Shown: positions 1 to 64,000 of the stretch, piece by piece
Layout: each line of letters begins with the position of its first letter
How positions within the stretch are numbered: position 1 is the first letter of the stretch
From: Escherichia phage AV124
DNA: 64,000 nt
Strand: one strand, 5' to 3'
Sequence record: OR352954
Position numbers and translations under genes: made by a program
Notes under the pieces: model-generated
Database searches by the model: none
Told to the model about the DNA's origin: nothing
The model's input: only the letters and a program-made list of their open reading frames with translations

Positions 1-76
1 TAGACGAGCGAGTGCCGTCGAAATGGGGAGCATCCTGAAAAGGATGGTGATATGGTCCGATCCTACGTGAAAACGT

Positions 77-475
77 ATGGCAACACGTAATGGTGTGGGC
101 GAGATTAACGACCTCGCTAAACTTTTGGATGAATACCAGCTCCAGGTTCCTAAGAAATACCTGAAGAAGTGGGAGTTCGACACCCTGGAAGAGGCAACAG
201 CTTTCGTCAAAGAATGGGAAGCAAAAGGCCGGGTATTTGACGGACATGAATGGAGAAAGGCCGTCAAAGATGACAACGGTGATAAAGTCAAGGATGCGGA
301 AGGCAATACAGTCTACGAAGGTATTTTCGGGGACGATGGTAAAATCCACATCCAGTATTGCCCTGTTGGTGAAATGGTCGTAAGATGTGTAGAGAAGGCC
401 GCTCGTATCATGGGCAGTCCTGTACATATCACAGGGGCATATCTTACGGGCGCCAATTGGGCGCAATGTCATTGA
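77..475 (+). CDS. hypothetical protein (132 aa)
   Basis: Intact ORF in the track; weak RBS; no recognisable motif. Confidence 0.5.
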   Translation: MATRNGVGEINDLAKLLDEYQLQVPKKYLKKWEFDTLEEATAFVKEWEAKGRVFDGHEWRKAVKDDNGDKVKDAEGNTVYEGIFGDDGKIHIQYCPVGEMVVRCVEKAARIMGSPVHITGAYLTGANWAQCH

Positions 476-493
476 TATATAAGGATATTTTAT

Positions 494-1129
494 ATGGAAT
501 TATGGAAAGACATCCCCTCTACGGAGGGGAGATACCAAGTAAGTAATTATGGAAGAATAAAAAGGCAACGGTATTCTCGCATAAACAGCAATCAAGCAGC
601 AAGTTGGGAGCAAGTATATGAAACAAAGATATTAAAGCCTTCAAAGGACACACACGGTTACCTACAAGCTTGTTACCTTGTGGAAGGAGAGAGGACTATA
701 GCCCTGGTCCATAGGCTTGTTGCAGAAGCCTTCCTTGCACCGCCAAGTCAAGAGTTGATAGATGAATGTATGAAGGCTGGTCACAAAGTGGTTCTTGTCA
801 ACCACAAGGATGGAAACCCACTTAACAACCATGTTGACAACCTTGAGTGGTGTACTCCTTCTTACAACAATGAGTATAGTCCCCAAGATTATTCAAATAG
901 GTCTGGGGATAACTGTAAACATGCGGTTCTTAAAGAATCTGATGTTGACAAAATACTGGAACTACGTGGTAAAATGAGTCAGCAGGCCATCGCGGATATG
1001 TTCGATGTGAAACAGATCACTATCAGCAACATTTTCACCGGAAGGTCTTGGTCTTCTTATACCGGAATACCTCGCAAAGAGCGTAACAAAGGAAAACGTG
1101 CAGCTAAGACCAAACTGTTATCACAATAG
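494..1129 (+). CDS. HNH homing endonuclease (NUMOD4-like N-terminal motif)
   Basis: N-terminus WKDIPSTEGRYQVSNYGRIKRQ matches the NUMOD4 pattern of phage HNH homing endonucleases; C-terminal helix-turn-helix-like segment; RBS AAGGA upstream. Confidence 0.75.
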   Translation: MELWKDIPSTEGRYQVSNYGRIKRQRYSRINSNQAASWEQVYETKILKPSKDTHGYLQACYLVEGERTIALVHRLVAEAFLAPPSQELIDECMKAGHKVVLVNHKDGNPLNNHVDNLEWCTPSYNNEYSPQDYSNRSGDNCKHAVLKESDVDKILELRGKMSQQAIADMFDVKQITISNIFTGRSWSSYTGIPRKERNKGKRAAKTKLLSQ

Positions 1130-1137
1130 GAGATACC

Positions 1138-1365
1138 ATGTTTCCGAACAAACCTAAAGAAGCCACCCATTATTTTATGTATCCAGGGCATCCTACTCCG
1201 GGTGGTAATTGGGCATACTATGTCAGCTTTTTCAGGAAAGTTGCAGGTGAGTGGATGGTGTACACTACCGATACCGACAATGAGTACCCAGGCTGGACAT
1301 TAGCTTCTCGACGCTATAAGAATAAAAGCTTAGAGACTATGATTGAATATTTGCAAGAAATTTAA
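1138..1365 (+). CDS. hypothetical protein (75 aa)
   Basis: ORF with RBS GGAGAT 6 nt upstream of ATG. Confidence 0.55.
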   Translation: MFPNKPKEATHYFMYPGHPTPGGNWAYYVSFFRKVAGEWMVYTTDTDNEYPGWTLASRRYKNKSLETMIEYLQEI

Positions 1366-1374
1366 AAAATAGTG

Positions 1375-1403
1375 TTGACACCCGTTTCGAATAGCATTAA
1401 AGT
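1375..1403 (+). promoter_or_regulatory. sigma70-like promoter candidate (TTGACA-N17-TAAAGT)
   Basis: Consensus -35 TTGACA at 1375..1380, 17-nt spacer, -10 TAAAGT at 1398..1403, about 60 nt upstream of the 1462 start. Confidence 0.4.
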
Positions 1404-1461
1404 GTATCACATGAAGACGAGAGATCTCGCTTCAAAACAACCTCACAAACAGGAGAACGAA

Positions 1462-3492
1462 ATGACCGCAAAATATGAAACCGTACCTTATGCTGACTTC
1501 GTAAAAGCTCTGAAAGCTCAGTTCGCTGTCATGCAAGCGCTGGGTGCGCTTTACACGGTCGATGTACCGAAAGATGAACTGTACGACCTGTACCTTGATT
1601 CTTTCCCGGAAGGCACCAACCTGATGTATAAAGAGCGCCGTGAATACGACTGCAACTGCTGCAAGAGCTACATCCGTACTCTGGGCCGCGTAGTTGCTAT
1701 TCACAACGGCAAGCTGGTATCTATTTGGGACGTTAAAGTTGGTGGTTATTACCAAGTAGTTGCCGATGCGATGAAAGCGCGTGTTGAAAGCTCCGAGATC
1801 CGCGATCGCTTCTTCCACTTCGAAGGCCGCGTTGGTACTGAGAGCAACGTAGTTCTCCTGGAAAATGGGAAAACCAAAACCTGGACCCACTTCCATCAGG
1901 CCCTGCCTCGCGAACTGGTTAAACGTGGTGAAGATATCCCTTCTGCCCTGGGTGAGTACCGTGACAACGCAACTGTGCTGGCACGTTCTCTGAAAGATAT
2001 CGATATGGACTCTGCCGAAACGGTAATGGACCTGATCAACCAAGGCTCTCTGTACCGTGGTGATGAGAAAAAGCACATTGTTGCTGCCTTTATTAAGGCG
2101 AAACGTGCATACGACAAAACGCCGGAAGACCAGCGAATGAACTTCTGCTGGAAACAAAGTGAAACGCTGGGTAGACTGGGTCGCTTCCGTAATGATGTCA
2201 TCGGAACACTGATGAGCGATCTGGCAGAAGGTGTTGATCTTGAAGCCGCAGTGAAGTCCTTTGAAGACAAAGTCTCAGGGACCAACTACAAACGTACTAC
2301 TGCTCTGGTAACTCCGGGCATGATCAAGGCAGCACAAGAGAAAGTTGAAGCCCTCGGCTTGACTGAATCTCTGGCACGTCGCTTTGCGGTGACCTCTGAC
2401 CTGACGATCAACAACGTGTTGTTTGCTGACCGTTCTGCAAAGGCCCAAATGAACGTATTCGAGCAACTGGCAGCGTCAACCAAAAACGCGCCTAAGTCAC
2501 TGTCGAAAGTGGAAGAGATCAGCATTGAGGATTTCATCAACAACGTTCTACCGAAAGCGGACACTATCGAAGCGCTGGTTGAAGGTCGTCTGACACCGAA
2601 CCTGATGAGCTTGGTTGCCCCGGCAAACGCAGGTGCTCCTAACCTGTTCAAATGGGATAACGGCTTCTCCTGGTCGTATAATGGCGAAGTAACTGACTCC
2701 ATCAAGGAGCGTGTGAAAGCCGCTGGCGGCAGCGTGACTGGTGACCTGCGTGTTTCGTTGTCTTGGTACAACAGTGATGACCTCGACCTGCACGTATTCG
2801 AGCCTGGTGGCGGTCAAATTTACTTCGGTAACAAACGTGGTCGCTCAACGGGTACGCTGGATGTGGATATGAATGCCTATGGCAAGTCAGACGCACACCA
2901 TCCGGTTGAGAACGTTACGTGGGAAAATGAGCGTAATATCACGGAAGGTGTTTACAAGGTTGTTGTTAACAACTATAATAAGCGCATGACTGATCGCGTT
3001 GGCTTCGAAGTCCAGATGGAATACAAAGGCCAAGTGTTCAACTTCGCATACCCGCAAGCTTTGGGTAATAGCAAGAGCCAGACCGTTGTAACATTTAAGT
3101 ATTCTCGTGCGAAAGGTGTTGAAATTGTAGACAGCATCGGGCATACTAAGCAATCTAAAGAAGTGTGGGGCGTCTCTACCGAGACCTTCCAGAAAGTTTC
3201 TCTGGTGCTAAATTCTCCTAACTTCTGGGATGGTCAGACCAAAGGTAACAAACACTACTTCTTTATGCTGGAAGGTTGCATTAACCCTGACGATACTCGT
3301 GGCTTCTACAATGAGTATCTGCGTGACGAGCTGCATGAGCATCGTAAAGTGTTCGAAGTGTTGGGTTCCAAGCTCAAAGCTGAACACTCCGCTGATCAAC
3401 TGAGCGGCCTGGGCTTCTCGTCTACCCAGCGTAATGAGTTGGTTGTGAAGGTGACTGGTTCTTTCAACCGCACCCTGAAGATTAAGTTCTAA
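1462..3492 (+). CDS. large hypothetical early protein (676 aa)
   Basis: Long ORF; start taken at internal ATG 1462 (MTAKYET) with RBS AGGAGAA; no motif recognised; hairpin immediately downstream. Confidence 0.7.
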   Translation: MTAKYETVPYADFVKALKAQFAVMQALGALYTVDVPKDELYDLYLDSFPEGTNLMYKERREYDCNCCKSYIRTLGRVVAIHNGKLVSIWDVKVGGYYQVVADAMKARVESSEIRDRFFHFEGRVGTESNVVLLENGKTKTWTHFHQALPRELVKRGEDIPSALGEYRDNATVLARSLKDIDMDSAETVMDLINQGSLYRGDEKKHIVAAFIKAKRAYDKTPEDQRMNFCWKQSETLGRLGRFRNDVIGTLMSDLAEGVDLEAAVKSFEDKVSGTNYKRTTALVTPGMIKAAQEKVEALGLTESLARRFAVTSDLTINNVLFADRSAKAQMNVFEQLAASTKNAPKSLSKVEEISIEDFINNVLPKADTIEALVEGRLTPNLMSLVAPANAGAPNLFKWDNGFSWSYNGEVTDSIKERVKAAGGSVTGDLRVSLSWYNSDDLDLHVFEPGGGQIYFGNKRGRSTGTLDVDMNAYGKSDAHHPVENVTWENERNITEGVYKVVVNNYNKRMTDRVGFEVQMEYKGQVFNFAYPQALGNSKSQTVVTFKYSRAKGVEIVDSIGHTKQSKEVWGVSTETFQKVSLVLNSPNFWDGQTKGNKHYFFMLEGCINPDDTRGFYNEYLRDELHEHRKVFEVLGSKLKAEHSADQLSGLGFSSTQRNELVVKVTGSFNRTLKIKF

Positions 3493-3542
3493 TTAAACAG
3501 CCCCTTCGGGGGCTAATATTGAAATCATAGAGGAGATAAAAG

Positions 3543-3938
3543 ATGACCACTACTAACCTGTTCGAAGTTGCCACCCGTAAAAAACTGCGTTTTGCAAGTC
3601 CGAAAGGTCTACTGACCACAGAAGATCTGTGGGATCTGCCGATGACTGGTAATACCAGCCTAGATACGGTTTCCAAACTGGCTAACCGTGATGTGAAAGC
3701 ATCTGCTGAAGAAAGTTTCGTTGTCGAGGCCAGTGCTGTAAATGGCGAAGCAAACCTGAAGCTGGATATCCTGAAGTACATCATCTCGGTGCGTAAAGCG
3801 GAGATCGCGGATCGCCAGGCAGCGAAAGAGAAGGTTGAGCGTAAGCGTAAACTTCTGGACCTGCTGGCAGAGAAGGATAACGAGAAAGATGCAGCGATGA
3901 CTCGTGAAGAAATCCTGAAAGAGCTGGAATCTCTGTAA
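3543..3938 (+). CDS. hypothetical protein (131 aa)
   Basis: ORF with RBS GAGGAGA upstream. Confidence 0.6.
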   Translation: MTTTNLFEVATRKKLRFASPKGLLTTEDLWDLPMTGNTSLDTVSKLANRDVKASAEESFVVEASAVNGEANLKLDILKYIISVRKAEIADRQAAKEKVERKRKLLDLLAEKDNEKDAAMTREEILKELESL

Positions 3939-3948
3939 TCTGCCCGCC

Positions 3949-3970
3949 AAGGCCCTTCGGGGCCTTTTTG
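3949..3970 (+). terminator. rho-independent terminator candidate
   Basis: GC hairpin AAGGCCC-TTCG-GGGCCTT followed by TTTTTG. Confidence 0.55.
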
Positions 3971-3983
3971 CATTGGAGAAAAA

Positions 3984-4343
3984 ATGAAAGTAACTGGCAA
4001 ACAAACTGTTGTACAGAACGTGGAAGTAGATATCTCTGATGAAGAGATCATGAATATTGTCAAGGCACAAACACCAGACTACCTCGCAGATGTCCTCACC
4101 AAAGAACTGCTGAGGAACTTCATCTATAGCTTGCCAGCAGATTTTACTGGTGAGCGGGCCGTGTGGGAAACACGTAAAAGAGGATATGAACCGTTTCTTG
4201 TACTTGTCCATGTAGACGCTTGGTGGGACTACCACAACAATGTTGGTGTGGATGAAGAAGTCAGACCGCTCACCGAAGAAGAAACGGCAAAATATAATAT
4301 GATTTGCGGTTTGCGGGACTACATTAAGCATCTGCAAAAATAA
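3984..4343 (+). CDS. hypothetical protein (119 aa)
   Basis: ORF with RBS GGAGAA upstream. Confidence 0.6.
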   Translation: MKVTGKQTVVQNVEVDISDEEIMNIVKAQTPDYLADVLTKELLRNFIYSLPADFTGERAVWETRKRGYEPFLVLVHVDAWWDYHNNVGVDEEVRPLTEEETAKYNMICGLRDYIKHLQK

Positions 4344-4349
4344 TTCAAA

Positions 4350-4384
4350 AGCCTCTTGACTTCATGGTTGAGGGGCTTTATTGT
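4350..4384 (+). terminator. terminator-like hairpin with T-rich tail
   Basis: Imperfect stem GCCTCTTGAC/GTTGAGGGGC followed by TTTATTGTT. Confidence 0.4.
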
Positions 4385-4412
4385 TATGGAAGCTAAATAA
4401 CCTGGGGGGTGT

Positions 4413-4580
4413 ATGTTAGAGGCAATCAATTATTTCTTTTTAGTTCTGGCAGCAGTGGCCTGTGTTTCTTGTGCCTTCGGTGCTGTCTTTTCAAAAGATG
4501 AAACACACCGTACGGTGTACGTGCTTTGTGCAGTCATCAACGCCGCTTTTACGGTGCATCTCTGGAGTATCGCCCTATGA
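4413..4580 (+). CDS. small hydrophobic protein (55 aa)
   Basis: Short ORF below the track cutoff, translated by eye (MLEAINYFFLVLAAVACVSCAFGAVF...); predicted TM helix; stop overlaps next start. Confidence 0.4.
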   Translation: MLEAINYFFLVLAAVACVSCAFGAVFSKDETHRTVYVLCAVINAAFTVHLWSIAL

Positions 4581-4771
4581 AGCTTTCACATTTTATTTAT
4601 GCTGTGTTAGGCCTTATGGCCCTGACCATGCTGACAACGTTGGGGCTTTCATTTACAGCAGGTCATGAGCAACAAACAAAAGAAATTTTGGGCGCAGGTT
4701 TCGGTATGTTCATGCTTGAATTCTTCCTGCTTCTTTTGGGAGGCGTGATTGTGGATACTTCCGGCTGGTAA
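4577..4771 (+). CDS. small membrane protein (64 aa)
   Basis: Start at internal ATG (MKLSHFIYAVLGLMALTMLTTLG...) overlapping the upstream stop; two hydrophobic segments. Confidence 0.5.
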   Translation: MKLSHFIYAVLGLMALTMLTTLGLSFTAGHEQQTKEILGAGFGMFMLEFFLLLLGGVIVDTSGW

Positions 4772-4781
4772 GGAGAAATAA

Positions 4782-4988
4782 ATGCGTGGATTTATGCCTT
4801 TGGTGAAACCTTTAGTAATCGTTGGAATAATTGTGGTAGTGGCGCTTTTTATTGTTGACACAGCAGATACCGTCACTCATAATTGTAAGCCTAACGGTGA
4901 GCAACGCCTTGCAAACAGTGCGGATGGCATTGTCGTTGAGAACAAACTGATCTGCGACGGTGGTCGCGTGAAGTGGTCTCGCTACTAA
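4782..4988 (+). CDS. small membrane protein (68 aa)
   Basis: RBS AAGGAGA; N-terminal hydrophobic helix. Confidence 0.55.
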   Translation: MRGFMPLVKPLVIVGIIVVVALFIVDTADTVTHNCKPNGEQRLANSADGIVVENKLICDGGRVKWSRY

Positions 4989-5023
4989 ATCCTGACTAAA
5001 TAATCTCAAGAGGAGAAAAACAA

Positions 5024-6112
5024 ATGACGATTACTCGCGGCCTTATCTTCGGGAAGTTTGCACCCCTGACCAACGGGCATATTGAATTCATTCGCCAGGC
5101 GGCTTCGCAGGTTAGTGCTCTGTACCTGTTCCTGTCATATGATCAGAAATTCGTTGATGCACAACCAGAATGGATTCGTCCAAAGCTGGGGCTTGCTGAT
5201 CGTTATCGTGACCTGCTGGATGTTATTGCCGATGAGGGACTTGACAACGTGAAGGTAGACTACGTTGATGAGTCGAATATCCCAGGATACCCTGAAGGCA
5301 GTGCTGCCTATGCAAAACTGATCCGTGAAAAGCAACCGTTCGTTAAGTACGATTTTGCTTTCTCTTCTGAGCCGGAGTATGAGTCTTACTTCAGTGAGTT
5401 CTTCCCTGAAGCGAAGCATGTAGTTATCGACGCAGAACGTAAAGCTGTTCCTATCTCAGCCACGATGATCCGTAATGATCCGTACAACAACTTCTACAAC
5501 CTAGCGTGGCCTGCACGTAAGCGCTTCATGAAGAAGGTTGCCATCATTGGTGTTGAGAGTACGGGCAAGACAACCCTGACAAAACATCTGGCGCATACCT
5601 TCGGTGCTGGTTGGATTCCTGAGATCGGACGGCTTATCTGTGAGCGTGAATATCACTCCAGTGAGTTCGCAATGTCTCGTGAAGACTACCTGCGTATCGC
5701 TATGGAGCACCGCCTGAAGGAGATGGAGTTGGCTGGTTGGGGTGATCGTGGGGTTATGTTCTCTGACACCACAAACCTGATCACACACTTCTCTGGTGTT
5801 TGTGCTGATAAGATCGACTACGCAGACCTGTTGTTCCGGACACTAAGCCGTGAAGAGAGCTACAACTTCTATGACCTGTTCCTGCTCCTCACACCAGAGG
5901 TTCCGTGGGTTGCTGATCCTCTTCGCTTGCAGGATACACCAGAGAAACGTAAAGAAACCCATTCTTTGCTTGACACAATGATCAGAGCATCTTACGATAC
6001 AAGCAAGGTGGTGGTTATCTCCGGCAGTGATTACGAAGAGCGTACTCAGAGAGCTGAAGAAGCTGTCCGTAAATTGCTGAATATCAAAGGAGAACAAGAT
6101 GGATCAAACTAA
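5024..6112 (+). CDS. bifunctional NMN adenylyltransferase / ribosylnicotinamide kinase (NadR-like, no DNA-binding domain)
   Basis: N-terminal nucleotidyltransferase motif GKFAPLTNGH (HxGH type); second half has P-loop IGVESTGKTT as in the NadR kinase domain; RBS AGAGGAG. Confidence 0.8.
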   Translation: MTITRGLIFGKFAPLTNGHIEFIRQAASQVSALYLFLSYDQKFVDAQPEWIRPKLGLADRYRDLLDVIADEGLDNVKVDYVDESNIPGYPEGSAAYAKLIREKQPFVKYDFAFSSEPEYESYFSEFFPEAKHVVIDAERKAVPISATMIRNDPYNNFYNLAWPARKRFMKKVAIIGVESTGKTTLTKHLAHTFGAGWIPEIGRLICEREYHSSEFAMSREDYLRIAMEHRLKEMELAGWGDRGVMFSDTTNLITHFSGVCADKIDYADLLFRTLSREESYNFYDLFLLLTPEVPWVADPLRLQDTPEKRKETHSLLDTMIRASYDTSKVVVISGSDYEERTQRAEEAVRKLLNIKGEQDGSN

Positions 6113-6524
6113 TCTGGCAATTCTTCAGTTCTTGAAAGAGGATTTGGAGAGAACCGAGGCATGGACTTTCCACTATGTTATTGAGGAGGCCTTAGACCTC
6201 AGTCCGATGGTGGTGGACATCTCCCTCACGCAACTGGAGCAGGGTAAGATGATCACTCGCTGCCTGTGTGGTTGCAATGGCATTATGATTGCCCCTGGTG
6301 GGTATGAGGTGCTTCCAAAGCCTGAAAAGAAAGAGCAGATTCTGGTCTGGAAAACAGCACAAGGAGATGTTGTCAGGTTGACTCATATGGCAGATGATCA
6401 TCTCCGTAACGCGATGGTATGGCTTCTGGAGCAGCCCTATTTGAGCGAAGAATACGAAGGTGTTGGTATAACGACATGGCTCAAGGAGATGTCAATTGAA
6501 CTGCACAGGAGATTTTCACTATAA
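6099..6524 (+). CDS. hypothetical protein (141 aa)
   Basis: ORF overlapping the upstream stop. Confidence 0.55.
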   Translation: MDQTNLAILQFLKEDLERTEAWTFHYVIEEALDLSPMVVDISLTQLEQGKMITRCLCGCNGIMIAPGGYEVLPKPEKKEQILVWKTAQGDVVRLTHMADDHLRNAMVWLLEQPYLSEEYEGVGITTWLKEMSIELHRRFSL

Positions 6525-6718
6525 TGGCGATCAAAGTAATCTCCGAAGGTACTCCGTTTACGGCAACGTGTAAGAGTTGCAGGTCTGTGGTTGAATACAA
6601 TTACACGGATACCTATGTATATTCCTACACTGTTGCTCGTGGAATGCGGGTAGGTCATGGTGCGTACCGCTGCATCACCTGTCCTGTGTGCTCATCAAGG
6701 ATCAGGCATAATGGCTAA
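6524..6718 (+). CDS. small Cys-rich protein, zinc-ribbon-like (64 aa)
   Basis: CxxC ... CxxC arrangement (CKSC ... CPVC). Confidence 0.5.
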   Translation: MAIKVISEGTPFTATCKSCRSVVEYNYTDTYVYSYTVARGMRVGHGAYRCITCPVCSSRIRHNG

Positions 6719-7064
6719 GGTGCTCAACTTCTACCACATTGGTAAAGTGATCCCTGAAAATGCCGAATACATGGGGCGAGCAATGCCCCATCTAGGCCTG
6801 AAGCAATCTAAATTCGCTAACCCATATAAGTTGTCGAAGGATGAGCCTCGTGGAGCCACCATTGAGCGCTATCGCGTGTGGTTGTGGCAACAGATCCGTT
6901 CTGGGAAAATTACTATTCAAGATCTTCTTGACTTGGATGGTAAAGACCTTGTATGCTTCTGTAAACAGCCGAACAAAGAGGTGGCATGTCATTGTGATGT
7001 GATACTTGCGGCAATCGAATGGGCAAAACAGAGGAAGACAAATGGCAATTCATGCAAAAAGTAA
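6711..7064 (+). CDS. hypothetical protein (117 aa)
   Basis: Start at ATG 6711 (MAKVLNF) overlapping the upstream stop; conserved Cys/His cluster. Confidence 0.5.
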   Translation: MAKVLNFYHIGKVIPENAEYMGRAMPHLGLKQSKFANPYKLSKDEPRGATIERYRVWLWQQIRSGKITIQDLLDLDGKDLVCFCKQPNKEVACHCDVILAAIEWAKQRKTNGNSCKK

Positions 7065-7278
7065 TGGTCTGCTGATCGGCGGTAAGATCATCGAGGAGAC
7101 ACTGACAGGCTGGGTTTTCCAGGCAATGGATAACAAAGGTACTAATTTTGTGTTCAAGTCAGATGAGAAGAACCAAGTTTTTGACGGACCGAATGCTGTT
7201 GACGAAGCAATGGCTTGGCAAACTAAAGTCCGGGCAGAAATGAAAAATAAAAAGAGAAAGGGGCGCAAAAATGGCTAA
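7042..7278 (+). CDS. hypothetical protein (78 aa)
   Basis: ATG 7042 preceded by AGAGGAAGA. Confidence 0.5.
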   Translation: MAIHAKSNGLLIGGKIIEETLTGWVFQAMDNKGTNFVFKSDEKNQVFDGPNAVDEAMAWQTKVRAEMKNKKRKGRKNG

Positions 7279-7531
7279 AGATACATGGGAAGTATTTCAG
7301 GATGACGACGAAATAAAGGTCATTGTCTCAGGCTCTCTTGAGGTAGGTGCCGGGTGGCGATCTTACAGCGACGTGTGTTCAGAGATTAATAACCTTGATG
7401 ATGCAAAACTCATTGCCGCAGCACCTGAATTGCTTGACGCGGTTCTGGATCTGAAGTATAAGTTATACGGTAACGGCGCAGCAAGTCCTAAAATCGAGGC
7501 ACTGTTGAAACGCTTGGAGAGAATTACATGA
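7271..7531 (+). CDS. hypothetical protein (86 aa)
   Basis: ORF in track, overlapping neighbours. Confidence 0.5.
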   Translation: MAKDTWEVFQDDDEIKVIVSGSLEVGAGWRSYSDVCSEINNLDDAKLIAAAPELLDAVLDLKYKLYGNGAASPKIEALLKRLERIT

Positions 7532-7758
7532 ACAAATACTACTTCGCCTTCGGAATGAACCAAGAAACGAAGGATGGTATGTCTCTCGGTAATTACTACG
7601 TCTGCATCGAAGCCAAACACCATTACGATGCCAGATTTGAGATGTTCGATGCTCGTGGCAGTTCTTGGTCTTTTTGCTACACAGAAGAAGAATTTGCTGG
7701 ACAACCAGAAAAATATGGATTAAAGTCTATTTCGTTAGACGAAGTTCGTATCCGATAA
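7528..7758 (+). CDS. hypothetical protein (76 aa)
   Basis: ORF in track. Confidence 0.5.
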   Translation: MNKYYFAFGMNQETKDGMSLGNYYVCIEAKHHYDARFEMFDARGSSWSFCYTEEEFAGQPEKYGLKSISLDEVRIR

Positions 7759-7778
7759 ACAATAGGAGAAAAGATTAC

Positions 7779-8480
7779 ATGATGAATCTATACGTAAAAA
7801 CAACCTGGACAGACTTCTATGGTTGGACAAAACTCGAATACCTTTGGCTTCTAATCTGTTCTGCATCCATTGCAACGGTCTCTATCGTTACAGGTGGTAC
7901 GGTGGTGGAGTTTATTTCCTCCGTCACAGGCATCGTCGGTGCGATTCTGGTTGCGAAAGGTAAACTTTCCAGCTACTATTGGGGCTTCATTGCCACGGTT
8001 CTGTATGCATATATCTCTTTCACGTACAAGTTGTACGGTGAGACGATTATGTACACCCTGTTGTTCACCCCCATGCAGGTCATTGGCGGGGTGATCTGGG
8101 CGCGTAAGTTAACCGTCTCTGCGGATGGTGAGCGTGCGGATGTCATAAAGAAATATCTGACCACAAAACAGCGCTGGATTGTTGGTATCGGGACATTGGT
8201 GACGATCGGATTATACGCCGAGTTCGTTAGCCTATTGAAAGGAAGTATGCCGGGTCTAGATTCTGCGACAGCAATCCTGTCAGTTCTAGCAACCTACCTG
8301 ATGATGGTTCGTTATGCAGAACAATGGCTGATTTGGCTACTGGTGAACACTGTTGCAATTGTTATGTGGGTACAAGCTACGATTCATCATCAAGGAGCTG
8401 GTTCTGCAATTTTGGCTATGTGGGTCACATTCTGGCTCAACTCTCTTTATGGTTGGTATAAGTGGAGAAAGAATGGCTAG
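7779..8480 (+). CDS. pnuC: PnuC-like nicotinamide riboside transporter
   Basis: Polytopic membrane protein (233 aa) with RYAEQWLIWLLVNTVAIV and C-terminal LYGWYKW, resembling conserved PnuC motifs; RBS AGGAGAA. Confidence 0.7.
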   Translation: MMNLYVKTTWTDFYGWTKLEYLWLLICSASIATVSIVTGGTVVEFISSVTGIVGAILVAKGKLSSYYWGFIATVLYAYISFTYKLYGETIMYTLLFTPMQVIGGVIWARKLTVSADGERADVIKKYLTTKQRWIVGIGTLVTIGLYAEFVSLLKGSMPGLDSATAILSVLATYLMMVRYAEQWLIWLLVNTVAIVMWVQATIHHQGAGSAILAMWVTFWLNSLYGWYKWRKNG

Positions 8481-8594
8481 AAAACTAGTGTACGGGGTGG
8501 GCGAGTGATTCAACGCTTTACGGAAGTTCTAGACGGTATACTGGAAGACATTTCAAATTTACGTGAAACAACCAATTTTGGAGGGGGGTAATAT

Positions 8595-8966
8595 ATGATT
8601 GGATTTTGGGAATGGTTGACCATGCACAACAACTGGGTTCCTGGCGTTATCATGTATGCAATGATGTTGCTATGGGCTTTGGTCATCGCTTTCCGTAGTA
8701 CGTGGAAAGGGTATGTTGTTGCAATCGTCTTGATGGCTGGTGTTGGTGGTACACTGTTTAACTTCCTCAGCACATACCTTGACGGTTATGGAATGTATCA
8801 GCGCCATTATACTACTTGCGCAAAGCCAGAGGCTGTGGTATCATTCTATGTGTTTGATGCAAAGAAAGAGCGCTGTTATAAACCTGTTGTTGGATTTGCA
8901 CCTGTTGATGATAATCAGGTAAAGACTCTGACACCGAAACAAATGGAGACTGGAGAATGGCTTTAA
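8595..8966 (+). CDS. membrane protein (123 aa)
   Basis: RBS GGAGGGGGG; two N-terminal hydrophobic helices. Confidence 0.55.
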   Translation: MIGFWEWLTMHNNWVPGVIMYAMMLLWALVIAFRSTWKGYVVAIVLMAGVGGTLFNFLSTYLDGYGMYQRHYTTCAKPEAVVSFYVFDAKKERCYKPVVGFAPVDDNQVKTLTPKQMETGEWL

Positions 8967-9241
8967 CTCGTGAAGAACGCACAGGTGCCAAGTTTGTCGA
9001 GATGTATGAAGCAAGCTTAGGGGACAATCCTAATCTGGAAGAACAGTTAGTTCTCTCATATTTCAAGAAAAATGTAGAGGACCTGCCCGTGGACTTGTCT
9101 GATCCAACAAGTTTCCACAAAGCATTCCGGCAGGTTGACATCTGCCGTAAAGGTTATCAAGACATGGTGATTTGGTCCCTGATGTCTGGTGGAGAATTAA
9201 ATACAATCTGGAAAGTTTTGGAGGAATTTTATGCTAATTGA
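8957..9241 (+). CDS. hypothetical protein (94 aa)
   Basis: ORF in track. Confidence 0.5.
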   Translation: MALTREERTGAKFVEMYEASLGDNPNLEEQLVLSYFKKNVEDLPVDLSDPTSFHKAFRQVDICRKGYQDMVIWSLMSGGELNTIWKVLEEFYAN

Positions 9242-9533
9242 TGAACTTGGTGTTAGTGGCCTTGTCCCAGATGCTTGGGCAGAGGCATATGGTAAGCCAC
9301 AAGCTGATCCTCATTCTGTTTTCGCAGAGCTGCTTGGTGTAACACGACAACAAGCGAAGGTAATCAATTATGAGTATATGTACTCTGAAGAGGCCAAGCA
9401 TGTTCGGGCGATCAAACTGTGGCATCTGGCGGGAAAAGAAACTCGGTATGTTTACCGGAAGCTTGCTAACCTCTTGTTGGAGAATGGGGTTATTGTTCCT
9501 CCACTGAGAGAAATTCTTGAAGAGATGGATTGA
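9231..9533 (+). CDS. hypothetical protein (100 aa)
   Basis: ORF in track. Confidence 0.5.
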   Translation: MLIDELGVSGLVPDAWAEAYGKPQADPHSVFAELLGVTRQQAKVINYEYMYSEEAKHVRAIKLWHLAGKETRYVYRKLANLLLENGVIVPPLREILEEMD

Positions 9534-9939
9534 AATGACTAAAATCCGAAAATTTTTCAAATGGTTATTGGGGTTATTCAGTACAACAACGGTCGTATCT
9601 ATAGGGAAAGGAAACAGCACTTTTGTTAGCCAAACAACCAAGGTGACCACAATATCTTCTGAAGAGCTTAATGAGATGCTCAACAAAGCCTTTCGTCAAG
9701 CAAGACAAAATAGTGAGCGTAGATTGAAAATGTCACCCCCAACGCCACCTTCACCGCCTAAAAGACGTGTGGTCGTGGAGGATGGCGGTTATCGCCGGAG
9801 AAATGATGATGCGGCGATCATCAATACAACCACGATTAGTGATACGTATACCCATCATACGCCAAGTCACTCGTCAAGTAGTCATGACTCGTATTCCTCC
9901 TGTGATTCGAGTTCATCATTTTCAGGTAGTTGTGATTAA
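9517..9939 (+). CDS. hypothetical protein with Ser/His-rich low-complexity C-terminus
   Basis: ORF; start uncertain (9517 or 9535). Confidence 0.45.
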   Translation: MKRWIEMTKIRKFFKWLLGLFSTTTVVSIGKGNSTFVSQTTKVTTISSEELNEMLNKAFRQARQNSERRLKMSPPTPPSPPKRRVVVEDGGYRRRNDDAAIINTTTISDTYTHHTPSHSSSSHDSYSSCDSSSSFSGSCD

Positions 9940-9948
9940 GGAGATAAA

Positions 9949-10170
9949 ATGAAAATTGGTTTCTTAGGTCTTTTGGCGTTGGTATTTATCACGCTTAAAC
10001 TGTGCGGCGTGATCGCCTGGTCTTGGTGGCTTGTTCTACTGCCGCTCTACTTCGGGTTGGCACTTGTTGTTAGTTTCGGGGTGGTTTTTGTTCTCGGAGC
10101 TTTCGGTGTATTCGCTGCTTCTGCGCTTATTGAAAAACTCAAATTCTGGAATAAAAAATCTGGAAAATAA
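9949..10170 (+). CDS. small membrane protein (73 aa)
   Basis: RBS AAGGAGA; almost entirely hydrophobic. Confidence 0.55.
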   Translation: MKIGFLGLLALVFITLKLCGVIAWSWWLVLLPLYFGLALVVSFGVVFVLGAFGVFAASALIEKLKFWNKKSGK

Positions 10171-10173
10171 TTA

Positions 10174-10202
10174 TTGACATAACGAGTGTAAAGGGGTAAG
10201 AT
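10174..10202 (+). promoter_or_regulatory. sigma70-like promoter candidate (TTGACA-N17-TAAGAT)
   Basis: TTGACA at 10174..10179, 17-nt spacer, TAAGAT at 10197..10202; overlaps a GGGG/CCCC hairpin. Confidence 0.4.
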
Positions 10203-10226
10203 ACCCCTTCACTCATAAATGGAGGA

Positions 10227-10568
10227 TTGATGACTGAAGAAGTAACCCCTACCAACGAAGCACGATTCCTTGGACTAGACCCCAATCAGTTCGGAACTGT
10301 GGTCTTCCTCTCAAGTGCCAGCGTTCAGATGGCTGACCATATCAATTCTGAACCCGTCAGAAAAGAAATGGAACGTTTAATCAGTGAAGGCAAACACGAA
10401 ACTATCGAAACGGCGTTGGCCTGGGTTCGTGGTCAGCGTAATGCTGTGATGCAACTGAGCGGAGCTTCAACCTTCGCGCAAAACCTTTTGGCGCAAGTTG
10501 AAGATATGTTGGTTGATCAACTTCTTGCTGTACCAGTTACACAAGCCGTTGAAGAAAAATCTGAGTAA
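10227..10568 (+). CDS. hypothetical protein (113 aa)
   Basis: RBS GGAGGA upstream. Confidence 0.55.
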   Translation: MMTEEVTPTNEARFLGLDPNQFGTVVFLSSASVQMADHINSEPVRKEMERLISEGKHETIETALAWVRGQRNAVMQLSGASTFAQNLLAQVEDMLVDQLLAVPVTQAVEEKSE

Positions 10569-10581
10569 TAAAGGAGAGAAG

Positions 10582-11769
10582 ATGAGCGTAGTAAACGAAT
10601 ACAAAGACCCAATGTCCGGCAAAGTAAACCACTTCGCAAAAGGCAGCATCAAATTCATCAGCATCAAACCCGTGAAGAATGCTGATCAAGATGGTATTAA
10701 GCGTACCCACATCCCTGCACGTAACGGTCAACCTGCTAAGGTGATTGAAGCCACCCACACTATCAGCTTTTTAATGCAGGAAGTTGATGCGGATAATAAC
10801 GTGGTAGACCCACAGAGCCAAGGCGATTGGATTGGTATGGGTGAGAAGAAACTTCACGCCAGCCACACGGATAAGGTTCAGGTCAAGTTTGATTCCGGTT
10901 ATAAAGATATTCTAGCTGGCATGGTTGTATCTTTCCCGCTGAAAGTCTCTAAGAATGGGGATAAAACCTATATCAACGGCACTTTAAGCGGTAAGACATT
11001 CAACATTCTGGATGAAAGCAAAGCGGGCCAAGCTGCCCCTCGTCAACAGCAGTCTTCTGCCCAGGCAGCACAGTCGGGCGGTGGTGTTAAGATCTATGGT
11101 GAGATTACCGAAATCGTAGGTAATCTGGCGACTGTTAATGACGAGAAGAACGGCCCCGGCGGTGTAGTTCTTTCCGATGAACAACTGGCACAGGTATCTG
11201 TTGGTGGACGAATGACTGCCTTTGTGGATATGTCTAACGGTAACATCCTGAATGGATTCAAAGCTTACGGCCCCGCAGGTCAGAACAACGGCGGTTCTGG
11301 TGGTAAAAAGAGTGGTGGGTACGACCAATTTGGTGTTGAAACAGGGCACGCCATTAACGGTCTGAAAGAGTTGATGGGTGCTGGTTATAAAGTGAAGGAT
11401 GAGCTGGAGACAGCTAAAGCCATTCACCGTGCCACATTGGATATGAAAGCGTTCGTTGCGGAGCGTACTGGTAAGCCAGTCGATTCTAACCCGGTTGGTG
11501 CAAGTGCAGGCAACGCAATTCTGGTTGCATGTAGCCGTTTCAATGCTAAGTCAGATGTTTCTGAAGCAACGATTCTGAACGCAGCCAAAGATGTGTATAC
11601 AAAGCTCTCTGAGCCGCTTTATACGTTCATTAGTGAAAGTGCCAAGGGTGCCGATCAAACTCCGTCACAGCCCGTCCAGGAGCGTTTAACGACACCTCCT
11701 GCCCAAGAGGCGCCCGCTATGGATTTTGATGAGCCACCGATGGACTGGGACGAAGAAATACCGTTTTGA
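10582..11769 (+). CDS. putative single-stranded DNA-binding protein
   Basis: Start at ATG 10582 with RBS AAGGAGAGA; Gly-rich linker; C-terminal acidic tip MDWDEEIPF resembling the bacterial SSB DDDIPF tail; OB fold not verifiable by eye. Confidence 0.45.
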   Translation: MSVVNEYKDPMSGKVNHFAKGSIKFISIKPVKNADQDGIKRTHIPARNGQPAKVIEATHTISFLMQEVDADNNVVDPQSQGDWIGMGEKKLHASHTDKVQVKFDSGYKDILAGMVVSFPLKVSKNGDKTYINGTLSGKTFNILDESKAGQAAPRQQQSSAQAAQSGGGVKIYGEITEIVGNLATVNDEKNGPGGVVLSDEQLAQVSVGGRMTAFVDMSNGNILNGFKAYGPAGQNNGGSGGKKSGGYDQFGVETGHAINGLKELMGAGYKVKDELETAKAIHRATLDMKAFVAERTGKPVDSNPVGASAGNAILVACSRFNAKSDVSEATILNAAKDVYTKLSEPLYTFISESAKGADQTPSQPVQERLTTPPAQEAPAMDFDEPPMDWDEEIPF

Positions 11770-12197
11770 TAATGAAAAGATGTTCTAATTGTGGGGCTGA
11801 AAAGCCCCTTGAACAATTTCAGATCAGGAGGGCTTCTAAGGATGGATATACCGCATCGTGCAAGATTTGTCTTAAGGAACGCGACCGAATCAGGGACCAA
11901 GATCCTGAACGTAAAGCAATGAAAGAACGATACGTTAAAGGTATCGGAAGAGAAGCGGCAGCACGAGCAAAGCGGAAGTATATCGAGAAGAATCCGAAGA
12001 AGAGATCTGTGCATATAAAAACAGGTAATGCGATCCGTGACGGCAAGATATTTAAACAGCCTTGTGAAGTTTGCGGAAGTGAAAATGTACAAGCTCATCA
12101 TTGTGATTACGATAAACCTTTAGAGGTTATGTGGCTATGTCCTATTCATCATGAAGAGTGGCACAGGCAATACGGCGAGGCAAAGAACGCTATATAA
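11766..12197 (+). CDS. HNH endonuclease
   Basis: Zn-finger Cys pairs plus HNH core HHCDYDKPLEVMWLCPIHHEEWH. Confidence 0.7.
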   Translation: MIMKRCSNCGAEKPLEQFQIRRASKDGYTASCKICLKERDRIRDQDPERKAMKERYVKGIGREAAARAKRKYIEKNPKKRSVHIKTGNAIRDGKIFKQPCEVCGSENVQAHHCDYDKPLEVMWLCPIHHEEWHRQYGEAKNAI

Positions 12198-12202
12198 AAG
12201 AA

Positions 12203-12230
12203 AAGGCTCCCAAATGGGAGCCTTTTTTAT
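12203..12230. terminator. bidirectional rho-independent terminator at the convergence point
   Basis: Perfect hairpin GGCTCCCA-AAT-GGGAGCC flanked by A-run upstream and T-run downstream, between convergent genes. Confidence 0.6.
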
Positions 12231-13990
12231 TACGGTCTTTGATAGACAGCTACATCATAGACAGTCCCTCTTCCACAATAGGTTACTTGTAGAATTGTAA
12301 CTGAATTTGCAGTAGTGCTGATCGTACCACCATTTATGATTTTATAAGATGCATCAAGGGTGACGGCATGTCCGCCAGTTGCATCCTGGAACAGATAGAT
12401 CGTGGCAGTAAAAGCACTACCAAGATTTGCCCAAGGCCCGATAGTTAAAGTATTTGTCACATCTACGTTGTAGATGTTATTCATCTTCGTCAGATCAGAG
12501 CCTGTCCCTCCTGGTGTCCAAGTTGTTCCTGCGGAAGGTGTGGTAACAGAACCAGGGGTTGTTCCTACAAAATTCGCAGTGACCTTAGGAGCCGTTGCTT
12601 CACCCGTAATAACGAGGGATGCACCTTTTAGAGACCCGTATGCCTCTATTGTGGTGGTTGCCAGAACGGAGTTAGGGTTAATGTCCTTCCCGTTGACATC
12701 AACAGAAACGCCCGTTAGAGTACCAAGTACGTTAAGATTGTTTACAGTTGTTGTGCCTGTCCCACCATTATTAAGGTTGGCGTTTCCAGTAACTGTAAGG
12801 TTGGTGCTTACCGTAGCTGCCCCAGTAACTGCAAGCAGGCCCGTGATGGAGAGGTTTCCTGCAACAGAGCTAGCACTACCGGCTGTAAATCCCCCAGTTA
12901 ATGTGCTGTTTCCATCGACTGTTAATGAACTTACTACGCCTAAATTCTGAATAGAGGCACTTCCGAGAGTTGTTACACCGTTTACAGTTAGATCAGACCC
13001 TATCTCGGCTGTTGTCGTTGTGGCAATAGAGTTGGGGAGAATGTCTAAGCCATCAACACCGACATTGACACCGGACAACGAACCCGTTACTCTTACGTTT
13101 TCAAGTTCTGTCGTTCCGGTTACCTTAAGTCTTGGTTCCGTAGAGGCCTTGGAAGAGTTCCCTCGGATATACACATAGTCGAAGGTGTTATTACCGACAC
13201 CAGTTAATGACATTGTGGTGTTATCTGCACTAGCTGTCCCATTCACAATAACTGCGGAAGTCAGATTATTGGTTTGAACAGAGTTCGGAGATATGATAGT
13301 CTTCAGATAGTTAGAGGCAGCGGTGTAGTCAAAAGAAAGAGTGGCAGTTTGTCCAGATAACGAAATTTTCTGGAATTTACCAAGCACACCAGAGGCATCA
13401 AGCGTCCCACCAAATTGGGATGTCCCAGAAACAACCAATGTGTTAAGGGTTGAAGCACCAACCACCGTAAGAGCAGCATAACTTGGAGAAGACCCAGCAA
13501 GAGAATTGATCGCTGCTGCGACAGCCAAGTTGACAAATGCAGTTGTCGCTATTGCACCACTATTACTTCCCTGAGCAGGGGTAGGCGCTGTCGGAGAACC
13601 GACAAATGCAGGGGTATTAAGAGGTGCAAATTTTTCAGAAACTACAACGGAGTCATTATAAACTTTCCAAGCGGTGCTTGTGGACGGATCGGCAGGTAAA
13701 GTGATAGGTGTAGATGGTGACGCTCCTGGGGCATACCACCAGAAAGTCCCTGCTGAATTGGTGAAGGAATACAGTTGATTAAAAACTGTCGCCTGTGTAC
13801 CAGCCACCCAAGGTTGTGGTGGTGTTTTAAAATACACATTGTCAAGAAGCGCTTTACGTAATGTTGGAATCGTGCTACCATCTTCTACAATAACAGTGTC
13901 GATCGCCGATCCGTTGACCACCTTATGGAGACGCTCAGAATCCTCGATAACCTGATCCACAGCCTGTTCAAATTGTGTTGTATCAGCCAT
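12230..13990 (-). CDS. tail fibre protein (586 aa)
   Basis: Large Ser/Thr/Gly/Asn-rich repetitive beta-type sequence; RBS AAGGAGA; position at end of tail module. Confidence 0.6.
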   Translation of the reverse strand: MADTTQFEQAVDQVIEDSERLHKVVNGSAIDTVIVEDGSTIPTLRKALLDNVYFKTPPQPWVAGTQATVFNQLYSFTNSAGTFWWYAPGASPSTPITLPADPSTSTAWKVYNDSVVVSEKFAPLNTPAFVGSPTAPTPAQGSNSGAIATTAFVNLAVAAAINSLAGSSPSYAALTVVGASTLNTLVVSGTSQFGGTLDASGVLGKFQKISLSGQTATLSFDYTAASNYLKTIISPNSVQTNNLTSAVIVNGTASADNTTMSLTGVGNNTFDYVYIRGNSSKASTEPRLKVTGTTELENVRVTGSLSGVNVGVDGLDILPNSIATTTTAEIGSDLTVNGVTTLGSASIQNLGVVSSLTVDGNSTLTGGFTAGSASSVAGNLSITGLLAVTGAATVSTNLTVTGNANLNNGGTGTTTVNNLNVLGTLTGVSVDVNGKDINPNSVLATTTIEAYGSLKGASLVITGEATAPKVTANFVGTTPGSVTTPSAGTTWTPGGTGSDLTKMNNIYNVDVTNTLTIGPWANLGSAFTATIYLFQDATGGHAVTLDASYKIINGGTISTTANSVTILQVTYCGRGTVYDVAVYQRP

Positions 13991-14001
13991 TTAAGGTCTC
14001 C

Positions 14002-14277
14002 TTATTTAATTTCTTGTTTATCTTCATCTTCCGCTGCCTTTATAGCTAAACCCCAGCGAAGTGAGATTAGCTTGCTTATAAGTTGTGGAGCTGCTACAGT
14101 AGGTGCATATACCCACATGTACCATTCTGTAAGGGTTCCTTTAAATCCCCAGTACAGGAAAACAGCCGTCATGGATGCCAGACCTATATTGCTCCAAAAC
14201 TTGGTATGTGAGGCCTTATCAGGGTCTATAGGGGACCTGACTAAGTCCTTTAGGAACTTCATTATTCGAGTTGGCAT
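14002..14277 (-). CDS. small membrane protein, holin-like candidate (91 aa)
   Basis: Start moved to ATG 14277 (MPTRIMKF...); central hydrophobic helix and charged C-terminus. Confidence 0.4.
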   Translation of the reverse strand: MPTRIMKFLKDLVRSPIDPDKASHTKFWSNIGLASMTAVFLYWGFKGTLTEWYMWVYAPTVAAPQLISKLISLRWGLAIKAAEDEDKQEIK

Positions 14278-14290
14278 TTTACCTCGGGGA

Positions 14291-14764
14291 TCAATGAGTG
14301 AAGAATGGTAATGCCCTGGCAATCACCAACAGGCTTATGACAGTTGCAGTTTTTATCCATTCCTTTATCGTCGTGTCTTTAAAATTTGCACAAAGTATGA
14401 TAATTTCCATCCAAGTTTGGTAGGAAGAATTTATTACAAAATCAAAGAGTCCGGGGATTATTAACGGAAACTGCATGGATATTATCTGGCAGAAGAGAAT
14501 TGGCACTGCTACAGAGAGTGTTAGCTTTTTCTTCCATCCCGATAATATACACGCAGCACCAAAGATAAAAGAGATATCTAGGAACCAACATAGATTAAGG
14601 TAAAGAGATAGATCGAAAAACTGGGTGTTTGAAGAAAACCACCATAGGAGGGTATTCTCAAGAAAGATATGGACCATGCCAAAAACAGACATGATCCTTA
14701 TACCTTTGTCAGAATGAAACAACAAAATAATAAAGCACAGAAAATAGAATACTGAGCTTATCAT
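14291..14764 (-). CDS. polytopic membrane protein (157 aa), AT-rich gene
   Basis: Strongly hydrophobic Phe/Ile/Leu-rich ORF; local base composition visibly AT-richer than flanking genes. Confidence 0.5.
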   Translation of the reverse strand: MISSVFYFLCFIILLFHSDKGIRIMSVFGMVHIFLENTLLWWFSSNTQFFDLSLYLNLCWFLDISFIFGAACILSGWKKKLTLSVAVPILFCQIISMQFPLIIPGLFDFVINSSYQTWMEIIILCANFKDTTIKEWIKTATVISLLVIARALPFFTH

Positions 14765-15075
14765 TTTGCGGATCTTTCCATTAACATCTGGAATTGCTTG
14801 GTGAGGTCTGTTCTTAAATCACCAACATCTCCCTTGATGTCCCTTCTAAGATCGGAAACATCATCCCTAATCGCTTTTAGCTTTTTATCTAAGATATCAT
14901 CCAGCTTTTCTTTAGTGACCATTTCGGCCCTTATACGGATGATATCTTTGTCAAGCTCATCAAGGCGCTCTTGAGTCTTTTTGTAATCCGAGTACGTTAT
15001 TCTTAGGACTCCGATCAGGACAAAGGTAATAACCCCCCAGACCGCCTTCAGGATAGCAAACAGGTCAATAGACAT
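14761..15075 (-). CDS. membrane-anchored coiled-coil protein (104 aa)
   Basis: N-terminal TM helix followed by charged heptad-like region; ATGA overlap with downstream gene. Confidence 0.5.
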   Translation of the reverse strand: MSIDLFAILKAVWGVITFVLIGVLRITYSDYKKTQERLDELDKDIIRIRAEMVTKEKLDDILDKKLKAIRDDVSDLRRDIKGDVGDLRTDLTKQFQMLMERSAK

Positions 15076-15084
15076 AGTGCCCCC

Positions 15085-15564
15085 TTAGGCTGTCTGCGGA
15101 AGCTCTGGTTGAGGGTCTCCCTTGGTCCATCCTCTGAGATCGATGATATATTTCTTCATTGTCTCAACCTTATCTTCTTCACCCAGTGCAGCGTAAGTTG
15201 ATAGCAGTATCGCGGCCCTTTGGAAAAGTCCTTGTTTCTTATTTTCAAAGATTCTGTCTTCCATCCACTCCACTTTTTCGAACTCTTCACCGTTAAAGAT
15301 ATGAGTTCTATTAGAGAAATCACTTGGGAGAGAATCTACAAGACGAAAGTAACAATCTTCCGGGAAGAATTTGGTCGGGTCCGTATCTGCCATATAGACC
15401 TGACCGTTAGAATCGTATTGAATATATAGGCCTTTTTGTTTTTCTTTTAATTGAGATACAAAATCGTACCAATCTTGACCGTTCTCATCTTTTAGATATA
15501 AGGCGCCAGGAACCGCAACCTTTTCTGGAGAATATCTAACCCATTTCATATCAGTTATTTTCAT
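15085..15564 (-). CDS. tail fibre assembly protein-like (159 aa)
   Basis: Start at ATG 15564 overlapping the upstream stop (TAATG); immediately downstream of a tail-fibre gene. Confidence 0.4.
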   Translation of the reverse strand: MKITDMKWVRYSPEKVAVPGALYLKDENGQDWYDFVSQLKEKQKGLYIQYDSNGQVYMADTDPTKFFPEDCYFRLVDSLPSDFSNRTHIFNGEEFEKVEWMEDRIFENKKQGLFQRAAILLSTYAALGEEDKVETMKKYIIDLRGWTKGDPQPELPQTA

Positions 15565-16610
15565 TAAAGCCCCACTGTATACCAAATGCCATCAAGAGCT
15601 TTCTGTAAAAATCTGAACCTTATCTCATCAATGTCGTGAAGATAAACATCTCCGCTGGCGTTCGCATCAATCAGGCCAGTCAATACAGAGCCGTCAGGTC
15701 CACGCGCGAAACGTCCACCTGGACCATAATTCTCAAAATCAACGTTGACTTTGTTTTGTTCTCCACTCCAACGAATGTCAGAAACCCCAATACTGATATG
15801 AAGATCACCATTGGCATTTGCAGCGGTACTATTTACTGCACGAACAATGGATCTTCCACCAACGGTTGCGTTGTTGGAGTTTACTACGAGGTTTTGTAAC
15901 GTAGCTGTACCACTAACACCAAGACTGGTTGTCTGAATATTACCACCATTATTAATGGTTGTCGATGCTAAGGTTCCTGTAGTCATCGTACCTGTGGCTG
16001 TAATATTACCCTGGACCCTTAACAGCGCAGTGTTTGTACCAGTTGCATTAAGCTCCATCATGTTGAATGGTGAAACTGTAGCAGAGTTGTTTACAGGAAC
16101 AAAGCGGAACCTCATGATATCAACATTAGATTGTCCAGCTACACCCGGATTATCACCAATTACAAAATCCAAATAGGTTTGGTCAGTACCTAAGGTGGTT
16201 GTGATGTGTGCAGTATCGCTTGCATCAGATGGGAAGGTAATACGCGGAACAGTCAAAGGACCTGTCATCGTGTCACCTTCAACATTCACATAACGATTAT
16301 CCCCTTCAGCTTTACTATAGACCTCTAGATTAGTACGAGCTGTGGCCTTATTCTCCACATCACTTAAGTTCTGGTCTTTTCTTAAATAATCGGCTGCCAT
16401 ACCAGGAATTTGCTCAGTGGAAATGTAAGACATCCACCAAGTCATCATGTTAAGAACATAGTTAAGTTCTTCACAAGCGGGTTTCTCACCCAAATCCCAA
16501 CCCTTATCCCAAAGATCAGCGATAGGGGAGATTTTATTTGCAGTATGAGCATTAGGTAACACGACGTCACTTTCAGCCCATATCTGAAGAGGAATAGTAG
16601 GAATTGCCAT
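15564..16610 (-). CDS. tail fibre protein (348 aa)
   Basis: Thr/Asn/Gly-rich beta-rich sequence; RBS GGGAGA. Confidence 0.5.
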   Translation of the reverse strand: MAIPTIPLQIWAESDVVLPNAHTANKISPIADLWDKGWDLGEKPACEELNYVLNMMTWWMSYISTEQIPGMAADYLRKDQNLSDVENKATARTNLEVYSKAEGDNRYVNVEGDTMTGPLTVPRITFPSDASDTAHITTTLGTDQTYLDFVIGDNPGVAGQSNVDIMRFRFVPVNNSATVSPFNMMELNATGTNTALLRVQGNITATGTMTTGTLASTTINNGGNIQTTSLGVSGTATLQNLVVNSNNATVGGRSIVRAVNSTAANANGDLHISIGVSDIRWSGEQNKVNVDFENYGPGGRFARGPDGSVLTGLIDANASGDVYLHDIDEIRFRFLQKALDGIWYTVGL

Positions 16611-16619
16611 GATTCTCCC

Positions 16620-17249
16620 TTATAATAGTGTGTTCTCTTCTTCGGAGGTATAGATAAGACTGGATAGGCCACCAGGCCCTGTTCGCGATGTGCTTACAGA
16701 CCCAAAACCAATTGCATAGGAATCGTTTTTAAACCCAAAAGGTAGCCCTTCTGATTTTACCAGTCGAAGGTACGTAGGCATAGGGAGCATATCTTTTATT
16801 TCTTGTATAGCTGTTTCTATCTCGAAACAGCTATTAAAGATATTGATATCAAAACGATAATTATCACCTTTGTAAGTGGTAAAATTCTCGGCTCCGAAGA
16901 GTTGCTTCAGCGTCCCAATTACCTCAGGCCTGGTCCCGTGTTTAGCTGTGCTTGAGAGCAGGATTGTGATAATGGCACGATAATTCATATCACTCAAGCC
17001 ATTTCTGTCAATTCCCACTTGAGCACCAATCTCATCCAAGTTGACTCCTCCGGCATTCTGGAGGAGACGCCCTTCTGCAAGATTGACCATCATCTCATCT
17101 ACAGCCTTCATTCGTTCCAGATACACGGATAAAAATTTTACAAGGTTTTCTTTTTCCCGTAAAAAGTCCCCCGGCAGGTAGTCAATACCGTCCGAAACGA
17201 AATCATCCAATGGATGGATGTGGTTGACATCTTTTATCGTATCTGCCAT
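16620..17249 (-). CDS. baseplate component (209 aa)
   Basis: Position between baseplate and fibre genes; RBS AGAGGGA. Confidence 0.4.
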   Translation of the reverse strand: MADTIKDVNHIHPLDDFVSDGIDYLPGDFLREKENLVKFLSVYLERMKAVDEMMVNLAEGRLLQNAGGVNLDEIGAQVGIDRNGLSDMNYRAIITILLSSTAKHGTRPEVIGTLKQLFGAENFTTYKGDNYRFDINIFNSCFEIETAIQEIKDMLPMPTYLRLVKSEGLPFGFKNDSYAIGFGSVSTSRTGPGGLSSLIYTSEEENTLL

Positions 17250-17257
17250 AATCCCTC

Positions 17258-18751
17258 TTAGATTATCTGTAGGAATGTAATATTATCAGTGTCGATAGAG
17301 AATACCTCATCCATCCCTGCAACAACATCAGAGGTTGTATAGGAAGTATCAGGATCTCCGACGTTCTTGACATCCACATAAAGTTGTGTAAATCTACCAG
17401 CAGAGATAGAAGAACCTACAGCAGATACAAGCTGGATGTTGTATAAAGTGTCAGCAATGTTAAGCGGGTCAATAACACCTTTGAGGGCGGACTTTATAGT
17501 ATCCTGTTCAGTGGTTGAGAGGACCTTTCCTTTATAACGGACACGGATAGCCAAATCCCGTGCCTGTGCTTTACTGTGATAAATTCGTTCTGTCTGATTA
17601 TCCTCAGTAGGGACATCATAAAAAACATTACCATAGGTAGCGTTAGACAAAGCAATTGAATTATAAAGTGCCTTGCTAATATCTTCAGTAGACCCACCAT
17701 ACACCACGGTCTCAAACTTGTACGGTGGTATTCCATTCTGGTCTGTAGTCCCTGTGTTATTTGAGAAGATTTTAACCTTACTTACACCACTCACCCCAAG
17801 GACAGCACTCACCACCGCAGGTCTGGTCGCAGCCGCACTCGATGCTGTTGTGTTAGAAGCCCTGACCTTGTATTCGGTGTCGGTCTCAACATCTGTACCC
17901 TCTGTGAAGGCATTCATGTTGTTAAGGCTGATGAACCCACCCGGTGTTGGGGAAATCGAGGTTACGGTGTTTTTCTCTCTCGACAGTTCACCTGCCTCAA
18001 CAGCAACAACATCCATTGTGATTGTACGTTCACCAACAATTGGTGATGTCCTGAAATCAACACGGCTATTAAGGCCGATCATTTCAAGATTAGTATCATA
18101 CCCAATGTACAATGCCCCGTTTTGAGAGTCAATGATGATCCTATCATTATTAAGCTCGGAGGTATTGTTGACAATAAAGCTCTTGACAGAGGCCATGAAA
18201 GTGTTAAGCTGAGAGCTATTAGGTGTTTTATTGGTCAACTGAAGAGTTGTTTGACTTGTGGTTCCGGTGTTTTGATTATTGATCTGGAAACTATAAGTAC
18301 CTACAACCCAGTCCTTATTGAGAATTTTTTGTGCCAGTATGTTACCTGCAAGGGTGGTGTCGTCATTTAATACAAATGTACCACTATCAAGTGTGTATGT
18401 GTTTTGGGCATATACCATGTTGTAAGGGACAGTATTATTAACTGTCATCTCAACAGATCCTGAACTTTTTGTCTTCCCTCGACGATAAACACCTCTTCGG
18501 GAAAGCAGCTCATCAAGATAAATCCCCTCAGCCCCTGCAAGGGTCTGAGCCGAATAAACTGACGCTGCCAGAAGGATAATCTGATATTCCCTTTCGTTGA
18601 AAATTGTTGTCAACTTGTCAGCAATTGTGTTAGTTTGCGTGTTGAAATTTTCACCAAAAGTTCTAATGAGGGTCTGTTTTGTGTCTGCGATAAGGTCATC
18701 AAGAGAGGGGATAGTGAAACCGTAATCGCTCAATCCATATTGAGTTGCCAA
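17258..18751 (-). CDS. baseplate protein (497 aa), TTG start
   Basis: Long ORF; TTG start preceded by strong RBS AAGGAGG at 5-nt spacing. Confidence 0.45.
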   Translation of the reverse strand: MATQYGLSDYGFTIPSLDDLIADTKQTLIRTFGENFNTQTNTIADKLTTIFNEREYQIILLAASVYSAQTLAGAEGIYLDELLSRRGVYRRGKTKSSGSVEMTVNNTVPYNMVYAQNTYTLDSGTFVLNDDTTLAGNILAQKILNKDWVVGTYSFQINNQNTGTTSQTTLQLTNKTPNSSQLNTFMASVKSFIVNNTSELNNDRIIIDSQNGALYIGYDTNLEMIGLNSRVDFRTSPIVGERTITMDVVAVEAGELSREKNTVTSISPTPGGFISLNNMNAFTEGTDVETDTEYKVRASNTTASSAAATRPAVVSAVLGVSGVSKVKIFSNNTGTTDQNGIPPYKFETVVYGGSTEDISKALYNSIALSNATYGNVFYDVPTEDNQTERIYHSKAQARDLAIRVRYKGKVLSTTEQDTIKSALKGVIDPLNIADTLYNIQLVSAVGSSISAGRFTQLYVDVKNVGDPDTSYTTSDVVAGMDEVFSIDTDNITFLQII

Positions 18752-18861
18752 TTCGTCCTCCTTTCAGGACCATGATTCTTTTGTATATTTTACCATACGC
18801 GGCAGTGTTTTGCAAATAAAGGGGAAGAAGCTACAAATGAAAAAACCACCCCGAAGGGTGG

Positions 18862-19695
18862 TTAGTTGCCGGACAAAGAGTCTTCCAAGGCTGAAAGGCG
18901 CTTGTCAAGATCCTCCTGCACCGCTATTGTTGCTCTAAGTATCCAGAATAAAAGCTCTTCTTTTCTGAAAGCGTACTCCTCGCCTGCTGGGTTATCACCA
19001 TTAGCTTCCCACTTATCATAGCAAAATGCTGAGTATTTCGTCCAATCAAGACCATACTTAAGCATAATCTTGATAGCATCTTGTACAGTAGGTCCCGAAT
19101 GGAGTCTAGCTAAACCTTTTTCAGAAGAGTATTTTGCCAACCATTGCCAGACAGAGTCTAGTTTTCCAATCTCATAGAACGCTTTTACTTCTGCGGTTGA
19201 AATTTGGCGAAGGTTGGTTTTCTTTTTCTTATTGGAAGTAGAAATCACACTATTCACAGCATAAACTTGATTCCAACGAAGAGCTGTAGTACCGTTTGAA
19301 ATAAAGTTATCCCGCTTAGGGTAAAATGCTGCTAATGATGTAGATATCTGGACACCATAAGATCTTTGCACTGGGCTTATAGATATTGTATCTGCATATG
19401 TCCCAACTTCGTTTCCAGAGGTGGCAAAATAATACCCATTAGATAGATTTTGCCACTTGTTTGAAAGACTGTCCAGAACTTGCTGGACAGTTGATCCTGA
19501 ATGTGTCCCGACCAAAGAGGCCCCTGAGACATCCATGATATCACCTTTCTTTAAGATTCCAATATCAGAAATGAACTTACTAATAGTGGTTTTTTCTGTA
19601 TCAACAGATGACTGGATGATTAGCTCATCAGTATCTGATACCAACACCTTATCAGAAAGATTTCTTATCTTAATGACTGGCAAATCAATTGACAT
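18862..19695 (-). CDS. tail fibre with C-terminal intramolecular-chaperone-like domain
   Basis: Start at ATG 19695 (MSIDLPVIKIRNLSD); C-terminal region resembles the self-cleaving chaperone domain of phage fibres. Confidence 0.45.
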   Translation of the reverse strand: MSIDLPVIKIRNLSDKVLVSDTDELIIQSSVDTEKTTISKFISDIGILKKGDIMDVSGASLVGTHSGSTVQQVLDSLSNKWQNLSNGYYFATSGNEVGTYADTISISPVQRSYGVQISTSLAAFYPKRDNFISNGTTALRWNQVYAVNSVISTSNKKKKTNLRQISTAEVKAFYEIGKLDSVWQWLAKYSSEKGLARLHSGPTVQDAIKIMLKYGLDWTKYSAFCYDKWEANGDNPAGEEYAFRKEELLFWILRATIAVQEDLDKRLSALEDSLSGN

Positions 19696-19756
19696 ATTAA
19701 CCTCGTTTTTAAGTCCCTCGTGACACGAAACGGATTTCTTTAAAGCCCCGTAACCG

Positions 19757-20557
19757 TTAGGCTGCAATCTTGCCAATCCGCTCCATCAGATATGCAAAAA
19801 TCACATCCTGGGCACTAGTCCCGTAGGAATACAGACCAGGTATCACTATTGCATCTGACAGTACAGACGTCAGAGGTGAAACAGACCCATCTCCTGCTCC
19901 GCCCAAATTCATTTTTTGAGACGTGGTGTATTCAGGTATCGTATAGCCAGTCACCTGTCTGGTTGTTACCGCAGACTGGTCAGACCTTTGGTATGCAATA
20001 GCGTAAGCCCCTGTATTTTTGTTAGAACACATAACCACGGCGCAAAACAGACCAGCCCCCATATTTGATGGAGTGAAAGGGACATCTGGCTGTGTGCCAC
20101 CATTAAAAAACACAGGGAAACTACCAGATGAAGTTGTGCGAATACCAACCCCATGAGGTGTTGTTTCTTGGGTTGCGATGGCTATCCTATCTGTCGGGGC
20201 TGATGATAATGCACCTGAAGGCAACTGGTAGATGAAGGCGAACGTATTGATGTTTGCGTCCATAACCACTTCGGTATCACCAGCCATACCGGATGCACCG
20301 GAGAAATTAATCCCCTGCAAAACAGGCCCATTCAGCTTTGTGGATGGCTCGAGGCCTGACTGGGAATTGAATTTTCCACCATCTACCCGGTTTGCGAGTG
20401 CGGAAACTTTTTGCCCGATCCCTAGTTTGATAAAATCAACCGTTGCAGGCGACCATATAGTGGGGTTTAAATTTGCCAGTGCTATTTCCGCAGCTGTCAA
20501 AGAATAAACGGGAAGCAATGGGTTATTTAACCCTGTGTCAGTGTAAAGAAGGCGCAT
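19757..20557 (-). CDS. structural protein (266 aa)
   Basis: ORF with RBS; Gly/Ser/Thr-rich. Confidence 0.45.
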   Translation of the reverse strand: MRLLYTDTGLNNPLLPVYSLTAAEIALANLNPTIWSPATVDFIKLGIGQKVSALANRVDGGKFNSQSGLEPSTKLNGPVLQGINFSGASGMAGDTEVVMDANINTFAFIYQLPSGALSSAPTDRIAIATQETTPHGVGIRTTSSGSFPVFFNGGTQPDVPFTPSNMGAGLFCAVVMCSNKNTGAYAIAYQRSDQSAVTTRQVTGYTIPEYTTSQKMNLGGAGDGSVSPLTSVLSDAIVIPGLYSYGTSAQDVIFAYLMERIGKIAA

Positions 20558-20569
20558 TTTTTTTTATCC

Positions 20570-23092
20570 TCAGAAAACGTTGATTCGAAAAGCCGGTAAC
20601 CAGTCGTAGAGGGTTACAGATGTATCGTATACCCACGCGATTCCGGCAGAAGATCTTACACACCCTCGTGCGCCCAAGGTCTTACCAGAAGGTTTGACAG
20701 TCGCACCGCTTTGAAGAGGATTTTCTACTGTCGCATAGGAAACCCGTCCAAAACGGCCAGTAGGAGCAGATGCTAGGTTAATCAGCACGCCCTTTCCGTC
20801 CGAGCTGATCGCTATGCTAGAAATGGCAGGGGGTGACGCCGATTCATCTGTGTAGTTAAAACCGTAATTTGCCAGGCCATCAATACTAATATTGGTCGTG
20901 TCTATCACCAGGTTGGTATACGAAGGGATGTTTATTTGTATTTGCGTGGGGGAGTTCCATACAAAACCATTCGGAACCATACCATACCAGCCGCTCGTAA
21001 ACCACTCCTGGATAATTGCTCTTGCCACAGCCGCTCCACGTTTATTTTGTGCAGCACAGGTGAGGTGCAAACCGTCCGTAATAAAATCGTACTGATACAA
21101 GGTATTTACGCAACGGAACTGCTCACGGCCATGTAGGTTGTTTACTGACATCCTTACACGCTGGCCTGTAAACGCACCATGCCCGTCATTGACATACCCC
21201 AGCTGGGTGATGGCGATGATCGGCGGTTCGTTTTGACCAGTCCTTGCCATGATGTCACTGATGACTTGCCTCTGGTACTGCTTCATCCTAGACTCATACA
21301 TCCCTTCCCGCAACCCAGACCAGTCCTCGTCTGACTCTCCTTGCATCCAGTCAACGCAGAGAACAATCGGCAGCCAGCCACGCGCTTTACAGGCCGTCAC
21401 GCAGTCTTCGATTGAATCCAGCATGTATTGGTACACGGCATTACCGCGTTTTTGGTACTCGTATGCCTGCCCGGATTGGGCACACACGATTGATAGTGTG
21501 CGCGGCATGATTCCGGTAGCTGCAGCCATATCGCGAATGAAGGTGTTTGCCAAGCCAGATGCTGCAGTCTCCTTATCAGTGCCGCTTACTGCCTCAACCA
21601 GTGGCACCAGAGTAGTGCTGCGTGCCCCCGTTCTCCTGACCCCGCCAGATAGCATAAACGCGTTATCAGGATAAACTGGCGTCGACGCGATAATGGTTTG
21701 ATCCGCATCTGGGCAATAGCCGCGTGCATTAGACTGCCCGGCAGTTACAAAAATGAAGCATACCGGAACATCTTCTGAATACGGGTAAGCCGTAGACCCT
21801 GACAAATGGAGTCCATACTCAGGGAGGATAGTCATATCATCGCCGCCACCCCCTCCACTCTCCTGGTTAACAAGAACCAAGCCGCTATCGGAGTAGATCC
21901 AGTGATGGCCGCCAACCGTGTAAGCCTCAACGATCTGGTTTGTCGTGGCGTCAACGATCATGCGCCACACCTTTTCACCGCCGATAAATTGCGGCACTGC
22001 CCCCTCAGTTCCGAGCGCATATAACTCAGCCTCTTGCGGCGTGAGCACTTCATAATATTTTCCGTCAGGACCAATTTGTATTAACCGCCCAGCGGCGTTT
22101 AAAAAAGGAGCCACTCTTTTTGTCTCCGGGTCATAACCCGCCAGGGCCACACTGTTTGATGATATCTGGTATGCGTAGTCGTCACGAGCTATCAACCTAT
22201 CTGTCGGATTAAGAACCCCTGAATTATTCACATACTCATTTGCTAGGGTTGAGTCTGAAGAATTTCTAACCCAACAATGTGCCCCATTTGGGATATTACC
22301 TGCCGCAACCTCATTCTGGGCTACCGCCAGCGATTCATATCCCCGGATGGTATTTATAATGGCCCCTGTTCCTGGAACAGCCGCGACTTCTTGAGCAACC
22401 CCTGCATTATTCTTGTACACTTTGAACGCTACAGAGCTACCACTTCCCTGAGGCACTTGGAAATATTGTCCATCCGTAGTTGCAGCAAGACCTTCACTAA
22501 CAGATGCGTATAAGTTTCCCAGCTCAGAGGCCTGCAATGCATATGCTTGTGCCTCATCTCTCGCATCTTCTGCTTGGTCTTTTGCCTCAACTGCTTCGTT
22601 TTTGATTTCTGTTACTTCATCGAGCAGACTCAAACCACCAACAGTTACCCATGCAGATGCTGAAACACCACCTGTTGTAGACGGGGTGGATTTTTCGGGT
22701 ACTGTCTTGGGGAATGTCCCTCCCCATGTGTAACATTGCGCTCCTGCAATATGCCAAATAGCATCGTTGGCATAGGTTAATGTTGCACCATCTTCGAAAG
22801 AACCTTCTACCAAAGTTAGCCCAAGATCATGAAGTGCTCTTCTCCATAATTCTCTCTCATTTGCACGGGCAGTGTCAAGACTTTGTTGGACATGTGTCCC
22901 ATCAGAGGTCCCTATAAGGGAGGCACCGCCATCCGCCGCCAAATCCCCTTTGTTAGCCAAGTCTAAGTCGGAGATAACCTGGGAGACAGTGGCCTTTTTG
23001 GTCTTATCTGGTTGTTCTACAACAAGGTAGTCGTCTCCGACCACTTGGGTTGCGGAGGGTAACTCCGCAATTTTAATTGTATCAAAGGCCAT
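20570..23092 (-). CDS. tailspike with SASA-type carbohydrate esterase domain
   Basis: Start at ATG 23092 (MAFDTIKIAELPSAT...) with RBS GGAGGG; shared N-terminal anchor motif; esterase signatures FVTAGQSNARG and WMQGESD. Confidence 0.65.
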   Translation of the reverse strand: MAFDTIKIAELPSATQVVGDDYLVVEQPDKTKKATVSQVISDLDLANKGDLAADGGASLIGTSDGTHVQQSLDTARANERELWRRALHDLGLTLVEGSFEDGATLTYANDAIWHIAGAQCYTWGGTFPKTVPEKSTPSTTGGVSASAWVTVGGLSLLDEVTEIKNEAVEAKDQAEDARDEAQAYALQASELGNLYASVSEGLAATTDGQYFQVPQGSGSSVAFKVYKNNAGVAQEVAAVPGTGAIINTIRGYESLAVAQNEVAAGNIPNGAHCWVRNSSDSTLANEYVNNSGVLNPTDRLIARDDYAYQISSNSVALAGYDPETKRVAPFLNAAGRLIQIGPDGKYYEVLTPQEAELYALGTEGAVPQFIGGEKVWRMIVDATTNQIVEAYTVGGHHWIYSDSGLVLVNQESGGGGGDDMTILPEYGLHLSGSTAYPYSEDVPVCFIFVTAGQSNARGYCPDADQTIIASTPVYPDNAFMLSGGVRRTGARSTTLVPLVEAVSGTDKETAASGLANTFIRDMAAATGIMPRTLSIVCAQSGQAYEYQKRGNAVYQYMLDSIEDCVTACKARGWLPIVLCVDWMQGESDEDWSGLREGMYESRMKQYQRQVISDIMARTGQNEPPIIAITQLGYVNDGHGAFTGQRVRMSVNNLHGREQFRCVNTLYQYDFITDGLHLTCAAQNKRGAAVARAIIQEWFTSGWYGMVPNGFVWNSPTQIQINIPSYTNLVIDTTNISIDGLANYGFNYTDESASPPAISSIAISSDGKGVLINLASAPTGRFGRVSYATVENPLQSGATVKPSGKTLGARGCVRSSAGIAWVYDTSVTLYDWLPAFRINVF

Positions 23093-23290
23093 TTTTTGCC
23101 CTCCAAGAAGTTTATTTAGAATAGTCAATGATGACTGTCATATAATTGTTAAAGCTTTACATGGCAGGGGTGGGCTATCATACCCGCAACGGTAGGCTGT
23201 TCTTCCCTAACCGTTGCAGGCCGTAGTTAGTGTGAATTGTTGCGTATGTCATTATTGTGGTCTATTTATACAAACAATAATATTCATAAA

Positions 23291-24970
23291 TTACATAGAT
23301 GGAAGTAGTGAAACGTTCACCGATCTAGCCAAACCATCTACGCTGGTAAGCAATACTGTAATTTCCCCATCTGTTGCTGATATAGACAAAGCAACCTTGA
23401 CCCCTGTGCCAGAAAGGCCAATCCTTCCAGAGTTTGCGACAATTCCGCTGGTGATGATATCAAGATAGAAGTTGTTTTCGTGCCTTACACCTATAGGTAT
23501 TTTTATATAATCACTCTGCGCAGTACTACCAATCCTACACTCAATCAATATGGCTCTGGTGATATACGTATCATATATGCCTTGCAAAATATTAGTTTTA
23601 GTGAATGATAATGTTGCGCCAGCAGATGCGGCAAGGATTCCTGAAGAAAGTGGCCCTATTATACGTCTACCATTGACTACCTGATTCATCCCCACGTTTA
23701 CATCGTCATTAATCCCAAGACATCCAGTAATAGACTTCCTTACCGTCGAGGCTTTTTGATTAATGGCAGATGTCACAAATCCAGTCATATCCGAGCCTGA
23801 AATAAGAAGTGTTCCACCTCCAGCCCCAAGTATTGACACGTTGAAAGATGGCGATGTTGTCCCGCCGTCTCCGCTATCGTTTGCACCCTTCCCGGTTCTT
23901 ACGTTTCCAATTTGTAACTTGCCATTATCAATGATGATGAAGTTAGCAGAGTAATCACTTCCCTCTGGCTGGCTTGCGCCGCATCGCCTTACGTCAGCGC
24001 CGGTTACAATCCATTGTGCATCTTTGCCAGCCACTACACCGCCACGCCCAGCGCGGTCGCACAATTCGCCAATAATTGTATTTTCTACGGACTCATAAGC
24101 ATAATAGTTGTCTGTGGCATTCCATTCGTTTCTGCATGAATCAAAGTTGTTGTTATTTGATCCACCAGTCAAGGCAACGCCGCGATTGTTTGCGTTAATC
24201 ACGCAAGCAACAAGGTTGGAATCAATCAGGTTTCTCACACCGTCACCGCACCCAGACACAGAACAACGGGTGGCAAACAACGTCCCGGTGTAACCAGACC
24301 AACCAAGACCAACCGTAAAGTTGTATATGCCGCAACCTTCAAATCGCGTGCCGTTAAATTGCTCTGAAGAATTGGTGGAATAGAGCAGATAAGTAGTTCT
24401 ATCTCTACCGTTAAAAACAATATCCCTGAAAACGTGCCTTTTGTTGGAGTAAAACGGGAACGTTTTTCCTGTAGCCACTTCAATCACAACGCCGCAATCG
24501 TCAAATGCACTGTCTGTCAATGGGTTGTATGGCCTAAAGCAACCCTCACCAATCATAAAGAAACCAGAAGGTAGTGTGGCAGGGGAGTTCCCAAAGATGT
24601 AGCGACCTTTTACCCTAGGCAGGCATAGTGTCATTACTCCGTCAGAAATAGCATCCTTTAACGCATAGTCACAATCAACCTTAGCCCCGGTTGTTGAAAG
24701 AAGGGTTGCACGGTCAGTATCGTTCAAATAGCTAAAAATTGACTTTTGCGTTATTTCATCAAGTGGCGCTTTGCCTTTGTATACTTTACCAGAACCATCC
24801 GGCTGCGCCAAAGCCGCCAGCGTTGACTGCCCAACAACATCTCCAAGATAATTTAAAACTTGAAATAAAGTTGCCTTCTTTGTATCGTCGGGTTGATCGA
24901 CCACGATCAGATCGTCTTCTGTTAGAGTGTCCGCGCTTGGCAACTCTGAAATTTTAACACTCTGTAGCAT
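23291..24970 (-). CDS. tailspike, beta-helix type (559 aa)
   Basis: Start at ATG 24970 (MLQSVKISELPSADT...) with RBS GAGGGG; same N-terminal anchor motif; Asn/Gly-rich repetitive body. Confidence 0.55.
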   Translation of the reverse strand: MLQSVKISELPSADTLTEDDLIVVDQPDDTKKATLFQVLNYLGDVVGQSTLAALAQPDGSGKVYKGKAPLDEITQKSIFSYLNDTDRATLLSTTGAKVDCDYALKDAISDGVMTLCLPRVKGRYIFGNSPATLPSGFFMIGEGCFRPYNPLTDSAFDDCGVVIEVATGKTFPFYSNKRHVFRDIVFNGRDRTTYLLYSTNSSEQFNGTRFEGCGIYNFTVGLGWSGYTGTLFATRCSVSGCGDGVRNLIDSNLVACVINANNRGVALTGGSNNNNFDSCRNEWNATDNYYAYESVENTIIGELCDRAGRGGVVAGKDAQWIVTGADVRRCGASQPEGSDYSANFIIIDNGKLQIGNVRTGKGANDSGDGGTTSPSFNVSILGAGGGTLLISGSDMTGFVTSAINQKASTVRKSITGCLGINDDVNVGMNQVVNGRRIIGPLSSGILAASAGATLSFTKTNILQGIYDTYITRAILIECRIGSTAQSDYIKIPIGVRHENNFYLDIITSGIVANSGRIGLSGTGVKVALSISATDGEITVLLTSVDGLARSVNVSLLPSM

Positions 24971-25057
24971 CTTATATTTACCCCTCTTCTTAACATTAGT
25001 ACATTTTACCACAAAGTTCAAAGATTTAAAAGAAGGGACCTTACGGTCCCTTGCTAA

Positions 25058-26701
25058 TCATGTTCCAAATCCAACAATTCTATATTTCAAGGATGAGTTG
25101 TTGGTTGTGATGGAGACAACAACACCACCATCGGTTGTCCCATCTACTGTGGACAAAGTAAAGAGTCTTGAACCACCTGTCGTAGAACCAGTTCCTGGTG
25201 TCTGGTCATGATTACCGATAACCGTATAAGTGACCACCCCTTCCCGGTTAGTAGCAATCAGTTCAACAGCCTGCGCCCAACTTGTTTGAGCAGAGGTCCA
25301 AACATCGATAAAAATTTTCTTGGTTGTCCGGTTCGGTATGGTGATAAGTTGAGTATCTCCGGCGGCATAAAGCCCTTTAGTCCTAGTGTGATATTCGATC
25401 CATTGTAGATTATAACCCGGACTGGAAGTTGTCGGTTCTTGAGAGGTGTAGGACCATCTTGTTACTTCCCCGACTTGGCTAACATGCTCAATTTTTCTTG
25501 AAAACTTATCTCTCAGCACGAAACTATAAGACCTCACACCATTGCTTTGGAGGTCTACGTCAGCCTCTTTAGGATTTGGGTAGCTCCCTGTACCACCTAC
25601 TTCGAACAGATCTTTTTTGCCAGCATCTGGCGCAATCCATCCATTTTTATCCATGTTGGCAAAGAATTCCTCAAATGCAAGCCAATACGATTCTTGATGC
25701 CCCAGAAGGTTGGGGTGAACAGTTTGCCCACTGTTAAACAATGAGCTAATGCCATACTTGGCAAGGGCATCGAACCAATATTTTTCGACATCGATAAGAA
25801 CACAACCCATTTCTACAGCAATCTGGCGAATAGCATCGTTTCCTCGCAAGAAACGATGGCCCACCGTAATGGTCACACCATTCCATACTAAATCTACATT
25901 TGACTCGGCAGCGGAAGGGATGATACTATCATCAGAAACGGGGGCCGGGGAAGGGGAAGGCCATACTTGGGCGACACCCGGAGGCATACTCCAAGAATAA
26001 ATGGGGATATTAGGATGTGGGGTGGTAGTAAGAATAACGTCACCACCTGCATCCCTAACATTTCTGATTGCAGCTCTTAATCTTTGCTTAAACCCATTCT
26101 CGTTGAAAGTCTGACCTGCGTTGTAGTTTGCTGTGGGAAAATCATTCATCCCATACACGAATAAGGCAATATCTGGATATGTCCCAGTAGCAACAACAGC
26201 AGGCCATTGGTCAACCAAAAAATTATTGATCGTTGACCCGTTTACAGACCTATTTACAAAGGATAGTGGATATATCCCACCTTTATTAATGGATTTGTTA
26301 AAGAATTCAAAGAATTTAGCCACAGGAGCTTGGGTGGCAGGATCTGGTAATGTTGCACCATTCCCCACAGAAGACCCAAATCCGTACAGTAGAAACTGCG
26401 TCTGCCCAGAGGCACCATGACGATAGGCGGTTAGTTTGTTAATAAGTTGGGGAAAGAGTGCCTGTGAATTCCCCGAAGCAGCCCTAATGGATTCCTCAAC
26501 TGTTTTACCTGTGGCTGTCCCTATAAGGCTCGCACCATCATCATCAGCAAACATAGTTTCTCTGGATATATCCATATCAGAAACTAGTTGACTTAAGGTT
26601 GTCTTTTTCGTAGCATCTACTTGCTCCACAACAAGCAGGTCAGTCCCTGCAAGTGTAGAGGATGGAGGAAGTTCCGAGATCCTTGTGGTTGGTATTGACA
26701 T
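25058..26701 (-). CDS. tailspike with SGNH/GDSL-type hydrolase-like domain
   Basis: N-terminal anchor MSIPTTRISELPPSSTLAGTDLLVVEQVDATKKTT; candidate SGNH blocks (YGFGSS, YGMND); RBS GGGAGAA. Confidence 0.55.
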   Translation of the reverse strand: MSIPTTRISELPPSSTLAGTDLLVVEQVDATKKTTLSQLVSDMDISRETMFADDDGASLIGTATGKTVEESIRAASGNSQALFPQLINKLTAYRHGASGQTQFLLYGFGSSVGNGATLPDPATQAPVAKFFEFFNKSINKGGIYPLSFVNRSVNGSTINNFLVDQWPAVVATGTYPDIALFVYGMNDFPTANYNAGQTFNENGFKQRLRAAIRNVRDAGGDVILTTTPHPNIPIYSWSMPPGVAQVWPSPSPAPVSDDSIIPSAAESNVDLVWNGVTITVGHRFLRGNDAIRQIAVEMGCVLIDVEKYWFDALAKYGISSLFNSGQTVHPNLLGHQESYWLAFEEFFANMDKNGWIAPDAGKKDLFEVGGTGSYPNPKEADVDLQSNGVRSYSFVLRDKFSRKIEHVSQVGEVTRWSYTSQEPTTSSPGYNLQWIEYHTRTKGLYAAGDTQLITIPNRTTKKIFIDVWTSAQTSWAQAVELIATNREGVVTYTVIGNHDQTPGTGSTTGGSRLFTLSTVDGTTDGGVVVSITTNNSSLKYRIVGFGT

Positions 26702-26713
26702 TTTTTCTCCCGA

Positions 26714-27328
26714 TTATTTAATAGTATTAATTGTGTTGTCTTCTGGCGTAACAATAGGCGTACTTTTACGAGTTAGTAATGATCCGGGGGTCACCGGATT
26801 TTCCATATCGCCTGCCCAAGTATTCCACCAAGTTGCATCACCAGTCTTAGGTAATCTAAAGTTGATAAGGTAGTATAACTTATTTCCCCAAGGTATCCAA
26901 CCCTCATCCCCGCAAAGAGTTGTTGTTTCAGGCACCGGCGTCGGGTAGTAGTAATCATCACCGCCTACGAAGGCTATTCTTACAATCTCCTGCTCTTTTG
27001 TTAAGACTTCAAAGAAGGCAGAATAGCTTCTTGTTGTATGGTCCATTACAGACTGGAAATCTGCAATTTCTAAAACATCTGGTTCAAGACGGGTTATTTC
27101 CTTTATCTTATTATCAAGGACCGTCTTCATAACCTTTTTGCTTATGTAGGTTCTATAGGGAAATCCAAAGGTCTCATCAAAATACCAATCCCCTGCCCAC
27201 ACATTAAACCTTAGCCATAAGCGCTGTCGTAGACTTACTTGATTGGAGTCTATCAACTGAAGACCTGTAGAAACATCAAGGTCTCCTGTTACCGGGTCCA
27301 TTAAGAAGTCAGAATAAAGTGTCGCCAT
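26714..27328 (-). CDS. structural protein (204 aa)
   Basis: RBS GGTGAGGAG; within the tailspike cluster. Confidence 0.45.
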   Translation of the reverse strand: MATLYSDFLMDPVTGDLDVSTGLQLIDSNQVSLRQRLWLRFNVWAGDWYFDETFGFPYRTYISKKVMKTVLDNKIKEITRLEPDVLEIADFQSVMDHTTRSYSAFFEVLTKEQEIVRIAFVGGDDYYYPTPVPETTTLCGDEGWIPWGNKLYYLINFRLPKTGDATWWNTWAGDMENPVTPGSLLTRKSTPIVTPEDNTINTIK

Positions 27329-27339
27329 TGCTCCTCACC

Positions 27340-28575
27340 TTAAAGTTGGTCTGGGAATGCGTTATTCTCAGAAATGATATTAGAAATTCCATCTACAATT
27401 GCGGTAGACGCCCTTTTAACGCCTATTCCAAGACCATTTTTTACAGTTACCGATCCTGTTACTGTTCCCTTGGCATTATCCAGCCAAGCACAACCCGCCT
27501 GATTGGCAATGGTCCCGGCGGTATTACCAAGACGCATATTCCCATCCATTACAACAGGTCCGTACTCAGTATCTCCATGAATATCACATGTTCCTGACTC
27601 TATAACAACCATACCGCCAGACACATTATGGTTAAAAGTCCCACCATTGAGTATCATTGTGGTTGTTTCATGATTAGATGCCCCTTGAGCAGATTGTCCT
27701 GGAGCATCTCCATTATAGCTACCATCACAACCATTGAGTATCATGAGGCCAGCGCCTCCAGTTGGGGCATGTTGTCCAAAACCATCGTTACTTATACGAT
27801 AAGCCTTTACATTGGTACATTCTATTCTTTCATTTCTTCCTGTACCACCAACGCCTCCATTAGCACAGTATTCAACCACAGAGTCATACACCGTTAGAAA
27901 ACCTGTACCAGCAGGTTGAGTTGATAAGCCGCAGGATATCCCATTAATCATACAATATCTTGAGACTACATCCCTTACCGTAAGTAACCCGAAACCAACC
28001 GTACCGACACCGAAGTTTCTTCTTGAAACCTCTATTTGATGGGTATTCGGGTCTGAATCATCAGGAAGCCTGACGTATATTGTCGAACCACTATAGCCGT
28101 ATTGTCCTAAACCTGGAGTTGTTGGGGTGGTAGTATTCTGGACAAGCTTAAGATAAAAATCATCTTTGTCGGCTATTGTCTCTGTCATCGTGGTAACAAC
28201 CACTTGCATTACAGATGTGTAATTTATAACCTTAGAATAAATGTTTCCAGAGAGTACCCATCCTGAAGTATGCATTTCAGAACCATATATGTGCCAAGGT
28301 TCATTGTCAATACCCTCCAAGAAAACATTCATGGAAGTATCAAAAATAACTTCCTGGCGTAAAGGGTTTGTTTCTGGTGCAGCAATTTTTATGACATAGT
28401 CAGGAAGCCCAGCGCAGAGACCTAGTGCGAGGGACAAGGAGTTGACAGGATTGTTTAATGATCCTGTTCCTGCTGCGGAACCTCTCACAGTATCAACATA
28501 AAGAGGGTTTGGTGGGTATGTCCTAAGGACCCCCGGCGTGGGAACTCCTGTTCTCCAAGTTTGGGTAACACTCAT
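27340..28575 (-). CDS. tailspike-like beta-helix protein (411 aa)
   Basis: Gly/Asn/Thr-rich repetitive sequence; lacks the N-terminal anchor motif; RBS AAGGTGG. Confidence 0.45.
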   Translation of the reverse strand: MSVTQTWRTGVPTPGVLRTYPPNPLYVDTVRGSAAGTGSLNNPVNSLSLALGLCAGLPDYVIKIAAPETNPLRQEVIFDTSMNVFLEGIDNEPWHIYGSEMHTSGWVLSGNIYSKVINYTSVMQVVVTTMTETIADKDDFYLKLVQNTTTPTTPGLGQYGYSGSTIYVRLPDDSDPNTHQIEVSRRNFGVGTVGFGLLTVRDVVSRYCMINGISCGLSTQPAGTGFLTVYDSVVEYCANGGVGGTGRNERIECTNVKAYRISNDGFGQHAPTGGAGLMILNGCDGSYNGDAPGQSAQGASNHETTTMILNGGTFNHNVSGGMVVIESGTCDIHGDTEYGPVVMDGNMRLGNTAGTIANQAGCAWLDNAKGTVTGSVTVKNGLGIGVKRASTAIVDGISNIISENNAFPDQL

Positions 28576-28576
28576 C

Positions 28577-29329
28577 TTATGCCACCTTTGTCAATCTTAC
28601 TGCCAGAAGAACAATAGCTGTTGCAACGGTATCGTTAGCTGATGTACCATTTCTACCGACACGGACAGTGGTATGTCTTGTTGGGTCAACAGTTAGATCT
28701 TGCAATATCTGTGATTCAACCGCAATATACGGTGTTGCATTTGCCACGGGAATTACTGCTCCGCCTGCTGGCGCTTGGTTGAATGATTCCCCTGCTGACC
28801 AACTGTTGATCAAACCTGAAAAGCTTACTGAACCAGAATTAGATACCATATTTGACCAGATCAAGGAGATTCTCATCTTTGTCCAATGGGACGGGAGGTC
28901 TATCATCTTTGATACGGAAGCATCTACACCGTGATTAAACTGCCAGCCCCCAAGACGTTGTGCGACAGCTCCGTAAGTTGCTGTTCCAATAACGAGATCG
29001 AAATCTTTCGCAGGAATGACTATGGAAGTTACAGCATTTTCAGGATCTGCGGTAATTGCGTCAACGGATGTTTGAAGTTCTGTAAATTGTTGTTTTGTTG
29101 GTAGCTGGCTAGCTGTCTGTTCTGCGCTATCTGCTGCTTGGACGGCTTCATCTTTGGCAGCAACCGCCTCATCCTTGATGTCAGTAATGTCTTGAATAAT
29201 TCCAATATCATTCATTGCCTTATCAAATGTAGCTTTCTTAGTTCCACCTGCCTGCTCAAATATGATAAGGTCGTTACCAGAAACGCTATCTGCATCAGGA
29301 AGCTCTGGAATACGGATTGTAAGACTCAT
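28577..29329 (-). CDS. receptor-binding protein with N-terminal anchor (250 aa)
   Basis: MSLTIRIPELPDADSVSGNDLIIFEQAGGTKKATF matches the anchor shared by three other spikes; RBS AAGGAAA. Confidence 0.5.
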   Translation of the reverse strand: MSLTIRIPELPDADSVSGNDLIIFEQAGGTKKATFDKAMNDIGIIQDITDIKDEAVAAKDEAVQAADSAEQTASQLPTKQQFTELQTSVDAITADPENAVTSIVIPAKDFDLVIGTATYGAVAQRLGGWQFNHGVDASVSKMIDLPSHWTKMRISLIWSNMVSNSGSVSFSGLINSWSAGESFNQAPAGGAVIPVANATPYIAVESQILQDLTVDPTRHTTVRVGRNGTSANDTVATAIVLLAVRLTKVA

Positions 29330-29341
29330 TATGTTTTCCTT

Positions 29342-30043
29342 TTATTGGTTTGGGGCATCAGTATTGTTCTGACCACCATCATCTGTCCAAGTATAGTGAT
29401 GTGTATGGCGAATAAAATAATCATAAAAATCATTCATGTTGACACCACGCGCAGTAATAATATTGCCATCAGGGGTAACTTGAGCGCCATTCATCTTAAT
29501 CGTACCACCAGATTCTGCTGTCAGGTTTGCCGCTCCATTATCGAATTTGAAATTCCCAGATTGGTCAACCACTAATTTACCTACTGGCGTCTCCAGTGTG
29601 AAATCACCAGCAGGCGTCATTGAGAAATGCACCTTGTCGTTCCAAAGTTCAACATTGTCTGGATCTATGGTCATGGCATTCCCATCGCTGTGAACACCAA
29701 TTATTGCCCACCCTGGGAACATATTATGAGTTGTCTGGTCATTATTATCATTCTCATTTCTTTCTGAGAAGCTTAGACCCACAATATCACCAGGCTTCAC
29801 AGGAAGCGTTAGGCGGGCTTTTCCTCCATTACCTGAAGGCATTGATAGAGGAACATCAAAAACAGAACCATAGGCATCCACGGTGCCATCTGGGAAGTTT
29901 GTACTTGCAAGGGGTTGAACTGTTGCAGATGGGATGCTATAGTCTACATCAACTACCTTTGCCCTTAGCCCTGTGTGAATATCTCTGGCCTGTTTCGCAA
30001 ACCATTGATTAAGGGCTGCATCCATACGAGTTATTGCTGCCAT
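29342..30043 (-). CDS. baseplate central spike-like protein
   Basis: Start at ATG 30043 with RBS GGAGGG; C-terminal His cluster RHTHHY reminiscent of spike-tip metal sites. Confidence 0.4.
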   Translation of the reverse strand: MAAITRMDAALNQWFAKQARDIHTGLRAKVVDVDYSIPSATVQPLASTNFPDGTVDAYGSVFDVPLSMPSGNGGKARLTLPVKPGDIVGLSFSERNENDNNDQTTHNMFPGWAIIGVHSDGNAMTIDPDNVELWNDKVHFSMTPAGDFTLETPVGKLVVDQSGNFKFDNGAANLTAESGGTIKMNGAQVTPDGNIITARGVNMNDFYDYFIRHTHHYTWTDDGGQNNTDAPNQ

Positions 30044-31032
30044 TAGCCCTCCACAATTCCACCACGGGTTTCTGCAAGTCCTAACTCTGTGATCCAATCC
30101 CCACCTTCGAGCTGGCCTTTGTGAGTTAAGTATACAACCTTGTAAAAACCTGTATATTTCTGGCTCTTTAAAAATACCGTTGATTCTGGTATGATAGCGC
30201 CATTCATTTCTGTTACCACCACCAACCCAGCGTCTTCTTTTATCTCTGCGGAAGTAGGTTCATGAGGCTTAGAGGATTTTCTCTTAGACTTCGCCTTTTT
30301 TTCCTGTCTCCTCTTTGCAGGCTCGGGGTTCTGTGGCGTTGGAGAATCATGCATACCAGATTCAGCGCTGATCTCAAAAACTGCCCTTTGAAATCTTTTC
30401 CCTTGCGTTGTCCAGTATACAGCCCCATCTTGAACACTGAAAGTAGACCCTGTATTCTTGGCTAATCTCTCCAGGTTATTTGCGGCGAGACCCGTAAAGG
30501 ACATAGAGTGCTGAAGCGTCTGGTCTCCAAACTTGACGATTTTACCAACAGGGAGCTTCATATCAGAAGCGAGATCACTAATTACCGTATCTATTGGCGT
30601 ACCTTTCTTATAAGAGCGGGAGGTCTTTGCCGTTTTAATGTTTACTGTCGCATCACCGAGGATCATCTTTGTCTGACGGGTATTGCCGTCCCACTTATCC
30701 TGAACAAACTCTACGGTCCCAGAAAAGATAGTCTGATTCTCACCATCAAACCCGGCCTCAAGAACGATAGCAATGGACTCTCGTTGGTTAGCATCGAGGT
30801 AGCTCACCGTCTCATCGGAGAGGTTGTAGATGGTAACATACCCTTTATTAGGCTCCTTCGAGTTGTCTTTTTTGACCTCGAACTCGATGTTTGCGGCACC
30901 AGTTTCATTACTGATATAATACGCATCTTTGGCGTTCTGATTAGTGTAATCTGAGATATTGGTAGGCTTTTCACCAACATACACTGGTTTGCCTATCGTT
31001 AGCTTATAGGTTCTTGTTCTGTAAGCAGGCAT
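30043..31032 (-). CDS. baseplate / tail structural protein (329 aa)
   Basis: RBS GAGGAG; position in tail module. Confidence 0.45.
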   Translation of the reverse strand: MPAYRTRTYKLTIGKPVYVGEKPTNISDYTNQNAKDAYYISNETGAANIEFEVKKDNSKEPNKGYVTIYNLSDETVSYLDANQRESIAIVLEAGFDGENQTIFSGTVEFVQDKWDGNTRQTKMILGDATVNIKTAKTSRSYKKGTPIDTVISDLASDMKLPVGKIVKFGDQTLQHSMSFTGLAANNLERLAKNTGSTFSVQDGAVYWTTQGKRFQRAVFEISAESGMHDSPTPQNPEPAKRRQEKKAKSKRKSSKPHEPTSAEIKEDAGLVVVTEMNGAIIPESTVFLKSQKYTGFYKVVYLTHKGQLEGGDWITELGLAETRGGIVEG

Positions 31033-31035
31033 TGT

Positions 31036-31389
31036 TTACTCCTCAGCGGTCGTTACCTCATCATCAGGAGACGAGTAAAGTAGTTGCAAGTCTGACAAAA
31101 ATCCAATATTGTATCTCCCTACACGTTTAGTTGATTGAGTAAAAGAAAATACTCTCAACTGACCATCGGGAATATTGTCAAGATATTTGAAAGGCGCGAA
31201 TATATCGAAAATTGTAGTTAATTTGAAAGATATTGTAGGTTCAGAACCAACATCCCCGAAATAGACAAGCCAAGACTCATCTCTTTCGTTCCATTGAAAA
31301 CGCATTTCATAAGTTTGGCTATCTAGAACCACACGCATTGTCTGATCAGCAAAGCCGTCTATGTCCCAAGAAAATGTGATCGCCGCCAT
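31036..31389 (-). CDS. tail structural protein (117 aa)
   Basis: ORF in track; position. Confidence 0.45.
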   Translation of the reverse strand: MAAITFSWDIDGFADQTMRVVLDSQTYEMRFQWNERDESWLVYFGDVGSEPTISFKLTTIFDIFAPFKYLDNIPDGQLRVFSFTQSTKRVGRYNIGFLSDLQLLYSSPDDEVTTAEE

Positions 31390-32261
31390 TAGTTACCTAC
31401 CGCTTTATTATAGTCGATGATATTACCATTTTGGTCCTTGAGCTTGCCATCCGGCGTCAACGTACCAACCACCTGGTCTTGCTTGGTATAATCGCCGATA
31501 CCCATCTCATCTGCAACCTTTTGCCAACCATCTTGATTAGGACCAGCAAACTTAGTTCTCCTTGCAGTGACTTCTACTTCGTCATCTGTAGCCGAAGACT
31601 GAACAGAACCTTTCTGCTTTGTTTTCCCACCAGATTTTTTAGGGTCGGTATATACCGTGGCTAAGGCTGTCTTCCCAAGGGTAAAAGTACGGAACTCTGT
31701 AAACTCAAGTTGGAACACCAAAGCCGCCCCATCAGAATTGCTACGACTTGCTTCCAAGGAAGTCAAGATATAGTTTTCAATGATACGATCTTCCGTTACA
31801 AGCGTAACGATTTGGCGATCAGTGATGAGCCTTTCTAAAACCTCTAAGGCCTTTTCAGGACGTCGTGATTCGACAGGATTGTTAGGGTCGGTATCTTTGT
31901 CGATATAGTTGTTTTCGATCATATATAGTGGTGAGCTGTTTATTCTCGCACTAAAAGAGAATTTACCATCCTCTATTACGCCGTGATCACTGTATTTGAC
32001 CTTATTCTCTACTGCGTAGGAGGTTTTGTCAACAGTTCTTGTATACGTATGGTCTTCAACAACATCAAATAAGATCGCAATATTATCCGTATAGTTTTTA
32101 TTTTTTAATTCTACATTCCTTCCGCCATTATTAAGGCCGCTAGCAAACAACGTATATTGAACTTCACTACTGGCATTCTGAGCCGTAGAGATCTTTTGCT
32201 CAACGTTTGCTGTAGCCTTACCTTGTTGCGGTTTGGACTGGTTGCTTGCTACAACTGCCAT
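31389..32261 (-). CDS. tail structural protein (290 aa)
   Basis: ORF in track; position downstream of tape measure. Confidence 0.45.
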   Translation of the reverse strand: MAVVASNQSKPQQGKATANVEQKISTAQNASSEVQYTLFASGLNNGGRNVELKNKNYTDNIAILFDVVEDHTYTRTVDKTSYAVENKVKYSDHGVIEDGKFSFSARINSSPLYMIENNYIDKDTDPNNPVESRRPEKALEVLERLITDRQIVTLVTEDRIIENYILTSLEASRSNSDGAALVFQLEFTEFRTFTLGKTALATVYTDPKKSGGKTKQKGSVQSSATDDEVEVTARRTKFAGPNQDGWQKVADEMGIGDYTKQDQVVGTLTPDGKLKDQNGNIIDYNKAVGN

Positions 32262-32342
32262 AAAACCTCCTCAATAAGCTTGTTATGATTTTATCATAAA
32301 TCTTCAAATAAAACAACGAAAAAGGGGCCGAAGCCCCTTGTG

Positions 32343-34754
32343 TTAATCTGGGACACCAAGGATTAAATTGATGTTGCCCATATTCGATGCTTCGATCTGT
32401 TGGTCAATCATATCCTTCAGCTCTCCGGCATCCAGTTTGATAGTTATCTCACCAGAGACAGGCTCTGTCGGAATAACCATAGGCGGGGCAGCAGAAGACT
32501 TACCATTCGCCCCAGGCATCTGATTGTTCAGATAATCTAGGGTTGCCTTATCAGGCCCCCAGAGGTTAGAGAACCAGCTTCCTGTTTTTCCACTGACAAT
32601 GCTATCATGCACATTGGAGAACACTTTACCACGCTCTTCGTTGAAGTCGCTGTACGGATTATATCTGTCGTTAAGTTCAGATCCTAAAGTGAACAGGGAC
32701 AGCAGTCCACCTAAGGAACCTGCCCCTTTAAAGAACTTACCTACACGAGAGAATCTACCACCCTTAGCAGGGCCAGCTCCGCCACCACCTTCGCCACCTT
32801 TAGGCGTAGCTCCATCACCTTTACCAAAAACAGCACCAATACTCTTGATCGCCCCAGCAAGGCCTGCGATCTTAGCGAGGATGTTGAACACCCTGACCAG
32901 AGATGTTGCAAAGAATATAGCACCTATTCCCCAGCCTACCCAGTTCCATGTCTTAGAAATATCTTCCCCATTCTTTCTGAATATGGGAATATATCTTTCT
33001 AAGATCGCATTAACCATCGTAAAGGCATTATACAGAGCATAAGGTATCTTCATAAACCCGTCTATGAATCCTGCGACAAACTGCCCCACAGCTGCGGCGA
33101 GTGGACCATTAGAGTCCAAGATCTTGGCAAGGTTATTAAATGTCTCTGTCATCTTATCACCAAAACCAGATTCGAAGATCTTGTTCTGGAAGTTCATCCA
33201 AGTCTGGGTAAGGCGTTGCATAGCAACCCGGTTACCTTGTAAAGCTTTCTGTAGTGCTCCACCCTTGTTAGCAGCTTCAGCATAGTATTTAGCAACGAAC
33301 GGAAGCACTTTAGCAGCCTTCAGCTCACCCTTCTGCATCATATCCATCAATTTAGTAACGTCGATGGTGGAGTCGTTAAAAGCTTCTTGCGATGCCTTTA
33401 TGAACACCTGTAATGATCCGGGGATACCTTCAGCAAGCTGTTGCTTAAGTTCTTCAGCCATGATCTGGCCTTTACCCATCATCTGTTGAATAGCTGTAAT
33501 ACCGCGTTGGTATTTTACAGGGTCAACCTGAAGGGCAGTTGCATACTCAGAGAATGACTTGAAGAGTTGGTCGTTTTGTGATTTAGTAAGCACACCGTTT
33601 GCTGCGATAGACATTTGTGTGTAACCCTGGGCCGCTACCTTAAGGTCGAGACCTAAACGATACGCCTGGTTTCTCACAAATTCAATACGCTTACCAGCCT
33701 CTGCGGAGTCATCGGATACCATCAGCATTGTTGCTTCCATACCCTGGAAGAACTGACCCGTTTTCAGAACACTTGCAGCGGCATTAAACGCCCCGTATGC
33801 TGCTGTAACGCTGATCAATGTGCTACGTAAAGTTCTCAGACCATCATTCAGGGAAAGAGTATTAGCGCTGGCCTTACGAAGTCCAGTTTCCATAGAGGCA
33901 AGTTCTGCACGGAAATTTGATGCCTTCATGTTCCCGCTCTTCATATAGCGGTTGACTAAAGAATCATACCCCGGCATCTTTCTTGCATATTTGTCACCAT
34001 ACTTGGCACGAAGACGAACGTTGGCGTTAGAGATTGTGCTGATCTTCGCTTCACGCGCTCTTGCTCTTCTCCCTGCCTCGCGCTCTTCATCGCGAATCAT
34101 TTTCTCTCTGGCTTTATTGTCAGCCTTGTCCTGTTTTACTTGTTCTCGGCGTATTCTCGCATGGCCACGTTCCATTGCCTTGCGTTGCTGTTCAGCAACT
34201 TTCGGGTCATAAGCCGTAGCATTTGCATTGAGAATCGGAGATCCCCAGCCCTGAGAACCTTTATTTTTTAGACTCTCTTCATATGCTGCCATGCGAGCGG
34301 CAGCGATAGAAGGATTCGTACCATACGTACCATTCTTAGCCGCAAGCTTTTCTTGTTGACGCAGTTGAGCCTTTAAAGCATTATAGTTTGCCTGAGATTC
34401 TGGAGACCGTCCAGCCGTTAATCTCGATACGGCTGCTTTTCTCCTGGCTTTTTCTATCTTATCAATGGCCTCTCTTGCACGAGCTTCCTTTTTAGCCATC
34501 GCGATGTTATGTGCGGTAGTTTTTGCTGCTTCAGCTCGTTCTACTTGATTGAGACGCTTGTTTACCATCCTTGCTTGCATGGCAGAACGTTTAAGAGCAG
34601 CAGCGGGATCGGCTTTAGCAGAAGAAAAAGCTTTCCCGGTCTTTTCCCATTCGGAGCGAATTTGCTTTACAGCCTTCAAGGCGCGTCCAAAGGACGTTTT
34701 GTCAACGTCCCATGTGACCTTGTTGACTGTAGAAGTCACTATAATATTTGCCAT
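32343..34754 (-). CDS. tail tape measure protein (803 aa)
   Basis: Ala/Lys/Arg-rich coiled-coil N-terminal half, Gly-rich C-terminal segment; RBS GAGGAAA; downstream of the chaperone. Confidence 0.75.
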   Translation of the reverse strand: MANIIVTSTVNKVTWDVDKTSFGRALKAVKQIRSEWEKTGKAFSSAKADPAAALKRSAMQARMVNKRLNQVERAEAAKTTAHNIAMAKKEARAREAIDKIEKARRKAAVSRLTAGRSPESQANYNALKAQLRQQEKLAAKNGTYGTNPSIAAARMAAYEESLKNKGSQGWGSPILNANATAYDPKVAEQQRKAMERGHARIRREQVKQDKADNKAREKMIRDEEREAGRRARAREAKISTISNANVRLRAKYGDKYARKMPGYDSLVNRYMKSGNMKASNFRAELASMETGLRKASANTLSLNDGLRTLRSTLISVTAAYGAFNAAASVLKTGQFFQGMEATMLMVSDDSAEAGKRIEFVRNQAYRLGLDLKVAAQGYTQMSIAANGVLTKSQNDQLFKSFSEYATALQVDPVKYQRGITAIQQMMGKGQIMAEELKQQLAEGIPGSLQVFIKASQEAFNDSTIDVTKLMDMMQKGELKAAKVLPFVAKYYAEAANKGGALQKALQGNRVAMQRLTQTWMNFQNKIFESGFGDKMTETFNNLAKILDSNGPLAAAVGQFVAGFIDGFMKIPYALYNAFTMVNAILERYIPIFRKNGEDISKTWNWVGWGIGAIFFATSLVRVFNILAKIAGLAGAIKSIGAVFGKGDGATPKGGEGGGGAGPAKGGRFSRVGKFFKGAGSLGGLLSLFTLGSELNDRYNPYSDFNEERGKVFSNVHDSIVSGKTGSWFSNLWGPDKATLDYLNNQMPGANGKSSAAPPMVIPTEPVSGEITIKLDAGELKDMIDQQIEASNMGNINLILGVPD

Positions 34755-34804
34755 AATTTCCTCAATAAAAAAGCCAGGCTCCTGAAAAGGAACCTGGCTT
34801 GAGA

Positions 34805-35082
34805 TTAACCTCTTCTGCCTTTGCTTCGGGGTTTAGCTGCTTCGGCGTCTGCTCTCGATTTCTCTTCTTTCTCATTAACATCGTTGATGAAATCTTCGAC
34901 ATCGAGATATTCGTTTAGCTTAAGCAAATATTCCATATCGGCAGACTCAAGGGAGATATAAGATTCTCCCTTAAAGTTCTTCAGAGCACGGCACCAGAGA
35001 TAGTCGAACCACGTCAGGGAACTATTTTTTCTTGCATAATCAATAGCTCTTTGGACGACTTTAGAAATTTTGGACGGTGTTA
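34805..35082 (-). other. -1 frame extension of tail assembly chaperone (putative programmed frameshift product)
   Basis: The -1 frame stays open from inside the chaperone gene for about 90 further codons with no start codon of its own, filling the gap to the tape measure gene. Confidence 0.35.
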
Positions 35083-35559
35083 TTCCGCTGCCACTTCCGT
35101 CGGTTCCTGATCCACCGTCGCTACTTGGTGAACCATCCCGAAGTTGCCCAGAAGTCCCTGAAGGTCTGCGAAACCGTCTTTCGTGAAAAAACAGCCGTAG
35201 TTAATCTTCAGAACCTCCGCTACCAATTTGATCAGATCCAACATCTTGTCCTGGAAGATTGTATCAATATCAATCTTGCCAGCCATTCCGTTCACAGACA
35301 CATCTTCAAGGATGAGGTCGAATAATTTTTCGATATCATCTTGCTCCATCTGCTCAAACAGGTATAGAATTGCGGTAGGTAGTGCTTCAGAGAGGTTAGA
35401 CCCTCCGGTAAACAATGCACCACTAATAGTAGCCATTGGAACTGCGATATAACGACCAATCTTAGGAAGGTTTTTCATAACCTTGGACGGAGACCAGTGT
35501 GTGATTACAAAGTTCTTACCAGCCAGATCGATTTCTGTGGTAGGTCTAAAATTCATCAT
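35080..35559 (-). CDS. tail assembly chaperone (159 aa)
   Basis: Start at ATG 35559 with RBS AGGAG; lies between tube and tape measure as in contractile-tail modules. Confidence 0.5.
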   Translation of the reverse strand: MMNFRPTTEIDLAGKNFVITHWSPSKVMKNLPKIGRYIAVPMATISGALFTGGSNLSEALPTAILYLFEQMEQDDIEKLFDLILEDVSVNGMAGKIDIDTIFQDKMLDLIKLVAEVLKINYGCFFTKDGFADLQGLLGNFGMVHQVATVDQEPTEVAAE

Positions 35560-35640
35560 GTGTACGCTCCTGCGTCTTTTAAAGTGTGGATATCCATGCG
35601 TGTTTGAAAAGGCCACATCCTTGTGGCACACGAAACGCTA

Positions 35641-36114
35641 TTAGATGATACCTGCAAGGCCAGCCAGACCGAAGCCTGTAGCGTACAGAGTATCTGGGCT
35701 TAACCATGCGTCCAGGATTCCGATTTCCCAGTCCATTTGGCCTACTTCAGTACCGTAGGTCAGGTCAGGCTGTTTCTGAATCCAACCAACTGTGCTCAGA
35801 CCCATACCCTGGGAGCCTTCAAGAAGGACAGGGAAGAAAATCAGACCAGTGATGGAAGCTTGTTTCTGCCAGTTAGCCAAGTACCCGTTCCATACCGAAG
35901 TGTTCTGTAGAGAGACAGTCAGGACACCAGATTGGTTACGAGACAGCGCTGCTGACAGTTCACCATCAACCCCCATGTGGGGGATGATGTTATCTTCGTT
36001 GCGAGCAACGACGATCTTGGTATCCGCTGCGAACCCAGTGACGCGCTGAGTCATCATATAGAGACGCGCTTTCTGTGGGTCGTAGGCATACGGGGTTAAA
36101 ATTCTTGTATCCAT
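35641..36114 (-). CDS. tail tube protein (157 aa)
   Basis: Size and position directly downstream of sheath gene; RBS AGGAGTG. Confidence 0.55.
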   Translation of the reverse strand: MDTRILTPYAYDPQKARLYMMTQRVTGFAADTKIVVARNEDNIIPHMGVDGELSAALSRNQSGVLTVSLQNTSVWNGYLANWQKQASITGLIFFPVLLEGSQGMGLSTVGWIQKQPDLTYGTEVGQMDWEIGILDAWLSPDTLYATGFGLAGLAGII

Positions 36115-36117
36115 TTA

Positions 36118-37614
36118 TTACACTCCTGCTGTTACTTGTCCGCTGGAAGAAGTAGACCCGGTTTTGTCTAGCAGAACAGAGATGCGAATCTTGACGAAAT
36201 GCAAGGAACTGTTGTAGACTAACTCTACCTTAACATTGTTAAGGGTACGAGATGCAAGGTCGTTAGATGGGATGCTTGCACGAAGCGGAATTGTTACAAC
36301 CGGATCGTAGAACACCTTGTTGACGGAATCATATCCGGTCAAAATAGACCCATTAGTGATACCGACGTTCAGAGGACTGTTCATCAGGACTGCTTTTAGG
36401 TTCGGCATATCATCATCGCTCATCTTCATGGAAAGGCCAAGATTAGAACGGCGAGACATATATGCGAAGATACTCTCTTCACTTCTGAATTTCAGCCAGT
36501 GTCCGAAACGAACTACGTCAACATACTGACCGGAAGCACACTTACCTTCCCAGAATGCACCAACACCATTAATCATACGATAGAAGTTCAGGTTCTGTCC
36601 CCAAATTGTTGGGCGATCGGAAGAACTGAGTGTTGGAGCAACTACGCCAGGCATTGTCTTCAGGTGAATAGAATCACCATATGAAGGATCATTAGAAGCC
36701 ATAGCCCCTATGATTCCTCCTTCGGAGAATGCACTATCCGCAAGAGGGTCGTACATACCAATACTGGTATCATATTGGAGAGCTTTTAGCTGATTAGCGA
36801 TAGAATTGCCATCAACAACCAAGGATAGTTGGTCAGCTGTTGAATATACATGCAGCTTATAATTAGCAGATGCATAAGCGGCTGCACCAAGAATCGCAGA
36901 TGCAATATGTTGCTCTGTACTCAGGAAATACCAGTTGTTATTTGCGGTTTCAATCTCCGGGAGAATTCCGCTAACTGTTTCCGTAGAGGTATTTGTAAGT
37001 GTACAATTACCATAATCGATACCGATGCTGAATGGCTCGCCGATAACATCAGAAGATGTTGCCATAATGCCCTGGTCAGATTCGGTTGTAACCACCTCGT
37101 CATTGTTAGTCGCCAGCAGAGAGCCGTCGCCTTTCGGGGTGATTGTTACAACACCAGCGGTAGCTACTGCACCGACAATTACGTTAAGCGTGGTATCAGA
37201 GTTGATTGCAGATGCTAGGGCTGTTGCAATACTGTCTGGCGTAGATGCGGCAGTAACAGGAATAACGATGCTTTTAGTATATGCGCCTGCTGCAACGTTG
37301 AAACTTACCGGGTTATTAGGATCTACGTTTGTCTGCCCTGTGAAATTGATAACTGTTGATTCCCATGCTTGTCTTCCGATCATAAGCGCTTGGGGGCGGA
37401 AAGTCCCAGCAAAGGCTTTTGTCGCAAAAGTATACGCAGGGGAACCTACAGCGAAACCATCCGCAGCGAGTTCATCCAGATCTGTATATGTACGTACTCG
37501 TTCTGGGAAAACGTTGTGAATTGCGATAAATAGAGGGGTTTCAAACCCTACGGTGTCGATTGGTTGTGTCCCGAGAACAACCGTTACGTCAACAACCTTA
37601 TCATTATAAGCCAT
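36118..37614 (-). CDS. tail sheath protein (498 aa)
   Basis: Size, composition and position upstream of tube; RBS GAGGAAA. Confidence 0.6.
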   Translation of the reverse strand: MAYNDKVVDVTVVLGTQPIDTVGFETPLFIAIHNVFPERVRTYTDLDELAADGFAVGSPAYTFATKAFAGTFRPQALMIGRQAWESTVINFTGQTNVDPNNPVSFNVAAGAYTKSIVIPVTAASTPDSIATALASAINSDTTLNVIVGAVATAGVVTITPKGDGSLLATNNDEVVTTESDQGIMATSSDVIGEPFSIGIDYGNCTLTNTSTETVSGILPEIETANNNWYFLSTEQHIASAILGAAAYASANYKLHVYSTADQLSLVVDGNSIANQLKALQYDTSIGMYDPLADSAFSEGGIIGAMASNDPSYGDSIHLKTMPGVVAPTLSSSDRPTIWGQNLNFYRMINGVGAFWEGKCASGQYVDVVRFGHWLKFRSEESIFAYMSRRSNLGLSMKMSDDDMPNLKAVLMNSPLNVGITNGSILTGYDSVNKVFYDPVVTIPLRASIPSNDLASRTLNNVKVELVYNSSLHFVKIRISVLLDKTGSTSSSGQVTAGV

Positions 37615-37646
37615 TGATTTCCTCTTCTTCTATTTCTTTCATAAAG

Positions 37647-38192
37647 TTATTGTTGATCATCTGGAGCCGGATAGTAATAAACCATCTCTGCATTCACCCT
37701 TTCGATATCCTCGAAGGCCCCTGTATCTGTCACGCCAACGCAGACGTTAAACGTGATAAGTACAGTTGCACGGTTTTCGAAGGTTTGCATGTTCAACGGA
37801 ACTCTCTGGCGCGATACCGTTGAGGAAGAAGAATATGCAAATGGGGAATTGGTTGGAAAATACTTGTCGCAGATGTAGGGGAGGCTCAAGGCCTGTAGAA
37901 TCCGAGTTAATGCATTTGATGCTTTTCCTCGAAATGCTGTCAGGTTGTAAACCACCTCGTAGTTGTGAGTTATTACAGCGTTACCGCTCTCATCTACCCA
38001 CTCGTTCGCAGCCCAGTCCATCTGGTCAGCGGTAACTTGGTTGAGCATGATGAACTCACCCTCTACCTTGGATATGACGTCTCCGTCCCCGTCAATTATT
38101 TTTCTCCCCGTGACTTCTTTGCAAAATCTGGCGAGCGTAACTGCGAGGGCGTCAAAAATATCATCGGAGTTTGTTACGAAGTCTGCCATCAT
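37647..38192 (-). CDS. head-tail joining / tail completion protein (181 aa)
   Basis: Position between capsid and tail modules. Confidence 0.4.
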   Translation of the reverse strand: MMADFVTNSDDIFDALAVTLARFCKEVTGRKIIDGDGDVISKVEGEFIMLNQVTADQMDWAANEWVDESGNAVITHNYEVVYNLTAFRGKASNALTRILQALSLPYICDKYFPTNSPFAYSSSSTVSRQRVPLNMQTFENRATVLITFNVCVGVTDTGAFEDIERVNAEMVYYYPAPDDQQ

Positions 38193-38626
38193 AGGCCTCC
38201 TTCTGTCCCCGCAGGCGTAGAGATCACATACGCTCTGTAACGGCTCACCCCTGTCGTCTGATACGGATCAGACTTGATAACAGTAAACCATTCCATTTCC
38301 CCACGGGAATTCATGAGCTGGATTTGATCTGCTAGCAGGAAAGAACCTTCGACAGGACCTTTAAGAAGAGTTGACGAATATACAGTGAATGAATCATACT
38401 GTCTGCCGCCAGCCTCGGTCAACTGAGAAGTGTAGTCTCTTGCTGCCTTGCCTGTCAGAGGCTGAACAACGCATTCCAAGACATCAAACTCTTCATACTG
38501 AATAGCGATCTCTTGGTTTTCGAATGGATTGTCTGGGTCTGGCTGGGAAAAAGTACGATGTCTTCCGATGAAGGTCTTTCTCGGAATCAGCTTATTCCTG
38601 CCTATTAGTCTGTAGCCTGGTGTCAT
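38189..38626 (-). CDS. head-tail joining protein (145 aa)
   Basis: Position; overlapping stop/start. Confidence 0.4.
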   Translation of the reverse strand: MTPGYRLIGRNKLIPRKTFIGRHRTFSQPDPDNPFENQEIAIQYEEFDVLECVVQPLTGKAARDYTSQLTEAGGRQYDSFTVYSSTLLKGPVEGSFLLADQIQLMNSRGEMEWFTVIKSDPYQTTGVSRYRAYVISTPAGTEGGL

Positions 38627-39096
38627 TTAGTCCCCTTCCCAGTGGAAATCTTATAGGTTGCAGATGACTTCAGGTCGCCGTAGTGGAACATGGCCTCTTT
38701 AAATCCTTTGACATCAGCCCACGCATCAGATACGATGTTATTAGGGAACAGACCACCTTCGATGACATATCTAATCTTGTCTGCACCTGCTTGACCGATT
38801 TGTTTCAGGACTGGAGTCGGGTCTTGTGCTCCCGCAGCCAATTGACCAAAGAGGTCGATCTGAAATTTTTTAAGTTCTTTCTGGAAAAGAACACCCGCGC
38901 TGGTCATGAAAGTACGAGCCGGGAGGTTATTCCAACCCTCTTGATGAATCGCTGCAAGAGTTGCAGTATTCAGGCCGGAATAGTGAGGATCGTCGAAAAA
39001 GCCGTAGCTTACCTGACGATAATCCAGCTTCTTAACCACATTAAAGAAGTTCATCAGCTGGCTAAGATCTTGCGTACTTGTGAAATTTGGTCTCAT
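38623..39096 (-). CDS. head-tail joining protein (157 aa)
   Basis: Position; overlapping stop/start. Confidence 0.4.
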   Translation of the reverse strand: MRPNFTSTQDLSQLMNFFNVVKKLDYRQVSYGFFDDPHYSGLNTATLAAIHQEGWNNLPARTFMTSAGVLFQKELKKFQIDLFGQLAAGAQDPTPVLKQIGQAGADKIRYVIEGGLFPNNIVSDAWADVKGFKEAMFHYGDLKSSATYKISTGKGTK

Positions 39097-39161
39097 GACT
39101 GCATCCGTTTAGGTATTTTACCACATTATCTTAGCAAAATCAATGATAAAGGTTTGGATAA

Positions 39162-39680
39162 TTAGTAAGGCCAACGGCGAGGGTATCGACGAGGAATTCC
39201 GGGTACTCCAGTCTGTGGAATTATGCCACCCACATCGAAAGGTCCACGGGAGTTTCTGTCGTATTTAACACGGTTGAACTCGTCTTCACGAACGCCCCCA
39301 ACGATAACAAGGCCTCTGACCGCACTTAAGCAATCATTGACATAGTCAGGGTTTTCAAGCAGCCAGTCGAGGAAGTCTTTCCAATTCTGGTAAGGAGAAC
39401 CACCTTTAATCTGGATAGTTTCATCACCAATCTTTTCAAGGCGATCCGTGATTGATGCCTCTCCTGTGTTCACTTCCTGAAGAATCAACCAACGTACCAC
39501 GTCAACAAGGGTATTGTAAATAACGTAGTAAACGGTGCATGGCGTGTTATCATCACTGGGGTAATTAGCCTTTGATTTCTCTATTGCCAAAAAGGCAAGG
39601 ATAATCTCGTCGGGTAAGACTTCCGGGGAAATGGACCCAAGGAGCAGGCGGATATAAGCAACAATTTCTTGGTCTGTCAT
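39162..39680 (-). CDS. head completion protein (172 aa)
   Basis: Position. Confidence 0.4.
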   Translation of the reverse strand: MTDQEIVAYIRLLLGSISPEVLPDEIILAFLAIEKSKANYPSDDNTPCTVYYVIYNTLVDVVRWLILQEVNTGEASITDRLEKIGDETIQIKGGSPYQNWKDFLDWLLENPDYVNDCLSAVRGLVIVGGVREDEFNRVKYDRNSRGPFDVGGIIPQTGVPGIPRRYPRRWPY

Positions 39681-39804
39681 TTTCGCTCCTTCAAGCTCTT
39701 CTATTTATCAATATCTTATCATAGAACGTCGATTTTGTCATCAAAAACACTTGACATCGTGGAACAGGGTGCTATTCTCAAAGAAAATTATTGAGGAGAA
39801 TCCC

Positions 39805-40203
39805 ATGAAAGCAGTAATAGCCGGTGTTATCACAGCCATCGTTGTCTCGGGTGGACTTATCTACTTTATGAAAACCAACCCCAATATGAACAAATTCGAC
39901 GATGTTTCTTCAAGCTGGTTGTCGGCTGAAGAAAAAACAGAGGCCATTCATCGGATTGCTGGGATGAAATGCGATACAGAATTCAGAAAGGCATTCATTC
40001 CCGGCACTCTGACGACGCAGACAGGTATGTTAGATGAGATGGAAGAACAAGAAGATAGTTTCCAAGTAATGAGAAATATGGGGATAGTGAACGGTACTGT
40101 TCTTGCAACAGGAACTTACATCTGTAAATATTATAAGGATGGCCGACAACCTTATCTTCAGGTATCTTTGAAACCGGAGGCGAGACCGCTACTAAAAAAA
40201 TAA
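39805..40203 (+). CDS. membrane-anchored protein on the opposite strand (132 aa), moron candidate
   Basis: Start ATG 39805 with RBS GAGGAGAA; N-terminal hydrophobic anchor; the only plus-strand gene inside the minus-strand structural block; TTGACA about 50 nt upstream; hairpin at its 3-prime end. Confidence 0.5.
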   Translation: MKAVIAGVITAIVVSGGLIYFMKTNPNMNKFDDVSSSWLSAEEKTEAIHRIAGMKCDTEFRKAFIPGTLTTQTGMLDEMEEQEDSFQVMRNMGIVNGTVLATGTYICKYYKDGRQPYLQVSLKPEARPLLKK

Positions 40204-40222
40204 GGCCCCGGAGGGCCTTTAT
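40203..40222. terminator. hairpin between convergent genes
   Basis: GGCCCCGGAGGGCC hairpin followed by TTT. Confidence 0.4.
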
Positions 40223-40223
40223 A

Positions 40224-40520
40224 TTACGCCATAATGCCAGCAGCCTTCAGCTTGGAAAGAAGGGCATTAAAGTCGGTAACCAGTCCAGCTACGTCAGTCG
40301 CCACCGTGTTGGCCTGTGTTTCTGCCATTTTAACACCGCCAACCACAGAAGTGGTTGCAGCCACGGGAGCAAAAGTGGTAGGCTTGCCAGTAATGTCGGC
40401 CCATGCCACAGCTCCACCGCCTGCGACAGCGATTACATCAGCGAAGGAAATAACTCCGCCAGTTGCAAGGTCAATCAGTTTTGTACCGTAGACCAGTCCA
40501 GCTACACCAGATGTTGCCAT
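40224..40520 (-). CDS. small Gly/Ala-rich protein, N-terminal paralog of the collagen-like protein
   Basis: N-terminus MATSGVAGLVYGTKLIDLATGG resembles [23 protein letters not shown] of the upstream gene; RBS AAGGAG. Confidence 0.5.
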   Translation of the reverse strand: MATSGVAGLVYGTKLIDLATGGVISFADVIAVAGGGAVAWADITGKPTTFAPVAATTSVVGGVKMAETQANTVATDVAGLVTDFNALLSKLKAAGIMA

Positions 40521-40532
40521 TTTTCAATCTCC

Positions 40533-41672
40533 TTAGATTGCGGGTAATTGTGTTGCAGATTCAGGTACAACCTGTTCTGCGATTAACAAAATAGTTGAAG
40601 GGATGAATGTTGATCCAACAGCGGAAATCAAACACTGAGTCCCGTTTGTCGCCATATTGCCATTAACATCCACGCTGAACATATTGAGTAAGTTAATTGT
40701 ATCCTGTTGAGATGTACCTTGTACACGAGCTGCCGTTAGTCTGTTACCGACTGAAGGTGGGAAATTTAATTCTATCGCACGGTTACTTGAACTACTCGAC
40801 CAAGTTCCAATCAAATTCAGCTTAAAGTAAACGCTAAAGTTTGAGTTGTATACAATCATCTTATCGACGGTGGTATTGAAGAGCGGAGATAAACTACCGG
40901 AATGGGGTATATTCTTCAGAAGAGTGATAAGATTTGTTTCTGGACCTATCGTTACATCTGTAAGATTTGTCCAAGTAACTTCCACCTTTCTTCTTATACG
41001 AGATTCCGCAGGGGTTCCTGGCTCACCATCATCACCTTTTGGTCCCTCTGGACCCTGAGGTCCAGATGGGCCTTGTGGACCAGCAGGCCCTGTAGGCCCG
41101 ACCGGGCCTGTAGCACCTTGTGCTGCCATTAATGCCCAGTGTGTGGCAGAAGCCGGGTCTCCAGTAGGAGGCACTCCAGTTGACGTCAGTGTGTTGAAAT
41201 ACAATGCCCCGTTGTAAACAGCAGCATCGTTCTCAACATATGTTGTCGTTGAGGAATAGTTACCTTTAAACTCTAGACCCGTAGCCCCAGAAGGTCCCGT
41301 AGGTCCCTGTGGCCCCGTTGGGCCTTGAGGCCCTTGAGGGCCAGTTGGTCCTGCTGGTCCTTCTTCACCTTGAGGCCCTTCCGGGCCTTGAACTCCACGA
41401 GGTCCCTGCGGGCCTTGGGTTCCAGGTATTCCTTGGATTCCCTGAGGACCTGTAGCCCCATCCTGCACATTTATAATCGTTTTTACAGCATCTTGGTCAG
41501 CTGCTTTTAATATCTCTTTACCAATATCAGACGCATCGGTGATAGATTCAACAGTAATCTCACCTGACCCGCCATTCATGATATCATCAAAATCGATCTT
41601 ATTACCAGTCTTCTGACTAACAAGTGTTCTTCCATAAACAACACCAGCTACGCCAGCCGAAGCTATTGACAT
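40533..41672 (-). CDS. collagen-like repeat protein (379 aa)
   Basis: Uninterrupted Gly-X-Y tract ([58 protein letters not shown]) plus a second shorter tract. Confidence 0.7.
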
Positions 41673-41688
41673 ACTCTACCTCTCAGGC

Positions 41689-42222
41689 TTAAGCTGTCAG
41701 CGCTGCCTCAAGATCAGCCAACATGTTTTCGAAGGTCTTGGTCTTCGACAGAGTAACACCTTTGTTTGCTGCGAATTCAGCAAGTTTATCTTTGCTGCCT
41801 TTTTTATCCGCATCATCTCGTAAAGCAGAGGCTTCCGCAATAATTGCTTTCACATCGGGGTTTACTTGCTCATTGGCTTTTGCATTATCTTCTATAACCT
41901 GTGCAACCACGGTTTCTTCAACCTTTTGTTTAGCCACTGACGACTTAACATCAGAAGGTGGTGTAATCTCACCATTAAAGAATACGATAAAGTTGCCCAT
42001 TCTCAGGGTGGAGGCCTTAGTATCTACAGGAAGACCTGACAGGTCTGCAAGTTCCTGGAAGAACTCCATGAAAGAACGAAAAGCCTTCATTTGCTTACCA
42101 AGGGCGAATCCATTTAGGGGTAAGCGGCTTGAAGCACTAATGTTCAATTCGGGAATGTATGCACCAAAGAACTTGAAAAGCTCTACCTTGTTCGGGAAAA
42201 TGCGATAATTTTGATTTGCCAT
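41689..42222 (-). CDS. head-associated protein (177 aa)
   Basis: Start at ATG 42222 (MANQNY) with RBS AAGGAG. Confidence 0.45.
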   Translation of the reverse strand: MANQNYRIFPNKVELFKFFGAYIPELNISASSRLPLNGFALGKQMKAFRSFMEFFQELADLSGLPVDTKASTLRMGNFIVFFNGEITPPSDVKSSVAKQKVEETVVAQVIEDNAKANEQVNPDVKAIIAEASALRDDADKKGSKDKLAEFAANKGVTLSKTKTFENMLADLEAALTA

Positions 42223-42280
42223 AGAATCTCCTTTGATCCTCATAAACCTCTTGACATATAAGATCACTATGCTAATCTTA

Positions 42281-42320
42281 AAATGAAAAAAGGGAGAGGT
42301 GATTAACACCTCCCCCTCTT
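42281..42320 (-). terminator. rho-independent terminator downstream of capsid gene
   Basis: On the minus strand: hairpin GAGGGGGAGGTG-TTAATC-ACCTCTCCC followed by TTTTTTCATTTT. Confidence 0.55.
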
Positions 42321-42340
42321 AGAGGTAGCTTTAAGCTATA

Positions 42341-43354
42341 TTACGCGAAAGTACCAGTCAGTTTAACAACCAGCTCTGGGCGGCAGTTAACTGTCAGGAA
42401 GGAAGTTTCAGACTCTACCTTCTCTTCACGCAGGTAAGCAGAAGATTTGTACCACAGGTACAGTTCTTGTGCCGGAGTATTCGCTTCACGAACATCATCT
42501 GCTGGCGCATAGTGGATCTGGAACATGTTGTCGATACCGCGCGGCAGCATGTAAGCTTCACCGTCCGGGATGTAACCGGAGATATCTTCGATGTACAGAA
42601 CGTTTTTGTGAACGAAGGAACGGTTGTTAGCGTTTTCCTGACCTTCACCAAGACGACGACGCAGCGGCTCTTGAGTAGAGCTGTAGTATTGGTATGCGTT
42701 CATGATCAGCGGGTGAGCGATGAAAGCAGAGAACCATTTACGAGAAGCCAGGACTACGATGTCGTAGTTGTTTCCGTTGTCACCAGCGTTGTCGATGATG
42801 AATGCACGACCATCGTTTTCGAGCAGGTCAGACGGGTCAACTGCAACGTCAGTGAAATCTACGTTAACAACTTCCTGGGTAACACCCCATTCGGTGAAGT
42901 AGTTATACTGAGCGGTCGGGTCCTGCGGTGCCCAAGATTTACCCATGATTGCCTGAAGCATTGCTTTTTCTTTAAGCTGTTCATGAGAAATACGGATACG
43001 ACGAACAACACGTTCAACTACGTCCTGTACAGATTTAGGAGCATCCGCAGTGAAATATTTACGGAAGTTCTGTACGTCTGCCGGAGTGATCTGACGATCC
43101 AGCGGGAAGAACGGGATGTTGAAGTTTTTCAGTTGGGCCTTTTCAGTACCAACGTAGTTACGTTCACCCTGACGACGACGAGCTGGGAAGTCGGTTACAA
43201 CTTCGTCAACACGCTCGATCTGGGCGATAGTAGAGACACCGTGATAAGCCTCGAAAAGGTTCATGTTGGTGATCATACGGTACTGACGAGGTACGATTTC
43301 CAGAGTTGCGCCTAGATCGACGATCTGGAAATCATTAGTGCGTACTACTGCCAT
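42341..43354 (-). CDS. major capsid protein (337 aa)
   Basis: Size, strong RBS AAGGAGA, position after scaffold/protease and before a strong terminator; fold not verifiable by eye. Confidence 0.55.
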   Translation of the reverse strand: MAVVRTNDFQIVDLGATLEIVPRQYRMITNMNLFEAYHGVSTIAQIERVDEVVTDFPARRRQGERNYVGTEKAQLKNFNIPFFPLDRQITPADVQNFRKYFTADAPKSVQDVVERVVRRIRISHEQLKEKAMLQAIMGKSWAPQDPTAQYNYFTEWGVTQEVVNVDFTDVAVDPSDLLENDGRAFIIDNAGDNGNNYDIVVLASRKWFSAFIAHPLIMNAYQYYSSTQEPLRRRLGEGQENANNRSFVHKNVLYIEDISGYIPDGEAYMLPRGIDNMFQIHYAPADDVREANTPAQELYLWYKSSAYLREEKVESETSFLTVNCRPELVVKLTGTFA

Positions 43355-43374
43355 TATTTTCTCCTTGGTGTAGA

Positions 43375-43794
43375 TTAGATAGACGTTACTGGGATCTCAA
43401 CGGAGCCGTCGTAATATTTATCAGTGATCTTCAGACCTTTGGCCTCAAGAGCAGCGATAGCAGCAGCGTTGATAGCAGTAGTACCGTCAGCAAAGAACAG
43501 TTTGGATTTGTTCAGGGTCAGACCACGAACAGCCACAACGAAGTTGTATTTAGTACCAACAACAAACTCACGAGGAGCATCGTATGCAGGAACCAAATCG
43601 CGGTCGGTGATTACACCAAATGCGCTTGCAGCGTCGGAAGTTGCAGCCAGAGTACCATCAGACTTGACGATCATCCCAGCCTTCAGCCCTGCGGAATAAG
43701 TGATTTCCATTTCCAGGAAGCTGTAGCCCTGATCAGAAGAATCAACTTTACCCAGGACGATGTCAGAGTAGTACCCTTGAATCGGATTAGCCAT
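43375..43794 (-). CDS. head decoration / capsid accessory protein (139 aa)
   Basis: Position between scaffold and capsid genes; RBS GAGGAGA. Confidence 0.4.
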   Translation of the reverse strand: MANPIQGYYSDIVLGKVDSSDQGYSFLEMEITYSAGLKAGMIVKSDGTLAATSDAASAFGVITDRDLVPAYDAPREFVVGTKYNFVVAVRGLTLNKSKLFFADGTTAINAAAIAALEAKGLKITDKYYDGSVEIPVTSI

Positions 43795-43813
43795 TTATAT
43801 TATCTCCTCGATA

Positions 43814-44809
43814 TTAGGCAGTTTTGCGAGCGCGAGCAGCTTCTAGAGCTTTCTGCACGTTTGCTTTAAGAACGTCTTCGGCAGATTTAGCCAGGTCATC
43901 AGTCACAACCTCTTGGTTGATGCCATTTTCCTGAGTGCCGAACTCTTTCTTCACAGTTTCAACTTCTGTTTCCAGTTCGCTAATACGAGCTTGGGCTTTT
44001 TCCAGAAGAGCCACCACTGGGGCGTTAGCTTTTTCAATGATGAAGTCAGCAAGAGATTCATGATCTTCTTCAGCGGCAAAAGTAAAACCTTTGGCTTTTG
44101 TAAGAGCATTTTTCTTTTCTGCTTCAACAGCAGCCTTGATAATCAGTTCTGCTTGGGCATTTTTTGCATTAGCTTCTTCAAGCTTTTTAACCAGGTCCAG
44201 GTACTCCTGGGATTTGGTTACATCAACAGTATCGGACACAGAGGTCTCCTTGTTTTCAATTGTATTTTGAACAGGTACGTCTGGTTTAGCAGCGTCCTTG
44301 ATGACCTCAGTCTCCTGAGTGTCTTTGGCATCAAAAATGACACCGTGCTCTGCAACACCCTTCTCAAACATCTGTTGGAGTTTGATTAGTTCATATTGCT
44401 TCACAAGGTCCAGCTCTTCACCTGCATTTGCAGCTTTGGCGATAGAGATGGACTCCATCTTCGATTCTAACCATTCTTGGTTATCATCATTCCAACGTTG
44501 CAGCCACTCATCATCAGGATTTTCAGCAGCAGCGTTTTCCAGTTCTGTTTCGAAGCCCAAAAGTTTGGCAAGGAGTTCAGCATCACTACTCCACATATCG
44601 AAGAAGCGACGAAGGAATTCTTCAAAGCTCATATCGACAGTAACTTGGCGAAGTGCCTTAACCACGTCTTTGGTAATCTGTTCAGGTGCAAGGTCAGACT
44701 TCATCAGAAGACTAACCGGACGCATATTTGCAGAATAACCTTGACTCTTGTGGCAGAGTGCGATACCCTTATCCTTAATAGTTTTGGCCTTGACTACGAG
44801 TGCGCTCAT
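43814..44809 (-). CDS. scaffolding protein (331 aa)
   Basis: Highly acidic, Ala/Glu/Lys-rich coiled-coil sequence; RBS GAGGAAA. Confidence 0.5.
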   Translation of the reverse strand: MSALVVKAKTIKDKGIALCHKSQGYSANMRPVSLLMKSDLAPEQITKDVVKALRQVTVDMSFEEFLRRFFDMWSSDAELLAKLLGFETELENAAAENPDDEWLQRWNDDNQEWLESKMESISIAKAANAGEELDLVKQYELIKLQQMFEKGVAEHGVIFDAKDTQETEVIKDAAKPDVPVQNTIENKETSVSDTVDVTKSQEYLDLVKKLEEANAKNAQAELIIKAAVEAEKKNALTKAKGFTFAAEEDHESLADFIIEKANAPVVALLEKAQARISELETEVETVKKEFGTQENGINQEVVTDDLAKSAEDVLKANVQKALEAARARKTA

Positions 44810-45435
44810 TCGTTTTCCTCGGCAATCTCAATCCCGAAATCGAGTCCGGTGATTTCACCAGTCTCCTTGTCTGTGTAGCCAGAGCATTGAATGCTCAGTC
44901 CACCGACAGCGTTGGCCTTTTTCAAGAGCCACAGTTCAGGATCATTGTATTTAACCTTAGCTACCCAGGTGCCAGCTTTAATGATTTGCTCGCTACCGAT
45001 AACCACGACATCGAACTCTTCTTGAATCCAAGTCTTCTCGATGGTAAAGGCATCAGTCTCGACAATGTGGAACAGGTTCTCTTTAACAAGACCAGCCGCT
45101 CGCGCAGCATCGAAACTTTCCTTACCTTTGACGATTGTCTCTGGAGACATCCATTCACCGTGGGCATCCCTAGTGTTTGGTTCATAAATGACTTCGTAAG
45201 AAATCATTTGTTCTCCAGCATCTTTGACAACAGATACAGGCTTGGCATTCTTTTGAATTGCTGTCTTCTTCAGCCCTACATGGAGTACATCTTTAGATGC
45301 TTTCTCAATAGCGGCTTCAGGAGATAGGCCTGAATCAATCAGGCCATTTGCGAGAACCAGTACCTTGCTCTTCTGAATGAGAGACAGATTCGATACTGAT
45401 GCAGGAAGGTCAGCAATACTTGAGTATTTCATCAT
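44806..45435 (-). CDS. prohead protease candidate (209 aa)
   Basis: Position between portal and scaffold; overlapping stop/start; catalytic residues not confirmed. Confidence 0.4.
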   Translation of the reverse strand: MMKYSSIADLPASVSNLSLIQKSKVLVLANGLIDSGLSPEAAIEKASKDVLHVGLKKTAIQKNAKPVSVVKDAGEQMISYEVIYEPNTRDAHGEWMSPETIVKGKESFDAARAAGLVKENLFHIVETDAFTIEKTWIQEEFDVVVIGSEQIIKAGTWVAKVKYNDPELWLLKKANAVGGLSIQCSGYTDKETGEITGLDFGIEIAEENE

Positions 45436-45499
45436 TTTCCCCGTTGATAGTTATTTTAACACCGTTTATTTTCTTTTGCAAGTTATTTCAGTGAGTTGC

Positions 45500-47047
45500 T
45501 TAGTTATCCAAGTTAGAGACAGAATTATCTCTTACTTTAGACGTCCCATTACCAGAAGTACCTTGCTTCATTCCATCACCGGAGCGACTGGTATCTTCCC
45601 CAAGGATCTTGAGTAGTTCCTCTTGAGATGTGTTTTCAGGAATCTCTTCATCAAACCCACCAACCTCAAGGATCTTATTGATAACTGTAGGTGTCTTCGG
45701 CAGATAACCAACAGCACCAATTCTCTGAACAAATTTGGAGAAGCTTTCCATATCAACTTCCTGGATAGCTCCAGGCTTAAGTCTCGGCATGTCTTCATCA
45801 GACAAACGGATATTATTAAGAGCGAGTAGTTGAGGAATCAAGTTCTTGTTGAATGATTCACAAATAATATCGATATCTCGTTGAACAAAATGCCCGTGGA
45901 TTGTTTGTTTTGATTCCGACAGGTTGTAAGACCCTTGACCATCATTCCCTAAGTTGATGAACCCCGCACCAAATCTGTCCAAGATCGCCTTCTTACGCTC
46001 TTGTATTAGATCCTTGGTACTATACTGTTTACCAACCCCATCGATTCCCTTAAGGGTCATCTTATACTGCTCACCGCCCTTATCATTCATATCTGAAGGT
46101 AAGATGAAGTAAGATTGTTCACCTGAGTGTGCGTTTGCAGCGTCAGCCATCAGACCACGAACCATATCTGCTTCAGGTGATCTCGGGTCCATAGACGCCT
46201 TATTCAGAATTGAAGAAGGGATCTTTAATTCAATGATACCACCGAGGTCCTTAGATGCCCCTATAACTTCAAGGTTTTCGATCAGGATTTTTTCACGGAA
46301 TGCACGGTAACAACCAACAAGAGGTGATACACCTGTAGGGTTTGATTCTGTCCCACCAAGAGACATTATCATCAACTTATTCACAGGGATGAATTTCTCA
46401 TCCGCACTTCCTGACAGATTTGTGACGAGACTCATAGCCCCAGCAATCTGGTTCATCCCGTTCTGAAAATTAGCAAAAGCCAGTGCGCTTTGATAAACAC
46501 CCGTAATTGTCCTTCCATCATCGCTGAAGACAAAAGGTTTTGTACGAGAGAGGCTTGACTGAGGACGGAAAGCAATTTTGTCGATCGTCATATAGCCTGC
46601 GTACTTAGATGGCGCGGATTCTGTTCTGTAGACCTTTTCGAATACAGAGAAACCATACTCGTTAAATGTCGCAGCACTTCTCGCCACATCGCGAAGCGTC
46701 TGTTGGTTAGCAAGATTCTTCAGAGCATACTCGACGAAATCTGCCGCTTTTTTAGACTCTTCACTATCTCGGTTGAAAAGAATTTTAAAATCATTGAAAG
46801 CCTTGGTGACAAAAACATATTTCGTATCCAGCGCTGTGGCAACAGTATGGTCTTGCTTCATGGAATCCACTGTTGCGAGGAACATAGGCCAGCGGAGTTC
46901 TTCAACCTTCATAATCTCAGATTCAGCACGAATCTGAGACAATGCTCCACTACCAAGTTCTCCAGTACGGACACGACTCACAGCAAGGTTTTCATTCCCT
47001 GCTTTTGCCACCGCATTCTTTCTTTTTCTGTTTCTGCGATTTGACAC
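45500..47047 (-). CDS. portal protein (515 aa), GTG start
   Basis: Size and position directly downstream of large terminase; GTG start preceded by RBS GAGGGGA. Confidence 0.55.
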   Translation of the reverse strand: MSNRRNRKRKNAVAKAGNENLAVSRVRTGELGSGALSQIRAESEIMKVEELRWPMFLATVDSMKQDHTVATALDTKYVFVTKAFNDFKILFNRDSEESKKAADFVEYALKNLANQQTLRDVARSAATFNEYGFSVFEKVYRTESAPSKYAGYMTIDKIAFRPQSSLSRTKPFVFSDDGRTITGVYQSALAFANFQNGMNQIAGAMSLVTNLSGSADEKFIPVNKLMIMSLGGTESNPTGVSPLVGCYRAFREKILIENLEVIGASKDLGGIIELKIPSSILNKASMDPRSPEADMVRGLMADAANAHSGEQSYFILPSDMNDKGGEQYKMTLKGIDGVGKQYSTKDLIQERKKAILDRFGAGFINLGNDGQGSYNLSESKQTIHGHFVQRDIDIICESFNKNLIPQLLALNNIRLSDEDMPRLKPGAIQEVDMESFSKFVQRIGAVGYLPKTPTVINKILEVGGFDEEIPENTSQEELLKILGEDTSRSGDGMKQGTSGNGTSKVRDNSVSNLDN

Positions 47048-47062
47048 GAGTCATCCCCTCTA

Positions 47063-48562
47063 TTATAATCGTGTATACATAGTCGGAGCAACAATCCTTG
47101 GGATTACGACAGGTCTGATGATCTCCGTTTTCTCCAGGAAGTTAATACCTGAAGAGATGGCGTCAACCCAATCGTCCTTACGGGACACGGTGCTTCGCTC
47201 GCCATTAAATTTCTCAAGCTCATTCATGAGGGCTTCATATGTCTTTGCATCAAAACTACTACGTACAATACGGACAAAGCCTTGCTGTGCAAGCTGGGCA
47301 AATGGTGCAAAACGAGTAAGTTTCGACTTGTTGCCTGGCGTAGGGTCTTTCTCAACCACATAACCATCCGCGAGCAATGCTCTTGAGCTGGTGAGGAATT
47401 CGCTTATACCAGCTTGGCCTGGGTCAACTGAGAAAATAATCGTTACATCATCGCCATCATGTTCTGCTTGTTTTTTGATAATTGCATCACGTTCGCCAGC
47501 CTTCTTACAGAAGCGGCCCTGCGTCCCGGTAGAATAAGGACCATCATCAACAAAATCTGGGTGATAGTCACCAGAAAGATAATAGAATCCCTCGGTATCT
47601 TTACTTACCTTGACCGATGCAGTAAAGTCAGGGAACTTGTTGCCTGTTGAGCGTTCAGTTCCCGCCTTGTCGTATGGTCTTACAGAAGTGCAGCCTAAAG
47701 GTAGCGTCGCGACTTCTTTCAAGAAAGACCTTTGGAAATAGTTTGCACCTTCTGGGCGAACCTTCCAGTTACCATACAACAGCTGTGCTTTTTCAACTTC
47801 AGGAAGACCTTCAAGAAATGCAAGATAATCTGGGTTGTTTTCCAGCATTGGCGGATTATCGAAAATTGTTGCGCTAATAAACGAGAAGGAGAGCGGCTTA
47901 GGCTTCTTGTGGATATCTTCACCATCCCAGTATCGTTCAATCAATTCTTCTGCGCTATCACCCCAAATGAAATCACCATCACGACGGATGAACCAACGGA
48001 TAACACCATCACGTTCTGGGATAGGATAACCATCCTCGTCGAGATACCAATCTATCAACTCTTTAATCTTATGATCAGGATCAGGGTTACAAGAGATGAC
48101 CATACGGCTTGGGTATTTAGATTCGGAACGTAAACGAGACATCAGATATTCGATCTGCGTCCATTCAAACTGTGTTCCTTCGTCAAACCCTACAAAAGTA
48201 TACTGAAGGCCCTGATGAGAAAGCTTGTCTTTCTCATATTCCATGTGCGACCATTTAACTTTTGCACCCGAAGGGAAGATAGCCTTCAGGTCTTTTTCTC
48301 GGAAGCGCGGCTTCCACTCAGGCGACAATTCACTATAGATACCACGAGCTGTTTCATACAAACCACCCGCACCGACAATCTGCGGTGTAAGTCTTCGGAA
48401 CATGATACAGTTTGAGCGAGGATCATCTATTAAGGCTAAGGGCATAAGTTGCAACAGGTAAGATTTACCTGATCCCGCAGCGCCCCCAATGATCAGGATT
48501 TGCGCCTTGTTTTCCAGGATCATTTTCTGCTTGGGGCTGGCGGGTCCAAAAGTGGTACTCAA
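47063..48562 (-). CDS. terminase large subunit, TTG start
   Basis: Walker A P-loop IIGGAAGSGKS near the N-terminus; TTG start with RBS GGAGGT. Confidence 0.8.
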   Translation of the reverse strand: MSTTFGPASPKQKMILENKAQILIIGGAAGSGKSYLLQLMPLALIDDPRSNCIMFRRLTPQIVGAGGLYETARGIYSELSPEWKPRFREKDLKAIFPSGAKVKWSHMEYEKDKLSHQGLQYTFVGFDEGTQFEWTQIEYLMSRLRSESKYPSRMVISCNPDPDHKIKELIDWYLDEDGYPIPERDGVIRWFIRRDGDFIWGDSAEELIERYWDGEDIHKKPKPLSFSFISATIFDNPPMLENNPDYLAFLEGLPEVEKAQLLYGNWKVRPEGANYFQRSFLKEVATLPLGCTSVRPYDKAGTERSTGNKFPDFTASVKVSKDTEGFYYLSGDYHPDFVDDGPYSTGTQGRFCKKAGERDAIIKKQAEHDGDDVTIIFSVDPGQAGISEFLTSSRALLADGYVVEKDPTPGNKSKLTRFAPFAQLAQQGFVRIVRSSFDAKTYEALMNELEKFNGERSTVSRKDDWVDAISSGINFLEKTEIIRPVVIPRIVAPTMYTRL

Positions 48563-48651
48563 AGGACCTCCATTATTATATGCTATAGGAGGATTTTACC
48601 ACGAAAGATCATAAAAATAAAGCCCTTATCACGAAATAAGGGCCTTGTCAA

Positions 48652-48942
48652 TCACTTTTGAGGTGTAAATATGTTACGAATGTATGCCTGAAGGATAAGC
48701 AACTTGCTACGTGTATCTGCTGCTTCAAGATTATTTTTCTTAACAATAGCACTGTTTTTAGCGTTATCAGCACCATAGGGAAGTGGTGTTGGGTCAGAAG
48801 GGGGAATCATCGCGTGAGCAGGCGGCTTAGAAAGCACCTCAGAGGGATTAAACTTCTCAACCACTGGAACTACCTTCTGTGGAGACTCGCATCCAACAAG
48901 CATGATTACAGAGAGGAATATGGCAAGCAAACTCTTTCTCAT
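48652..48942 (-). CDS. o-spanin (outer-membrane lipoprotein, Rz1-like)
   Basis: Signal peptide with lipobox LVGC; Pro-rich mature part; overlaps the i-spanin stop by 4 nt. Confidence 0.65.
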   Translation of the reverse strand: MRKSLLAIFLSVIMLVGCESPQKVVPVVEKFNPSEVLSKPPAHAMIPPSDPTPLPYGADNAKNSAIVKKNNLEAADTRSKLLILQAYIRNIFTPQK

Positions 48943-49343
48943 TTAACCCCCAAGCTTTCATTATAGATATCAACAAAGTCGTTATCCAGCCCAAACTTTT
49001 TACCCGCTTCAGATTTGTTATATGCCTGTTGTTTTTCATCGAGTCGGGATCTAAGTAAATCATTCTTAGCCTTCTCTTCTGCAAGCTGGCGACTCAGTTC
49101 ATCAGAGAAGTCTTGCTGCCCATTTTTGAAATCTTGATTTGCATATTTGTTGTTTCTCATTTGCAGAACCCATTTGTTATCCGTATCATTAACCCCACGG
49201 CTATAGGCCTGCTGTATTTGGTCATCATACCACCACTTAACTTCAAAAGCGCCCCACAGGAGCGCCAGAGAAAGGACAGCAATGATAACCAGTTTGGTGT
49301 GTCCCTTTATAAAGGTCCAAACCACACTGATAAAATTTATCAT
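48939..49343 (-). CDS. i-spanin (Rz-like)
   Basis: N-terminal TM helix followed by charged coiled-coil periplasmic domain; ATGA overlap with upstream gene. Confidence 0.6.
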   Translation of the reverse strand: MINFISVVWTFIKGHTKLVIIAVLSLALLWGAFEVKWWYDDQIQQAYSRGVNDTDNKWVLQMRNNKYANQDFKNGQQDFSDELSRQLAEEKAKNDLLRSRLDEKQQAYNKSEAGKKFGLDNDFVDIYNESLGVK

Positions 49344-50797
49344 GAGATATCCCCATCACAATCTAATAATTCAACAATAGTCACCTTATTCCGAGGAGCC
49401 TTATCTTCTCGGTTTACAGACACTCGCCCATCTCCCTCGTACTCAAGGATAAGCGGGTCTTCCACGATAACCTTAAACAGACAAGCACCAGGTTCTATAC
49501 CCCCAACGTGCCAACTCCCCTGCACCCCATTCTTGCATAGCAGCTTATACCTCTCTTGTGCAGCATCAAGATCAAAATAAATACTGATCTTATCTAGCAT
49601 CTCTGGATTGTCGATGCTATTGCTATTAAGGCCGAATACGTGTTTTTCGGTATGCGCTTGCATCATGTAAAAATGCACAGCACTAGATACAGCCCAGAAC
49701 TCCTTAAAGTACAGGCGATCGGTGTTTTTACGCAGGCGTTGGAAAACATTGAAGATATCTTTAGCTTCAAGATTGAAACGCCGTTGCCCTTTACGCTTGT
49801 CGGTGATAGTGGCAATCGTACTGATAGTAATATCCCCTGCGTTATCCAGTTTATCAAATAATCGTTCAAATGAAAACGGTTCTTTTGTATCGAAGAGTTC
49901 TTCAACGTTTGTCCCGTACATACCACTAAGATGCTTTTTGGCATCCTCCCAGCTTTCCATTTTGAGACCTGCAACGGCAACACCCAACTTCATTGTTTCT
50001 CGACGGGAGATTGTATACCCACGGGCCTCGTACTTTGACGCTCGGAGCATACTGATGATCGGGTAGTCTGTCGCTGGATTAAGAACCAACACCTTCTGTG
50101 CAGCATGTTTAAGAAAACGACTGTCAAACACCCATGTTTCATCACCAAATGAGAAGGCACCCATATTGATGGTATAGTCAAACTTATCAAAGATCTGCCC
50201 AGCGTTCTCAAATACCGAGAATGCAATGCATTGCATCACCGGATTAGAACCCTCTGAAAACATAATGCTTTTGTCTGTCATGCCGATATTACGAACATAT
50301 GAGACTTTCTCCTTTCTACTTTCGAGCAGTTTTTCAATACCATCCCAAGTCGATTCAGAGATATCAGACAGATCAAAAGGGCAGTCACTGGCAAACTTAT
50401 CTTCCATCTCCACGATCTCTTGCTTAGACACTTTCTGAGAAAGAACCTTGAATCTTGGCGCACGGGATTCCCATACCTCTTTCCCATTGTCTAAAATGAA
50501 GAAATCACGATAAACACGTTTCTCTTCATTGTATCCCTTCGTTTTAGGCGACAGGTCATGTTCACCTTTTCGTAGGTCTATGTCGATCATATAAGTAATA
50601 AAGATCTCTAGGTCATCCCATGAACGGAAGTACAGGTCGAGATCATTAACTTCCCGGTTGGTAAAGAGAGCCGTGATAGCGCCTCCTGCGATTATAACAT
50701 CGAGGCTGCGAAGGATATGGTAAATATCCTCAGAGAAAAAACTTTTTAGTAAACGGTATTCTCGAAGATGTTCACTCTTCTCGTAAGTGTGGATCAT
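49340..50797 (-). CDS. Pol-beta-superfamily nucleotidyltransferase, CCA-adding-enzyme-like head motif (485 aa)
   Basis: Start at ATG 50797 (MIHTYEK) with RBS AAAGGAGACC; motif VIIAGGAITALFTNREVNDLDLYF (GGA, 11 residues, DxD) has the same spacing as the tRNA nucleotidyltransferase / poly(A) polymerase head domain but lacks the RD of GGxVRD. Confidence 0.55.
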   Translation of the reverse strand: MIHTYEKSEHLREYRLLKSFFSEDIYHILRSLDVIIAGGAITALFTNREVNDLDLYFRSWDDLEIFITYMIDIDLRKGEHDLSPKTKGYNEEKRVYRDFFILDNGKEVWESRAPRFKVLSQKVSKQEIVEMEDKFASDCPFDLSDISESTWDGIEKLLESRKEKVSYVRNIGMTDKSIMFSEGSNPVMQCIAFSVFENAGQIFDKFDYTINMGAFSFGDETWVFDSRFLKHAAQKVLVLNPATDYPIISMLRASKYEARGYTISRRETMKLGVAVAGLKMESWEDAKKHLSGMYGTNVEELFDTKEPFSFERLFDKLDNAGDITISTIATITDKRKGQRRFNLEAKDIFNVFQRLRKNTDRLYFKEFWAVSSAVHFYMMQAHTEKHVFGLNSNSIDNPEMLDKISIYFDLDAAQERYKLLCKNGVQGSWHVGGIEPGACLFKVIVEDPLILEYEGDGRVSVNREDKAPRNKVTIVELLDCDGDIS

Positions 50798-50829
50798 TCT
50801 GGTCTCCTTTAGTAAGTTACTTTTAGAGT

Positions 50830-50864
50830 GTACCAGAAAAAGAAAAGCCCCGCAAGAGCGGGGC
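50830..50864 (-). terminator. rho-independent terminator between tRNA array and nucleotidyltransferase gene
   Basis: On the minus strand: hairpin GCCCCGC-TCTT-GCGGGGC followed by TTTTCTTTTTCT. Confidence 0.55.
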
Positions 50865-50908
50865 GAGGCAAAGGAGAGGAGATATAATAATTTATTGTTA
50901 TTAGAATT

Positions 50909-50984
50909 TGGTTGCGAGCAGCGGAATCGAACCCCTCTGAACAAGCTTATGAGACTCGTGAATTCACCAGAATTCTAGCTCGCA
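50909..50984 (-). tRNA. tRNA-Met/Ile2 (anticodon CAT)
   Basis: Cloverleaf read by eye: acceptor TGCGAGC/GCTCGCA, D-arm GAAT-TCTGGTGA-ATTC, anticodon stem CGAGT/GCTTG with wobble pairs, loop CTCATAA, T-loop TTCGATT; CCA encoded. Confidence 0.7.
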
Positions 50985-50990
50985 ATTGTT

Positions 50991-51067
50991 TGGCGGGACG
51001 GGGTGGATTCGAACCACCGACACCATGATCTTCAATCAAGTGCTCTACCAAACTGAGCTACCGACCC
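50991..51067 (-). tRNA. tRNA-Phe (GAA)
   Basis: D-arm GCTC-AGTTTGGTA-GAGC, anticodon loop TTGAAGA, T-arm GGTGG-TTCGAAT-CCACC; CCA encoded. Confidence 0.75.
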
Positions 51068-51073
51068 GATGTG

Positions 51074-51158
51074 TGGTGGGCAAGGAGAGACTCGAACTCT
51101 CACGTCATAGGACGCCAGAACCTAAATCTGGTGCGTCTACCAATTTCGCCACTTGCCC
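51074..51158 (-). tRNA. tRNA-Leu (TAG)
   Basis: Anticodon arm CCAGA-TTTAGGT-TCTGG, long variable arm, T-loop TTCGAGT; CCA encoded. Confidence 0.75.
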
Positions 51159-51403
51159 TAATCGATCCTTCGGGAGAATGCCACCCTCGGACAAATACCA
51201 TGATAAGCACTTATAGGCAATATACTCATCAATCCTCGCTCCGTTTTGATATCGTTACCGCCACAAGGACGCATTGCGAACCATCAATATCCGAAGACTC
51301 GCCTTATCGTTGTACACCGAGTCGGGCTTCCTCTTTATTAGTTTGCTCTGTTACGCCACACGTAAATCCTGCAAGCCAGAAGGTCTCTACAGGAGAGCAA
51401 ATA

Positions 51404-51476
51404 TGGTGTGGATGGAAGGACTCGAACCTACATCAAACGGCTTCGTAGACCGTTGCCTGTCCGTCAGGACACCCAC
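51404..51476 (-). tRNA. tRNA-Arg (ACG)
   Basis: Anticodon arm ACGGT-CTACGAA-GCCGT, T-loop TTCGAGT, acceptor GTGGGTG/CATCCAC; CCA encoded. Confidence 0.75.
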
Positions 51477-51482
51477 ATAATT

Positions 51483-51559
51483 TGGTCTCCATAGAGTGAC
51501 TCGAACACTCAACCTCCTGGTCCCAAACCAGGCGCTCTACACTATTGAGCTACACGGAG
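51483..51559 (-). tRNA. tRNA-Pro (TGG)
   Basis: D-arm GCTC-AATAGTGTA-GAGC, anticodon arm CCTGG-TTTGGGA-CCAGG, T-arm GAGTG-TTCGAGT-CACTC; CCA encoded. Confidence 0.8.
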
Positions 51560-51657
51560 AGAAGTGCAGAATTTTAATTATCCCAGACACTGCAACTGGT
51601 ATTGCTGGCTAGCTAATAAGTTCTCCAAGCAAAGTTTTAATTTGCAAGGAGGATGTT

Positions 51658-51734
51658 TGGCGGGACCGAAGGGAATCGAACCCTCATTTTCCGCATCGAC
51701 AGTGCGGCACCATTACCTTGTCAGCCACGGCCCC
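51658..51734 (-). tRNA. tRNA-Asp (GTC)
   Basis: Anticodon arm CCGCA-CTGTCGA-TGCGG, T-loop TTCGATT, acceptor GGGGCCG/CGGTCCC; CCA encoded. Confidence 0.8.
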
Positions 51735-51741
51735 ATAAATT

Positions 51742-51826
51742 TGGCGACGAGCGTAGGAATTGAACCTACATAGAGCTAATGCTCGCGGATTAACAGTCCG
51801 CCGTTCTACCAATGAACCAGCTCGTC
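51742..51826 (-). tRNA. tRNA-Asn (GTT) with enlarged variable region
   Basis: D-arm GTTC-ATTGGTA-GAAC and anticodon arm GCGGA-CTGTTAA-TCCGC; variable region is 15 nt with a GAGC-ATTA-GCTC mini-hairpin; CCA encoded. Confidence 0.65.
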
Positions 51827-51886
51827 ATTTAAATACTTTATCAGTGAAAACAACCTTTTGCAAGAATTATTTTAACTGATTTAATT

Positions 51887-51962
51887 TGGCGGGAAGGGAA
51901 GGATTTTAACCCATCGTCTCTTCGCTTAAAAAGCGAATGCCTGACCGCTCGGCTACCTACCC
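51887..51962 (-). tRNA. tRNA-Lys (TTT)
   Basis: Anticodon arm TTCGC-TTTTTAA-GCGAA, T-loop TTAAAAT; acceptor has one mismatch; CCA encoded. Confidence 0.65.
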
Positions 51963-51970
51963 ATATTGTT

Positions 51971-52059
51971 TGGAGGAGAGCAACAGAATCGAACTGTCAC
52001 CGTATCTCTACGGTGGGACCGGGTTCAAACCGGAGCCTGCACCATGCAGCCTGCTCTCC
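51971..52059 (-). tRNA. tRNA-Ser (TGA)
   Basis: Anticodon arm CCGG-TTTGAAC-CCGG, long variable arm, T-loop TTCGATT; CCA encoded. Confidence 0.7.
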
Positions 52060-52064
52060 AAAAT

Positions 52065-52150
52065 TGGCGGAAGATGCAAGGGTTGAACTTGCACACCCTT
52101 TCGGATGGCGGTTTAGCAAACCGCTGTGGCTACCATTTCACCAATCTTCC
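52065..52150 (-). tRNA. tRNA-Ser (GCT)
   Basis: Anticodon arm GCGGT-TTGCTAA-ACCGC, long variable arm, T-arm GCAAG-TTCAACC-CTTGC; CCA encoded. Confidence 0.75.
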
Positions 52151-52296
52151 AATTGTTCTTTAATTTCTTTACGAAGATCTGCTTTTTCTTTCGCACGAGT
52201 AATAGGGACTGATTGAATCTCTTCTGCAACACCACAGTTACTACCGTGAAGTCTACAGCGTCCAAACACTTTCTTGCAACGCAAAAGTTTCTGCAT
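52138..52296 (-). CDS. small Cys-containing protein inside the tRNA array (52 aa)
   Basis: Start at internal ATG 52296 (MQKLLRCKKVFGRCRLHGSNCGV...) with RBS GGAGG at 4-nt spacing; three Cys in 13 residues; the 3-prime end of the frame runs into the adjacent tRNA-Ser. Confidence 0.35.
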   Translation of the reverse strand: MQKLLRCKKVFGRCRLHGSNCGVAEEIQSVPITRAKEKADLRKEIKEQLEDW

Positions 52297-52311
52297 AAAT
52301 CCTCCATAAAG

Positions 52312-52401
52312 TGGCGGAGAAGGAGAGAATTGAACTCTCAAGCCGTTTTACCAGTCAGCACCTTTCCAAGGTGTTTTCGTCACCTATCGATTTGCTTCTC
52401 C
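52312..52401 (-). tRNA. atypical type-II tRNA, possibly tRNA-Ser (GGA)
   Basis: Acceptor GGAGAAG/CTTCTCC and T-arm GAGAG-TTCAATT-CTCTC are clear; candidate anticodon arm ACACC-TTGGAAA-GGTGC; D-arm irregular; 90 nt; CCA encoded. Confidence 0.45.
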
Positions 52402-52405
52402 ATAT

Positions 52406-52482
52406 TGGGGTGGCTAGTGGGACTCGAACCCACATAGGACTGCCTCACAAGCAGTGTCATTATCCAGTTATGATATAGCCAC
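52406..52482 (-). tRNA. tRNA-His (GTG)
   Basis: Anticodon arm ACTGC-TTGTGAG-GCAGT, T-arm GTGGG-TTCGAGT-CCCAC; CCA encoded. Confidence 0.7.
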
Positions 52483-52554
52483 ATCAAAAGGCACTCCCAG
52501 CTTTCGGGTGAATTTCAAGAGCGGCTGCGCAACCACTTGAAGTACCTTTTGATA

Positions 52555-52630
52555 TGGCAGGAAGATCAGGACTTGAACCTGAACTACGGATTTCAAAGAC
52601 CCGTGTGCTAACCAATTACACCATCTTCCT
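52555..52630 (-). tRNA. tRNA-Gln (TTG)
   Basis: Anticodon arm CGGGT-CTTTGAA-ATCCG, T-loop TTCAAGT, D-arm GTGT-AATTGGTTAG-CACA; CCA encoded. Confidence 0.75.
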
Positions 52631-52785
52631 ATAATCGGTGAGGGCGCCTGAAACCGAGCCAGGCTAAGTATTGGACTGCAATCCTCAACTTATTTTGTTG
52701 CCGCCATGCTTACTTATGACCGACAAGAGTTCCCGTTGCAGCGGTAGATCATAGTCATTTTCAACATCCGGTCGCCCCCATTATT

Positions 52786-52859
52786 TGGAGCGTCTAGAGG
52801 GAATCGAACCCTACTCTGCGAGGCTTGGAAGGCCTGCGACACACCTCGTGCTTAGACGC
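52786..52859 (-). tRNA. tRNA-Trp (CCA)
   Basis: Anticodon arm AGGCC-TTCCAAG-GGCCT, T-loop TTCGATT; CCA encoded. Confidence 0.7.
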
Positions 52860-52866
52860 TTTAAAT

Positions 52867-52941
52867 TGGTGGGAGTATCTGGGATCGAACCAGAGACCTC
52901 TCGATTATCGGTCGAGCGTTCTACCGCTGAACTATACTCCC
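52867..52941 (-). tRNA. tRNA-Ile (GAT)
   Basis: D-arm GTTC-AGCGGTA-GAAC, anticodon arm CTCGA-CCGATAA-TCGAG, T-arm TCTGG-TTCGATC-CCAGA; CCA encoded. Confidence 0.8.
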
Positions 52942-53074
52942 ATTAATTGGTGCGCCCCTTTATAAAAATGTCTTCAAGCGGAGTCTTTATTGAAACAATA
53001 AATTTACTCACTCACCTAATCTTATTTTTACTCAGATGGACGTCTTTAGCGGAGCGTCCTCCACCTTCTTCGTT

Positions 53075-53161
53075 TGGTACGCCGTGATAGAGTCGAACTA
53101 CCCGAGCCTTTTGAGCAACAGATTTACAGTCTGTCCCGCTACCCCTACGGTCTAACGGCGC
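53075..53161 (-). tRNA. tRNA-Tyr (GTA)
   Basis: Anticodon arm ACAGA-CTGTAAA-TCTGT, long variable arm, T-loop TTCGACT; CCA encoded. Confidence 0.7.
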
Positions 53162-53163
53162 AT

Positions 53164-53514
53164 TTAGCCTTGTTTGAACTGAACAATATCTGTTGTGAAT
53201 GGCTTACTCATAGGAGTAGATTTCTTATCATCAACATTAGTTGTTTCAGCTTCTTCATTCTCTTCATCGAAGTAATCAGAAAGCATTTGTTCACCTTTCT
53301 CAATTACAAATCGAGCAATATTTTCCCTGATGTTGTCCTTTGTTGTGGCGCTTGTCATAAGGTCTTTTAGCACTTTATGAGCATCAGGAATCATAGCAAT
53401 CATATTGGTCTTAAGGTCAAGGATATTCTTCTCAAGCTGAATAGCATTAGACTCTTCTTTAAGGGGTCTACCTTTTCCTCTACGACGCTTTGTAAGTTGT
53501 TGTTTTACTGCCAT
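53164..53514 (-). CDS. hypothetical acidic protein inside the tRNA array (116 aa)
   Basis: ORF with ATG start; Lys/Glu-rich. Confidence 0.5.
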   Translation of the reverse strand: MAVKQQLTKRRRGKGRPLKEESNAIQLEKNILDLKTNMIAMIPDAHKVLKDLMTSATTKDNIRENIARFVIEKGEQMLSDYFDEENEEAETTNVDDKKSTPMSKPFTTDIVQFKQG

Positions 53515-53599
53515 AATAACCCCACTTATTAATATTATCAGATTTAAATTTATCTGTCAAGGGTCATTTTATCATTTTTTATAAAAATATTCAACAACT

Positions 53600-53674
53600 T
53601 GGAGCACGGTAGGTGAATCGAACACCTGACATTTCTTTTGCAGAGAAAGCTGTTGCCACTCCAGCAACCGTGCT
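53600..53674 (-). tRNA. tRNA-Cys (GCA)
   Basis: Anticodon arm TTTCT-CTGCAAA-AGAAA, T-arm AGGTG-TTCGATT-CACCT; CCA encoded. Confidence 0.75.
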
Positions 53675-53789
53675 TTCGGGGGACCCGATTATTTCAATTC
53701 GCTTCCACACATTCGGGTCAAGACGTGTCCTATAGTCTTTCGACGCTTCCACAGCTCGGAGTAAACCCGTCCCGGCTGTCCTGTGAATT

Positions 53790-53871
53790 TGGCGAAGGCG
53801 GCAGGATTCGAACCCGCATACTCCAATTACTCGATTAACGACGGGTTAGAAGCCCGTTGAGATACGCCCTC
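53790..53871 (-). tRNA. atypical tRNA-like gene (anticodon-like loop TCT, no recognisable D-arm)
   Basis: Acceptor GAGGGCG/CGCCTTC and T-arm GCGGG-TTCGAAT-CCTGC are clear; only one further hairpin ACGGG-CTTCTAA-CCCGT, followed by a 23-nt unpaired region; CCA encoded. Confidence 0.4.
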
Positions 53872-53877
53872 TTAAAC

Positions 53878-53966
53878 TGGTGCGGGATGAGGGATTCGAA
53901 CCCTCAAGGCCTAGAGGCCTACGAAGTCTTAAGCCTCGTGTGTACTGCCAATACCACCAATCCCGC
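53878..53966 (-). tRNA. tRNA-Leu (TAA)
   Basis: Anticodon arm CGAGG-CTTAAGA-CTTCG, long variable arm, T-arm GAGGG-TTCGAAT-CCCTC; CCA encoded. Confidence 0.75.
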
Positions 53967-54148
53967 AGAAATCTATTTTGTGAAGTCCCGATGTCCTGAC
54001 AACCGCCGTTGTCTCTCCGAAGCGCCTCTACTTGCGAAGAAGAGCCTACGCCATCCCTTTCATCAACTTGATATCAAAGCCGACACAGAGATCACACCCC
54101 ACTAGATGCAGGAGATTTTAAGTGTTTCAGAACCTCGCAGAATAGATT

Positions 54149-54257
54149 TGGAGCAGGGTGGTGGAATCTAACCACCTATGTATTTAGCCATGCTGTTAGT
54201 TCTGGCATATTTTTCAGGTCTGGATGGACCTCGCGGTTGACAAACCGCCTACCCTGC
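54149..54257 (-). tRNA. oversized tRNA-like gene (109 nt) with internal insertion
   Basis: Acceptor GCAGGGT/ACCCTGC, D-arm GCGG-TTTGTCAA-CCGC, T-arm GGTGG-TTAGATT-CCACC; stem AGGTC/GACCT closes a 6-nt loop; about 37 extra nt before the T-arm; CCA encoded. Confidence 0.35.
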
Positions 54258-54259
54258 AT

Positions 54260-54334
54260 TGGCTTCTCGAACAGGAATCGAACCTGTACCGTCCCTATCG
54301 TGGGACCGCTCTAACCAAAGTAAGCTATCGAGAA
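54260..54334 (-). tRNA. tRNA-like gene with 6-nt anticodon-position loop
   Basis: Acceptor TTCTCGA/TCGAGAA, D-arm GCTT-ACTTTGGTTA-GAGC, T-arm ACAGG-TTCGATT-CCTGT; stem GTCCC/GGGAC closes loop ACGATA; CCA encoded. Confidence 0.5.
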
Positions 54335-54340
54335 ATTGTT

Positions 54341-54416
54341 TGGTGCTCGCAGTAGGACTTGAACCCACGACCTTCTCCTTACAAGGGAGTTGCTCTACCA
54401 ACTGAGCTATACGAGC
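54341..54416 (-). tRNA. tRNA-Thr (TGT)
   Basis: D-arm GCTC-AGTTGGTA-GAGC, anticodon loop CTTGTAA, T-arm GTGGG-TTCAAGT-CCTAC; CCA encoded. Confidence 0.75.
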
Positions 54417-54817
54417 AAGAAATGCTGTTTCCGATTAACAGCCTGGAGGAGTCAGTTAGCCATATCTTGTGAGCTAAGATCCTATATCCAGGATTTAAGT
54501 AATCAAAGAAATTTTAGCTTTATGGTTTAGAAGTTTCAAGTTTAAACATTAAGCTTTGAACGATAATCTTTGAATGCTGAATGTTGAAGTCTTTCGAATT
54601 CGCGATTCGACAATTTCGATCAAGCCGCATCATTGTGCGGTCTGACGGAAAGATATGTTTAAGTATCATCCTATACGATTATGTTCGGAGCAGTTTAACC
54701 TCCGGCCCCGGTAGAGGCAAGATGTTTCTGACTTCGCTAACCAAAAACAGCATTTAAAAACTTTACCAGCTATCCACAGGAATTACAAGATGTTAATCAA
54801 GAATTCCTGCAAATATT

Positions 54818-55465
54818 TTAGATTGATCCTTCAATCTCTACTTCAGTCCGTGCATTTGACTCGGAAAGAACAAAGTCAACGTTAGACTTAAAGTCTTCAA
54901 TCTCTGCTTCCAGAGAACGAATGCGATCTGCCAGGCCCAGTGGATCGACAATGGAAGGAGTTCCCATGCTACGAACTGGCGCTTCTACTACAGCCAACTG
55001 TGCAGCGTCTGGCGCTTTATCACGTTGGACATATGGAGCACGAGCTGCTTCAAGCTTCGCTTCGAATTCCTGTGTATCACGGTTCAGGCGAACCTGAGCA
55101 TGATTATACTGAGACTTCAGTTTGCCAAGCAGAAGCTCTTTGAAAACGATGGTGCGTTTACGCTCAATCGCCTGAGCTACGGTCATAGACTCGCCAGCGA
55201 TCTCAACTTTTGTTACAGCGTTTGACTGAACAACTTTCGCCTTCAGGTCGTCGCGAACAGCCAGAAGATCCTGAACACCCTGGAAGTCTGCCTGAGCAGA
55301 TTTCTCGAAGTCCTCAACGCTCTGGATAGAGCCTGGGATCTGACGGTTTGCGTCAGTGCCTTTCGCGATGTGAATCGTGTTCAGCGCTTCGATACGCTTC
55401 TGAATCTTTTCCTCAACCTTGGTCAGGGTAGCCAGAGCGCGGGTTACAGACATCTTAGTAGACAT
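54818..55465 (-). CDS. coiled-coil protein (215 aa)
   Basis: Ala/Glu/Lys/Arg-rich heptad-like sequence. Confidence 0.5.
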   Translation of the reverse strand: MSTKMSVTRALATLTKVEEKIQKRIEALNTIHIAKGTDANRQIPGSIQSVEDFEKSAQADFQGVQDLLAVRDDLKAKVVQSNAVTKVEIAGESMTVAQAIERKRTIVFKELLLGKLKSQYNHAQVRLNRDTQEFEAKLEAARAPYVQRDKAPDAAQLAVVEAPVRSMGTPSIVDPLGLADRIRSLEAEIEDFKSNVDFVLSESNARTEVEIEGSI

Positions 55466-55539
55466 AGAATTCTCCTCTCATGAAATTTAAAATTTAAGTT
55501 ACTTCAAATATTTGCCGACATCCGTGTCGGCACTACGCA

Positions 55540-56151
55540 TTAGTTTTTGCCAGTATTAACAACTACGCCCTGGCGGTTAGCATCAGCTTTTGCGATTTCC
55601 AGACGGGTTTCGCGTTCAGCCTTCAGATCACCACGCGCTGCTTCAAGCTGTTCGGTCAGCATTGCAATGCGGTCATCCTTAGCCTTGCTATTAGCAGTAA
55701 GTTCTGCAATTGCAACCTTGTGAGCAGATTCCAGATTTGCCTTAACCGCATTCAGTTCGATTGCAGCGCTACGTTTAACGTCGGCAACTGCGCTTTCTAC
55801 AGCTTCAGCATTGTTCTGCTGAGAGATCGCCAGCTCTGCACGAAGGTCTTCAACAACACCCGGTTCTACAGCTACAAGGCCGCGAGATTTCAGGATAGAG
55901 TTCAGAACGGAATCTTCGTTTTCCAGAACTTTGATCTTCAGCTTGGATTTTTCTTCAGCCAGTTTTTCGTTGAACTGAACTTCAATTTGTCCCAGTTCCT
56001 GCTGCTTAAACTGAATTTCCTGACTGATCTTTTCAGACCCTTCTGCCAGAGATTGCAGTTCAGCGACTACTTTAGTCAGACCAGTAGCGGCAGTGGTTAC
56101 TGCTTTAGTGGCACGTTCAGTTACGGAAATTACAGTTTTAGAATCAGTCAT
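55540..56151 (-). CDS. coiled-coil protein (203 aa)
   Basis: Ala/Glu/Lys-rich heptad-like sequence. Confidence 0.5.
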   Translation of the reverse strand: MTDSKTVISVTERATKAVTTAATGLTKVVAELQSLAEGSEKISQEIQFKQQELGQIEVQFNEKLAEEKSKLKIKVLENEDSVLNSILKSRGLVAVEPGVVEDLRAELAISQQNNAEAVESAVADVKRSAAIELNAVKANLESAHKVAIAELTANSKAKDDRIAMLTEQLEAARGDLKAERETRLEIAKADANRQGVVVNTGKN

Positions 56152-56189
56152 TAAGTTATCCTTTGCGTTAAATTAGGTTTTAAATACTA

Positions 56190-56330
56190 CACTTACAGAT
56201 TGTGTTTGTCAAGCGAATCTTTGATTATTTCTTCGGTGGTAGGGTTGTTTTCAAACCATGACCAATAATACCAAAGAACAAGCAGGAAAGAGATCACTGA
56301 CATGATGATGAAGATAACACCGACACTCAT
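56190..56330 (-). CDS. small membrane peptide (46 aa)
   Basis: Below the track cutoff; translated by eye (MSVGVIFIIMSVISFLLVLWYYWSWF...); ATGA overlap with upstream gene. Confidence 0.4.
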
Positions 56331-56515
56331 CGTACAACGTCCTTAATGGAGTCACAAACTTCACCAACGACGTCTGCGGTAGGTGATACGACAATCTCAT
56401 CAGCGGCGTCAAAAACTTCTGCGGCTACATCTACAAAAGGTTCTGCAACAGTTGCAGTGACAACAACAGCAGTACCAACAATATCGCCAGCCATACGTAA
56501 TAATGTCCCTAACAT
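56327..56515 (-). CDS. small acidic protein (62 aa)
   Basis: Start at internal ATG (MLGTLLR) with RBS AAGGAGAA. Confidence 0.45.
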   Translation of the reverse strand: MLGTLLRMAGDIVGTAVVVTATVAEPFVDVAAEVFDAADEIVVSPTADVVGEVCDSIKDVVR

Positions 56516-56642
56516 TTTGTTCTCCTTTTGGTTCCGATTTGAAACGAGAGCACTTTCGTCCATTTAAGCTATCGCCCTGTGCCACTACGCGAGCCGGTCC
56601 AGCAAGAACGGGAGTCGAACCCGTATCTCTCTCATTTCAAAT

Positions 56643-56717
56643 TTGGTGGGGCATGAAGGATTCGAACCTTAGACAAACCGATTAAGAGTCTGCTACTCTA
56701 CCACTGAGTTAATACCC
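56643..56717 (-). tRNA. tRNA-Lys (CTT), anticodon stem imperfect
   Basis: Acceptor GGGGTAT/ATGCCCC, D-arm ACTC-AGTGGTA-GAGT, T-loop TTCGAAT, anticodon loop CTCTTAA with one stem mismatch; CCA encoded. Confidence 0.6.
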
Positions 56718-56782
56718 CGAAATAAGATCCGTGTTTTTAAAGACGTTTCACGGAATCGTCATTGTTCCCCATGCCGGAGGAA

Positions 56783-57094
56783 TTATTTTTTCTTCTTACC
56801 ATTTGGAGCTACGGTTTCAATAACCTTAGCTTCCTTCACTTTACCAGCACGTTCACGTTTTGTCTTACCTGTGCGAACACGGTAAGATGCAGAGATAATC
56901 TGACCACCCTCAATGCGGGTTTCTGACTTGTATTCACCCTTACGGCGATCAAATACCGAAACAGTCTTCTCTACACCACCAAGACGTACATCATGCGGAG
57001 CAGAATGCGTCTGAGTAGACTTTGACTCAAACTGGAAAGGCTGTTTGATAGCGTCAATAGCAGATACTTTCTTAGTAGAATTTTTCTTAGTCAT
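56783..57094 (-). CDS. basic hypothetical protein (103 aa)
   Basis: ORF with Lys/Arg-rich termini. Confidence 0.5.
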   Translation of the reverse strand: MTKKNSTKKVSAIDAIKQPFQFESKSTQTHSAPHDVRLGGVEKTVSVFDRRKGEYKSETRIEGGQIISASYRVRTGKTKRERAGKVKEAKVIETVAPNGKKKK

Positions 57095-57186
57095 AATTTT
57101 CTCCTTTGCATTTTATTTGGGAATTTCTCCCGTTTATGTTCATGAGGATATTAACTCAATCAATTATCCTCGTCAACATTTTTTAA

Positions 57187-57264
57187 TTGGTGACCCCCGG
57201 AGGATTCGAACCTACCTACCTCTCGATTATGAGTCGATTGCTCATACCTTATGAGCTTGAGGGC
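57187..57264 (-). tRNA. tRNA-Met/Ile2 (CAT)
   Basis: Anticodon loop CTCATAA, T-loop TTCGAAT, acceptor GGCCCTC/GGGGGTC with wobble pairs; CCA encoded. Confidence 0.65.
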
Positions 57265-57267
57265 CTT

Positions 57268-57340
57268 ATCGTTCAGAGTGGACTTGAACCACTGACCTTA
57301 TCCGTATGAAGAACATGCTCTACCAACTAAGCTACTGAAC
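57268..57340 (-). tRNA. tRNA-Met/Ile2 (CAT), no encoded CCA
   Basis: Acceptor CGTTCAG/CTGAACG, D-arm GCTT-AGTTGGTA-GAGC, anticodon arm TGTTC-TTCATAC-GGATA, T-arm AGTGG-TTCAAGT-CCACT; 3-prime end lacks CCA. Confidence 0.65.
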
Positions 57341-57365
57341 GGTTGTACTGTTGATGTGGTAGATA

Positions 57366-57566
57366 TTATAGATTGCCTGTTTCATTGTCAACGTCTTTTT
57401 TACTATTCTCGCAAATAAAACAGAAAATTTCTCTTTTAGGACCTATGTACTCCTTCCCGCAGTTAGTACAGGCTGAATGATAATACATACCCCGCAGACT
57501 TTCACCAGGCCAGTCTCTTTCAGAGAATGCGATGCAGTGATTGGAATTAGAAGTCTGGGTGCTCAT
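57366..57566 (-). CDS. small zinc-ribbon protein (66 aa)
   Basis: Start at internal ATG (MSTQTSN...); two CxxC pairs (CTNC ... CFIC). Confidence 0.45.
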   Translation of the reverse strand: MSTQTSNSNHCIAFSERDWPGESLRGMYYHSACTNCGKEYIGPKREIFCFICENSKKDVDNETGNL

Positions 57567-57666
57567 CAGAAGAAATCCCCTCTCCGAAACCAACGAAAAC
57601 ATCTACGTCTTCAGCCTGACGAATTCCTTCGCCGTAAACAATAAAGCCGTCAAATTCATCTTTCAT
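57547..57666 (-). CDS. small acidic protein (39 aa), overlapping the downstream gene start
   Basis: Below the track cutoff; translated by eye (MKDEFDGFIVYGEGIRQAEDVDVF...) with RBS AAAAGGAG. Confidence 0.35.
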   Translation of the reverse strand: MKDEFDGFIVYGEGIRQAEDVDVFVGFGEGISSDEHPDF

Positions 57667-57729
57667 CGTTTTGCTCCTTTTCGTTTTGAACGACTGATCG
57701 CCGCTTCAGCACGGCGTTGTTTGCGATTC

Positions 57730-57975
57730 TTAAATTGTTCGGAAGATTCGGAGAGCGTATTTGATTGTGAGATCTTCGTCATTGGGGTAGAAATAGTATA
57801 ATCCACCTTCTTCGCCGAAGGAGGCAACGTATTTCCAGGCTTCAATTCCAAAACCAGTTGTAGAAAAAGCGATCTCATCCGCTTCATCAGTGGCTTCATC
57901 CAGTTCCCTATGATTCGATTCGTGTTCAATATACTCTCCGTTATCAGATTTATAAACGAGTTTTAGTTTAAACAT
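57730..57975 (-). CDS. hypothetical acidic protein (81 aa)
   Basis: ORF in track. Confidence 0.45.
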   Translation of the reverse strand: MFKLKLVYKSDNGEYIEHESNHRELDEATDEADEIAFSTTGFGIEAWKYVASFGEEGGLYYFYPNDEDLTIKYALRIFRTI

Positions 57976-58049
57976 AGTGTCCTACCGTGTAAGTTGTTAA
58001 GAGTCAAGTTATTTCGATAACTCAATCTTACCAGCGGACACCTTTTTTG

Positions 58050-58298
58050 TCAATCCATGATACCTGAGTCGTTGACACCACGACGGTATTCTGCTATGGA
58101 AAGTGCTCTGATACGTTCTATGAACTCATCATCAGTTTCCCATTCACAGTCATCATCGTAATATTCATCAAGACCATCTTCAATCTCAGGAACCCAAGAC
58201 TTCTTCTGATCTTCATGAACAGATGCCCTATTGAAATCGTGTTTAGCGACTAAATTACGCACTGAAATCAGACCCCTTAATCTGTTTTGCGGTTTCAA
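58050..58298 (-). CDS. hypothetical protein (82 aa)
   Basis: ORF in track; 3-prime overlap with neighbour. Confidence 0.4.
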   Translation of the reverse strand: MKPQNRLRGLISVRNLVAKHDFNRASVHEDQKKSWVPEIEDGLDEYYDDDCEWETDDEFIERIRALSIAEYRRGVNDSGIMD

Positions 58299-58566
58299 CG
58301 AGATCTACATTTCCCGTTTTCGTGTTTACCCAGCGGGTTTCGGTCTTTGTTGCGTGCATTGTATGTCCACAACCAAAGGAAATGATGCAAACACCTGGTC
58401 CATGAGCCTCAAGATCGGCTTCAAACTCCTGTTTACAGACTTTACATTCCATCATTACGGGTCCAAACATTTTAGGCTCCTTAATATAATACGGGTTTGT
58501 CGGTGTATTATTACATGTTAGGCAATCATGTACCGGGACTTCATGCCACTTGCATGGATTTTCCAT
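58255..58566 (-). CDS. Cys-rich protein, zinc-finger-like (103 aa)
   Basis: Multiple CxxC pairs (CLTC, CKVC, CIISFGC). Confidence 0.45.
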   Translation of the reverse strand: MENPCKWHEVPVHDCLTCNNTPTNPYYIKEPKMFGPVMMECKVCKQEFEADLEAHGPGVCIISFGCGHTMHATKTETRWVNTKTGNVDLVETAKQIKGSDFSA

Positions 58567-58574
58567 AGTGTACC

Positions 58575-58600
58575 TATCAGAAAAGCCCCCGAAGGGGCTT
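58575..58600 (-). terminator. rho-independent terminator downstream of nadV
   Basis: On the minus strand: hairpin AGCCCC-TTCG-GGGGCT followed by TTTTCTGAT. Confidence 0.55.
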
Positions 58601-58605
58601 ATTGA

Positions 58606-60282
58606 TTACAGTTGAGCGGCTGCGCGTTCACGAATCGTTGTCAGGTCTTCATCGACAATCAATTTACCGTTGTAGAACACACGACGCAGTTCATTATCTT
58701 CAGACTGTACTTCTTCCAGTTGGCAATTGTCAATCAGTTCTAACTGACCGAACATGTTGCGAACAACTTTGAGGAAGCCTTTCGCAGATTTCTTACTGAG
58801 GTCGGTCTTAGGCTCTTTGACAACCATGATCTGCTGACCATCAATCACAGCACCAGTTGCCTTCACAGCCATGCCCAGTGAATCGCGGGTTGTATACTGA
58901 GTGGTGAAAGAACCGACGCCGTAAACAATGTTGCTGGATGCGAAGCCTTTTTCTTTCAGACGTTCAAAGATGTCTTTTGCACGAGCAACAGTGATTGAGT
59001 CACCGTAGATCAGACCAACGTGGGTGTCGAGGACCTTGTAACCTTTGGAGTTAACTTCACCACCAAAGATCTCCCACAGGCACTGAATTGCACCAATTGC
59101 CTCATGACGAGTAATCTCTTTATCGTCATCATCTGTCTGTGACAGAAGAACATAACGGTCGGTGTCTTTGAAGTATGCAACTTCTGTCTTCAGTGCGAAG
59201 GAACCTTTGTTATAGAAACCGTCTTCTGTTTCGAATTCTTCAATTCGATAACCAGCAATGATATGTTCAGGAATGCCGGAGTCAGGACGGAAAACAACAC
59301 GACCATCACGTGCCATGATTTCCTGTTTCAGGATCGCTGCTGCTTTGGTGATAATAGCCCAGAAATCATAGCTGTCTGCTACGTAGGAAACAAAACCTTT
59401 CGGGAAAATTTCCGTGATATAGCGTTTCAGGAACTCAACTTCAGCCAGAAAACGTTTCTGGTCGAGGCTCATAAACTCTTGTGTTACAGTATTCTCTTCG
59501 ATTTCTTTTACAATAAATCCGATGTTCGTGGTTGCAACAGAGTGTTCAGATGCAGGAATAGAACCAGCAACGAACTTGCCTTTCATGTTGTAATAACGAC
59601 GAGCATACAGAATCGCTGGGATAGTGTCTGTACCCATAGAGTTGATCAGTTGACCGAATTCGCTCTGTGCTGCGTCGTGAGTACCAGCTTCACCGCGATA
59701 TGCGAAGCAGTGGTTCTGGAATGCAACATGGTCGTTGTTATCACAGGTCGCAGCAGCCCATTTTTCGGACAGCTTGCGATACTGCCAGAACGTCGTTGCA
59801 GTTGTGATAGTTTTCCAAGTTTCTGCGGAGATCACACTTTCCAAGAAGTTAGGCAACCAGTAAAAATCCGGGTGCGTATTCTGGATTGTAAACATTGGGA
59901 TCTGAACCGGAGAAAGCGTTCCTTCTGGAAGAGCACGGATTTCCAGAGGAAGATAACCGAGATCATGAAGAGCCTCAAAGCCCCAGGTTTCTACCATGCC
60001 AATGCCGATGCTGGAGTCGCAAACCTCACGATAATCAGCAACCGCTACTTCTTTCGGGAGGTTGAAGAAGTTATTGTTGAACATGTCGATAAGGAACCAC
60101 TTAATAAATCCCTGAAGGCCAGCAAACATGACACGCTGGTCGTTATCAGCGAAGTGAATGAAGTGCTTCGCGTTACGAGGGGTCATGTTATCCTGAACAA
60201 TTTCAGAACGTTTATCATACATGGAGATGTGTGAAGGTTTGTAAAAGTCAGCGAACAGGATAGGACTTTCTTGATTAAGCAT
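58606..60282 (-). CDS. nadV: nicotinamide phosphoribosyltransferase (Nampt)
   Basis: Start at ATG 60282 with RBS AAGGAGAAA; N-terminal LFADFYKPSH resembles the Nampt signature (LLATDSYKVTH in the human enzyme); size about 558 aa; adjacent to prs. Confidence 0.75.
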   Translation of the reverse strand: MLNQESPILFADFYKPSHISMYDKRSEIVQDNMTPRNAKHFIHFADNDQRVMFAGLQGFIKWFLIDMFNNNFFNLPKEVAVADYREVCDSSIGIGMVETWGFEALHDLGYLPLEIRALPEGTLSPVQIPMFTIQNTHPDFYWLPNFLESVISAETWKTITTATTFWQYRKLSEKWAAATCDNNDHVAFQNHCFAYRGEAGTHDAAQSEFGQLINSMGTDTIPAILYARRYYNMKGKFVAGSIPASEHSVATTNIGFIVKEIEENTVTQEFMSLDQKRFLAEVEFLKRYITEIFPKGFVSYVADSYDFWAIITKAAAILKQEIMARDGRVVFRPDSGIPEHIIAGYRIEEFETEDGFYNKGSFALKTEVAYFKDTDRYVLLSQTDDDDKEITRHEAIGAIQCLWEIFGGEVNSKGYKVLDTHVGLIYGDSITVARAKDIFERLKEKGFASSNIVYGVGSFTTQYTTRDSLGMAVKATGAVIDGQQIMVVKEPKTDLSKKSAKGFLKVVRNMFGQLELIDNCQLEEVQSEDNELRRVFYNGKLIVDEDLTTIRERAAAQL

Positions 60283-60343
60283 GTTTTGTTTCTCCTTTGT
60301 TTGTTTAATAGGGCGATTGTACGCCCACTTATTCATTTGTCAA

Positions 60344-61144
60344 TTAAAAGTTTTCGGTCCAGTCGTGGTACGCATAGATTTCATCAACGCCGCCTTCGTA
60401 GATAACTTCTTTGCCGAAGGAAAAGATACCGTGTGTTACGTAAAGAATAACACGTTTTGCACCTTTTGCCTTCAATGCTTGTGCCAGGGCAATGAATGTG
60501 CGACCACCATCGCAGATATCATCGACAATAACACACTCGCGACCTTCAACATCACCGAAAACAGCAGTCCCGGTAATTTCATTTGTCTTCAGATCGCGCA
60601 CTTTTCCAGCTTCCACCAGAGGGAGGCGGAGACGATCGGAAACTTTCTGAGCTTTTTTACGTGCTCCGGCGTCAGGTGCCACGATAACAACATCTTTTCC
60701 AACCAGGCCTTCATGGAATTTCGCAATAAGAGCATCCTGACCACGAATTTTAACGTTGTTAAGTAGTGCTGCGGAGACATCGCTGTGCGGATCATCGACA
60801 ATTATCTTATCAAACCCAAGAGAGTTGACGATATTTGCGAAAACTTTGATGGATAACGCTTCACCAGGTTGCATTACGCGGTCCTGACGTGCATATGGAA
60901 TATATGGCAAGTGCAAAGTAAATTGTGCAGTATGATGGAGACCTTCAAGGCGAGAACATGCATCCACCAACATGGCAAGTGCCATAACATCAGTAGAATT
61001 TTTAATTTTCGCAGTGATGTCTACGAAACCAATACCACCTTTTGGGGTATGCGTCATGTCAATTTTAACCTGTTCTTCACCACCTTTGAACGTAAAGTGA
61101 TCAACAGGAACTACCAGTTTGTTCAGACGAAGTTCTAAACTCAT
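60344..61144 (-). CDS. prs: ribose-phosphate pyrophosphokinase (PRPP synthetase)
   Basis: Type I phosphoribosyltransferase PRPP-binding motif VIVDDICDGGRT plus upstream VIVAPDAGA. Confidence 0.8.
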   Translation of the reverse strand: MSLELRLNKLVVPVDHFTFKGGEEQVKIDMTHTPKGGIGFVDITAKIKNSTDVMALAMLVDACSRLEGLHHTAQFTLHLPYIPYARQDRVMQPGEALSIKVFANIVNSLGFDKIIVDDPHSDVSAALLNNVKIRGQDALIAKFHEGLVGKDVVIVAPDAGARKKAQKVSDRLRLPLVEAGKVRDLKTNEITGTAVFGDVEGRECVIVDDICDGGRTFIALAQALKAKGAKRVILYVTHGIFSFGKEVIYEGGVDEIYAYHDWTENF

Positions 61145-61515
61145 TTCATGTATCCTCTATTAACAATTATGTAATGTCTGGGTTTTGCATTCCCATTTGA
61201 ATCCTGAAAACCAGAACGTATCCTTCGAATGTATCCAAGAGACTCCATCTTTGTCAAGAACTCTGATACTTTCGGTTGTGACTTCTCGCTCAACCCAAAC
61301 AGATGACACAAAGATTTTTGAGATGGGTAAAAAACTTCATCGCCACCATCTGGGTTTAGACTCTTGAAGTAATCATACCTCCACCAAAGCTTGATTAATC
61401 TTTGCAAATCTTGGGGTGAGAGACGATCATCAAAAAGCCACTGCGTCGGAATGGTGACATATGCCCCATCTCTGATATTCACAGTGTTGTCACCAATCTT
61501 TATCTCCACCACCAT
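61141..61515 (-). CDS. hypothetical protein, possible DNA-binding regulator (124 aa)
   Basis: First gene of the minus-strand early unit, next to palindromic operators; the RBS AGGAG directly abuts the ATG, so the true start may be the GTG one or two codons downstream. Confidence 0.45.
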   Translation of the reverse strand: MVVEIKIGDNTVNIRDGAYVTIPTQWLFDDRLSPQDLQRLIKLWWRYDYFKSLNPDGGDEVFYPSQKSLCHLFGLSEKSQPKVSEFLTKMESLGYIRRIRSGFQDSNGNAKPRHYIIVNRGYMK

Positions 61516-61582
61516 CTCCTATTTATTCCGCCATAGGTATAATTAGAGACTACACCACTAACCCAATACTGTCAACTCTAAT

Positions 61583-61624
61583 TATTCCCGATTAGGAATA
61601 TCTAATTATTCCCGAACAGGAATA
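61583..61624. promoter_or_regulatory. tandem palindromic operator candidates (2 x TATTCC-N6-GGAATA)
   Basis: TATTCCCGATTAGGAATA at 61583..61600 and TATTCCCGAACAGGAATA at 61607..61624, each within a CTAATTATTCCCGA direct repeat, 24 bp centre to centre. Confidence 0.45.
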
Positions 61625-61784
61625 CAATACTAACTTATCATTTAAACTAACTTATGATCTTTAAAAACAATAAAACATAAGATCTAAAACAAGATCTTTT
61701 ACTACAGAGTATAAATATTCTATATCATAGAGTCGATGACTCGATGAGTTTGATTATCGTATGAAGAAAAGATGATGTCAAGTG

Positions 61785-61812
61785 TTGACATGAACTTTTT
61801 AACGTGTAAAAT
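61785..61812 (+). promoter_or_regulatory. sigma70-like promoter candidate (TTGACA-N16-TAAAAT)
   Basis: TTGACA at 61785..61790, 16-nt spacer, TAAAAT at 61807..61812, about 25 nt upstream of the ATG at 61838 (RBS AAGGAG between them). Confidence 0.5.
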
Positions 61813-61837
61813 CTAGGTAATGTTAAAGGAGATTGCT

Positions 61838-62161
61838 ATGTTTTCAAGTAAAGAAACAAAAGTTATTGGTGAAATAGTCTGTGGTAAGCCACGACGGAAA
61901 ACGGAGCAGACCGATGAAGAGAAGACCAAGCTGATGATGATACGTGAAGTGTATCATGAATGTGGTGAAGACCACAATGTGTGCGTGGTATTACCAGATG
62001 GTATACCAGTTGACAAGGTCTTCGATAACTTCTATGCTTCGATAAAGTCGAGACTAGCTCGACGTAATGTGTGTGTAACATATGCAAAGGACTTGACTGT
62101 GGAACACATCGAGAACAACAATGTTGTAGTGGATCTAAGCGAAATCCGTATAACGCTCTAG
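61838..62161 (+). CDS. hypothetical early protein (107 aa)
   Basis: Start at ATG 61838 (MFSSKETK) with RBS AAGGAGA. Confidence 0.55.
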   Translation: MFSSKETKVIGEIVCGKPRRKTEQTDEEKTKLMMIREVYHECGEDHNVCVVLPDGIPVDKVFDNFYASIKSRLARRNVCVTYAKDLTVEHIENNNVVVDLSEIRITL

Positions 62162-62278
62162 GACGCATCCTAAGGCGTTATAAGTGTGTGGTGGTACACT
62201 TGGGTTACCAACCCGTATTAAATTAAATACAGGGCCTCCCAGAGGCTCTGAGAGGTATTGTGGAGGATTATTTTGGAT

Positions 62279-62548
62279 ATGAAGAGCATTACCCGTGATG
62301 ACTCCATCTATAAAGGTGCTTATCTAGCTCTGAGAGACATCATGAAGTCTATGGAGAAAAAGTATGGTGTGAAACTGTACTTAGATAGCCGGGTAGACTG
62401 GGGAAAGACATGGATGGATGCTTCAGTTTACATTCATGGTGATAGGCATATCGTTAACTTGGTGTGCATGAAACTTATTGTGTGGCAGCACTACCAGAAA
62501 ATAAGGGATGGAATTCTGTTCGCCTACCCCGCTGAGGATATGAAATGA
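62279..62548 (+). CDS. hypothetical protein (89 aa)
   Basis: Start at ATG 62279 (MKSITRD); RBS GGAGG upstream; track start 62258 is TTG. Confidence 0.5.
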   Translation: MKSITRDDSIYKGAYLALRDIMKSMEKKYGVKLYLDSRVDWGKTWMDASVYIHGDRHIVNLVCMKLIVWQHYQKIRDGILFAYPAEDMK

Positions 62549-62829
62549 AGAAAGATATCAAGAAACCTGTCAAGGAAAAGTTTGATACCTCTGCATTTGT
62601 GTTCACAACCGATGTGGGTGTGATTAAAGATGCTCTACAGCTACTGAATGAACAGGAGGCAGATCCTGAAGCGGAACCACTGACAAAGGATCAGATCTAT
62701 TGGATGGGTTGGTGGGAGCTTAACATGCCGGAGGTTGATCGTCGCGGATTAACACGTGTATTGACATGTGCTCAGGAAAATGCTGCACTGGGTCTGTATA
62801 AGAAAACTACGAAGAGGAAGAAAAAATGA
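62545..62829 (+). CDS. hypothetical protein (94 aa)
   Basis: ATGA overlap with upstream gene. Confidence 0.5.
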   Translation: MKKDIKKPVKEKFDTSAFVFTTDVGVIKDALQLLNEQEADPEAEPLTKDQIYWMGWWELNMPEVDRRGLTRVLTCAQENAALGLYKKTTKRKKK

Positions 62830-63065
62830 GCAGACTTGCAAAACTAAACAGAAGAAAGAAAATGTTGAAAGAAAAGCAGAAAAACATCACGGCTACTTTC
62901 CAAGTATGCCGAGAGGCTATGAAGGCAAATCTGATAACACCTTCGCAGAGACAGTTGATCCGTGATATTCTTCGTCCTGTGCTCCACGACCTTGAAGGTG
63001 AAGTTCGTGATGTTACACTTCATATTCAAGAGGAACTTGTAAAAAGATATCAGGAGGATACATGA
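62826..63065 (+). CDS. hypothetical protein (79 aa)
   Basis: ATGA overlap with upstream gene. Confidence 0.5.
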   Translation: MSRLAKLNRRKKMLKEKQKNITATFQVCREAMKANLITPSQRQLIRDILRPVLHDLEGEVRDVTLHIQEELVKRYQEDT

Positions 63066-63655
63066 TCGACCACGTCACGTCAGACACGCATTGGTGGCAT
63101 ACCAACATCCTTGGTTTCCCATCGTGTGATAAATTCCGTAAGAACCTGTACGGTCCAAAAGAAGACCGTGAAAGTCTGTATGCAATGAATGAAGGTATGA
63201 TTGAAATCTGGAATAAGCACGTTAAACCAGATGATGTCGTAGCGCACCTTGGTGACTTCGTGATTGCTTACGGACGTTACATGGAGCCTCGCGTTCGTGA
63301 CATCCTTGAAAAGATCAACGGAAAGATCATTCTGGTTGGTGGTAACCATGACAACCGAGATACGAAACGTATCTTCCGTGAATTCGGTCATGAAGTTGTT
63401 GATTATAAAGAGATTAACTTCAGCACTGGAAAAGAGAAGGTGCATGTGTGTATGTCTCACTATCCGTTCGCATCGTGGAACAAAGCACACCACGGGTCAG
63501 TTATGTTGCACGGGCATAGCCACGGCTCCTATACAGCCCCCGGTGGACGTATTCTCGATGTAGGTTGGGATGTTCATGGTCGTCCTCTGACGATGCGTGA
63601 GGCCGTCCTGATGTGCCTCAAAAAACCAATCTACACTGCTGACCACGGAGAATAA
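63062..63655 (+). CDS. calcineurin-like metallophosphoesterase
   Basis: Metal-ligand motifs in canonical order: SDTHWWH (DxH), LGDFV (GD), GGNHD (GNHD), then His cluster HGHSHG. Confidence 0.65.
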   Translation: MIDHVTSDTHWWHTNILGFPSCDKFRKNLYGPKEDRESLYAMNEGMIEIWNKHVKPDDVVAHLGDFVIAYGRYMEPRVRDILEKINGKIILVGGNHDNRDTKRIFREFGHEVVDYKEINFSTGKEKVHVCMSHYPFASWNKAHHGSVMLHGHSHGSYTAPGGRILDVGWDVHGRPLTMREAVLMCLKKPIYTADHGE

Positions 63656-63656
63656 G

Positions 63657-64000
63657 ATGCATAACAAAGAACGAAATTTCATAGCACGTAACACGGCGAA
63701 GTCTTTCTTCGCTACTATTCACATTGCCGGGGATTATGCTCAGGCCGAGAATTTGTGTCGCCAGTGGGTTATGCAAGGTGCTTGTGTGCAGATTGCTCCA
63801 TGCACCTATGTTTACACAGGTGGTGTCGAAGATGGTATGACTGTGCGGTTGATGCAGTATCCACGTTTCCAGCGTCAGGAGCATGAGATATTATCAATGG
63901 CTGTCGAACTTGGAAAATATCTTGCTCAGGAGATGTGCCAGATAAGCTTCAGTATAGAAACTCCTTATAATACAACATATTATCAGGCGGAAGGTTATGA
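63657..64000 (+). CDS. hypothetical protein, 3-prime partial
   Basis: ATG at 63657 (MHNKERNF...) immediately after the upstream stop; frame open to window end. Confidence 0.4.
   Translation, partial: MHNKERNFIARNTAKSFFATIHIAGDYAQAENLCRQWVMQGACVQIAPCTYVYTGGVEDGMTVRLMQYPRFQRQEHEILSMAVELGKYLAQEMCQISFSIETPYNTTYYQAEGY

Follow-up and report, generated by a model that had tools for sequence, protein, structure and literature searches.

Receptor-binding proteins (RBPs) are the main determinant of Klebsiella phage host range, and capsule diversity restricts therapy. The locus analyzed here raises the question of what allows a single contractile-tail baseplate to carry several dissimilar RBPs. It lies in a 64,000-nucleotide stretch of phage DNA (the window), for which the original prediction had proposed four paralogous RBPs with a common N-terminal anchor and differing C-terminal bodies, forming a modular multi-spike apparatus. 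The reading that we favor, with a probability of roughly 0.7, is that the window encodes a Mydovirus contractile-tail receptor-binding module of five ELP-anchored proteins with exchangeable bodies, in which the anchor serves as a virion-attachment address. Proteins are named below by their length in residues, and all of the genes described lie on the minus strand.

The four proposed starts (ATG at 23092, 24970, 26701, and 29329) are preceded by Shine-Dalgarno-like purine runs, and database homologues (P0045, P0046, and P0059) open with the same residues as the anchored proteins, which supports these assignments. Pairwise alignment of the first 50 residues of the four proteins gave 17 to 23 identities across 39 to 48 columns, with Smith-Waterman scores of 92 to 124 compared to a mean of 22 to 25 (sd 4–5, maximum 50) for shuffled sequences (z = 14–22) and BLASTP E values of 1e-18 to 6e-7; the N-terminal similarity is significant, and the motif, M..(I/V)(K/R)I.ELP.A....G.DL.VV(E/D)Q....TKK(A/T)T, is as had been described. 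The list of four was real but incomplete, because a fifth, more divergent copy begins at 19695 (p277; z = 5–11 against the other four, BLASTP 1e-12 to the 840-aa protein). A hidden Markov model (HMM) built from the five N-termini was searched against the full 64-kb window translated in six frames and matched exactly these five proteins, the next-best match having E = 0.48. The term paralogous is apt for the N-terminal ∼45 to 90 residues, but beyond them the similarity ends and the bodies are unrelated, with two small exceptions: a coiled-coil stretch common to p250 and p840, and a GASL(I/V)GT..VQ motif common to p840, p547, and p277.

By nucleotide similarity and synteny, the window is a tail module of a Mydovirus (Vequintavirinae) myophage. 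It is 87 to 94% nucleotide-identical to Mydovirus records; amino-acid identity to Mydovirus proteins is 87 to 99.6% for its spike, sheath initiator, wedge, DUF2612 protein, and 348-aa fibre; and the synteny of the module extends to Seu621, BIS47, Mydo, and phi92 gp134–gp147. The RBP locus is flanked by the spike and sheath-initiator genes on one side and by the wedge genes on the other. The baseplate central spike (gp138-like, PF18352; 29342..30043), 98 to 99.6% identical in Seu621, K45PH128C2, and VLCpiM5b, forms the upstream boundary of an insertion that contains the genes for p250 and p411; in phages without this cassette, the sheath-initiator ribosome-binding site directly follows the spike stop codon. 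The sheath initiator (gp25/gp139-like, phrog_120; 26714..27328) separates the cassette from the main RBP cluster, and its homologue in a 141-kb phage contig (L006) carries PF10934 Sheath_initiator. By analogy, the baseplate wedge protein (Baseplate_J, PF04865, the phi92 gp145 equivalent; 17258..18751) is the most likely platform on which one or more anchored fibres dock. Nearest to the wedge gene among the anchored proteins is p277 (anchor type E, MSIDLPVIKIRNLSDK...; 18862..19695), which has its anchor at aa 1–50 (nt 19546–19695; HMM E = 9e-23) and a C-terminal Peptidase_S74 intramolecular chaperone domain (PF13884, 32.1 bits vs cutoff 22; aa 155–215, nt 19051–19233). It matches phrog_23437 at 2e-163, is 79 to 97% identical in other Mydoviruses, and would be a short conserved fibre matured by its S74 chaperone.

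The five anchors fall into types A to E, each of which is 71 to 100% identical between Mydoviruses and only 18 to 62% identical to its paralogs. On sequence grounds, this contrast suggests five distinct docking addresses, and the types are probably old paralogs that are each conserved genus-wide. The anchor forms the N-terminus of about 290 protein clusters, at times as tandem repeats. The cultured phages that possess it are nearly all of ∼135 to 160 kb with enterobacterial hosts (including PVP-SE1, SSE121, GAP31, and 4MG), an exception to this size among anchor-bearing records being one 46-kb metagenomic record. At least two tandem copies occur in 28 of 149 representative clusters (e.g., P0070, P0086, P0102, and P0146), some of them internal, so that the motif may function as a general trimeric building block and not as a plug dedicated to a socket. 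We consider it improbable that the ELP...TKK module is mainly a trimerization or shaft-nucleating repeat, located at the N-terminus because fibre folding starts there: a copy lies at most 12 residues from the N-terminal end in 141 of the 149 representatives, exactly this segment is replaced when bodies change tail type (as in IME346 gp13 and the prophage versions described below), and a generic folding nucleus would need none of the five type-specific variants that are kept genus-wide.

Searches for known relatives of the anchor gave little. Pfam returned no family for the five isolated N-termini at E ≤ 10, and a PDB search with the five-sequence anchor profile yielded no credible match. With a 65-sequence diverse anchor profile, residues 28–58 of crAss001 gp22 were matched in the PDB at E = 0.0047; we rejected this candidate as too weak and as lying outside residues 1–26, which according to the crAss001 gp22 paper occupy that phage's docking hub. 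The N-terminal repeating units of T4 gp12 (ECOD 1083.1.1), for which a role as a common RBP anchor has been reported, were also rejected as a relative, because hhalign comparison of gp12 residues 1–200 with the ELP module profile gave a probability of 11% over 13 columns; T4 gp12 was likewise absent from the PDB matches of anchor profile A2 at E ≤ 10. A fold search with the anchor was impossible because AF2 left it unfolded in p250 (pLDDT < 50 for residues 1–33).

We examined the bodies in turn. The predicted SASA body of p840 (anchor type B, MAFDTIKIAELP...; 20570..23092) was borne out by a Pfam SASA score of 51.1 bits against a cutoff of 24.8 and by the catalytic motifs. Behind the anchor (aa 1–50, nt 22943–23092) lie Tail_spike_N (PF18668, above the Pfam cutoff; aa 95–152, nt 22637–22810), whose region matches CBA120 TSP sequences in the PDB, a coiled coil around aa 155–190, the SASA esterase domain (PF03629; aa 447–695, nt 21008–21754; assigned by Pfam, PHROGs, and motifs), and a beta-rich C-terminal tail. 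The intact motifs GQSN (452–455, with the Ser), QGESD (584–588), and DGLH (673–676) place p840 among SASA carbohydrate esterases, and esterase activity is predicted; the protein also matches a 'tail fiber' PHROG. Over residues 1–299, p840 shares 67 to 75% identity with spikes of 1104 and 1131 aa in Seu621 and K45PH128C2, and over residues 245–840 it shares 87% identity with a 658-aa protein encoded by the temperate phage ST16-OXA48phi5.2, which places the switch at about aa 245 to 300. The GC content of 0.503 at 20001–22000, within the acquired body, is the highest in the window. In the temperate phage, the 658-aa homologue occupies the prophage tail-fibre position downstream of Baseplate_J and DUF2612, and the next gene downstream shows 90% identity to p266 (19757..20557), an anchorless protein. 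No match to p266 was found in Pfam, PDB, or NCBIfam, it has no assigned fold, and it is absent from Seu621, K45PH128C2, and VLCpiM5b. Its co-inheritance with the SASA body makes p266 a candidate partner or assembly factor, and the two proteins presumably form a complex.

The 24970 protein, p559 (anchor type A, MLQSVKISELP...; 23291..24970; anchor at aa 1–47, nt 24830–24970), had been described as a beta-helix-like spike, and its body (aa ∼70–447 and beyond, nt 23630–24763) is indeed homologous over aa 70–447 to Kp9 gp42 (PDB 7XY1, 7xy1_A; E = 4e-37), a tailspike solved as a homotrimer (PMC12295037). Together with a match to phrog_6518 at 4e-127, this homology assigns p559 to the trimeric beta-helix tailspike depolymerases, with depolymerase activity predicted. 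The first 74 residues share 75 to 82% identity with spikes of 616 and 607 aa from other Mydoviruses, after which the sequence diverges. In the body, nt 23207–24828 are 86 to 87% identical to genes for tailspikes in the Klebsiella phages Snook, RCIP0019, and SF_KL25, the genomes of which measure 45 to 49 kb; the switch lies at about aa 47 to 75.

The SGNH-like hydrolase foreseen at 26701 is p547 (anchor type C, MSIPTTRISELPPSS...; 25058..26701; anchor at aa 1–50, nt 26552–26701), with a GDSL/SGNH esterase domain (aa 142–336, nt 25694–26278) that scored 45.4 bits as Lipase_GDSL_2 (PF13472; cutoff 32.9). SGNH blocks I (GFGSS, 107–111), III (GMND, 184–187), and V (the His in VHPN, 328–331) are present; block V lacks its usual Asp (QTVHPN), so only a Ser-His dyad is evident. 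The protein matches phrog_18703, a 'tail fiber' PHROG, at 6e-228 and is 94.5% identical to a 547-aa protein of VLCpiM5b, and it was absent from the other Mydoviruses checked. Since an endolysin-like role had been suggested for an SGNH protein of a related Klebsiella phage (PMC9989827), we considered whether the two esterases are lysis or superinfection-exclusion enzymes that carry the motif by chance. This is very unlikely: both genes lie within the baseplate operon, both proteins share their anchor with a bona fide tailspike and match 'tail fiber' PHROGs, the SASA body derives from a prophage tail-fibre position, and the virion-borne esterase G7C gp63.1 provides a precedent (PMC6872550).

The 'short protein' at 29329, p250 (anchor type D, MSLTIRIPELPDAD...; 28577..29329), is short, but its body had been overlooked, as had its partner, an unlisted protein of 411 aa. 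Its anchor (aa 1–45, nt 29195–29329) is followed by a coiled coil (aa ∼46–99, nt 29033–29194) and a beta-sandwich that, judging by the structural model, resembles CBM6/35/36 (aa 100–250, nt 28580–29032). The partner, p411 (27340..28575), is an anchorless right-handed beta-helix and a candidate glycanase; AF2 predicted the helix confidently (pLDDT 93.1), Foldseek matched it to GH120 (E = 3.5e-8), BT_1002, GH110, pectate lyase, and phage tailspikes, and residues E182, N263, D264, D290, and H302 are invariant in 46 homologues. No Pfam match was obtained for p411, and no CAZy family could be assigned. It is 77% identical to IME346 gp12, and residues 61–250 of p250 are 73% identical to the adjacent gp13. 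The p411 ATG begins one base past the p250 stop codon (TAAGATG), and four other genomic contexts show a p250-like gene followed directly by a gene for 410 or 411 aa that is ∼78% identical to that of p411. We ruled out a single frameshift-split gene because the two-ORF arrangement (products of 250–300 aa and 410–411 aa) is conserved in five independent contexts. The two products presumably form a complex. Different N-termini are found on IME346 gp13 and on the prophage versions, the switch in p250 falling at about aa 60 to 75, and the cassette is present in three tail architectures. In the 141-kb contig, the only genes called as candidate RBPs in the sheath initiator-wedge interval, which also holds a 93-aa ORF without a Pfam match, encode an ELP-type p250-like protein and its 410-aa partner; from this gene content, the anchor alone may be sufficient for attachment.

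The junctions establish the mosaic character of the locus and support the proposed modular multi-spike set, with N-termini constant, bodies exchanged with unrelated phages, and the genes embedded among those of the Mydovirus baseplate. From sequence comparison, three bodies are acquired just downstream of the anchor, from Jedunavirus or prophages, from Webervirus, and from a temperate Klebsiella phage. In the phage collection, no record covered more than 50% of positions 18000–30000, all five anchor types occur together in this genome alone, and no other Mydovirus was found to have p266 or the body of either p559 or p840. The annotation tables of OY978796 and OY978784 were left out because their features are at odds with the ORFs, and NCBIfam contributed only a spurious sub-threshold spoVK match. 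Junctions directly behind the anchor, along with a preprint on Klebsiella phage RBPs reporting short high-identity 'recombination hotspots' within the first 100 residues only, would also fit shared N-termini that are kept as DNA homology arms for cassette exchange and have no protein function. That explanation is hardly credible to us: the coding DNA of the paralogous anchors has a mean column identity of 63%, no shared exact stretch or repeat that could act as an intragenomic recombination arm was found in the anchor region, and the amino-acid motif is conserved even in very distant proteins. Such arms could operate between orthologous anchors of different phages, but this leaves the paralogy unexplained.

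In the anchored-module reading that we prefer, five presumably trimeric proteins would each open with the ∼45-residue 'ELP...TKK' address, with five docking positions most likely at the wedge periphery and/or on one another. The beta-helix body of p559 would act as a capsule depolymerase, and the SASA and SGNH bodies of p840 and p547 as serine esterases that deacetylate capsule or O-antigen, while p250 would provide a coiled-coil stalk and a CBM-like lectin domain that recruits the separate glycanase p411. Siphoviruses, small myoviruses, and prophages would have donated the bodies through recombination immediately past the anchor, which would keep the acquired bodies compatible with the baseplate. 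A bolder version, which we put forward tentatively and at less than even odds, holds that the ELP...TKK module is an undescribed, self-contained trimeric docking/repeat domain with five mutually orthogonal 'address' variants, making the baseplate an addressable rack whose positions are optional and independently fillable. The wedge proteins are essentially identical (98.8–99.4%) in phages with two, three, four, or five anchored proteins, whatever optional RBPs are carried, so that extra wedge sockets are not evident. This constancy, which extends to the sheath initiator, would also be expected if contact with the wedge were limited to one or two anchored proteins, into which the others plug their ELP modules, as in the Ackermannviridae TSP1–4 and G7C gp66/gp63.1 systems. 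The best candidate hubs would be p840, with its conserved 300-aa head that includes PF18668 (the TSP1/gp66 N-terminal domain) and is retained across the genus, or the universally conserved p277; in phi92, fibre II sits on the base of fibre I instead of the wedge. We judge such branching to be rather unlikely, given that no T4 gp10-like or XD docking domain was detected at the sequence level in the seven proteins (Pfam, PHROGs, and PDB sequence search), that NDO71 keeps types A and B without type E, and that the 141-kb contig has a single ELP protein with nothing from which to branch.

The presence of five anchored proteins and two partners in one genome shows how heavily a single baseplate can be loaded: the predicted set includes no fewer than two beta-helix glycanases, a pair of esterases, a lectin-like domain, and a conserved fibre. 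The natural junctions (aa ∼47–75 for type A, ∼60–75 for type D, and ∼245–300 for type B) are usable for engineering, the existence of five type-specific anchors hints that a body could be directed to a position of choice, and the p250/p411 cassette offers a test case for a short N-terminal swap that re-targets a spike to a new virion. If the baseplate is indeed an addressable rack, this cassette would be a universal two-part spike, re-plugged across siphovirus, small-myovirus, and large-myovirus tails by swapping only its first ∼50 to 70 residues. The known concept is unchanged; our contribution is a clean, well-delimited example and a defined, uncharacterized anchor domain.

The closest known systems are the RBP loci of other Mydoviruses (KB57, KpS8/Seu621, BIS47, Mydo, VLCpiM5b, K45PH128C2, and K18PH07C1), which have the same backbone, with identical synteny and a nucleotide identity of 87 to 94%. 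They have anchor types A, B, and E in common with this genome; type C recurs in VLCpiM5b, and type D, together with p411, recurs in K45PH128C2 and K18PH07C1 at 99 to 100%. Mydovirus multi-RBP repertoires and RBP-attaching N-terminal scaffolds have been described (10.64898/2026.05.12.724579); the plug-and-play design is already recognized, and this genome is an unusually complete example. For the JD001 group (Jedunavirus), a model with a truncated anchor protein and a separate depolymerase was proposed (Latka et al. 2019, PMC6872550). The p250/p411 pair follows the same logic, a non-enzymatic anchor protein and then an anchorless beta-helix protein, except that the N-terminal ∼60 residues are replaced in p250 by the Mydovirus ELP anchor; the JD001 depolymerases (668–757 aa) possess a conserved ∼70-aa N-terminal docking domain (PMC6872550), whereas p411 is anchorless. 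This likeness derives from homology and adjacency, with the two-protein interaction presumed in both cases. In phi92, gene order from the tape measure to fibre III is the same, and, as here, several fibre types per wedge are combined with capsule-degrading spikes (PMC13450770). Fibre I docks there on the gp145 C-terminal domain and fibre II is attached to the base of fibre I, off the wedge (PMC13450770); with neither of these two fibres settled as to its identity or its attachment, phi92 provides no docking template, and no ELP anchor was found in phi92-type records at E ≤ 0.01. In the N4-like phage G7C, gp63.1 is a virion-borne SGNH O-acetyl esterase serving as an RBP beside another spike, and G7C gp66 is the namesake of PF18668, the domain found in p840; the G7C esterase docks on the T4 gp10-like domain of gp66 (PMC6872550), whereas each esterase here has its own ELP anchor. 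The TSP1–4 proteins of the Ackermannviridae (CBA120, Kuttervirus), which form a branched tailspike complex and to which the ELP anchor had no match, belong to a different virus lineage and attach through XD and T4 gp10-like modules, neither of which was found here by Pfam or PHROGs; they likewise place several specificities on one baseplate and exchange modules, and PF18668, the TSP1/gp66 N-terminal domain, recurs in p840.

The original prediction described four paralogous receptor-binding proteins (RBPs) with a common N-terminal anchor, namely p840, p559, p547, and p250 (starts at 23092, 24970, 26701, and 29329, respectively). Their start codons proved correct, and alignment of the four N-termini over ~45 residues gave 17-23 identities. 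Pairwise Smith-Waterman scores were 92-124 compared to shuffle means of 22-25 (z = 14-22), and BLASTP among the four N-termini yielded E values of 1e-18 to 6e-7. A fifth and more divergent copy of the anchor (z = 5-11) heads a 277-residue protein, p277 (19695-18862, minus strand). A hidden Markov model (HMM) constructed from the five N-termini and run against a six-frame translation of the 64-kb window found exactly those five sequences; the next match had E = 0.48. The observation is thus confirmed, with a small undercount. At the DNA level, the anchor has diverged among the five paralogs (mean column identity of 63%) and its coding sequences share no exact stretches, so the conservation is that of the protein. 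Behind the anchor, a second motif, GASL(I/V)GT....(T/H)V(Q/E), occurs in p840 (22910-22927), p547 (26519-26536), and p277 (19507-19524) and is absent from p559 and p250; hence, the former three proteins share ~75-90 residues, not ~45.

The window belongs to a Klebsiella myophage of ~145 kb, and all genes at 12-35 kb, which make up its tail and baseplate module, are carried on the minus strand. Gene order was assigned by using Pfam, PHROGs, and synteny. The tape measure gene (34754-32343) is followed by those for a Dit-like tube initiator, a Pam3_gp18-like plug, the hub, and a gp138-like spike (30043-29342). Next are p250 and the anchorless p411 (27340-28575), the sheath initiator (27328-26714), and then p547, p559, p840, the anchorless p266 (19757-20557), and p277, in that order. 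The gene for the 497-residue Baseplate_J wedge protein (18751-17258), that for a 209-residue DUF2612 wedge protein (17249-16620), and that for a 348-residue fibre (15564-16610) with its assembly protein complete the series. This arrangement matches the gp134-gp147 order of phage phi92 (PMC13450770), with the 348-residue fibre gene situated where phi92 has gp147 (fibre III). Neither this fibre, which is 87-99% identical among other Mydoviruses, nor a 586-residue tail fibre (12230-13990) possesses an ELP anchor (the shared N-terminus) or a Pfam match. With 18000-30000 as the query, megablast matched Mydovirus (Vequintavirinae) genomes and no others. The best of these, K45PH128C2 and K18PH07C1, exhibited 93-94% identity but covered just 50% of the region, the conserved half of which consists of baseplate genes and the variable half of fibre genes.

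The bodies behind the anchors were characterized individually. In p840, Tail_spike_N (PF18668) spans residues 95-152, and residues 447-695 form a SASA esterase domain with GQSN, QGESD, and DGLH motifs. p559 matched the trimeric tailspike Kp9 gp42, the structure of which has been solved (PDB 7XY1), with E = 4e-37. p547 is a candidate GDSL/SGNH esterase and has blocks I and III along with the His of block V, whereas the block V Asp is absent; the C-terminal end of p277 is a Peptidase_S74 chaperone. A right-handed β-helix was confidently predicted for p411 (pLDDT 93), with a fold similar to those of glycoside hydrolases, pectate lyase, and phage tailspikes; its N-terminal peptide (residues 1-25) has the conserved pattern W..G.P...R..PPNPLYVDTV. 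Searches of Pfam, PDB, and NCBIfam provided no match for p266; this protein may serve as a chaperone in assembly or form a distal subunit.

Comparison of Mydovirus genomes revealed that the bodies switch directly behind the anchor. Residues 1-74 of p559 are 75-82% identical to Mydovirus spikes with otherwise different bodies, and its own body is 86-87% identical at the nucleotide level to tailspike genes of the Klebsiella phages Snook, RCIP0019, and SF_KL25 (genomes of 45-49 kb). Residues 1-299 of p840 are Mydovirus-specific; over residues 245-840, the protein shows 87% identity to a 658-residue protein encoded in the tail locus of ST16-OXA48phi5.2, a temperate phage. The gene directly after that homologue encodes a protein 90% identical to p266, which thus travels with the SASA-esterase body. 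Among 2-kb intervals of the window, GC content peaks at 20001-22000 (0.503; neighbours, 0.41-0.46), and this maximum coincides with the p840 stretch acquired from a Klebsiella prophage.

The p250/p411 cassette (27329-29341) lies apart from the main RBP cluster, as ~2 kb cleanly inserted after the stop codon of the spike gene and before the ribosome-binding site of the sheath initiator; the spacing of these two genes in Seu621 and VLCpiM5b is 9-11 nt. Residues 61-250 of p250 are 73% identical to gp13 of Jedunavirus IME346, the N-terminus of which differs from that of p250, and p411 is 77% identical to the adjoining gp12 (pair at 5641-7665 of the IME346 record, L004). Prophages and phages of Klebsiella and E. 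coli carry the p250 body behind no fewer than eight different N-termini. In every context examined (a lambda-like prophage, two myovirus-type prophages, a 141-kb phage, and IME346), the p250-like gene was directly followed by that of a 410/411-residue p411 homologue with ~78% identity. Between the sheath initiator and wedge of the 141-kb phage (L006), where a 93-residue ORF lacking a Pfam match is also found, the sole candidate RBP called was an ELP-anchored p250/p411-like pair, which suggests that a single ELP module suffices for mounting a spike on a baseplate of the phi92 type. IME346 was reported to lyse K63 Klebsiella strains only, and there is a hint that the p411 substrate may be of the K63 type. 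The database cluster that holds the exact p411 sequence, P0194, takes its name from Escherichia phage AV124, a Mydovirus for which E. coli was the isolation host.

The same five anchor sequence types recur across eight Mydovirus loci: types A (p559), B (p840), and E (p277) in nearly all, type C (p547) in two, and type D (p250) in three, with all five together only in this window. Anchor identity was 71-100% within a type versus 18-62% between types; the types are orthologous across the genus. These orthologous types, the bodies that change behind the anchor, and the occurrence of the p250 body on varied N-termini are three lines of evidence pointing to the N-terminus as a probable attachment address. 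NDO71 (L010) has only two anchored proteins, of types A and B; the short type E fibre, conserved elsewhere, is missing. In VLCpiM5b (L003, 5464-7809), the type B spike is present as two ORFs, an anchor-only piece of 134/156 residues and a body of 522/566 residues, due either to a frameshift or sequencing error or to a natural two-piece form. The deposited feature tables of two Mydovirus records, OY978796 (L002) and OY978784 (L007), disagree with the ORFs (e.g., tail-fibre genes are overlain by features called 'DNA ligase' and 'endonuclease VII', and almost every feature is marked as a pseudogene); annotation and sequence appear to be out of register.

Sequence searches with the anchor identified neither a Pfam family nor a homologue in the PDB. 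Among 1.84 billion cluster representatives, 288 clusters matched the anchor profile at E ≤ 1e-3. For the best 149 of these, the module lay within the first 12 residues in 141, the proteins ranged from 43 to 1294 residues, and 28 contained at least two tandem copies, indicating that the module is a self-contained unit. In the metagenomic proteins P0070, P0086, P0102, P0146, and P0067, 2 to ~10 tandem ELP...TKK repeats of 40-65 residues each precede β-helix-like bodies, which suggests that the module can also build a shaft. P0130 (980 residues) is probably not a real relative; its 13 near-identical ~70-residue repeats matched the profile weakly and resemble a translated DNA tandem repeat. A broader profile of 65 sequences reached only residues 28-58 of the crAss001 tail fibre gp22 (E = 0.0047), a lead rather than a result; these residues adjoin residues 1-26, which lie in the docking hub of that phage. 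No relationship to the N-terminal repeats of T4 gp12 was detectable. By tblastn, the anchor in cultured phages was almost confined to ~135-160 kb phages of enterobacteria, including PVP-SE1, SSE121, GAP31, and 4MG, and the single exception was a 46-kb metagenomic record.

We propose that the ELP modules would mount trimeric RBPs on the wedge or around it, each type at its own position. Published work on rV5- and phi92-like baseplates, at 7-9 Å, has yet to resolve how the fibres attach (PMC12143355, PMC13450770). A branched arrangement of the anchored proteins, in place of separate wedge positions, is a serious alternative because the wedge proteins are 98.8-99.5% identical across phages with two to five anchored RBPs, and because fibre II of phi92 hangs from fibre I (PMC13450770). 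The capsule would be opened by the putative depolymerases p559 and p411, the putative esterases p840 and p547 would strip O-acetyl groups that block binding or cleavage, and the CBM-like domain of p250 along with the short p277 fibre would supply extra binding contacts. Next, the central spike and the 348-residue fibre III, which is Mu-like, would function as they do in phi92. We infer these steps from knowledge of the protein families.

The modular multi-spike interpretation in the original prediction is supported when amended to include the fifth paralog and the two anchorless partners, p411 and p266. These additions are new here, as are the exact mosaic junctions and their donors, the five orthologous anchor types, and the definition of the anchor as a domain that is widespread and uncurated. 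Mydoviruses are described as combining up to eleven RBP classes, including SGNH/esterase 'capsule surface remodellers', with sharing between classes being mostly N-terminal and with receptor-binding domains swapped between Mydovirus and Webervirus (2026 preprint, 10.64898/2026.05.12.724579). For the JD001 group, a system of an anchor and a separate depolymerase was modelled by Latka et al. (2019). Given these published Mydovirus repertoires and the JD001 model, the finding is a correct reading of a known design.

What the first reader, a model, noticed from the sequence alone, without database searches (positions are those of the whole stretch)
20570..23092. Tailspike carrying a sialate-O-acetylesterase-type (SASA) domain
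The signatures FVTAGQSNARG and WMQGESD match the two conserved blocks of the SASA/DUF303 carbohydrate esterase family. This predicts that the spike deacetylates a surface glycan (O-antigen, capsule or LPS core substituent) rather than cleaving the backbone.
Basis: partly seen in the sequence, partly recalled or inferred. Interest (0 to 1): 0.45.

Follow-up and report, generated by a model that had tools for sequence, protein, structure and literature searches.

The report
Phage tail fibre with acetyl-esterase domain
This gene of a large Klebsiella phage encodes a tail fibre whose tip is very probably an enzyme that strips acetyl groups off a bacterial surface sugar; this kind of fibre is already described, so the case is fairly ordinary.

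Summary

The window is a Mydovirus-like Klebsiella myophage with several receptor-binding proteins. The fibre is a mosaic. Residues 1-300 are the Mydovirus anchor and stalk. Residues 300-840, together with the next gene (266 aa, unannotated), are 87-93% identical to a cassette in temperate Klebsiella and E. coli phages, where NCBI already names the fibre 'sialate O-acetylesterase'.

SGNH-esterase fibres in Klebsiella prophages and in Mydovirus were described in 2025-2026. This is therefore a new member of a known kind. Esterase activity and the substrate were not determined. The most interesting loose end is the small partner gene, which sits directly downstream almost everywhere I looked.

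The parts
20570..23092 (-). Complete gene for the 840-aa esterase tail fibre (the stop codon 20570-20572 is included).
   Evidence: ORF list and translation. P0001 is 99% identical, 840 aa, and named 'MAG TPA: tail spike'. PHROG 4201 'tail fiber protein' covers aa 173-840, E 1.3e-51.
23100..23104 (-). Shine-Dalgarno sequence GGAGG, 7 nt upstream of ATG 23092.
   Evidence: Read directly from the sequence.
22943..23092 (-). N-terminal anchor peptide of about 50 aa (IKIAELPSA...TKKAT...). At least four RBP genes of this cluster share it.
   Evidence: Alignment A1 of the N-termini of the ORFs at 18862-19695, 20570-23092, 23291-24970 and 25058-26701 gives 33-40% identity. The stretch also matches the N-terminal parts of PHROG 7760 and 23437.
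22637..22810 (-). Tail_spike_N domain (TSP1/gp66 type), aa 95-152.
   Evidence: Pfam PF18668, E 4.6e-16. phmmer against the PDB matches 8x8m, 9occ, CBA120 TSP4 and TSP3 (5w6h, 5w6f), 4oj5 and G7C gp63.1 (4qnl).
22193..22615 (-). Stalk region, aa ~160-300, probably coiled coil. Still of Mydovirus type.
   Evidence: PHROG 38670, 19652 and 31000 match aa 163-303. This stretch is about 95% identical to KpS11 gp053 up to about aa 300. 'Coiled coil' is inferred from the heptad-like, Ala/Glu-rich sequence.
22181..22204 (-). Approximate recombination junction (aa ~297-304) between the Mydovirus N-terminal part and the prophage-type C-terminal module.
   Evidence: Mydovirus DNA hits cover + strand query nt 1656-2523 (gene nt 1-868), and temperate-phage hits cover query nt 1-1624 (gene nt 900-2523). 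In BLASTP against the ST16-OXA48phi5.2 fibre, identity is low over aa 245-300 and high from about aa 303 (87% over the whole 596-aa alignment). Identity to KpS11 collapses after about aa 300. GC rises to 0.52-0.54 over 21000-22200.
21008..21754 (-). SASA-type SGNH carbohydrate-esterase domain, aa 447-695.
21719..21751 (-). Block I, FVTAGQSNARG. The Ser454 codon (21731-21733) encodes the predicted nucleophile.
   Evidence: Translation. G452 is conserved in 89/90, and Q453 and S454 in 90/90 homologues. The block aligns with GQSN of At4g34215/2APJ.
21329..21349 (-). Block III, WMQGESD (aa 582-588). This is the SASA-family QGE(S/N)D signature, predicted to contribute to the oxyanion hole and substrate pocket.
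   Evidence: Translation. G585 is conserved in 75/90, E586 in 84/90 and D588 in 66/90. The block aligns with WYQGESD of 2APJ.
21065..21076 (-). Block V, DGLH (aa 673-676). His676 is the predicted general base and Asp673 the third triad member.
   Evidence: Translation. H676 is conserved in 90/90 and D673 in 61/90. The block aligns with DNLHLT of 2APJ.
20573..20995 (-). C-terminal beta-sandwich domain (aa ~700-840). It always travels with the esterase domain.
19757..20557 (-). Partner gene, 266 aa, unannotated. It starts 12 nt after the fibre's stop codon and was co-transferred with the esterase module.
   Evidence: By tblastn only the same two temperate phages carry it, at 88-90% aa identity. 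A homologous or equally sized ORF lies directly downstream in 23 of 24 close prophage loci, in 4 of 5 distant IMG/VR loci, in 3 of 3 Acinetobacter/Vibrio phages and in 6 of 7 further contexts. It has no Pfam or PHROG family. The SD-like GAGGA overlaps the fibre's stop codon.

Best explanation
The gene encodes one of several receptor-binding proteins of a Mydovirus-like Klebsiella myophage.

Proposed domain roles:
- A shared N-terminal peptide of about 50 aa and a TSP1/gp66-type N-domain dock the protein to the baseplate/RBP assembly.
- A stalk of about 140 aa projects the distal module.
- The distal module (aa ~300-840) is a SASA-type SGNH carbohydrate O-acetylesterase followed by a beta-sandwich domain.

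Proposed mechanism:
- The fibre, probably a trimer, binds an O-acetylated surface polysaccharide of the host (capsule or O-antigen).
- It hydrolyses the acetyl ester using Ser454 as nucleophile, with His676/Asp673 as base and relay. The GQSN backbone and the QGESD block form the oxyanion hole.
- The polymer backbone stays intact. Deacetylation would let the virion release and re-bind as it moves through the glycan layer, or expose the next receptor, as shown for E. coli phage G7C gp63.1 and inferred for the Vi phages.

Origin: the distal module plus the next gene (266 aa) forms a cassette exchanged by recombination at about aa 300 with temperate Klebsiella/E. coli phages.

Shown here: domain identity, conservation of the catalytic residues, the predicted fold, the mosaic origin, and the conserved position of the partner gene directly downstream.
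Inferred: enzymatic activity, trimeric state, the substrate, and the role in adsorption.
For: - Domains: Pfam SASA above threshold, plus Tail_spike_N.
- Catalytic residues: the three SGNH/SASA blocks are present and in order. S454 and H676 are invariant, and G452, Q453, G550 and E586 are invariant or nearly so, in 90 homologues down to 25% identity.
- Virion context: baseplate wedge, hub, tape measure and other fibre genes lie around it, and the anchor peptide is shared with three neighbouring RBPs.
- Module distribution: the module occurs at the C-terminus of 500-900-aa proteins in 985 clusters at 50% identity. These sit behind GpJ, Mu-type baseplate or other tail genes.
- Slot: the same Mydovirus slot in KpS11 holds another SASA allele.
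- Mosaic origin.
- Literature: two Klebsiella prophage SGNH fibres hydrolyse pNPA (PMC13123978). Klebsiella phage D7a, which carries an esterase RBP 80% identical to the KpS11 allele, makes no plaque halo (PMC9989827).
Against: - No activity data exist for this protein or for any close homologue.
- Asp673 is conserved in only 61 of 90 homologues, so the family may work as a Ser-His dyad or use another acid.
- The model is a monomer, and active-site geometry could not be inspected.
- The substrate is unknown. The module is shared at about 77-84% DNA identity with E. coli prophages. That fits either a glycan common to both genera or rapidly drifting specificity.
- SGNH folds can also be acyltransferases or lipases.
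Confidence: 0.8

Rival explanations
1. The SASA domain is a catalytically dead, lectin-like binding module. It recognises an acetylated sugar but does not hydrolyse it.
For: Many phage RBP enzyme folds have been co-opted for binding. Asp673 is only 68% conserved in the family. No activity data exist.
Against: The nucleophile Ser and the His are invariant in 90 of 90 diverse homologues, and the GQS and QGE blocks are maintained. That is the pattern of purifying selection on catalysis. Related prophage SGNH fibres are active on pNPA (PMC13123978).
Confidence: 0.08
2. The domain acts on a non-carbohydrate or non-surface-polysaccharide ester. Candidates are lipid A or phospholipid acyl chains (lipase/deacylase), or O-acetylated peptidoglycan during penetration.
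Confidence: 0.07
3. The real receptor-recognition unit is the fibre together with the 266-aa downstream protein. In this reading the partner is a LamG/ConA-like lectin or tip adhesin that sets specificity, and the esterase is an accessory 'clearing' activity. Alternatively the partner is only an assembly chaperone.
For: - The partner gene lies directly downstream across very different phage types and hosts.
- It was co-transferred with the module into the Mydovirus.
- Partner proteins form one family through transitive phmmer links of 26-48 bits.
- There are weak LamG signals: the neurexin LNS domains are the only PDB hits (E 0.11-0.5), and the VvAW1 partner matches Laminin_G_3 at E 0.12 over the whole profile.
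- The partners in fLi-Aba02 and fLi-Aba03 are reported as ConA-like (PMC11058221).
Against: - None of the fold signals for the Klebsiella partner is statistically significant.
- The link to the Acinetobacter/Vibrio partners is not significant.
- KpS11's 246-aa neighbour shows no sequence similarity.
- There is no evidence that the partner is in the virion.
This reading extends the main explanation rather than excluding it.
Confidence: 0.4

Closest known systems
SGNH/SASA-domain tail fibres of Klebsiella pneumoniae prophages (PLoS Biol 2026, PMC13123978; Viruses 2025, PMC12115436)
   Same: The distal 540 aa are 86-92% identical to proteins in hundreds of K. pneumoniae chromosomes and in temperate phages ST16-OXA48phi5.2 and KpnBHU6. 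NCBI names these 'sialate O-acetylesterase'. The predicted role is the same: capsule or glycan deacetylation instead of depolymerisation.
   Different: Here the module is grafted onto the anchor and stalk of a strictly lytic-type, roughly 145-kb Mydovirus. I could not establish whether the two assayed proteins (164_08-KL2 and 174_38-KL55) belong to this SASA lineage, because the supplements hold no matching sequence.
Cyanopodophage Pan3 tailspike (PDB 9VYH)
   Different: Identity is only about 19-20%. The host is a cyanobacterium and the phage is a podovirus with a different N-terminal part. I found no paper describing it in the library.
E. coli phage G7C tailspike gp63.1 (PDB 4QNL), an O-antigen deacetylase
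   Same: It is a virion RBP that removes an O-acetyl group instead of cleaving the polymer. Its N-terminal domain is homologous to aa 96-152 here (phmmer E 7e-5). It has an SGNH-fold catalytic domain.
Vi-phage acetyl-esterase tail proteins (Salmonella phages ViI, Vi06)
   Same: An esterase domain on tail proteins of unrelated phage morphotypes targets an O-acetylated capsule. Predicted structures of the ViI and Vi06 proteins match the model (Foldseek E 1.2e-7).
   Different: The structural similarity is much weaker (TMq 0.41). The substrate is the Vi antigen of S. Typhi. That these proteins deacetylate Vi rests on my recollection of Pickard et al. 2010, which I did not read here.
Cellular SASA-family esterases: At4g34215 (2APJ), XAC1771/CE20 (7KMM), NanS (3PT5), SIAE (8F9R)
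   Different: These are soluble enzymes acting on plant xyloglucan or xylan, or on 9-O-acetyl sialic acid. They have no fibre context and lack the phage-type C-terminal beta-sandwich. The name 'sialate O-acetylesterase' should not be read as a substrate assignment here.
SASA-type fibres of Acinetobacter siphophages (fEg-Aba01, fLi-Aba02/03, SH-Ab 15497, DMU1), Phab24, Vibrio VvAW1 and Serratia Opt-155
   Same: The same C-terminal module at about 25% identity. Each has the same arrangement, with a small ORF directly downstream. One GenBank record already says 'putative sialate O-acetylesterase tail fiber protein'.
   Different: The hosts and N-terminal parts differ. Their downstream proteins are not detectably related in sequence to the Klebsiella partner.

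Membership tests
SASA / PF03629 (SGNH clan carbohydrate esterases) | Match to the family HMM above the curated gathering score | tested here: met
   51.1 bits against 24.8, E 1.7e-13, covering profile positions 4-226 of 226.
SASA / PF03629 (SGNH clan carbohydrate esterases) | Block I GQSN with the nucleophilic Ser | tested here: met
   GQSN at aa 452-455. Q453 and S454 are invariant in 90 of 90 homologues. The block aligns to GQSN of 2APJ.
SASA / PF03629 (SGNH clan carbohydrate esterases) | Block III QGE(S/N)D | tested here: met
   WMQGESD at aa 582-588. E586 is conserved in 84 of 90. The block aligns to WYQGESD of 2APJ.
SASA / PF03629 (SGNH clan carbohydrate esterases) | Block V DxxH with the catalytic His (and Asp) | tested here: met
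   DGLH at aa 673-676. H676 is conserved in 90 of 90 and D673 in 61 of 90.
SASA / PF03629 (SGNH clan carbohydrate esterases) | SGNH alpha/beta/alpha fold, closest to solved SASA-family members | tested here: met
SASA / PF03629 (SGNH clan carbohydrate esterases) | Acetyl-ester hydrolase activity | not testable with these tools
   This needs a pNP-acetate assay or polysaccharide NMR/MS with an S454A control.
Phage esterase module of the Pan3 tailspike type (SASA domain plus C-terminal beta-sandwich) | Both domains are present as one unit at the C-terminus of a tail protein | tested here: met
G7C gp63.1-type esterase tailspikes | A catalytic domain of the same SGNH family as gp63.1 | tested here: not met
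G7C gp63.1-type esterase tailspikes | TSP1/gp66-type N-terminal domain | tested here: met
   PF18668, E 4.6e-16. 4qnl_A residues 101-155 match aa 96-152, E 7e-5.
Beta-helix (pectin-lyase-like) depolymerase tailspikes | A right-handed parallel beta-helix catalytic domain | tested here: not met
Mydovirus multi-RBP apparatus | The anchor peptide shared by the RBPs, and the conserved slot between baseplate and fibre genes | tested here: met
   N-terminal alignment of four RBPs. The flanks are 91-93% identical at DNA level to Mydoviruses. KpS11 gp053 is about 95% identical over aa 1-300 in the same slot.

The most novel reading that the evidence does not exclude
The SASA-esterase fibre and the unannotated protein of about 250-280 aa encoded directly downstream are an obligate two-component receptor-binding cassette, an 'eraser' enzyme plus a LamG-like lectin or tip. 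The cassette moves as a unit between lytic myoviruses, lambda-like, Mu-like and other temperate phages of Klebsiella, E. coli and other bacteria. In several prophages it sits beside an Acyl_transf_3 O-acetyltransferase. If so, the same element would carry both the 'writer' and the 'eraser' of a surface-glycan acetyl mark, which would link entry with lysogenic conversion or superinfection exclusion.
Probability: 0.3. Interest if true: 0.55.

Novelty: new member of a known kind. Interest (0 to 1): 0.3.

Why it matters
Esterase RBPs change how host range should be predicted for Klebsiella phages. They recognise an acetylation state that K- or O-locus typing does not capture, and they produce no halo, so depolymerase screens miss them. 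This locus is a clear case of a lytic, therapy-type myophage borrowing such a module and its partner gene from prophages, which documents gene flow between temperate and virulent phages at the RBP locus. The partner gene that is nearly always found directly downstream is an unstudied, easily testable component. The finding itself, a SASA domain on a tail fibre, is already in the literature and in NCBI annotation of the prophage homologues. It adds an example rather than a concept.

Tried and rejected
- **Single-sequence AlphaFold of aa 301-840.** This gave an unusable model (pLDDT 38.9). Only the 90-sequence alignment worked. Residues 300-440 therefore remain unmodelled at useful confidence.
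- **The search for related loci with the 90-sequence alignment.** It failed for lack of a conserved stretch. A 15-sequence alignment worked.
- **phmmer of the single protein against the PDB.** It found only the N-domain and a non-significant 2APJ hit. The family profile was needed to reach 9VYH and 2APJ.
- **Papers on 9VYH or the Pan3 tailspike.** None were found in the library.
- **Matching this family to the assayed prophage esterases of PMC13123978.** I searched the supplements for the motifs and found no sequences.
- **Fold of the 266-aa partner.** There were no significant Pfam, PHROG or PDB hits. Profile-profile links to the Acinetobacter/Vibrio partners were not significant.
- **Depolymerase.** Considered and rejected: no beta-helix.
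- **Peptidoglycan O-acetylesterase or lipase.** Considered and rejected: the fold clusters with carbohydrate acetylesterases.
- **Acetyltransferase.** Considered and rejected: a distal virion domain has no acyl donor outside the cell (my reasoning), and the nearest characterised relatives are hydrolases.
- **TTG start at 23128.** Considered and rejected: the SD sequence and the public homologue's length favour ATG 23092.
- **Substrate from lysogen serotypes.** I did not try to infer this. My recollection that E. coli HS is O9 is memory only and was not used.
Full report
**1. The observation**

The ORF listing gives a minus-strand ORF at 20570..23128 (852 aa from a TTG). That ATG is preceded by GGAGG at 23100-23104 with a 7-nt spacer. 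A 99% identical public protein (P0001, 'MAG TPA: tail spike') is also 840 aa, so I take ATG 23092 as the start.

FVTAGQSNARG is encoded at 21719-21751, WMQGESD at 21329-21349, and a third block, DGLH, at 21065-21076. A degenerate GQSNA-coding pattern occurs only once in the 64-kb window. Pfam gives two domains:
- Tail_spike_N (PF18668) at aa 95-152, E 4.6e-16.
- SASA (PF03629) at aa 447-695, covering profile positions 4-226 of 226, with 51.1 bits against a gathering score of 24.8 and E 1.7e-13.

**2. The surroundings**

The 14-34 kb stretch of the window is 91-93% identical at DNA level to Klebsiella Mydovirus-group myophages of about 136-150 kb, such as K18PH07C1, K45PH128C2, KB57, BIS47 and NDO71. 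Coverage is only 58-70%, because the RBP genes differ.

The neighbouring genes are tape measure, baseplate hub and wedge, and several 'tail fiber' PHROGs. The ORFs at 18862-19695, 20570-23092, 23291-24970 and 25058-26701 share an N-terminal peptide of about 45-50 aa (IKI.ELPSA...TKKAT...), which fits a common docking site. The protein is therefore one of several RBPs of a multi-RBP myophage.

**3. Anatomy of the protein**

- **aa 1-50:** the shared anchor peptide.
- **aa 95-152:** a TSP1/gp66 N-domain. It also matches solved tailspikes 8x8m, CBA120 TSP4 and TSP3, 4oj5 and G7C gp63.1 (4qnl).
- **aa ~160-300:** a stalk (PHROGs 38670, 19652 and 31000).
- **aa ~300-440:** a beta-rich linker that I could not model well.
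- **aa 447-695:** the SASA domain.
- **aa ~700-840:** a beta-sandwich.

PHROG 4201 ('tail fiber protein') covers aa 173-840 end to end.

**4. Is the esterase likely to be active?**

An exhaustive HMMER search with aa 401-840 finds 985 clusters (at 50% identity) with E up to 1e-3, and 357 with E up to 1e-10. In nearly all of them the match spans both the esterase and the C-terminal domain, at the C-terminus of proteins of 500-900 aa.

I aligned 90 of these, at 25-88% identity. Conservation is as follows:

| Residue | Conserved in |
|---|---|
| Q453, S454, H676 | 90/90 |
| G452, G550 | 89/90 |
| E586 | 84/90 |
| D673 | 61/90 |

The profile aligns GQSN, QGE.D and D..H with the same blocks of At4g34215 (2APJ).

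With this alignment AlphaFold gives pLDDT 92.6 and pTM 0.90. A single-sequence attempt had failed. Fold matches are:
- **Foldseek:** 9VYH, the cyanopodophage Pan3 tailspike, is best (E 1.7e-24, TMq 0.73). It is followed by XAC1771/CE20 (7KMM), 1ZMB and 2APJ.

The catalytic domain is thus specifically SASA-type, and its catalytic residues are under strong conservation. Activity itself is inferred.

**5. Mosaic origin**

DNA hits to Mydoviruses cover only the first ~870 nt of the gene. Hits to the 47-kb temperate phages ST16-OXA48phi5.2 and KpnBHU6 cover the last ~1620 nt at 85% identity.

At protein level aa 401-840 are 93% identical to those two phages, and 29% or less identical to every other hit among the 50,697 phage records searched. 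BLASTP against the prophage fibre gives 87% identity over the aligned aa 245-840, low before aa ~300 and high from about aa 303.

KpS11 gp053, which occupies the same slot, is about 95% identical up to aa ~300 and then diverges. It nevertheless still carries a distant SASA-like domain (IIYGQSLSTG, WMQGETD, DNAHL; Pfam SASA just below threshold). GC rises to 0.52-0.54 over 21000-22200, against 0.38-0.47 in the flanks.

The slot is therefore an 'esterase-fibre' slot in which alleles are exchanged at about aa 300. The allele in this window came from, or is shared with, temperate phages. More than 100 protein clusters at 86-92% identity lie in K. pneumoniae chromosomes, and some in E. coli. NCBI already names most of them 'sialate O-acetylesterase'. 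The cassette is present in 18 of 5426 complete E. coli genomes. Two metagenomic Mydovirus contigs carry the identical 840-aa plus 266-aa pair.

**6. The partner gene**

The next ORF (19757..20557, 266 aa) starts 12 nt after the fibre's stop codon, and its SD-like GAGGA overlaps that stop. By tblastn it is found only in the same two temperate phages, at 88-90% identity.

An ORF of 190-279 aa directly follows the SASA-fibre gene in these places:
- 23 of the 24 close IMG/VR prophage loci; in the other the stored DNA ends just after the fibre gene.
- 4 of the 5 distant IMG/VR loci.
- Acinetobacter phages Phab24 and fEg-Aba01, and Vibrio phage VvAW1.
- E. coli HS.
- KpS11.
- 6 of 7 further diverse family members, whose contexts are lambda-GpJ-type, Mu-baseplate-type and even a head-module position.

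The enterobacterial and metagenomic partners form one family through transitive phmmer links: window to P0121p at 229 bits, to P0134p at 27-30 bits and to P0140p at 16-18 bits. P0140p links to L032, P0125p, P0134p and P0202p at 32-48 bits.

No Pfam, PHROG or source name exists for any of them. The only fold hints are weak:
- A profile of ten partners hits only neurexin LNS (LamG) domains in the PDB, at E 0.11-0.5.
- The VvAW1 partner matches Laminin_G_3 at E 0.12 over the whole profile.
- PMC11058221 reports a ConA-like superfamily hit for fLi-Aba02/03 gp22.

Profile-profile comparison does not significantly join the Acinetobacter/Vibrio partners or KpS11 gp052 to the Klebsiella family. I therefore treat 'LamG-like lectin or tip' as a hypothesis. 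That the gene lies directly downstream so consistently, and was transferred with the module, is an observation.

**7. Mechanism**

The best-supported reading is a virion-borne carbohydrate O-acetylesterase that binds and deacetylates a host surface polysaccharide without depolymerising it. This is analogous in function to G7C gp63.1. It also agrees with recent findings:
- SGNH fibres dominate Klebsiella prophage RBPs, and two of them hydrolyse pNPA (PMC13123978).
- Prophage tailspike esterases resembling sialate O-acetylesterases occur in Acinetobacter and Klebsiella (PMC12115436).
- SGNH RBPs occur in Mydovirus and are recombination-prone (bioRxiv 10.64898/2026.05.12.724579).
- Klebsiella phage D7a, with an esterase RBP, lacks haloes (PMC9989827). 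D7a's fibre is 80% identical to the KpS11 allele.

The substrate cannot be assigned from sequence. The Pfam and NCBI word 'sialate' is a family label, not evidence for sialic acid.

One hint that O-acetylated glycans are the relevant biology is that several prophage versions have an Acyl_transf_3 gene next to the cassette. These are E. coli HS and L024-L026 (PF01757, E 2e-15), the P0121 locus (Acyl_transf_3 plus SGNH) and the P0164 locus.

**8. Rivals**

- **Binding-only pseudo-enzyme.** Unlikely, given the invariant Ser and His.
- **Lipase or peptidoglycan esterase.** Unlikely, given the fold clustering.
- **Depolymerase.** Excluded: no beta-helix.
- **Two-component RBP with the partner protein.** This extends the main reading rather than replacing it.

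**9. Novelty and verdict**

The domain call is right. The predicted function is reasonable and matches a class described in 2017-2026. Near-identical modules are already annotated as sialate O-acetylesterase. The exact protein exists in public metagenome data, annotated only as 'tail spike'.

It is a new member of a known kind, with modest interest (0.3). What is not in the papers I read is the partner gene, found directly downstream almost everywhere, and its recurrent neighbourhood with acetyltransferase genes.

Noticed in passing
window 19757..20557 (-): A 266-aa ORF with no Pfam or PHROG family and no name in any source starts 12 nt after the esterase-fibre gene and was co-transferred with it. 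A small ORF of 190-279 aa directly follows SASA-fibre genes in nearly every related locus examined (Klebsiella, E. coli, Acinetobacter, Vibrio and metagenomic). The hints of a LamG/ConA-like fold are weak and not significant.
   Followed up: partly
L036 7171-8262 (E. coli HS, ECHS_RS10305); L024-L026 807-1898; L038 6345-8268; L044 8901-9312: Acyl_transf_3 (PF01757) genes, one of them fused to an SGNH domain, lie next to the SASA-fibre cassette in several prophages. These elements would then carry both a putative glycan O-acetyltransferase and an O-acetylesterase fibre. Whether this is more than the usual placement of accessory 'moron' genes beside tail-fibre genes was not tested.
   Followed up: partly
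window 18862..19695, 20570..23092, 23291..24970, 25058..26701 (all -); possibly also 28577..29329: Four RBP genes, perhaps five, start with the same peptide of about 45-50 aa (IKI.ELPSA..DD.LVV.Q.D.TKKAT), presumably a common docking motif of the Mydovirus multi-RBP apparatus.
   Followed up: partly
window 18862..19695 (-): A 277-aa protein consists of little more than the shared anchor peptide and a Peptidase_S74 intramolecular-chaperone domain (aa 154-214). After self-cleavage only a stub would remain. It is conserved in Mydoviruses (PHROG 23437, E 1.8e-163; KpS11 gp051).
   Followed up: no
window 21000..22200: GC content is 0.52-0.54 over the esterase-coding part, against 0.38-0.47 in the flanking phage genes. 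This fits recent acquisition from a higher-GC (prophage or host-like) source.
   Followed up: yes
L041 3001-5607 (metagenomic contig SRR12983872_1130): A distant member of the SASA-module family (868 aa, followed by a 279-aa partner ORF) sits between the major capsid gene and the head-tail connector genes, not in a tail-fibre locus.
   Followed up: no
L037 5163-7868 (Klebsiella phage KpS11 gp053); MH688453 TSK1 and ON602741 VLCpiD7a: The orthologous Mydovirus slot in KpS11 carries a different SASA-like allele with an extra insertion of about 130 aa. That allele is about 80% identical to the fibre of the lytic siphoviruses TSK1 and D7a. This is a second independent case of esterase-module exchange across morphotypes.
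   Followed up: partly
window 23291..24970 (-) and 25058..26701 (-): The two neighbouring RBPs (559 and 547 aa; PHROG 6518 and 18703) have no Pfam hit. The 559-aa protein has an Asn/Gly-rich, repeat-like sequence that looks compatible with a beta-helix depolymerase. This was not examined.
   Followed up: no

What the first reader, a model, noticed from the sequence alone, without database searches (positions are those of the whole stretch)
34805..35559. Probable -1 programmed frameshift in the tail assembly chaperone
The chaperone ORF ends at 35080, but the -1 frame is open from inside the gene for about 90 further codons to 34805, with no start codon of its own. That is the arrangement of the frameshifted chaperone pairs found upstream of tape measure genes. 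I did not identify a canonical slippery heptamer by eye.
Basis: partly seen in the sequence, partly recalled or inferred. Interest (0 to 1): 0.4.

Follow-up and report, generated by a model that had tools for sequence, protein, structure and literature searches.

The report
Frameshifted tail chaperone gene pair
This Klebsiella phage almost certainly makes a short and a long version of its tail assembly chaperone by letting some ribosomes slip back one base at a conserved TTTTTTC site, a well-known phage trick that is not annotated in any of the 14 related genome records I opened.

Summary
All genes here are on the minus strand.

- **Gene order:** sheath, tube, a 159-aa tail assembly chaperone (35559..35080, Pfam PF21822), then the tape measure gene.
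- **The -1 frame:** it is open from 35200 to the stop at 34807..34805. That is 40 codons overlapping the chaperone and 91 codons beyond its stop. It has no ATG, GTG or TTG before 34936.
- **The slippery site:** It is the only X_XXY_YYZ motif in frame in the gene.
- **Conservation:** the heptamer is invariant in 34 related loci, 16 of them non-redundant and as low as 50% nucleotide identity. The third base of the preceding codon stays T even when that codon changes from Cys to Ser.
- **The -1 segment is coding:** it shows a coding substitution pattern in that frame.
- **More distant relatives:** three keep T_TTT_TTC, including phi92. One has G_GGA_AAG and one has A_AAT_TTT at the equivalent place. 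This favours ribosomal slippage over transcriptional slippage.
- **No stimulatory RNA:** I found no conserved downstream RNA structure.
- **Predicted product:** a 251-aa G-T fusion.

This is a new member of a known kind (lambda G/GT, P2 E/E+E'). None of the 14 related GenBank records I opened annotates it.

The parts
35080..35559 (-). Short chaperone gene (G, or TAC-N), 159 aa. ATG at 35559, TAA at 35082..35080, and an AGGAG ribosome-binding site at 35571..35567.
   Evidence: Pfam PF21822 Phage_TAC_15, E=1.7e-27, residues 14-130. phrog_3840 'tail assembly chaperone', E=1.4e-69. All 102 homologs found are 149-162 aa.
35185..35191 (-). Slippery heptamer T_TTT_TTC in the zero frame of G. The P-site codon is TTT (F124) and the A-site codon is TTC (F125).
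   Evidence: It is the only in-frame X_XXY_YYZ in G. It is invariant in 34 related loci. Codon 123 varies (TGT, AGT, TCT) but its third base is always T. Elsewhere in G only 2 of 119 third positions are invariant.
35080..35184 (-). Dual-coding overlap. The zero frame encodes the C-terminal tail of G (residues 126-159). The -1 frame encodes a basic stretch (HERRFRRP) and a Gly/Ser-rich linker.
   Evidence: Zero-frame codon-position divergence is 0.42/0.29/0.46 here, against 0.30/0.17/0.60 upstream. With random synonymous codons the -1 frame stays open only 1-18% of the time, yet it is open in all 16 non-redundant loci.
34805..35185 (-). The -1-frame segment read after the slip: 126 codons from CAC at 35185..35183 to TAA at 34807..34805. 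The conserved T-domain core lies at about 35080..34808.
   Evidence: Codon-position divergence in the -1 frame beyond G's stop is 0.32/0.27/0.60, a coding pattern. phrog_10409, E=8e-40. There are 27 invariant residues among 16 homologs. There is no conserved start codon. Database homologs are orphan ORFs of 51-130 aa with arbitrary starts.
34805..35559 (-). Predicted fusion product GT (TAC-NC), 251 aa. It is G residues 1-125 followed by HERRFRRPSG...RRG, from 35559..35185 joined to 35185..34805 (base 35185 is read twice).
   Evidence: Inferred. Not observed experimentally.
35641..36114 (-). Tail tube gene (157 aa), directly upstream.
   Evidence: PF11681, E=1.4e-7. phrog_280. Annotated as a virion structural protein in relatives.
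32343..34754 (-). Tape measure protein gene (803 aa), directly downstream.
   Evidence: PF20155 TMP_3, E=5.5e-15. phrog_5255, E=0.

Best explanation
**What it is.** This is the two-product tail assembly chaperone locus of a Klebsiella myovirus. The window is 99% identical to Klebsiella phage DP and belongs with genus Mydovirus, subfamily Vequintavirinae (rV5-like).

**How it most likely works.**
- Most ribosomes translate the 159-aa chaperone G and stop at 35080.
- A minority slip back one base when tRNA-Phe occupies both the P site (UUU, F124) and the A site (UUC, F125) on U_UUU_UUC at 35191..35185. Both tRNAs can re-pair with UUU in the -1 frame.
- Translation then continues with CAC (35185) through a basic stretch, a Gly/Ser-rich linker and an ~85-residue helical T domain, ending at 34805. 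The result is a 251-aa G-T fusion.

**Inferred function.** By analogy with lambda gpG/gpGT, the shared G part would coat the tape measure protein. The T domain of the rare long form would recruit the tube protein. Neither protein would stay in the virion.

**Shown versus inferred.**
- Shown from sequence: the anatomy, the heptamer, its nucleotide-level conservation, the coding signature of the -1 segment, and the lack of an independent start.
- Inferred: that slippage actually occurs, that it is ribosomal, how efficient it is, and what the two proteins bind.
For: **Family and position.** G is a tail assembly chaperone by HMM and lies between the tube and tape measure genes.

**Slip site.**
- T_TTT_TTC is the only in-frame X_XXY_YYZ in G.
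- It is invariant in 34 related loci, 16 of them non-redundant at under 95% and down to 50% nucleotide identity.
- The third positions of codons 120, 123, 124 and 125 never vary. Elsewhere in G only 2 of 119 third positions are invariant.
- Codon 123 changes from Cys (TGT) to Ser (AGT or TCT) but keeps its final T.
- In L020 a -1-frame TAG directly abuts the heptamer, so the shift cannot happen upstream of it.

**The -1 segment is coding and linked to the site.**
- Beyond G's stop its third codon positions are the most variable (0.32/0.27/0.60).
- With random synonymous codons the -1 frame would close within the overlap 82-99% of the time, yet it is open in all 16 loci.

**No independent expression.**
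- No start codon is conserved.
- Annotators resorted to what the coordinates imply is a CTG start (rV5), an ATT start (PVP-SE1), or an internal ATG.
- No in-frame G-T fusion appears among the hits of two searches of the 5.8-billion-protein database.

**Distant relatives point to ribosomal slippage.** Relatives of the same chaperone family carry a canonical heptamer at the equivalent place, leading into a homologous -1 T domain.
- T_TTT_TTC in phi92, Pseudomonas phage PsgM04F and Aeromonas phage 4L372XY.
- G_GGA_AAG in Rheinheimera phage Barba.
- A_AAT_TTT in Vibrio phage 249E41-1.
- The last two are not homopolymer runs.

**Structure.** In the AlphaFold model of G (pLDDT 72) the last core helix, 106-125, ends exactly at the slip codon.

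**Literature.**
- UUY A-site codons and all-pyrimidine heptamers are frameshift-prone in E. coli (PMC4066793).
- P2 E/E+E' uses TTTTTTG, and no downstream structure is reported for it (PMC3091744).
- A conserved -1 frameshift at a GTTTTT motif was proposed for the chaperones of the related Vandenendeviridae and Andersonviridae (PMC12846349).
Against: - No protein or RNA data exist here, so the fusion product has not been seen.
- No stimulatory element was found. RNAalifold predicts 0 pairs over the 100 nt from the heptamer. Fold z-scores are +0.8, +0.2, -0.7 and -1.3. Rfam gives nothing.
- An SD-like GGAG or GAGG about 14 nt upstream of the heptamer is present in 12 of 16 relatives but not in this window.
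- Without stimulators, heptamers gave only 2-10 times background in the E. coli reporter study, so efficiency may be low.
- Part of the heptamer's invariance could come from dual coding if the -1-frame Phe-Phe were translated.
- The site lies 34 codons before G's stop rather than at its very end.
- The T-domain model has low confidence (pLDDT 53), and no solved chaperone structure matched G convincingly.
Confidence: 0.85

Rival explanations
1. Transcriptional slippage. RNA polymerase stutters on the T6 run and adds one extra U to a fraction of the mRNAs. Ordinary translation of those mRNAs gives exactly the same 251-aa G-T fusion.
For: - The site is a homopolymer run of six T, and it is conserved as a run.
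- No ribosomal stimulator was found.
- The protein product would be identical, so protein data cannot separate the two mechanisms.
- The Sharma paper notes that long A or U runs can yield indels in mRNA through transcriptional slippage.
Against: - Six T is short compared with the runs usually linked to productive slippage by bacterial RNA polymerase (my own knowledge, not tested here).
- Homologous loci in Rheinheimera phage Barba (G_GGA_AAG) and Vibrio phage 249E41-1 (A_AAT_TTT) reach the same -1 T domain from heptamers that are not homopolymers. These fit tRNA re-pairing and not polymerase stuttering.
- In every locus the run sits in the X_XXY_YYZ phase.
Confidence: 0.08
2. Independent initiation. 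The -1-frame segment is a separate small gene, translated either from a non-canonical start just before the heptamer (CTG at 35194..35192) or from the internal ATG at 34936.
For: - GenBank records annotate it as a separate gene: rV5 gp050 (its coordinates imply a CTG start), PVP-SE1 gp057 (its coordinates imply an ATT start), and a 43-aa ORF in BIS47.
- In the Henunavirus loci L006 and L007 the -1-frame codon before the heptamer is ATG, with a GGAG 11-12 nt upstream.
- Database gene callers report orphan ORFs of 51-130 aa.
Against: - The codon before the heptamer is CTG in 11 loci, ATG in 2, TTG in 1, ATC in 1, and a TAG stop in L020. It is therefore not a conserved start.
- The window has no ATG, GTG or TTG for 88 codons.
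- The ATG at 34936 lies in the middle of the conserved domain. Some 45 conserved codons upstream of it would be left unexplained.
- The called ORFs start at different, arbitrary positions.
- Independent initiation does not explain why the -1 frame stays open across the whole overlap back to the heptamer.
Confidence: 0.04
3. Nothing functional. The open -1 frame is either a chance ORF or the remnant of a single gene broken by a frameshift mutation or a sequencing error.
For: In one sequence alone an in-frame heptamer in a 36-codon overlap is not rare. About 0.11 are expected.
Against: - The open frame alone has P=0.0024 in shuffles.
- The same two-frame arrangement is present in all 39 loci, from several genera and subfamilies.
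- Both G's own C-terminal tail and the T domain are conserved as proteins.
- No in-frame fusion exists among the homologs found.
Confidence: 0.01

Closest known systems
Phage lambda gpG/gpGT tail assembly chaperones (Levin, Hendrix, Casjens 1993; Xu, Hendrix, Duda 2004, 2013, 2014)
   Same: - Two products from one start.
- The locus lies between the tail tube gene and the tape measure gene.
- A -1 shift occurs on an in-frame X_XXY_YYZ heptamer.
- The downstream frame has no start of its own.
- A long minor form and a short major form are expected.
- One distant relative of this locus (Rheinheimera phage Barba) even uses lambda's heptamer, G_GGA_AAG.
   Different: - The heptamer here is T_TTT_TTC.
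- It lies 34 codons before G's stop, so G has its own conserved C-terminal tail that the fusion lacks.
- This is a contractile-tail phage.
- G belongs to a different Pfam family (PF21822), and no sequence similarity to lambda G was detected.
- The lambda ratio of about 30:1 cannot be assumed here.
Phage P2 E / E+E' (Christie et al. 2002)
   Same: - It is a myovirus.
- It uses a -1 frameshift on a T-run heptamer (TTTTTTG in P2, TTTTTTC here).
- No downstream RNA structure is reported (PMC3091744).
- The locus sits upstream of the tape measure gene.
   Different: - P2 E is 91 aa and E+E' is 142 aa. Here the two products are 159 and 251 aa.
- The Pfam scan returned only PF21822, so sequence-family membership with P2 E is not supported.
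Proposed -1 frameshift at a conserved GTTTTT motif in the chaperone genes of Vandenendeviridae (Pakpunavirus) and Andersonviridae (PMC12846349, December 2025)
   Same: - That paper describes those myovirus clades as related to Vequintavirinae.
- The motif type is the same: TGTTTTTTC here contains GTTTTT.
- The downstream piece is likewise routinely annotated as a hypothetical protein.
- The evidence is of the same comparative kind.
   Different: - As far as the passages I read show, that paper tested Vandenendeviridae and Andersonviridae and not Vequintavirinae.
- I did not fetch a Pakpunavirus or Felix O1-like locus to align the sites directly.
- In one lineage here the base before the run is C, not G (TCT TTT TTC in L021-L025).

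Membership tests
lambda G/GT-type frameshifted tail assembly chaperone pair (Xu, Hendrix, Duda 2004) | The locus lies between the major tail (tube) gene and the tape measure gene. | tested here: met
   Tube 36114..35641, G 35559..35080, tape measure 34754..32343, all on the minus strand.
lambda G/GT-type frameshifted tail assembly chaperone pair (Xu, Hendrix, Duda 2004) | The upstream ORF is a tail assembly chaperone. | tested here: met
lambda G/GT-type frameshifted tail assembly chaperone pair (Xu, Hendrix, Duda 2004) | A second reading frame overlaps the 3' part of G, is shifted by -1, and has no initiation site of its own. | tested here: met
   The -1 frame is open from 35200 to 34805. There is no ATG, GTG or TTG before 34936, and no start codon is conserved among 16 relatives.
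lambda G/GT-type frameshifted tail assembly chaperone pair (Xu, Hendrix, Duda 2004) | A slippery X_XXY_YYZ heptamer lies in the zero frame inside the overlap. | tested here: met
   T_TTT_TTC at 35191..35185.
lambda G/GT-type frameshifted tail assembly chaperone pair (Xu, Hendrix, Duda 2004) | The two-frame arrangement and the shift site are conserved among relatives. | tested here: met
   34 loci carry the identical heptamer. 5 more distant loci carry T_TTT_TTC, G_GGA_AAG or A_AAT_TTT at the equivalent place.
lambda G/GT-type frameshifted tail assembly chaperone pair (Xu, Hendrix, Duda 2004) | A frameshift fusion protein is made at a low, fixed ratio to G and is needed for tail assembly. | not testable with these tools
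   This needs western blotting, mass spectrometry and mutagenesis. The rV5 proteomics paper does not mention frameshifting or the chaperone.
lambda G/GT-type frameshifted tail assembly chaperone pair (Xu, Hendrix, Duda 2004) | The G part binds the tape measure protein, and the T domain binds the tube protein. | not testable with these tools
   The T-domain model was of low confidence (pLDDT 53). No interaction data exist.
P2 E/E+E' sequence family | Sequence homology to P2 gpE. | tested here: not met
   The Pfam scan of G at E<=0.1 returned only PF21822. The resemblance is in mechanism (a T-run heptamer, no downstream structure) and not in family.
Productive transcriptional slippage sites | The site is a homopolymer run that does not depend on codon phase or on tRNA re-pairing rules. 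| tested here: inconclusive
   The window has a T6 run, which is compatible. Homologous loci with G_GGA_AAG and A_AAT_TTT are not homopolymers. RNA data would be needed to settle this.
-1 frameshift sites with a 3' stimulatory stem-loop or pseudoknot (IS3/IS911, dnaX type) | A conserved RNA structure lies 5-9 nt downstream of the heptamer. | tested here: not met
   RNAalifold predicts 0 pairs on 14 sequences. z-scores are +0.77, +0.22, -0.68 and -1.26. There is no Rfam match.

The most novel reading that the evidence does not exclude
The shift site may be an ancient fixed point of this chaperone fold, not a mere extension signal.

- It sits exactly at the end of the last core helix (residue 125).
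- It has been kept at that structural position across Vequintavirinae, phi92-like, Plateaulakevirus, Barbavirus and marine Vibrio phages, while the heptamer itself turned over (T_TTT_TTC, G_GGA_AAG, A_AAT_TTT).
- It swaps one conserved C-terminal module (G's own helix and acidic tail, residues 126-159) for another (linker plus T domain).

On this reading the short and long forms would differ by alternative modules that might compete for a partner, rather than by a simple add-on. The site would work without any RNA stimulator.
Probability: 0.3. Interest if true: 0.4.

Novelty: new member of a known kind. Interest (0 to 1): 0.25.

Why it matters
**Annotation.**
- At least 195 phage records in the collection carry this locus.
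- None of the 14 records I opened annotates the frameshift.
- The T segment is instead called as an orphan hypothetical protein of 43-122 aa with arbitrary starts, some of them non-canonical.
- Recognising the site gives the correct 251-aa product for Mydovirus, Vequintavirus, Seunavirus, Henunavirus, Certrevirus-like and phi92-like phages. Many of these are being developed for therapy against Klebsiella, E. coli, Salmonella and Cronobacter.

**Engineering.** The long form is expected to be essential for tail assembly. Recoding or synonymous redesign of this region would therefore be risky.

**Biology.** The finding adds little that is new in principle. It is one more lineage using the lambda/P2 strategy. 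It does offer a clear example of heptamer turnover at a fixed position.

Tried and rejected
- **Downstream stimulatory RNA.** I folded 45, 65, 85 and 121 nt after the heptamer in the window. z-scores were +0.22, +0.77, -0.68 and -1.26. RNAalifold on 14 diverse sequences predicted 0 pairs. A small hairpin, CGAAA-GACGG-TTTCG, starts 1 nt after the heptamer in some loci but is absent in rV5, L020, L021 and the L027 clade. Rejected.
- **Rfam scan of 34700..35700.** Only two chance-level hits, at E about 0.7-0.8.
- **Upstream Shine-Dalgarno-like stimulator.** GGAG or GAGG lies about 14 nt before the heptamer in 12 of 16 relatives. The window has GAAG there, and its GGAGG is 22 nt upstream. Not conserved and left as a weak idea.
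- **In-frame G-T fusions in nature.** Two searches of the 5.8-billion-protein set found none. G hits were 149-162 aa and T hits 51-130 aa.
- **Function of the T domain from structure.** The AlphaFold model was too poor to search with (pLDDT 53). Pfam has no match to it.
- **Literature.** The rV5 genome and proteome paper has no mention of frameshifting or the chaperone. Searches combining Vequintavirinae genus names with 'frameshift' found no description of this site. The Christie 2002 P2 paper is not held in the library.

Full report
**1. What is in the sequence**

The genes of this region lie on the minus strand. In order they are:
- a tail sheath gene (37614..36118; phrog_205, E=1.8e-110);
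- a tail tube gene (36114..35641; PF11681 and phrog_280);
- a 159-aa ORF (35559..35080);
- an 803-aa tape measure gene (34754..32343; PF20155, and phrog_5255 with E=0).

The 159-aa ORF starts at an ATG preceded by AGGAG at a 7-nt spacing, and it ends with TAA at 35082..35080. It is a tail assembly chaperone by HMM. Pfam PF21822 (Phage_TAC_15) matches residues 14-130 with E=1.7e-27, and phrog_3840 matches with E=1.4e-69.

The -1 frame opens after a TAA at 35203..35201 and runs for 131 codons to a TAA at 34807..34805. Forty of those codons overlap the chaperone and 91 lie beyond its stop. The first ATG, GTG or TTG in that frame is at 34936, only 43 codons before the end.

**2.

The chaperone contains exactly one in-frame X_XXY_YYZ heptamer. 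It is T_TTT_TTC at 35191..35185, read as TGT TTT TTC for C123, F124 and F125.
- After a -1 slip the two Phe-tRNAs re-pair with UUU UUU.
- The next codon read is CAC at 35185..35183.
- The predicted fusion is G residues 1-125 followed by HERRFRRPSGTSGQLRDGSPSSDGGSGTDGSGSGITPSKISKVV...GRRG, 251 aa in all.

**3. Is it more than chance?**

- In 20,000 shuffles the -1 frame stayed open for at least 91 codons past the stop in 0.24% of trials. It did so together with an in-frame heptamer in 0.01%.
- A single in-frame heptamer in a 36-codon overlap is not rare in itself. About 0.11 are expected. The weight of the evidence therefore lies in the comparative data.

**4. Comparative evidence**

The window is 99% identical to Klebsiella phage DP and about 97-98% identical to BIS47, Ro1, Mydo and KB57. 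These belong to genus Mydovirus, subfamily Vequintavirinae, the rV5-like phages.

I collected 34 homologous loci from annotated phage records and IMG/VR. They include rV5, PVP-SE1, GAP31, FENT2, Hena1, pEp_SNUABM_01, TH18, JEP1 and Certrevirus-like contigs. Sixteen are non-redundant at 95%, and pairwise nucleotide identity falls as low as 50%.

In every locus T_TTT_TTC is present in the zero frame at the same codon, and the -1 frame is open for 86-93 codons past G's stop.

The heptamer is conserved at the nucleotide level:
- The third positions of codons 120, 123, 124 and 125 never vary.
- Only 2 of the 119 other third positions in G are invariant.
- Codon 123 changes from TGT (Cys) to AGT or TCT (Ser) yet keeps its final T.

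In L020 a -1-frame TAG abuts the heptamer. The shift therefore cannot occur upstream of it.

Codon-position divergence (positions 1/2/3) shows which frames are coding:

| Segment | Frame | Divergence |
|---|---|---|
| G upstream of the site | zero | 0.30/0.17/0.60 |
| Beyond G's stop | -1 | 0.32/0.27/0.60 |
| Overlap | zero | 0.42/0.29/0.46 |

- The first two rows are typical coding patterns.
- In the overlap the third-position freedom is reduced, as expected for dual coding.
- With G's tail protein held fixed and synonymous codons drawn at random, the -1 frame would stay open across the overlap in only 1-18% of trials (7.4% for the window). It is open in all 16 loci.

**5. More distant relatives and the mechanism**

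A tblastn search with G found weaker relatives at 27-40% identity, with the match ending near residue 121-133 in the five loci I fetched. I fetched five of them:
- phi92, Pseudomonas phage PsgM04F and Aeromonas phage 4L372XY keep T_TTT_TTC.
- Rheinheimera phage Barba has G_GGA_AAG four codons downstream of the equivalent position.
- Vibrio phage 249E41-1 has A_AAT_TTT.

In all five the -1 frame leads into a recognisably homologous T domain of 75-98 codons beyond the stop. The heptamer sequence has turned over while its X_XXY_YYZ phase has been kept. That is what tRNA re-pairing predicts. A polymerase-stuttering model would not predict it, because two of these sites are not homopolymers.

**6. 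No independent start**

- In the -1 frame the codon just before the heptamer is CTG in 11 loci, ATG in 2, TTG in 1, ATC in 1 and TAG in 1. No other start is conserved.
- Annotators have forced unusual solutions. The coordinates of rV5 gp050 imply a CTG start inside gp051. Those of PVP-SE1 gp057 imply an ATT start. BIS47 has a 43-aa ORF from the internal ATG.
- T-domain homologs in the 5.8-billion-protein set are orphan ORFs of 51-130 aa starting at arbitrary points. No in-frame G-T fusion was found.
- None of the 14 records I opened annotates ribosomal slippage.

**7. Stimulators**

I found none.
- RNAalifold predicts no pairs in the 100 nt from the heptamer.
- Single-sequence folds are no better than shuffles.
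- Rfam has no match.
- An SD-like GGAG or GAGG lies about 14 nt upstream in 12 of 16 relatives, but the window has GAAG there.

This is not unusual for the class. P2 uses TTTTTTG, and no downstream structure is reported for it (PMC3091744). In E. coli, UUY A-site codons and all-pyrimidine heptamers are among the more shift-prone motifs. Without stimulators, however, heptamers gave only 2-10 times background (PMC4066793). The efficiency here cannot be predicted.

**8. Structure**

- The AlphaFold model of G has mean pLDDT 72. Its long last core helix (106-125) ends exactly at the slip codon. A short helix (127-139) and a disordered acidic tail follow. G and GT therefore share the chaperone core and differ in their C-terminal module.
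- The T-segment model has low confidence (pLDDT 53). It suggests about 40 residues of coil followed by short helices. I did not use it for fold searches.
- PDB searches with G gave nothing convincing.

**9. Explanation and rivals**

- **Best (0.85):** programmed -1 ribosomal frameshifting at U_UUU_UUC yields a minor 251-aa G-T fusion beside the major 159-aa G. By analogy with lambda, G coats the tape measure protein and T recruits the tube protein (review PMC5009743). The roles are inferred.
- **Transcriptional slippage on T6 (0.08):** it gives the same protein and is not excluded for this phage.
- **Independent initiation (0.04).**
- **Chance or error (0.01).**

**10. Comparison with what is known**

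This is the lambda G/GT and P2 E/E+E' strategy. All the sequence-level defining features are met. The protein-level features cannot be tested here.

The nearest published statement is the December 2025 phage Adele paper. It proposes a conserved -1 frameshift at a GTTTTT motif in the chaperones of Vandenendeviridae and Andersonviridae, clades it describes as related to Vequintavirinae (PMC12846349). I found no paper and no database record describing the site in Vequintavirinae.

**11. Verdict**

One correction applies: a canonical heptamer is present at 35191..35185.
- It is a new member of a known kind.
- Its interest is modest. It is mainly an annotation fix for a large and therapeutically relevant phage group, plus a tidy example of heptamer turnover at a fixed structural position.

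Noticed in passing
window 34771..34800 (minus strand): A terminator-like hairpin lies between the -1-frame stop (34805) and the tape measure ATG (34754). It has a 13-bp stem (AAGCCAGGTTCC / GGAGCCTGGCTT), a TTTT loop, and a following TTTTATT. The rV5 RefSeq record annotates a Rho-independent terminator at the same place. It could attenuate tape measure transcription relative to the sheath, tube and chaperone genes.
   Followed up: partly
L036 (Rheinheimera phage Barba33A) and L039 (Vibrio phage 249E41-1), chaperone genes at 817-1287 and 811-1329: Distant relatives of the same chaperone family carry different canonical heptamers at the equivalent position. Barba has G_GGA_AAG, the lambda heptamer, and the Vibrio phage has A_AAT_TTT. 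Each leads into a homologous -1 T domain, so the slip site has turned over at a fixed place.
   Followed up: partly
L036 1526-2145 and L037 1722-2127: In Barba33A and Aeromonas phage 4L372XY, the gene after the chaperone pair within the fetched stretch is not a tape measure gene. It is a putative DNA-binding protein on the opposite strand in Barba33A and an endonuclease in 4L372XY. Something may be inserted between the chaperone and the tape measure gene.
   Followed up: no
L006 and L007 (Erwinia Henunavirus), just before the heptamer: The zero-frame Gly codon is GGA instead of GGC. This creates an ATG in the -1 frame immediately before TTTTTT, with a GGAG 11-12 nt upstream. Gene callers then produce a 130-aa 'MFFHEGRFRR...' ORF, as in P0104. 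It may be an accidental secondary route to a free T protein in that genus.
   Followed up: partly
search hits H56, H60, H81, H83 (records named 'Campylobacter phage' C15, A135, A112b, A141): Eighteen records labelled as Campylobacter phages match this locus at the same identity as E. coli rV5-like phages. They look like Vequintavirus genomes, so the host labels may be wrong or the samples may have been contaminated.
   Followed up: no
window 35214..35218 (minus strand): A GGAGG lies 22 nt upstream of the heptamer in the window. Most relatives instead have GGAG or GAGG about 14 nt upstream. It may be a weak internal Shine-Dalgarno-type stimulator, or it may simply reflect the Glu codons.
   Followed up: partly
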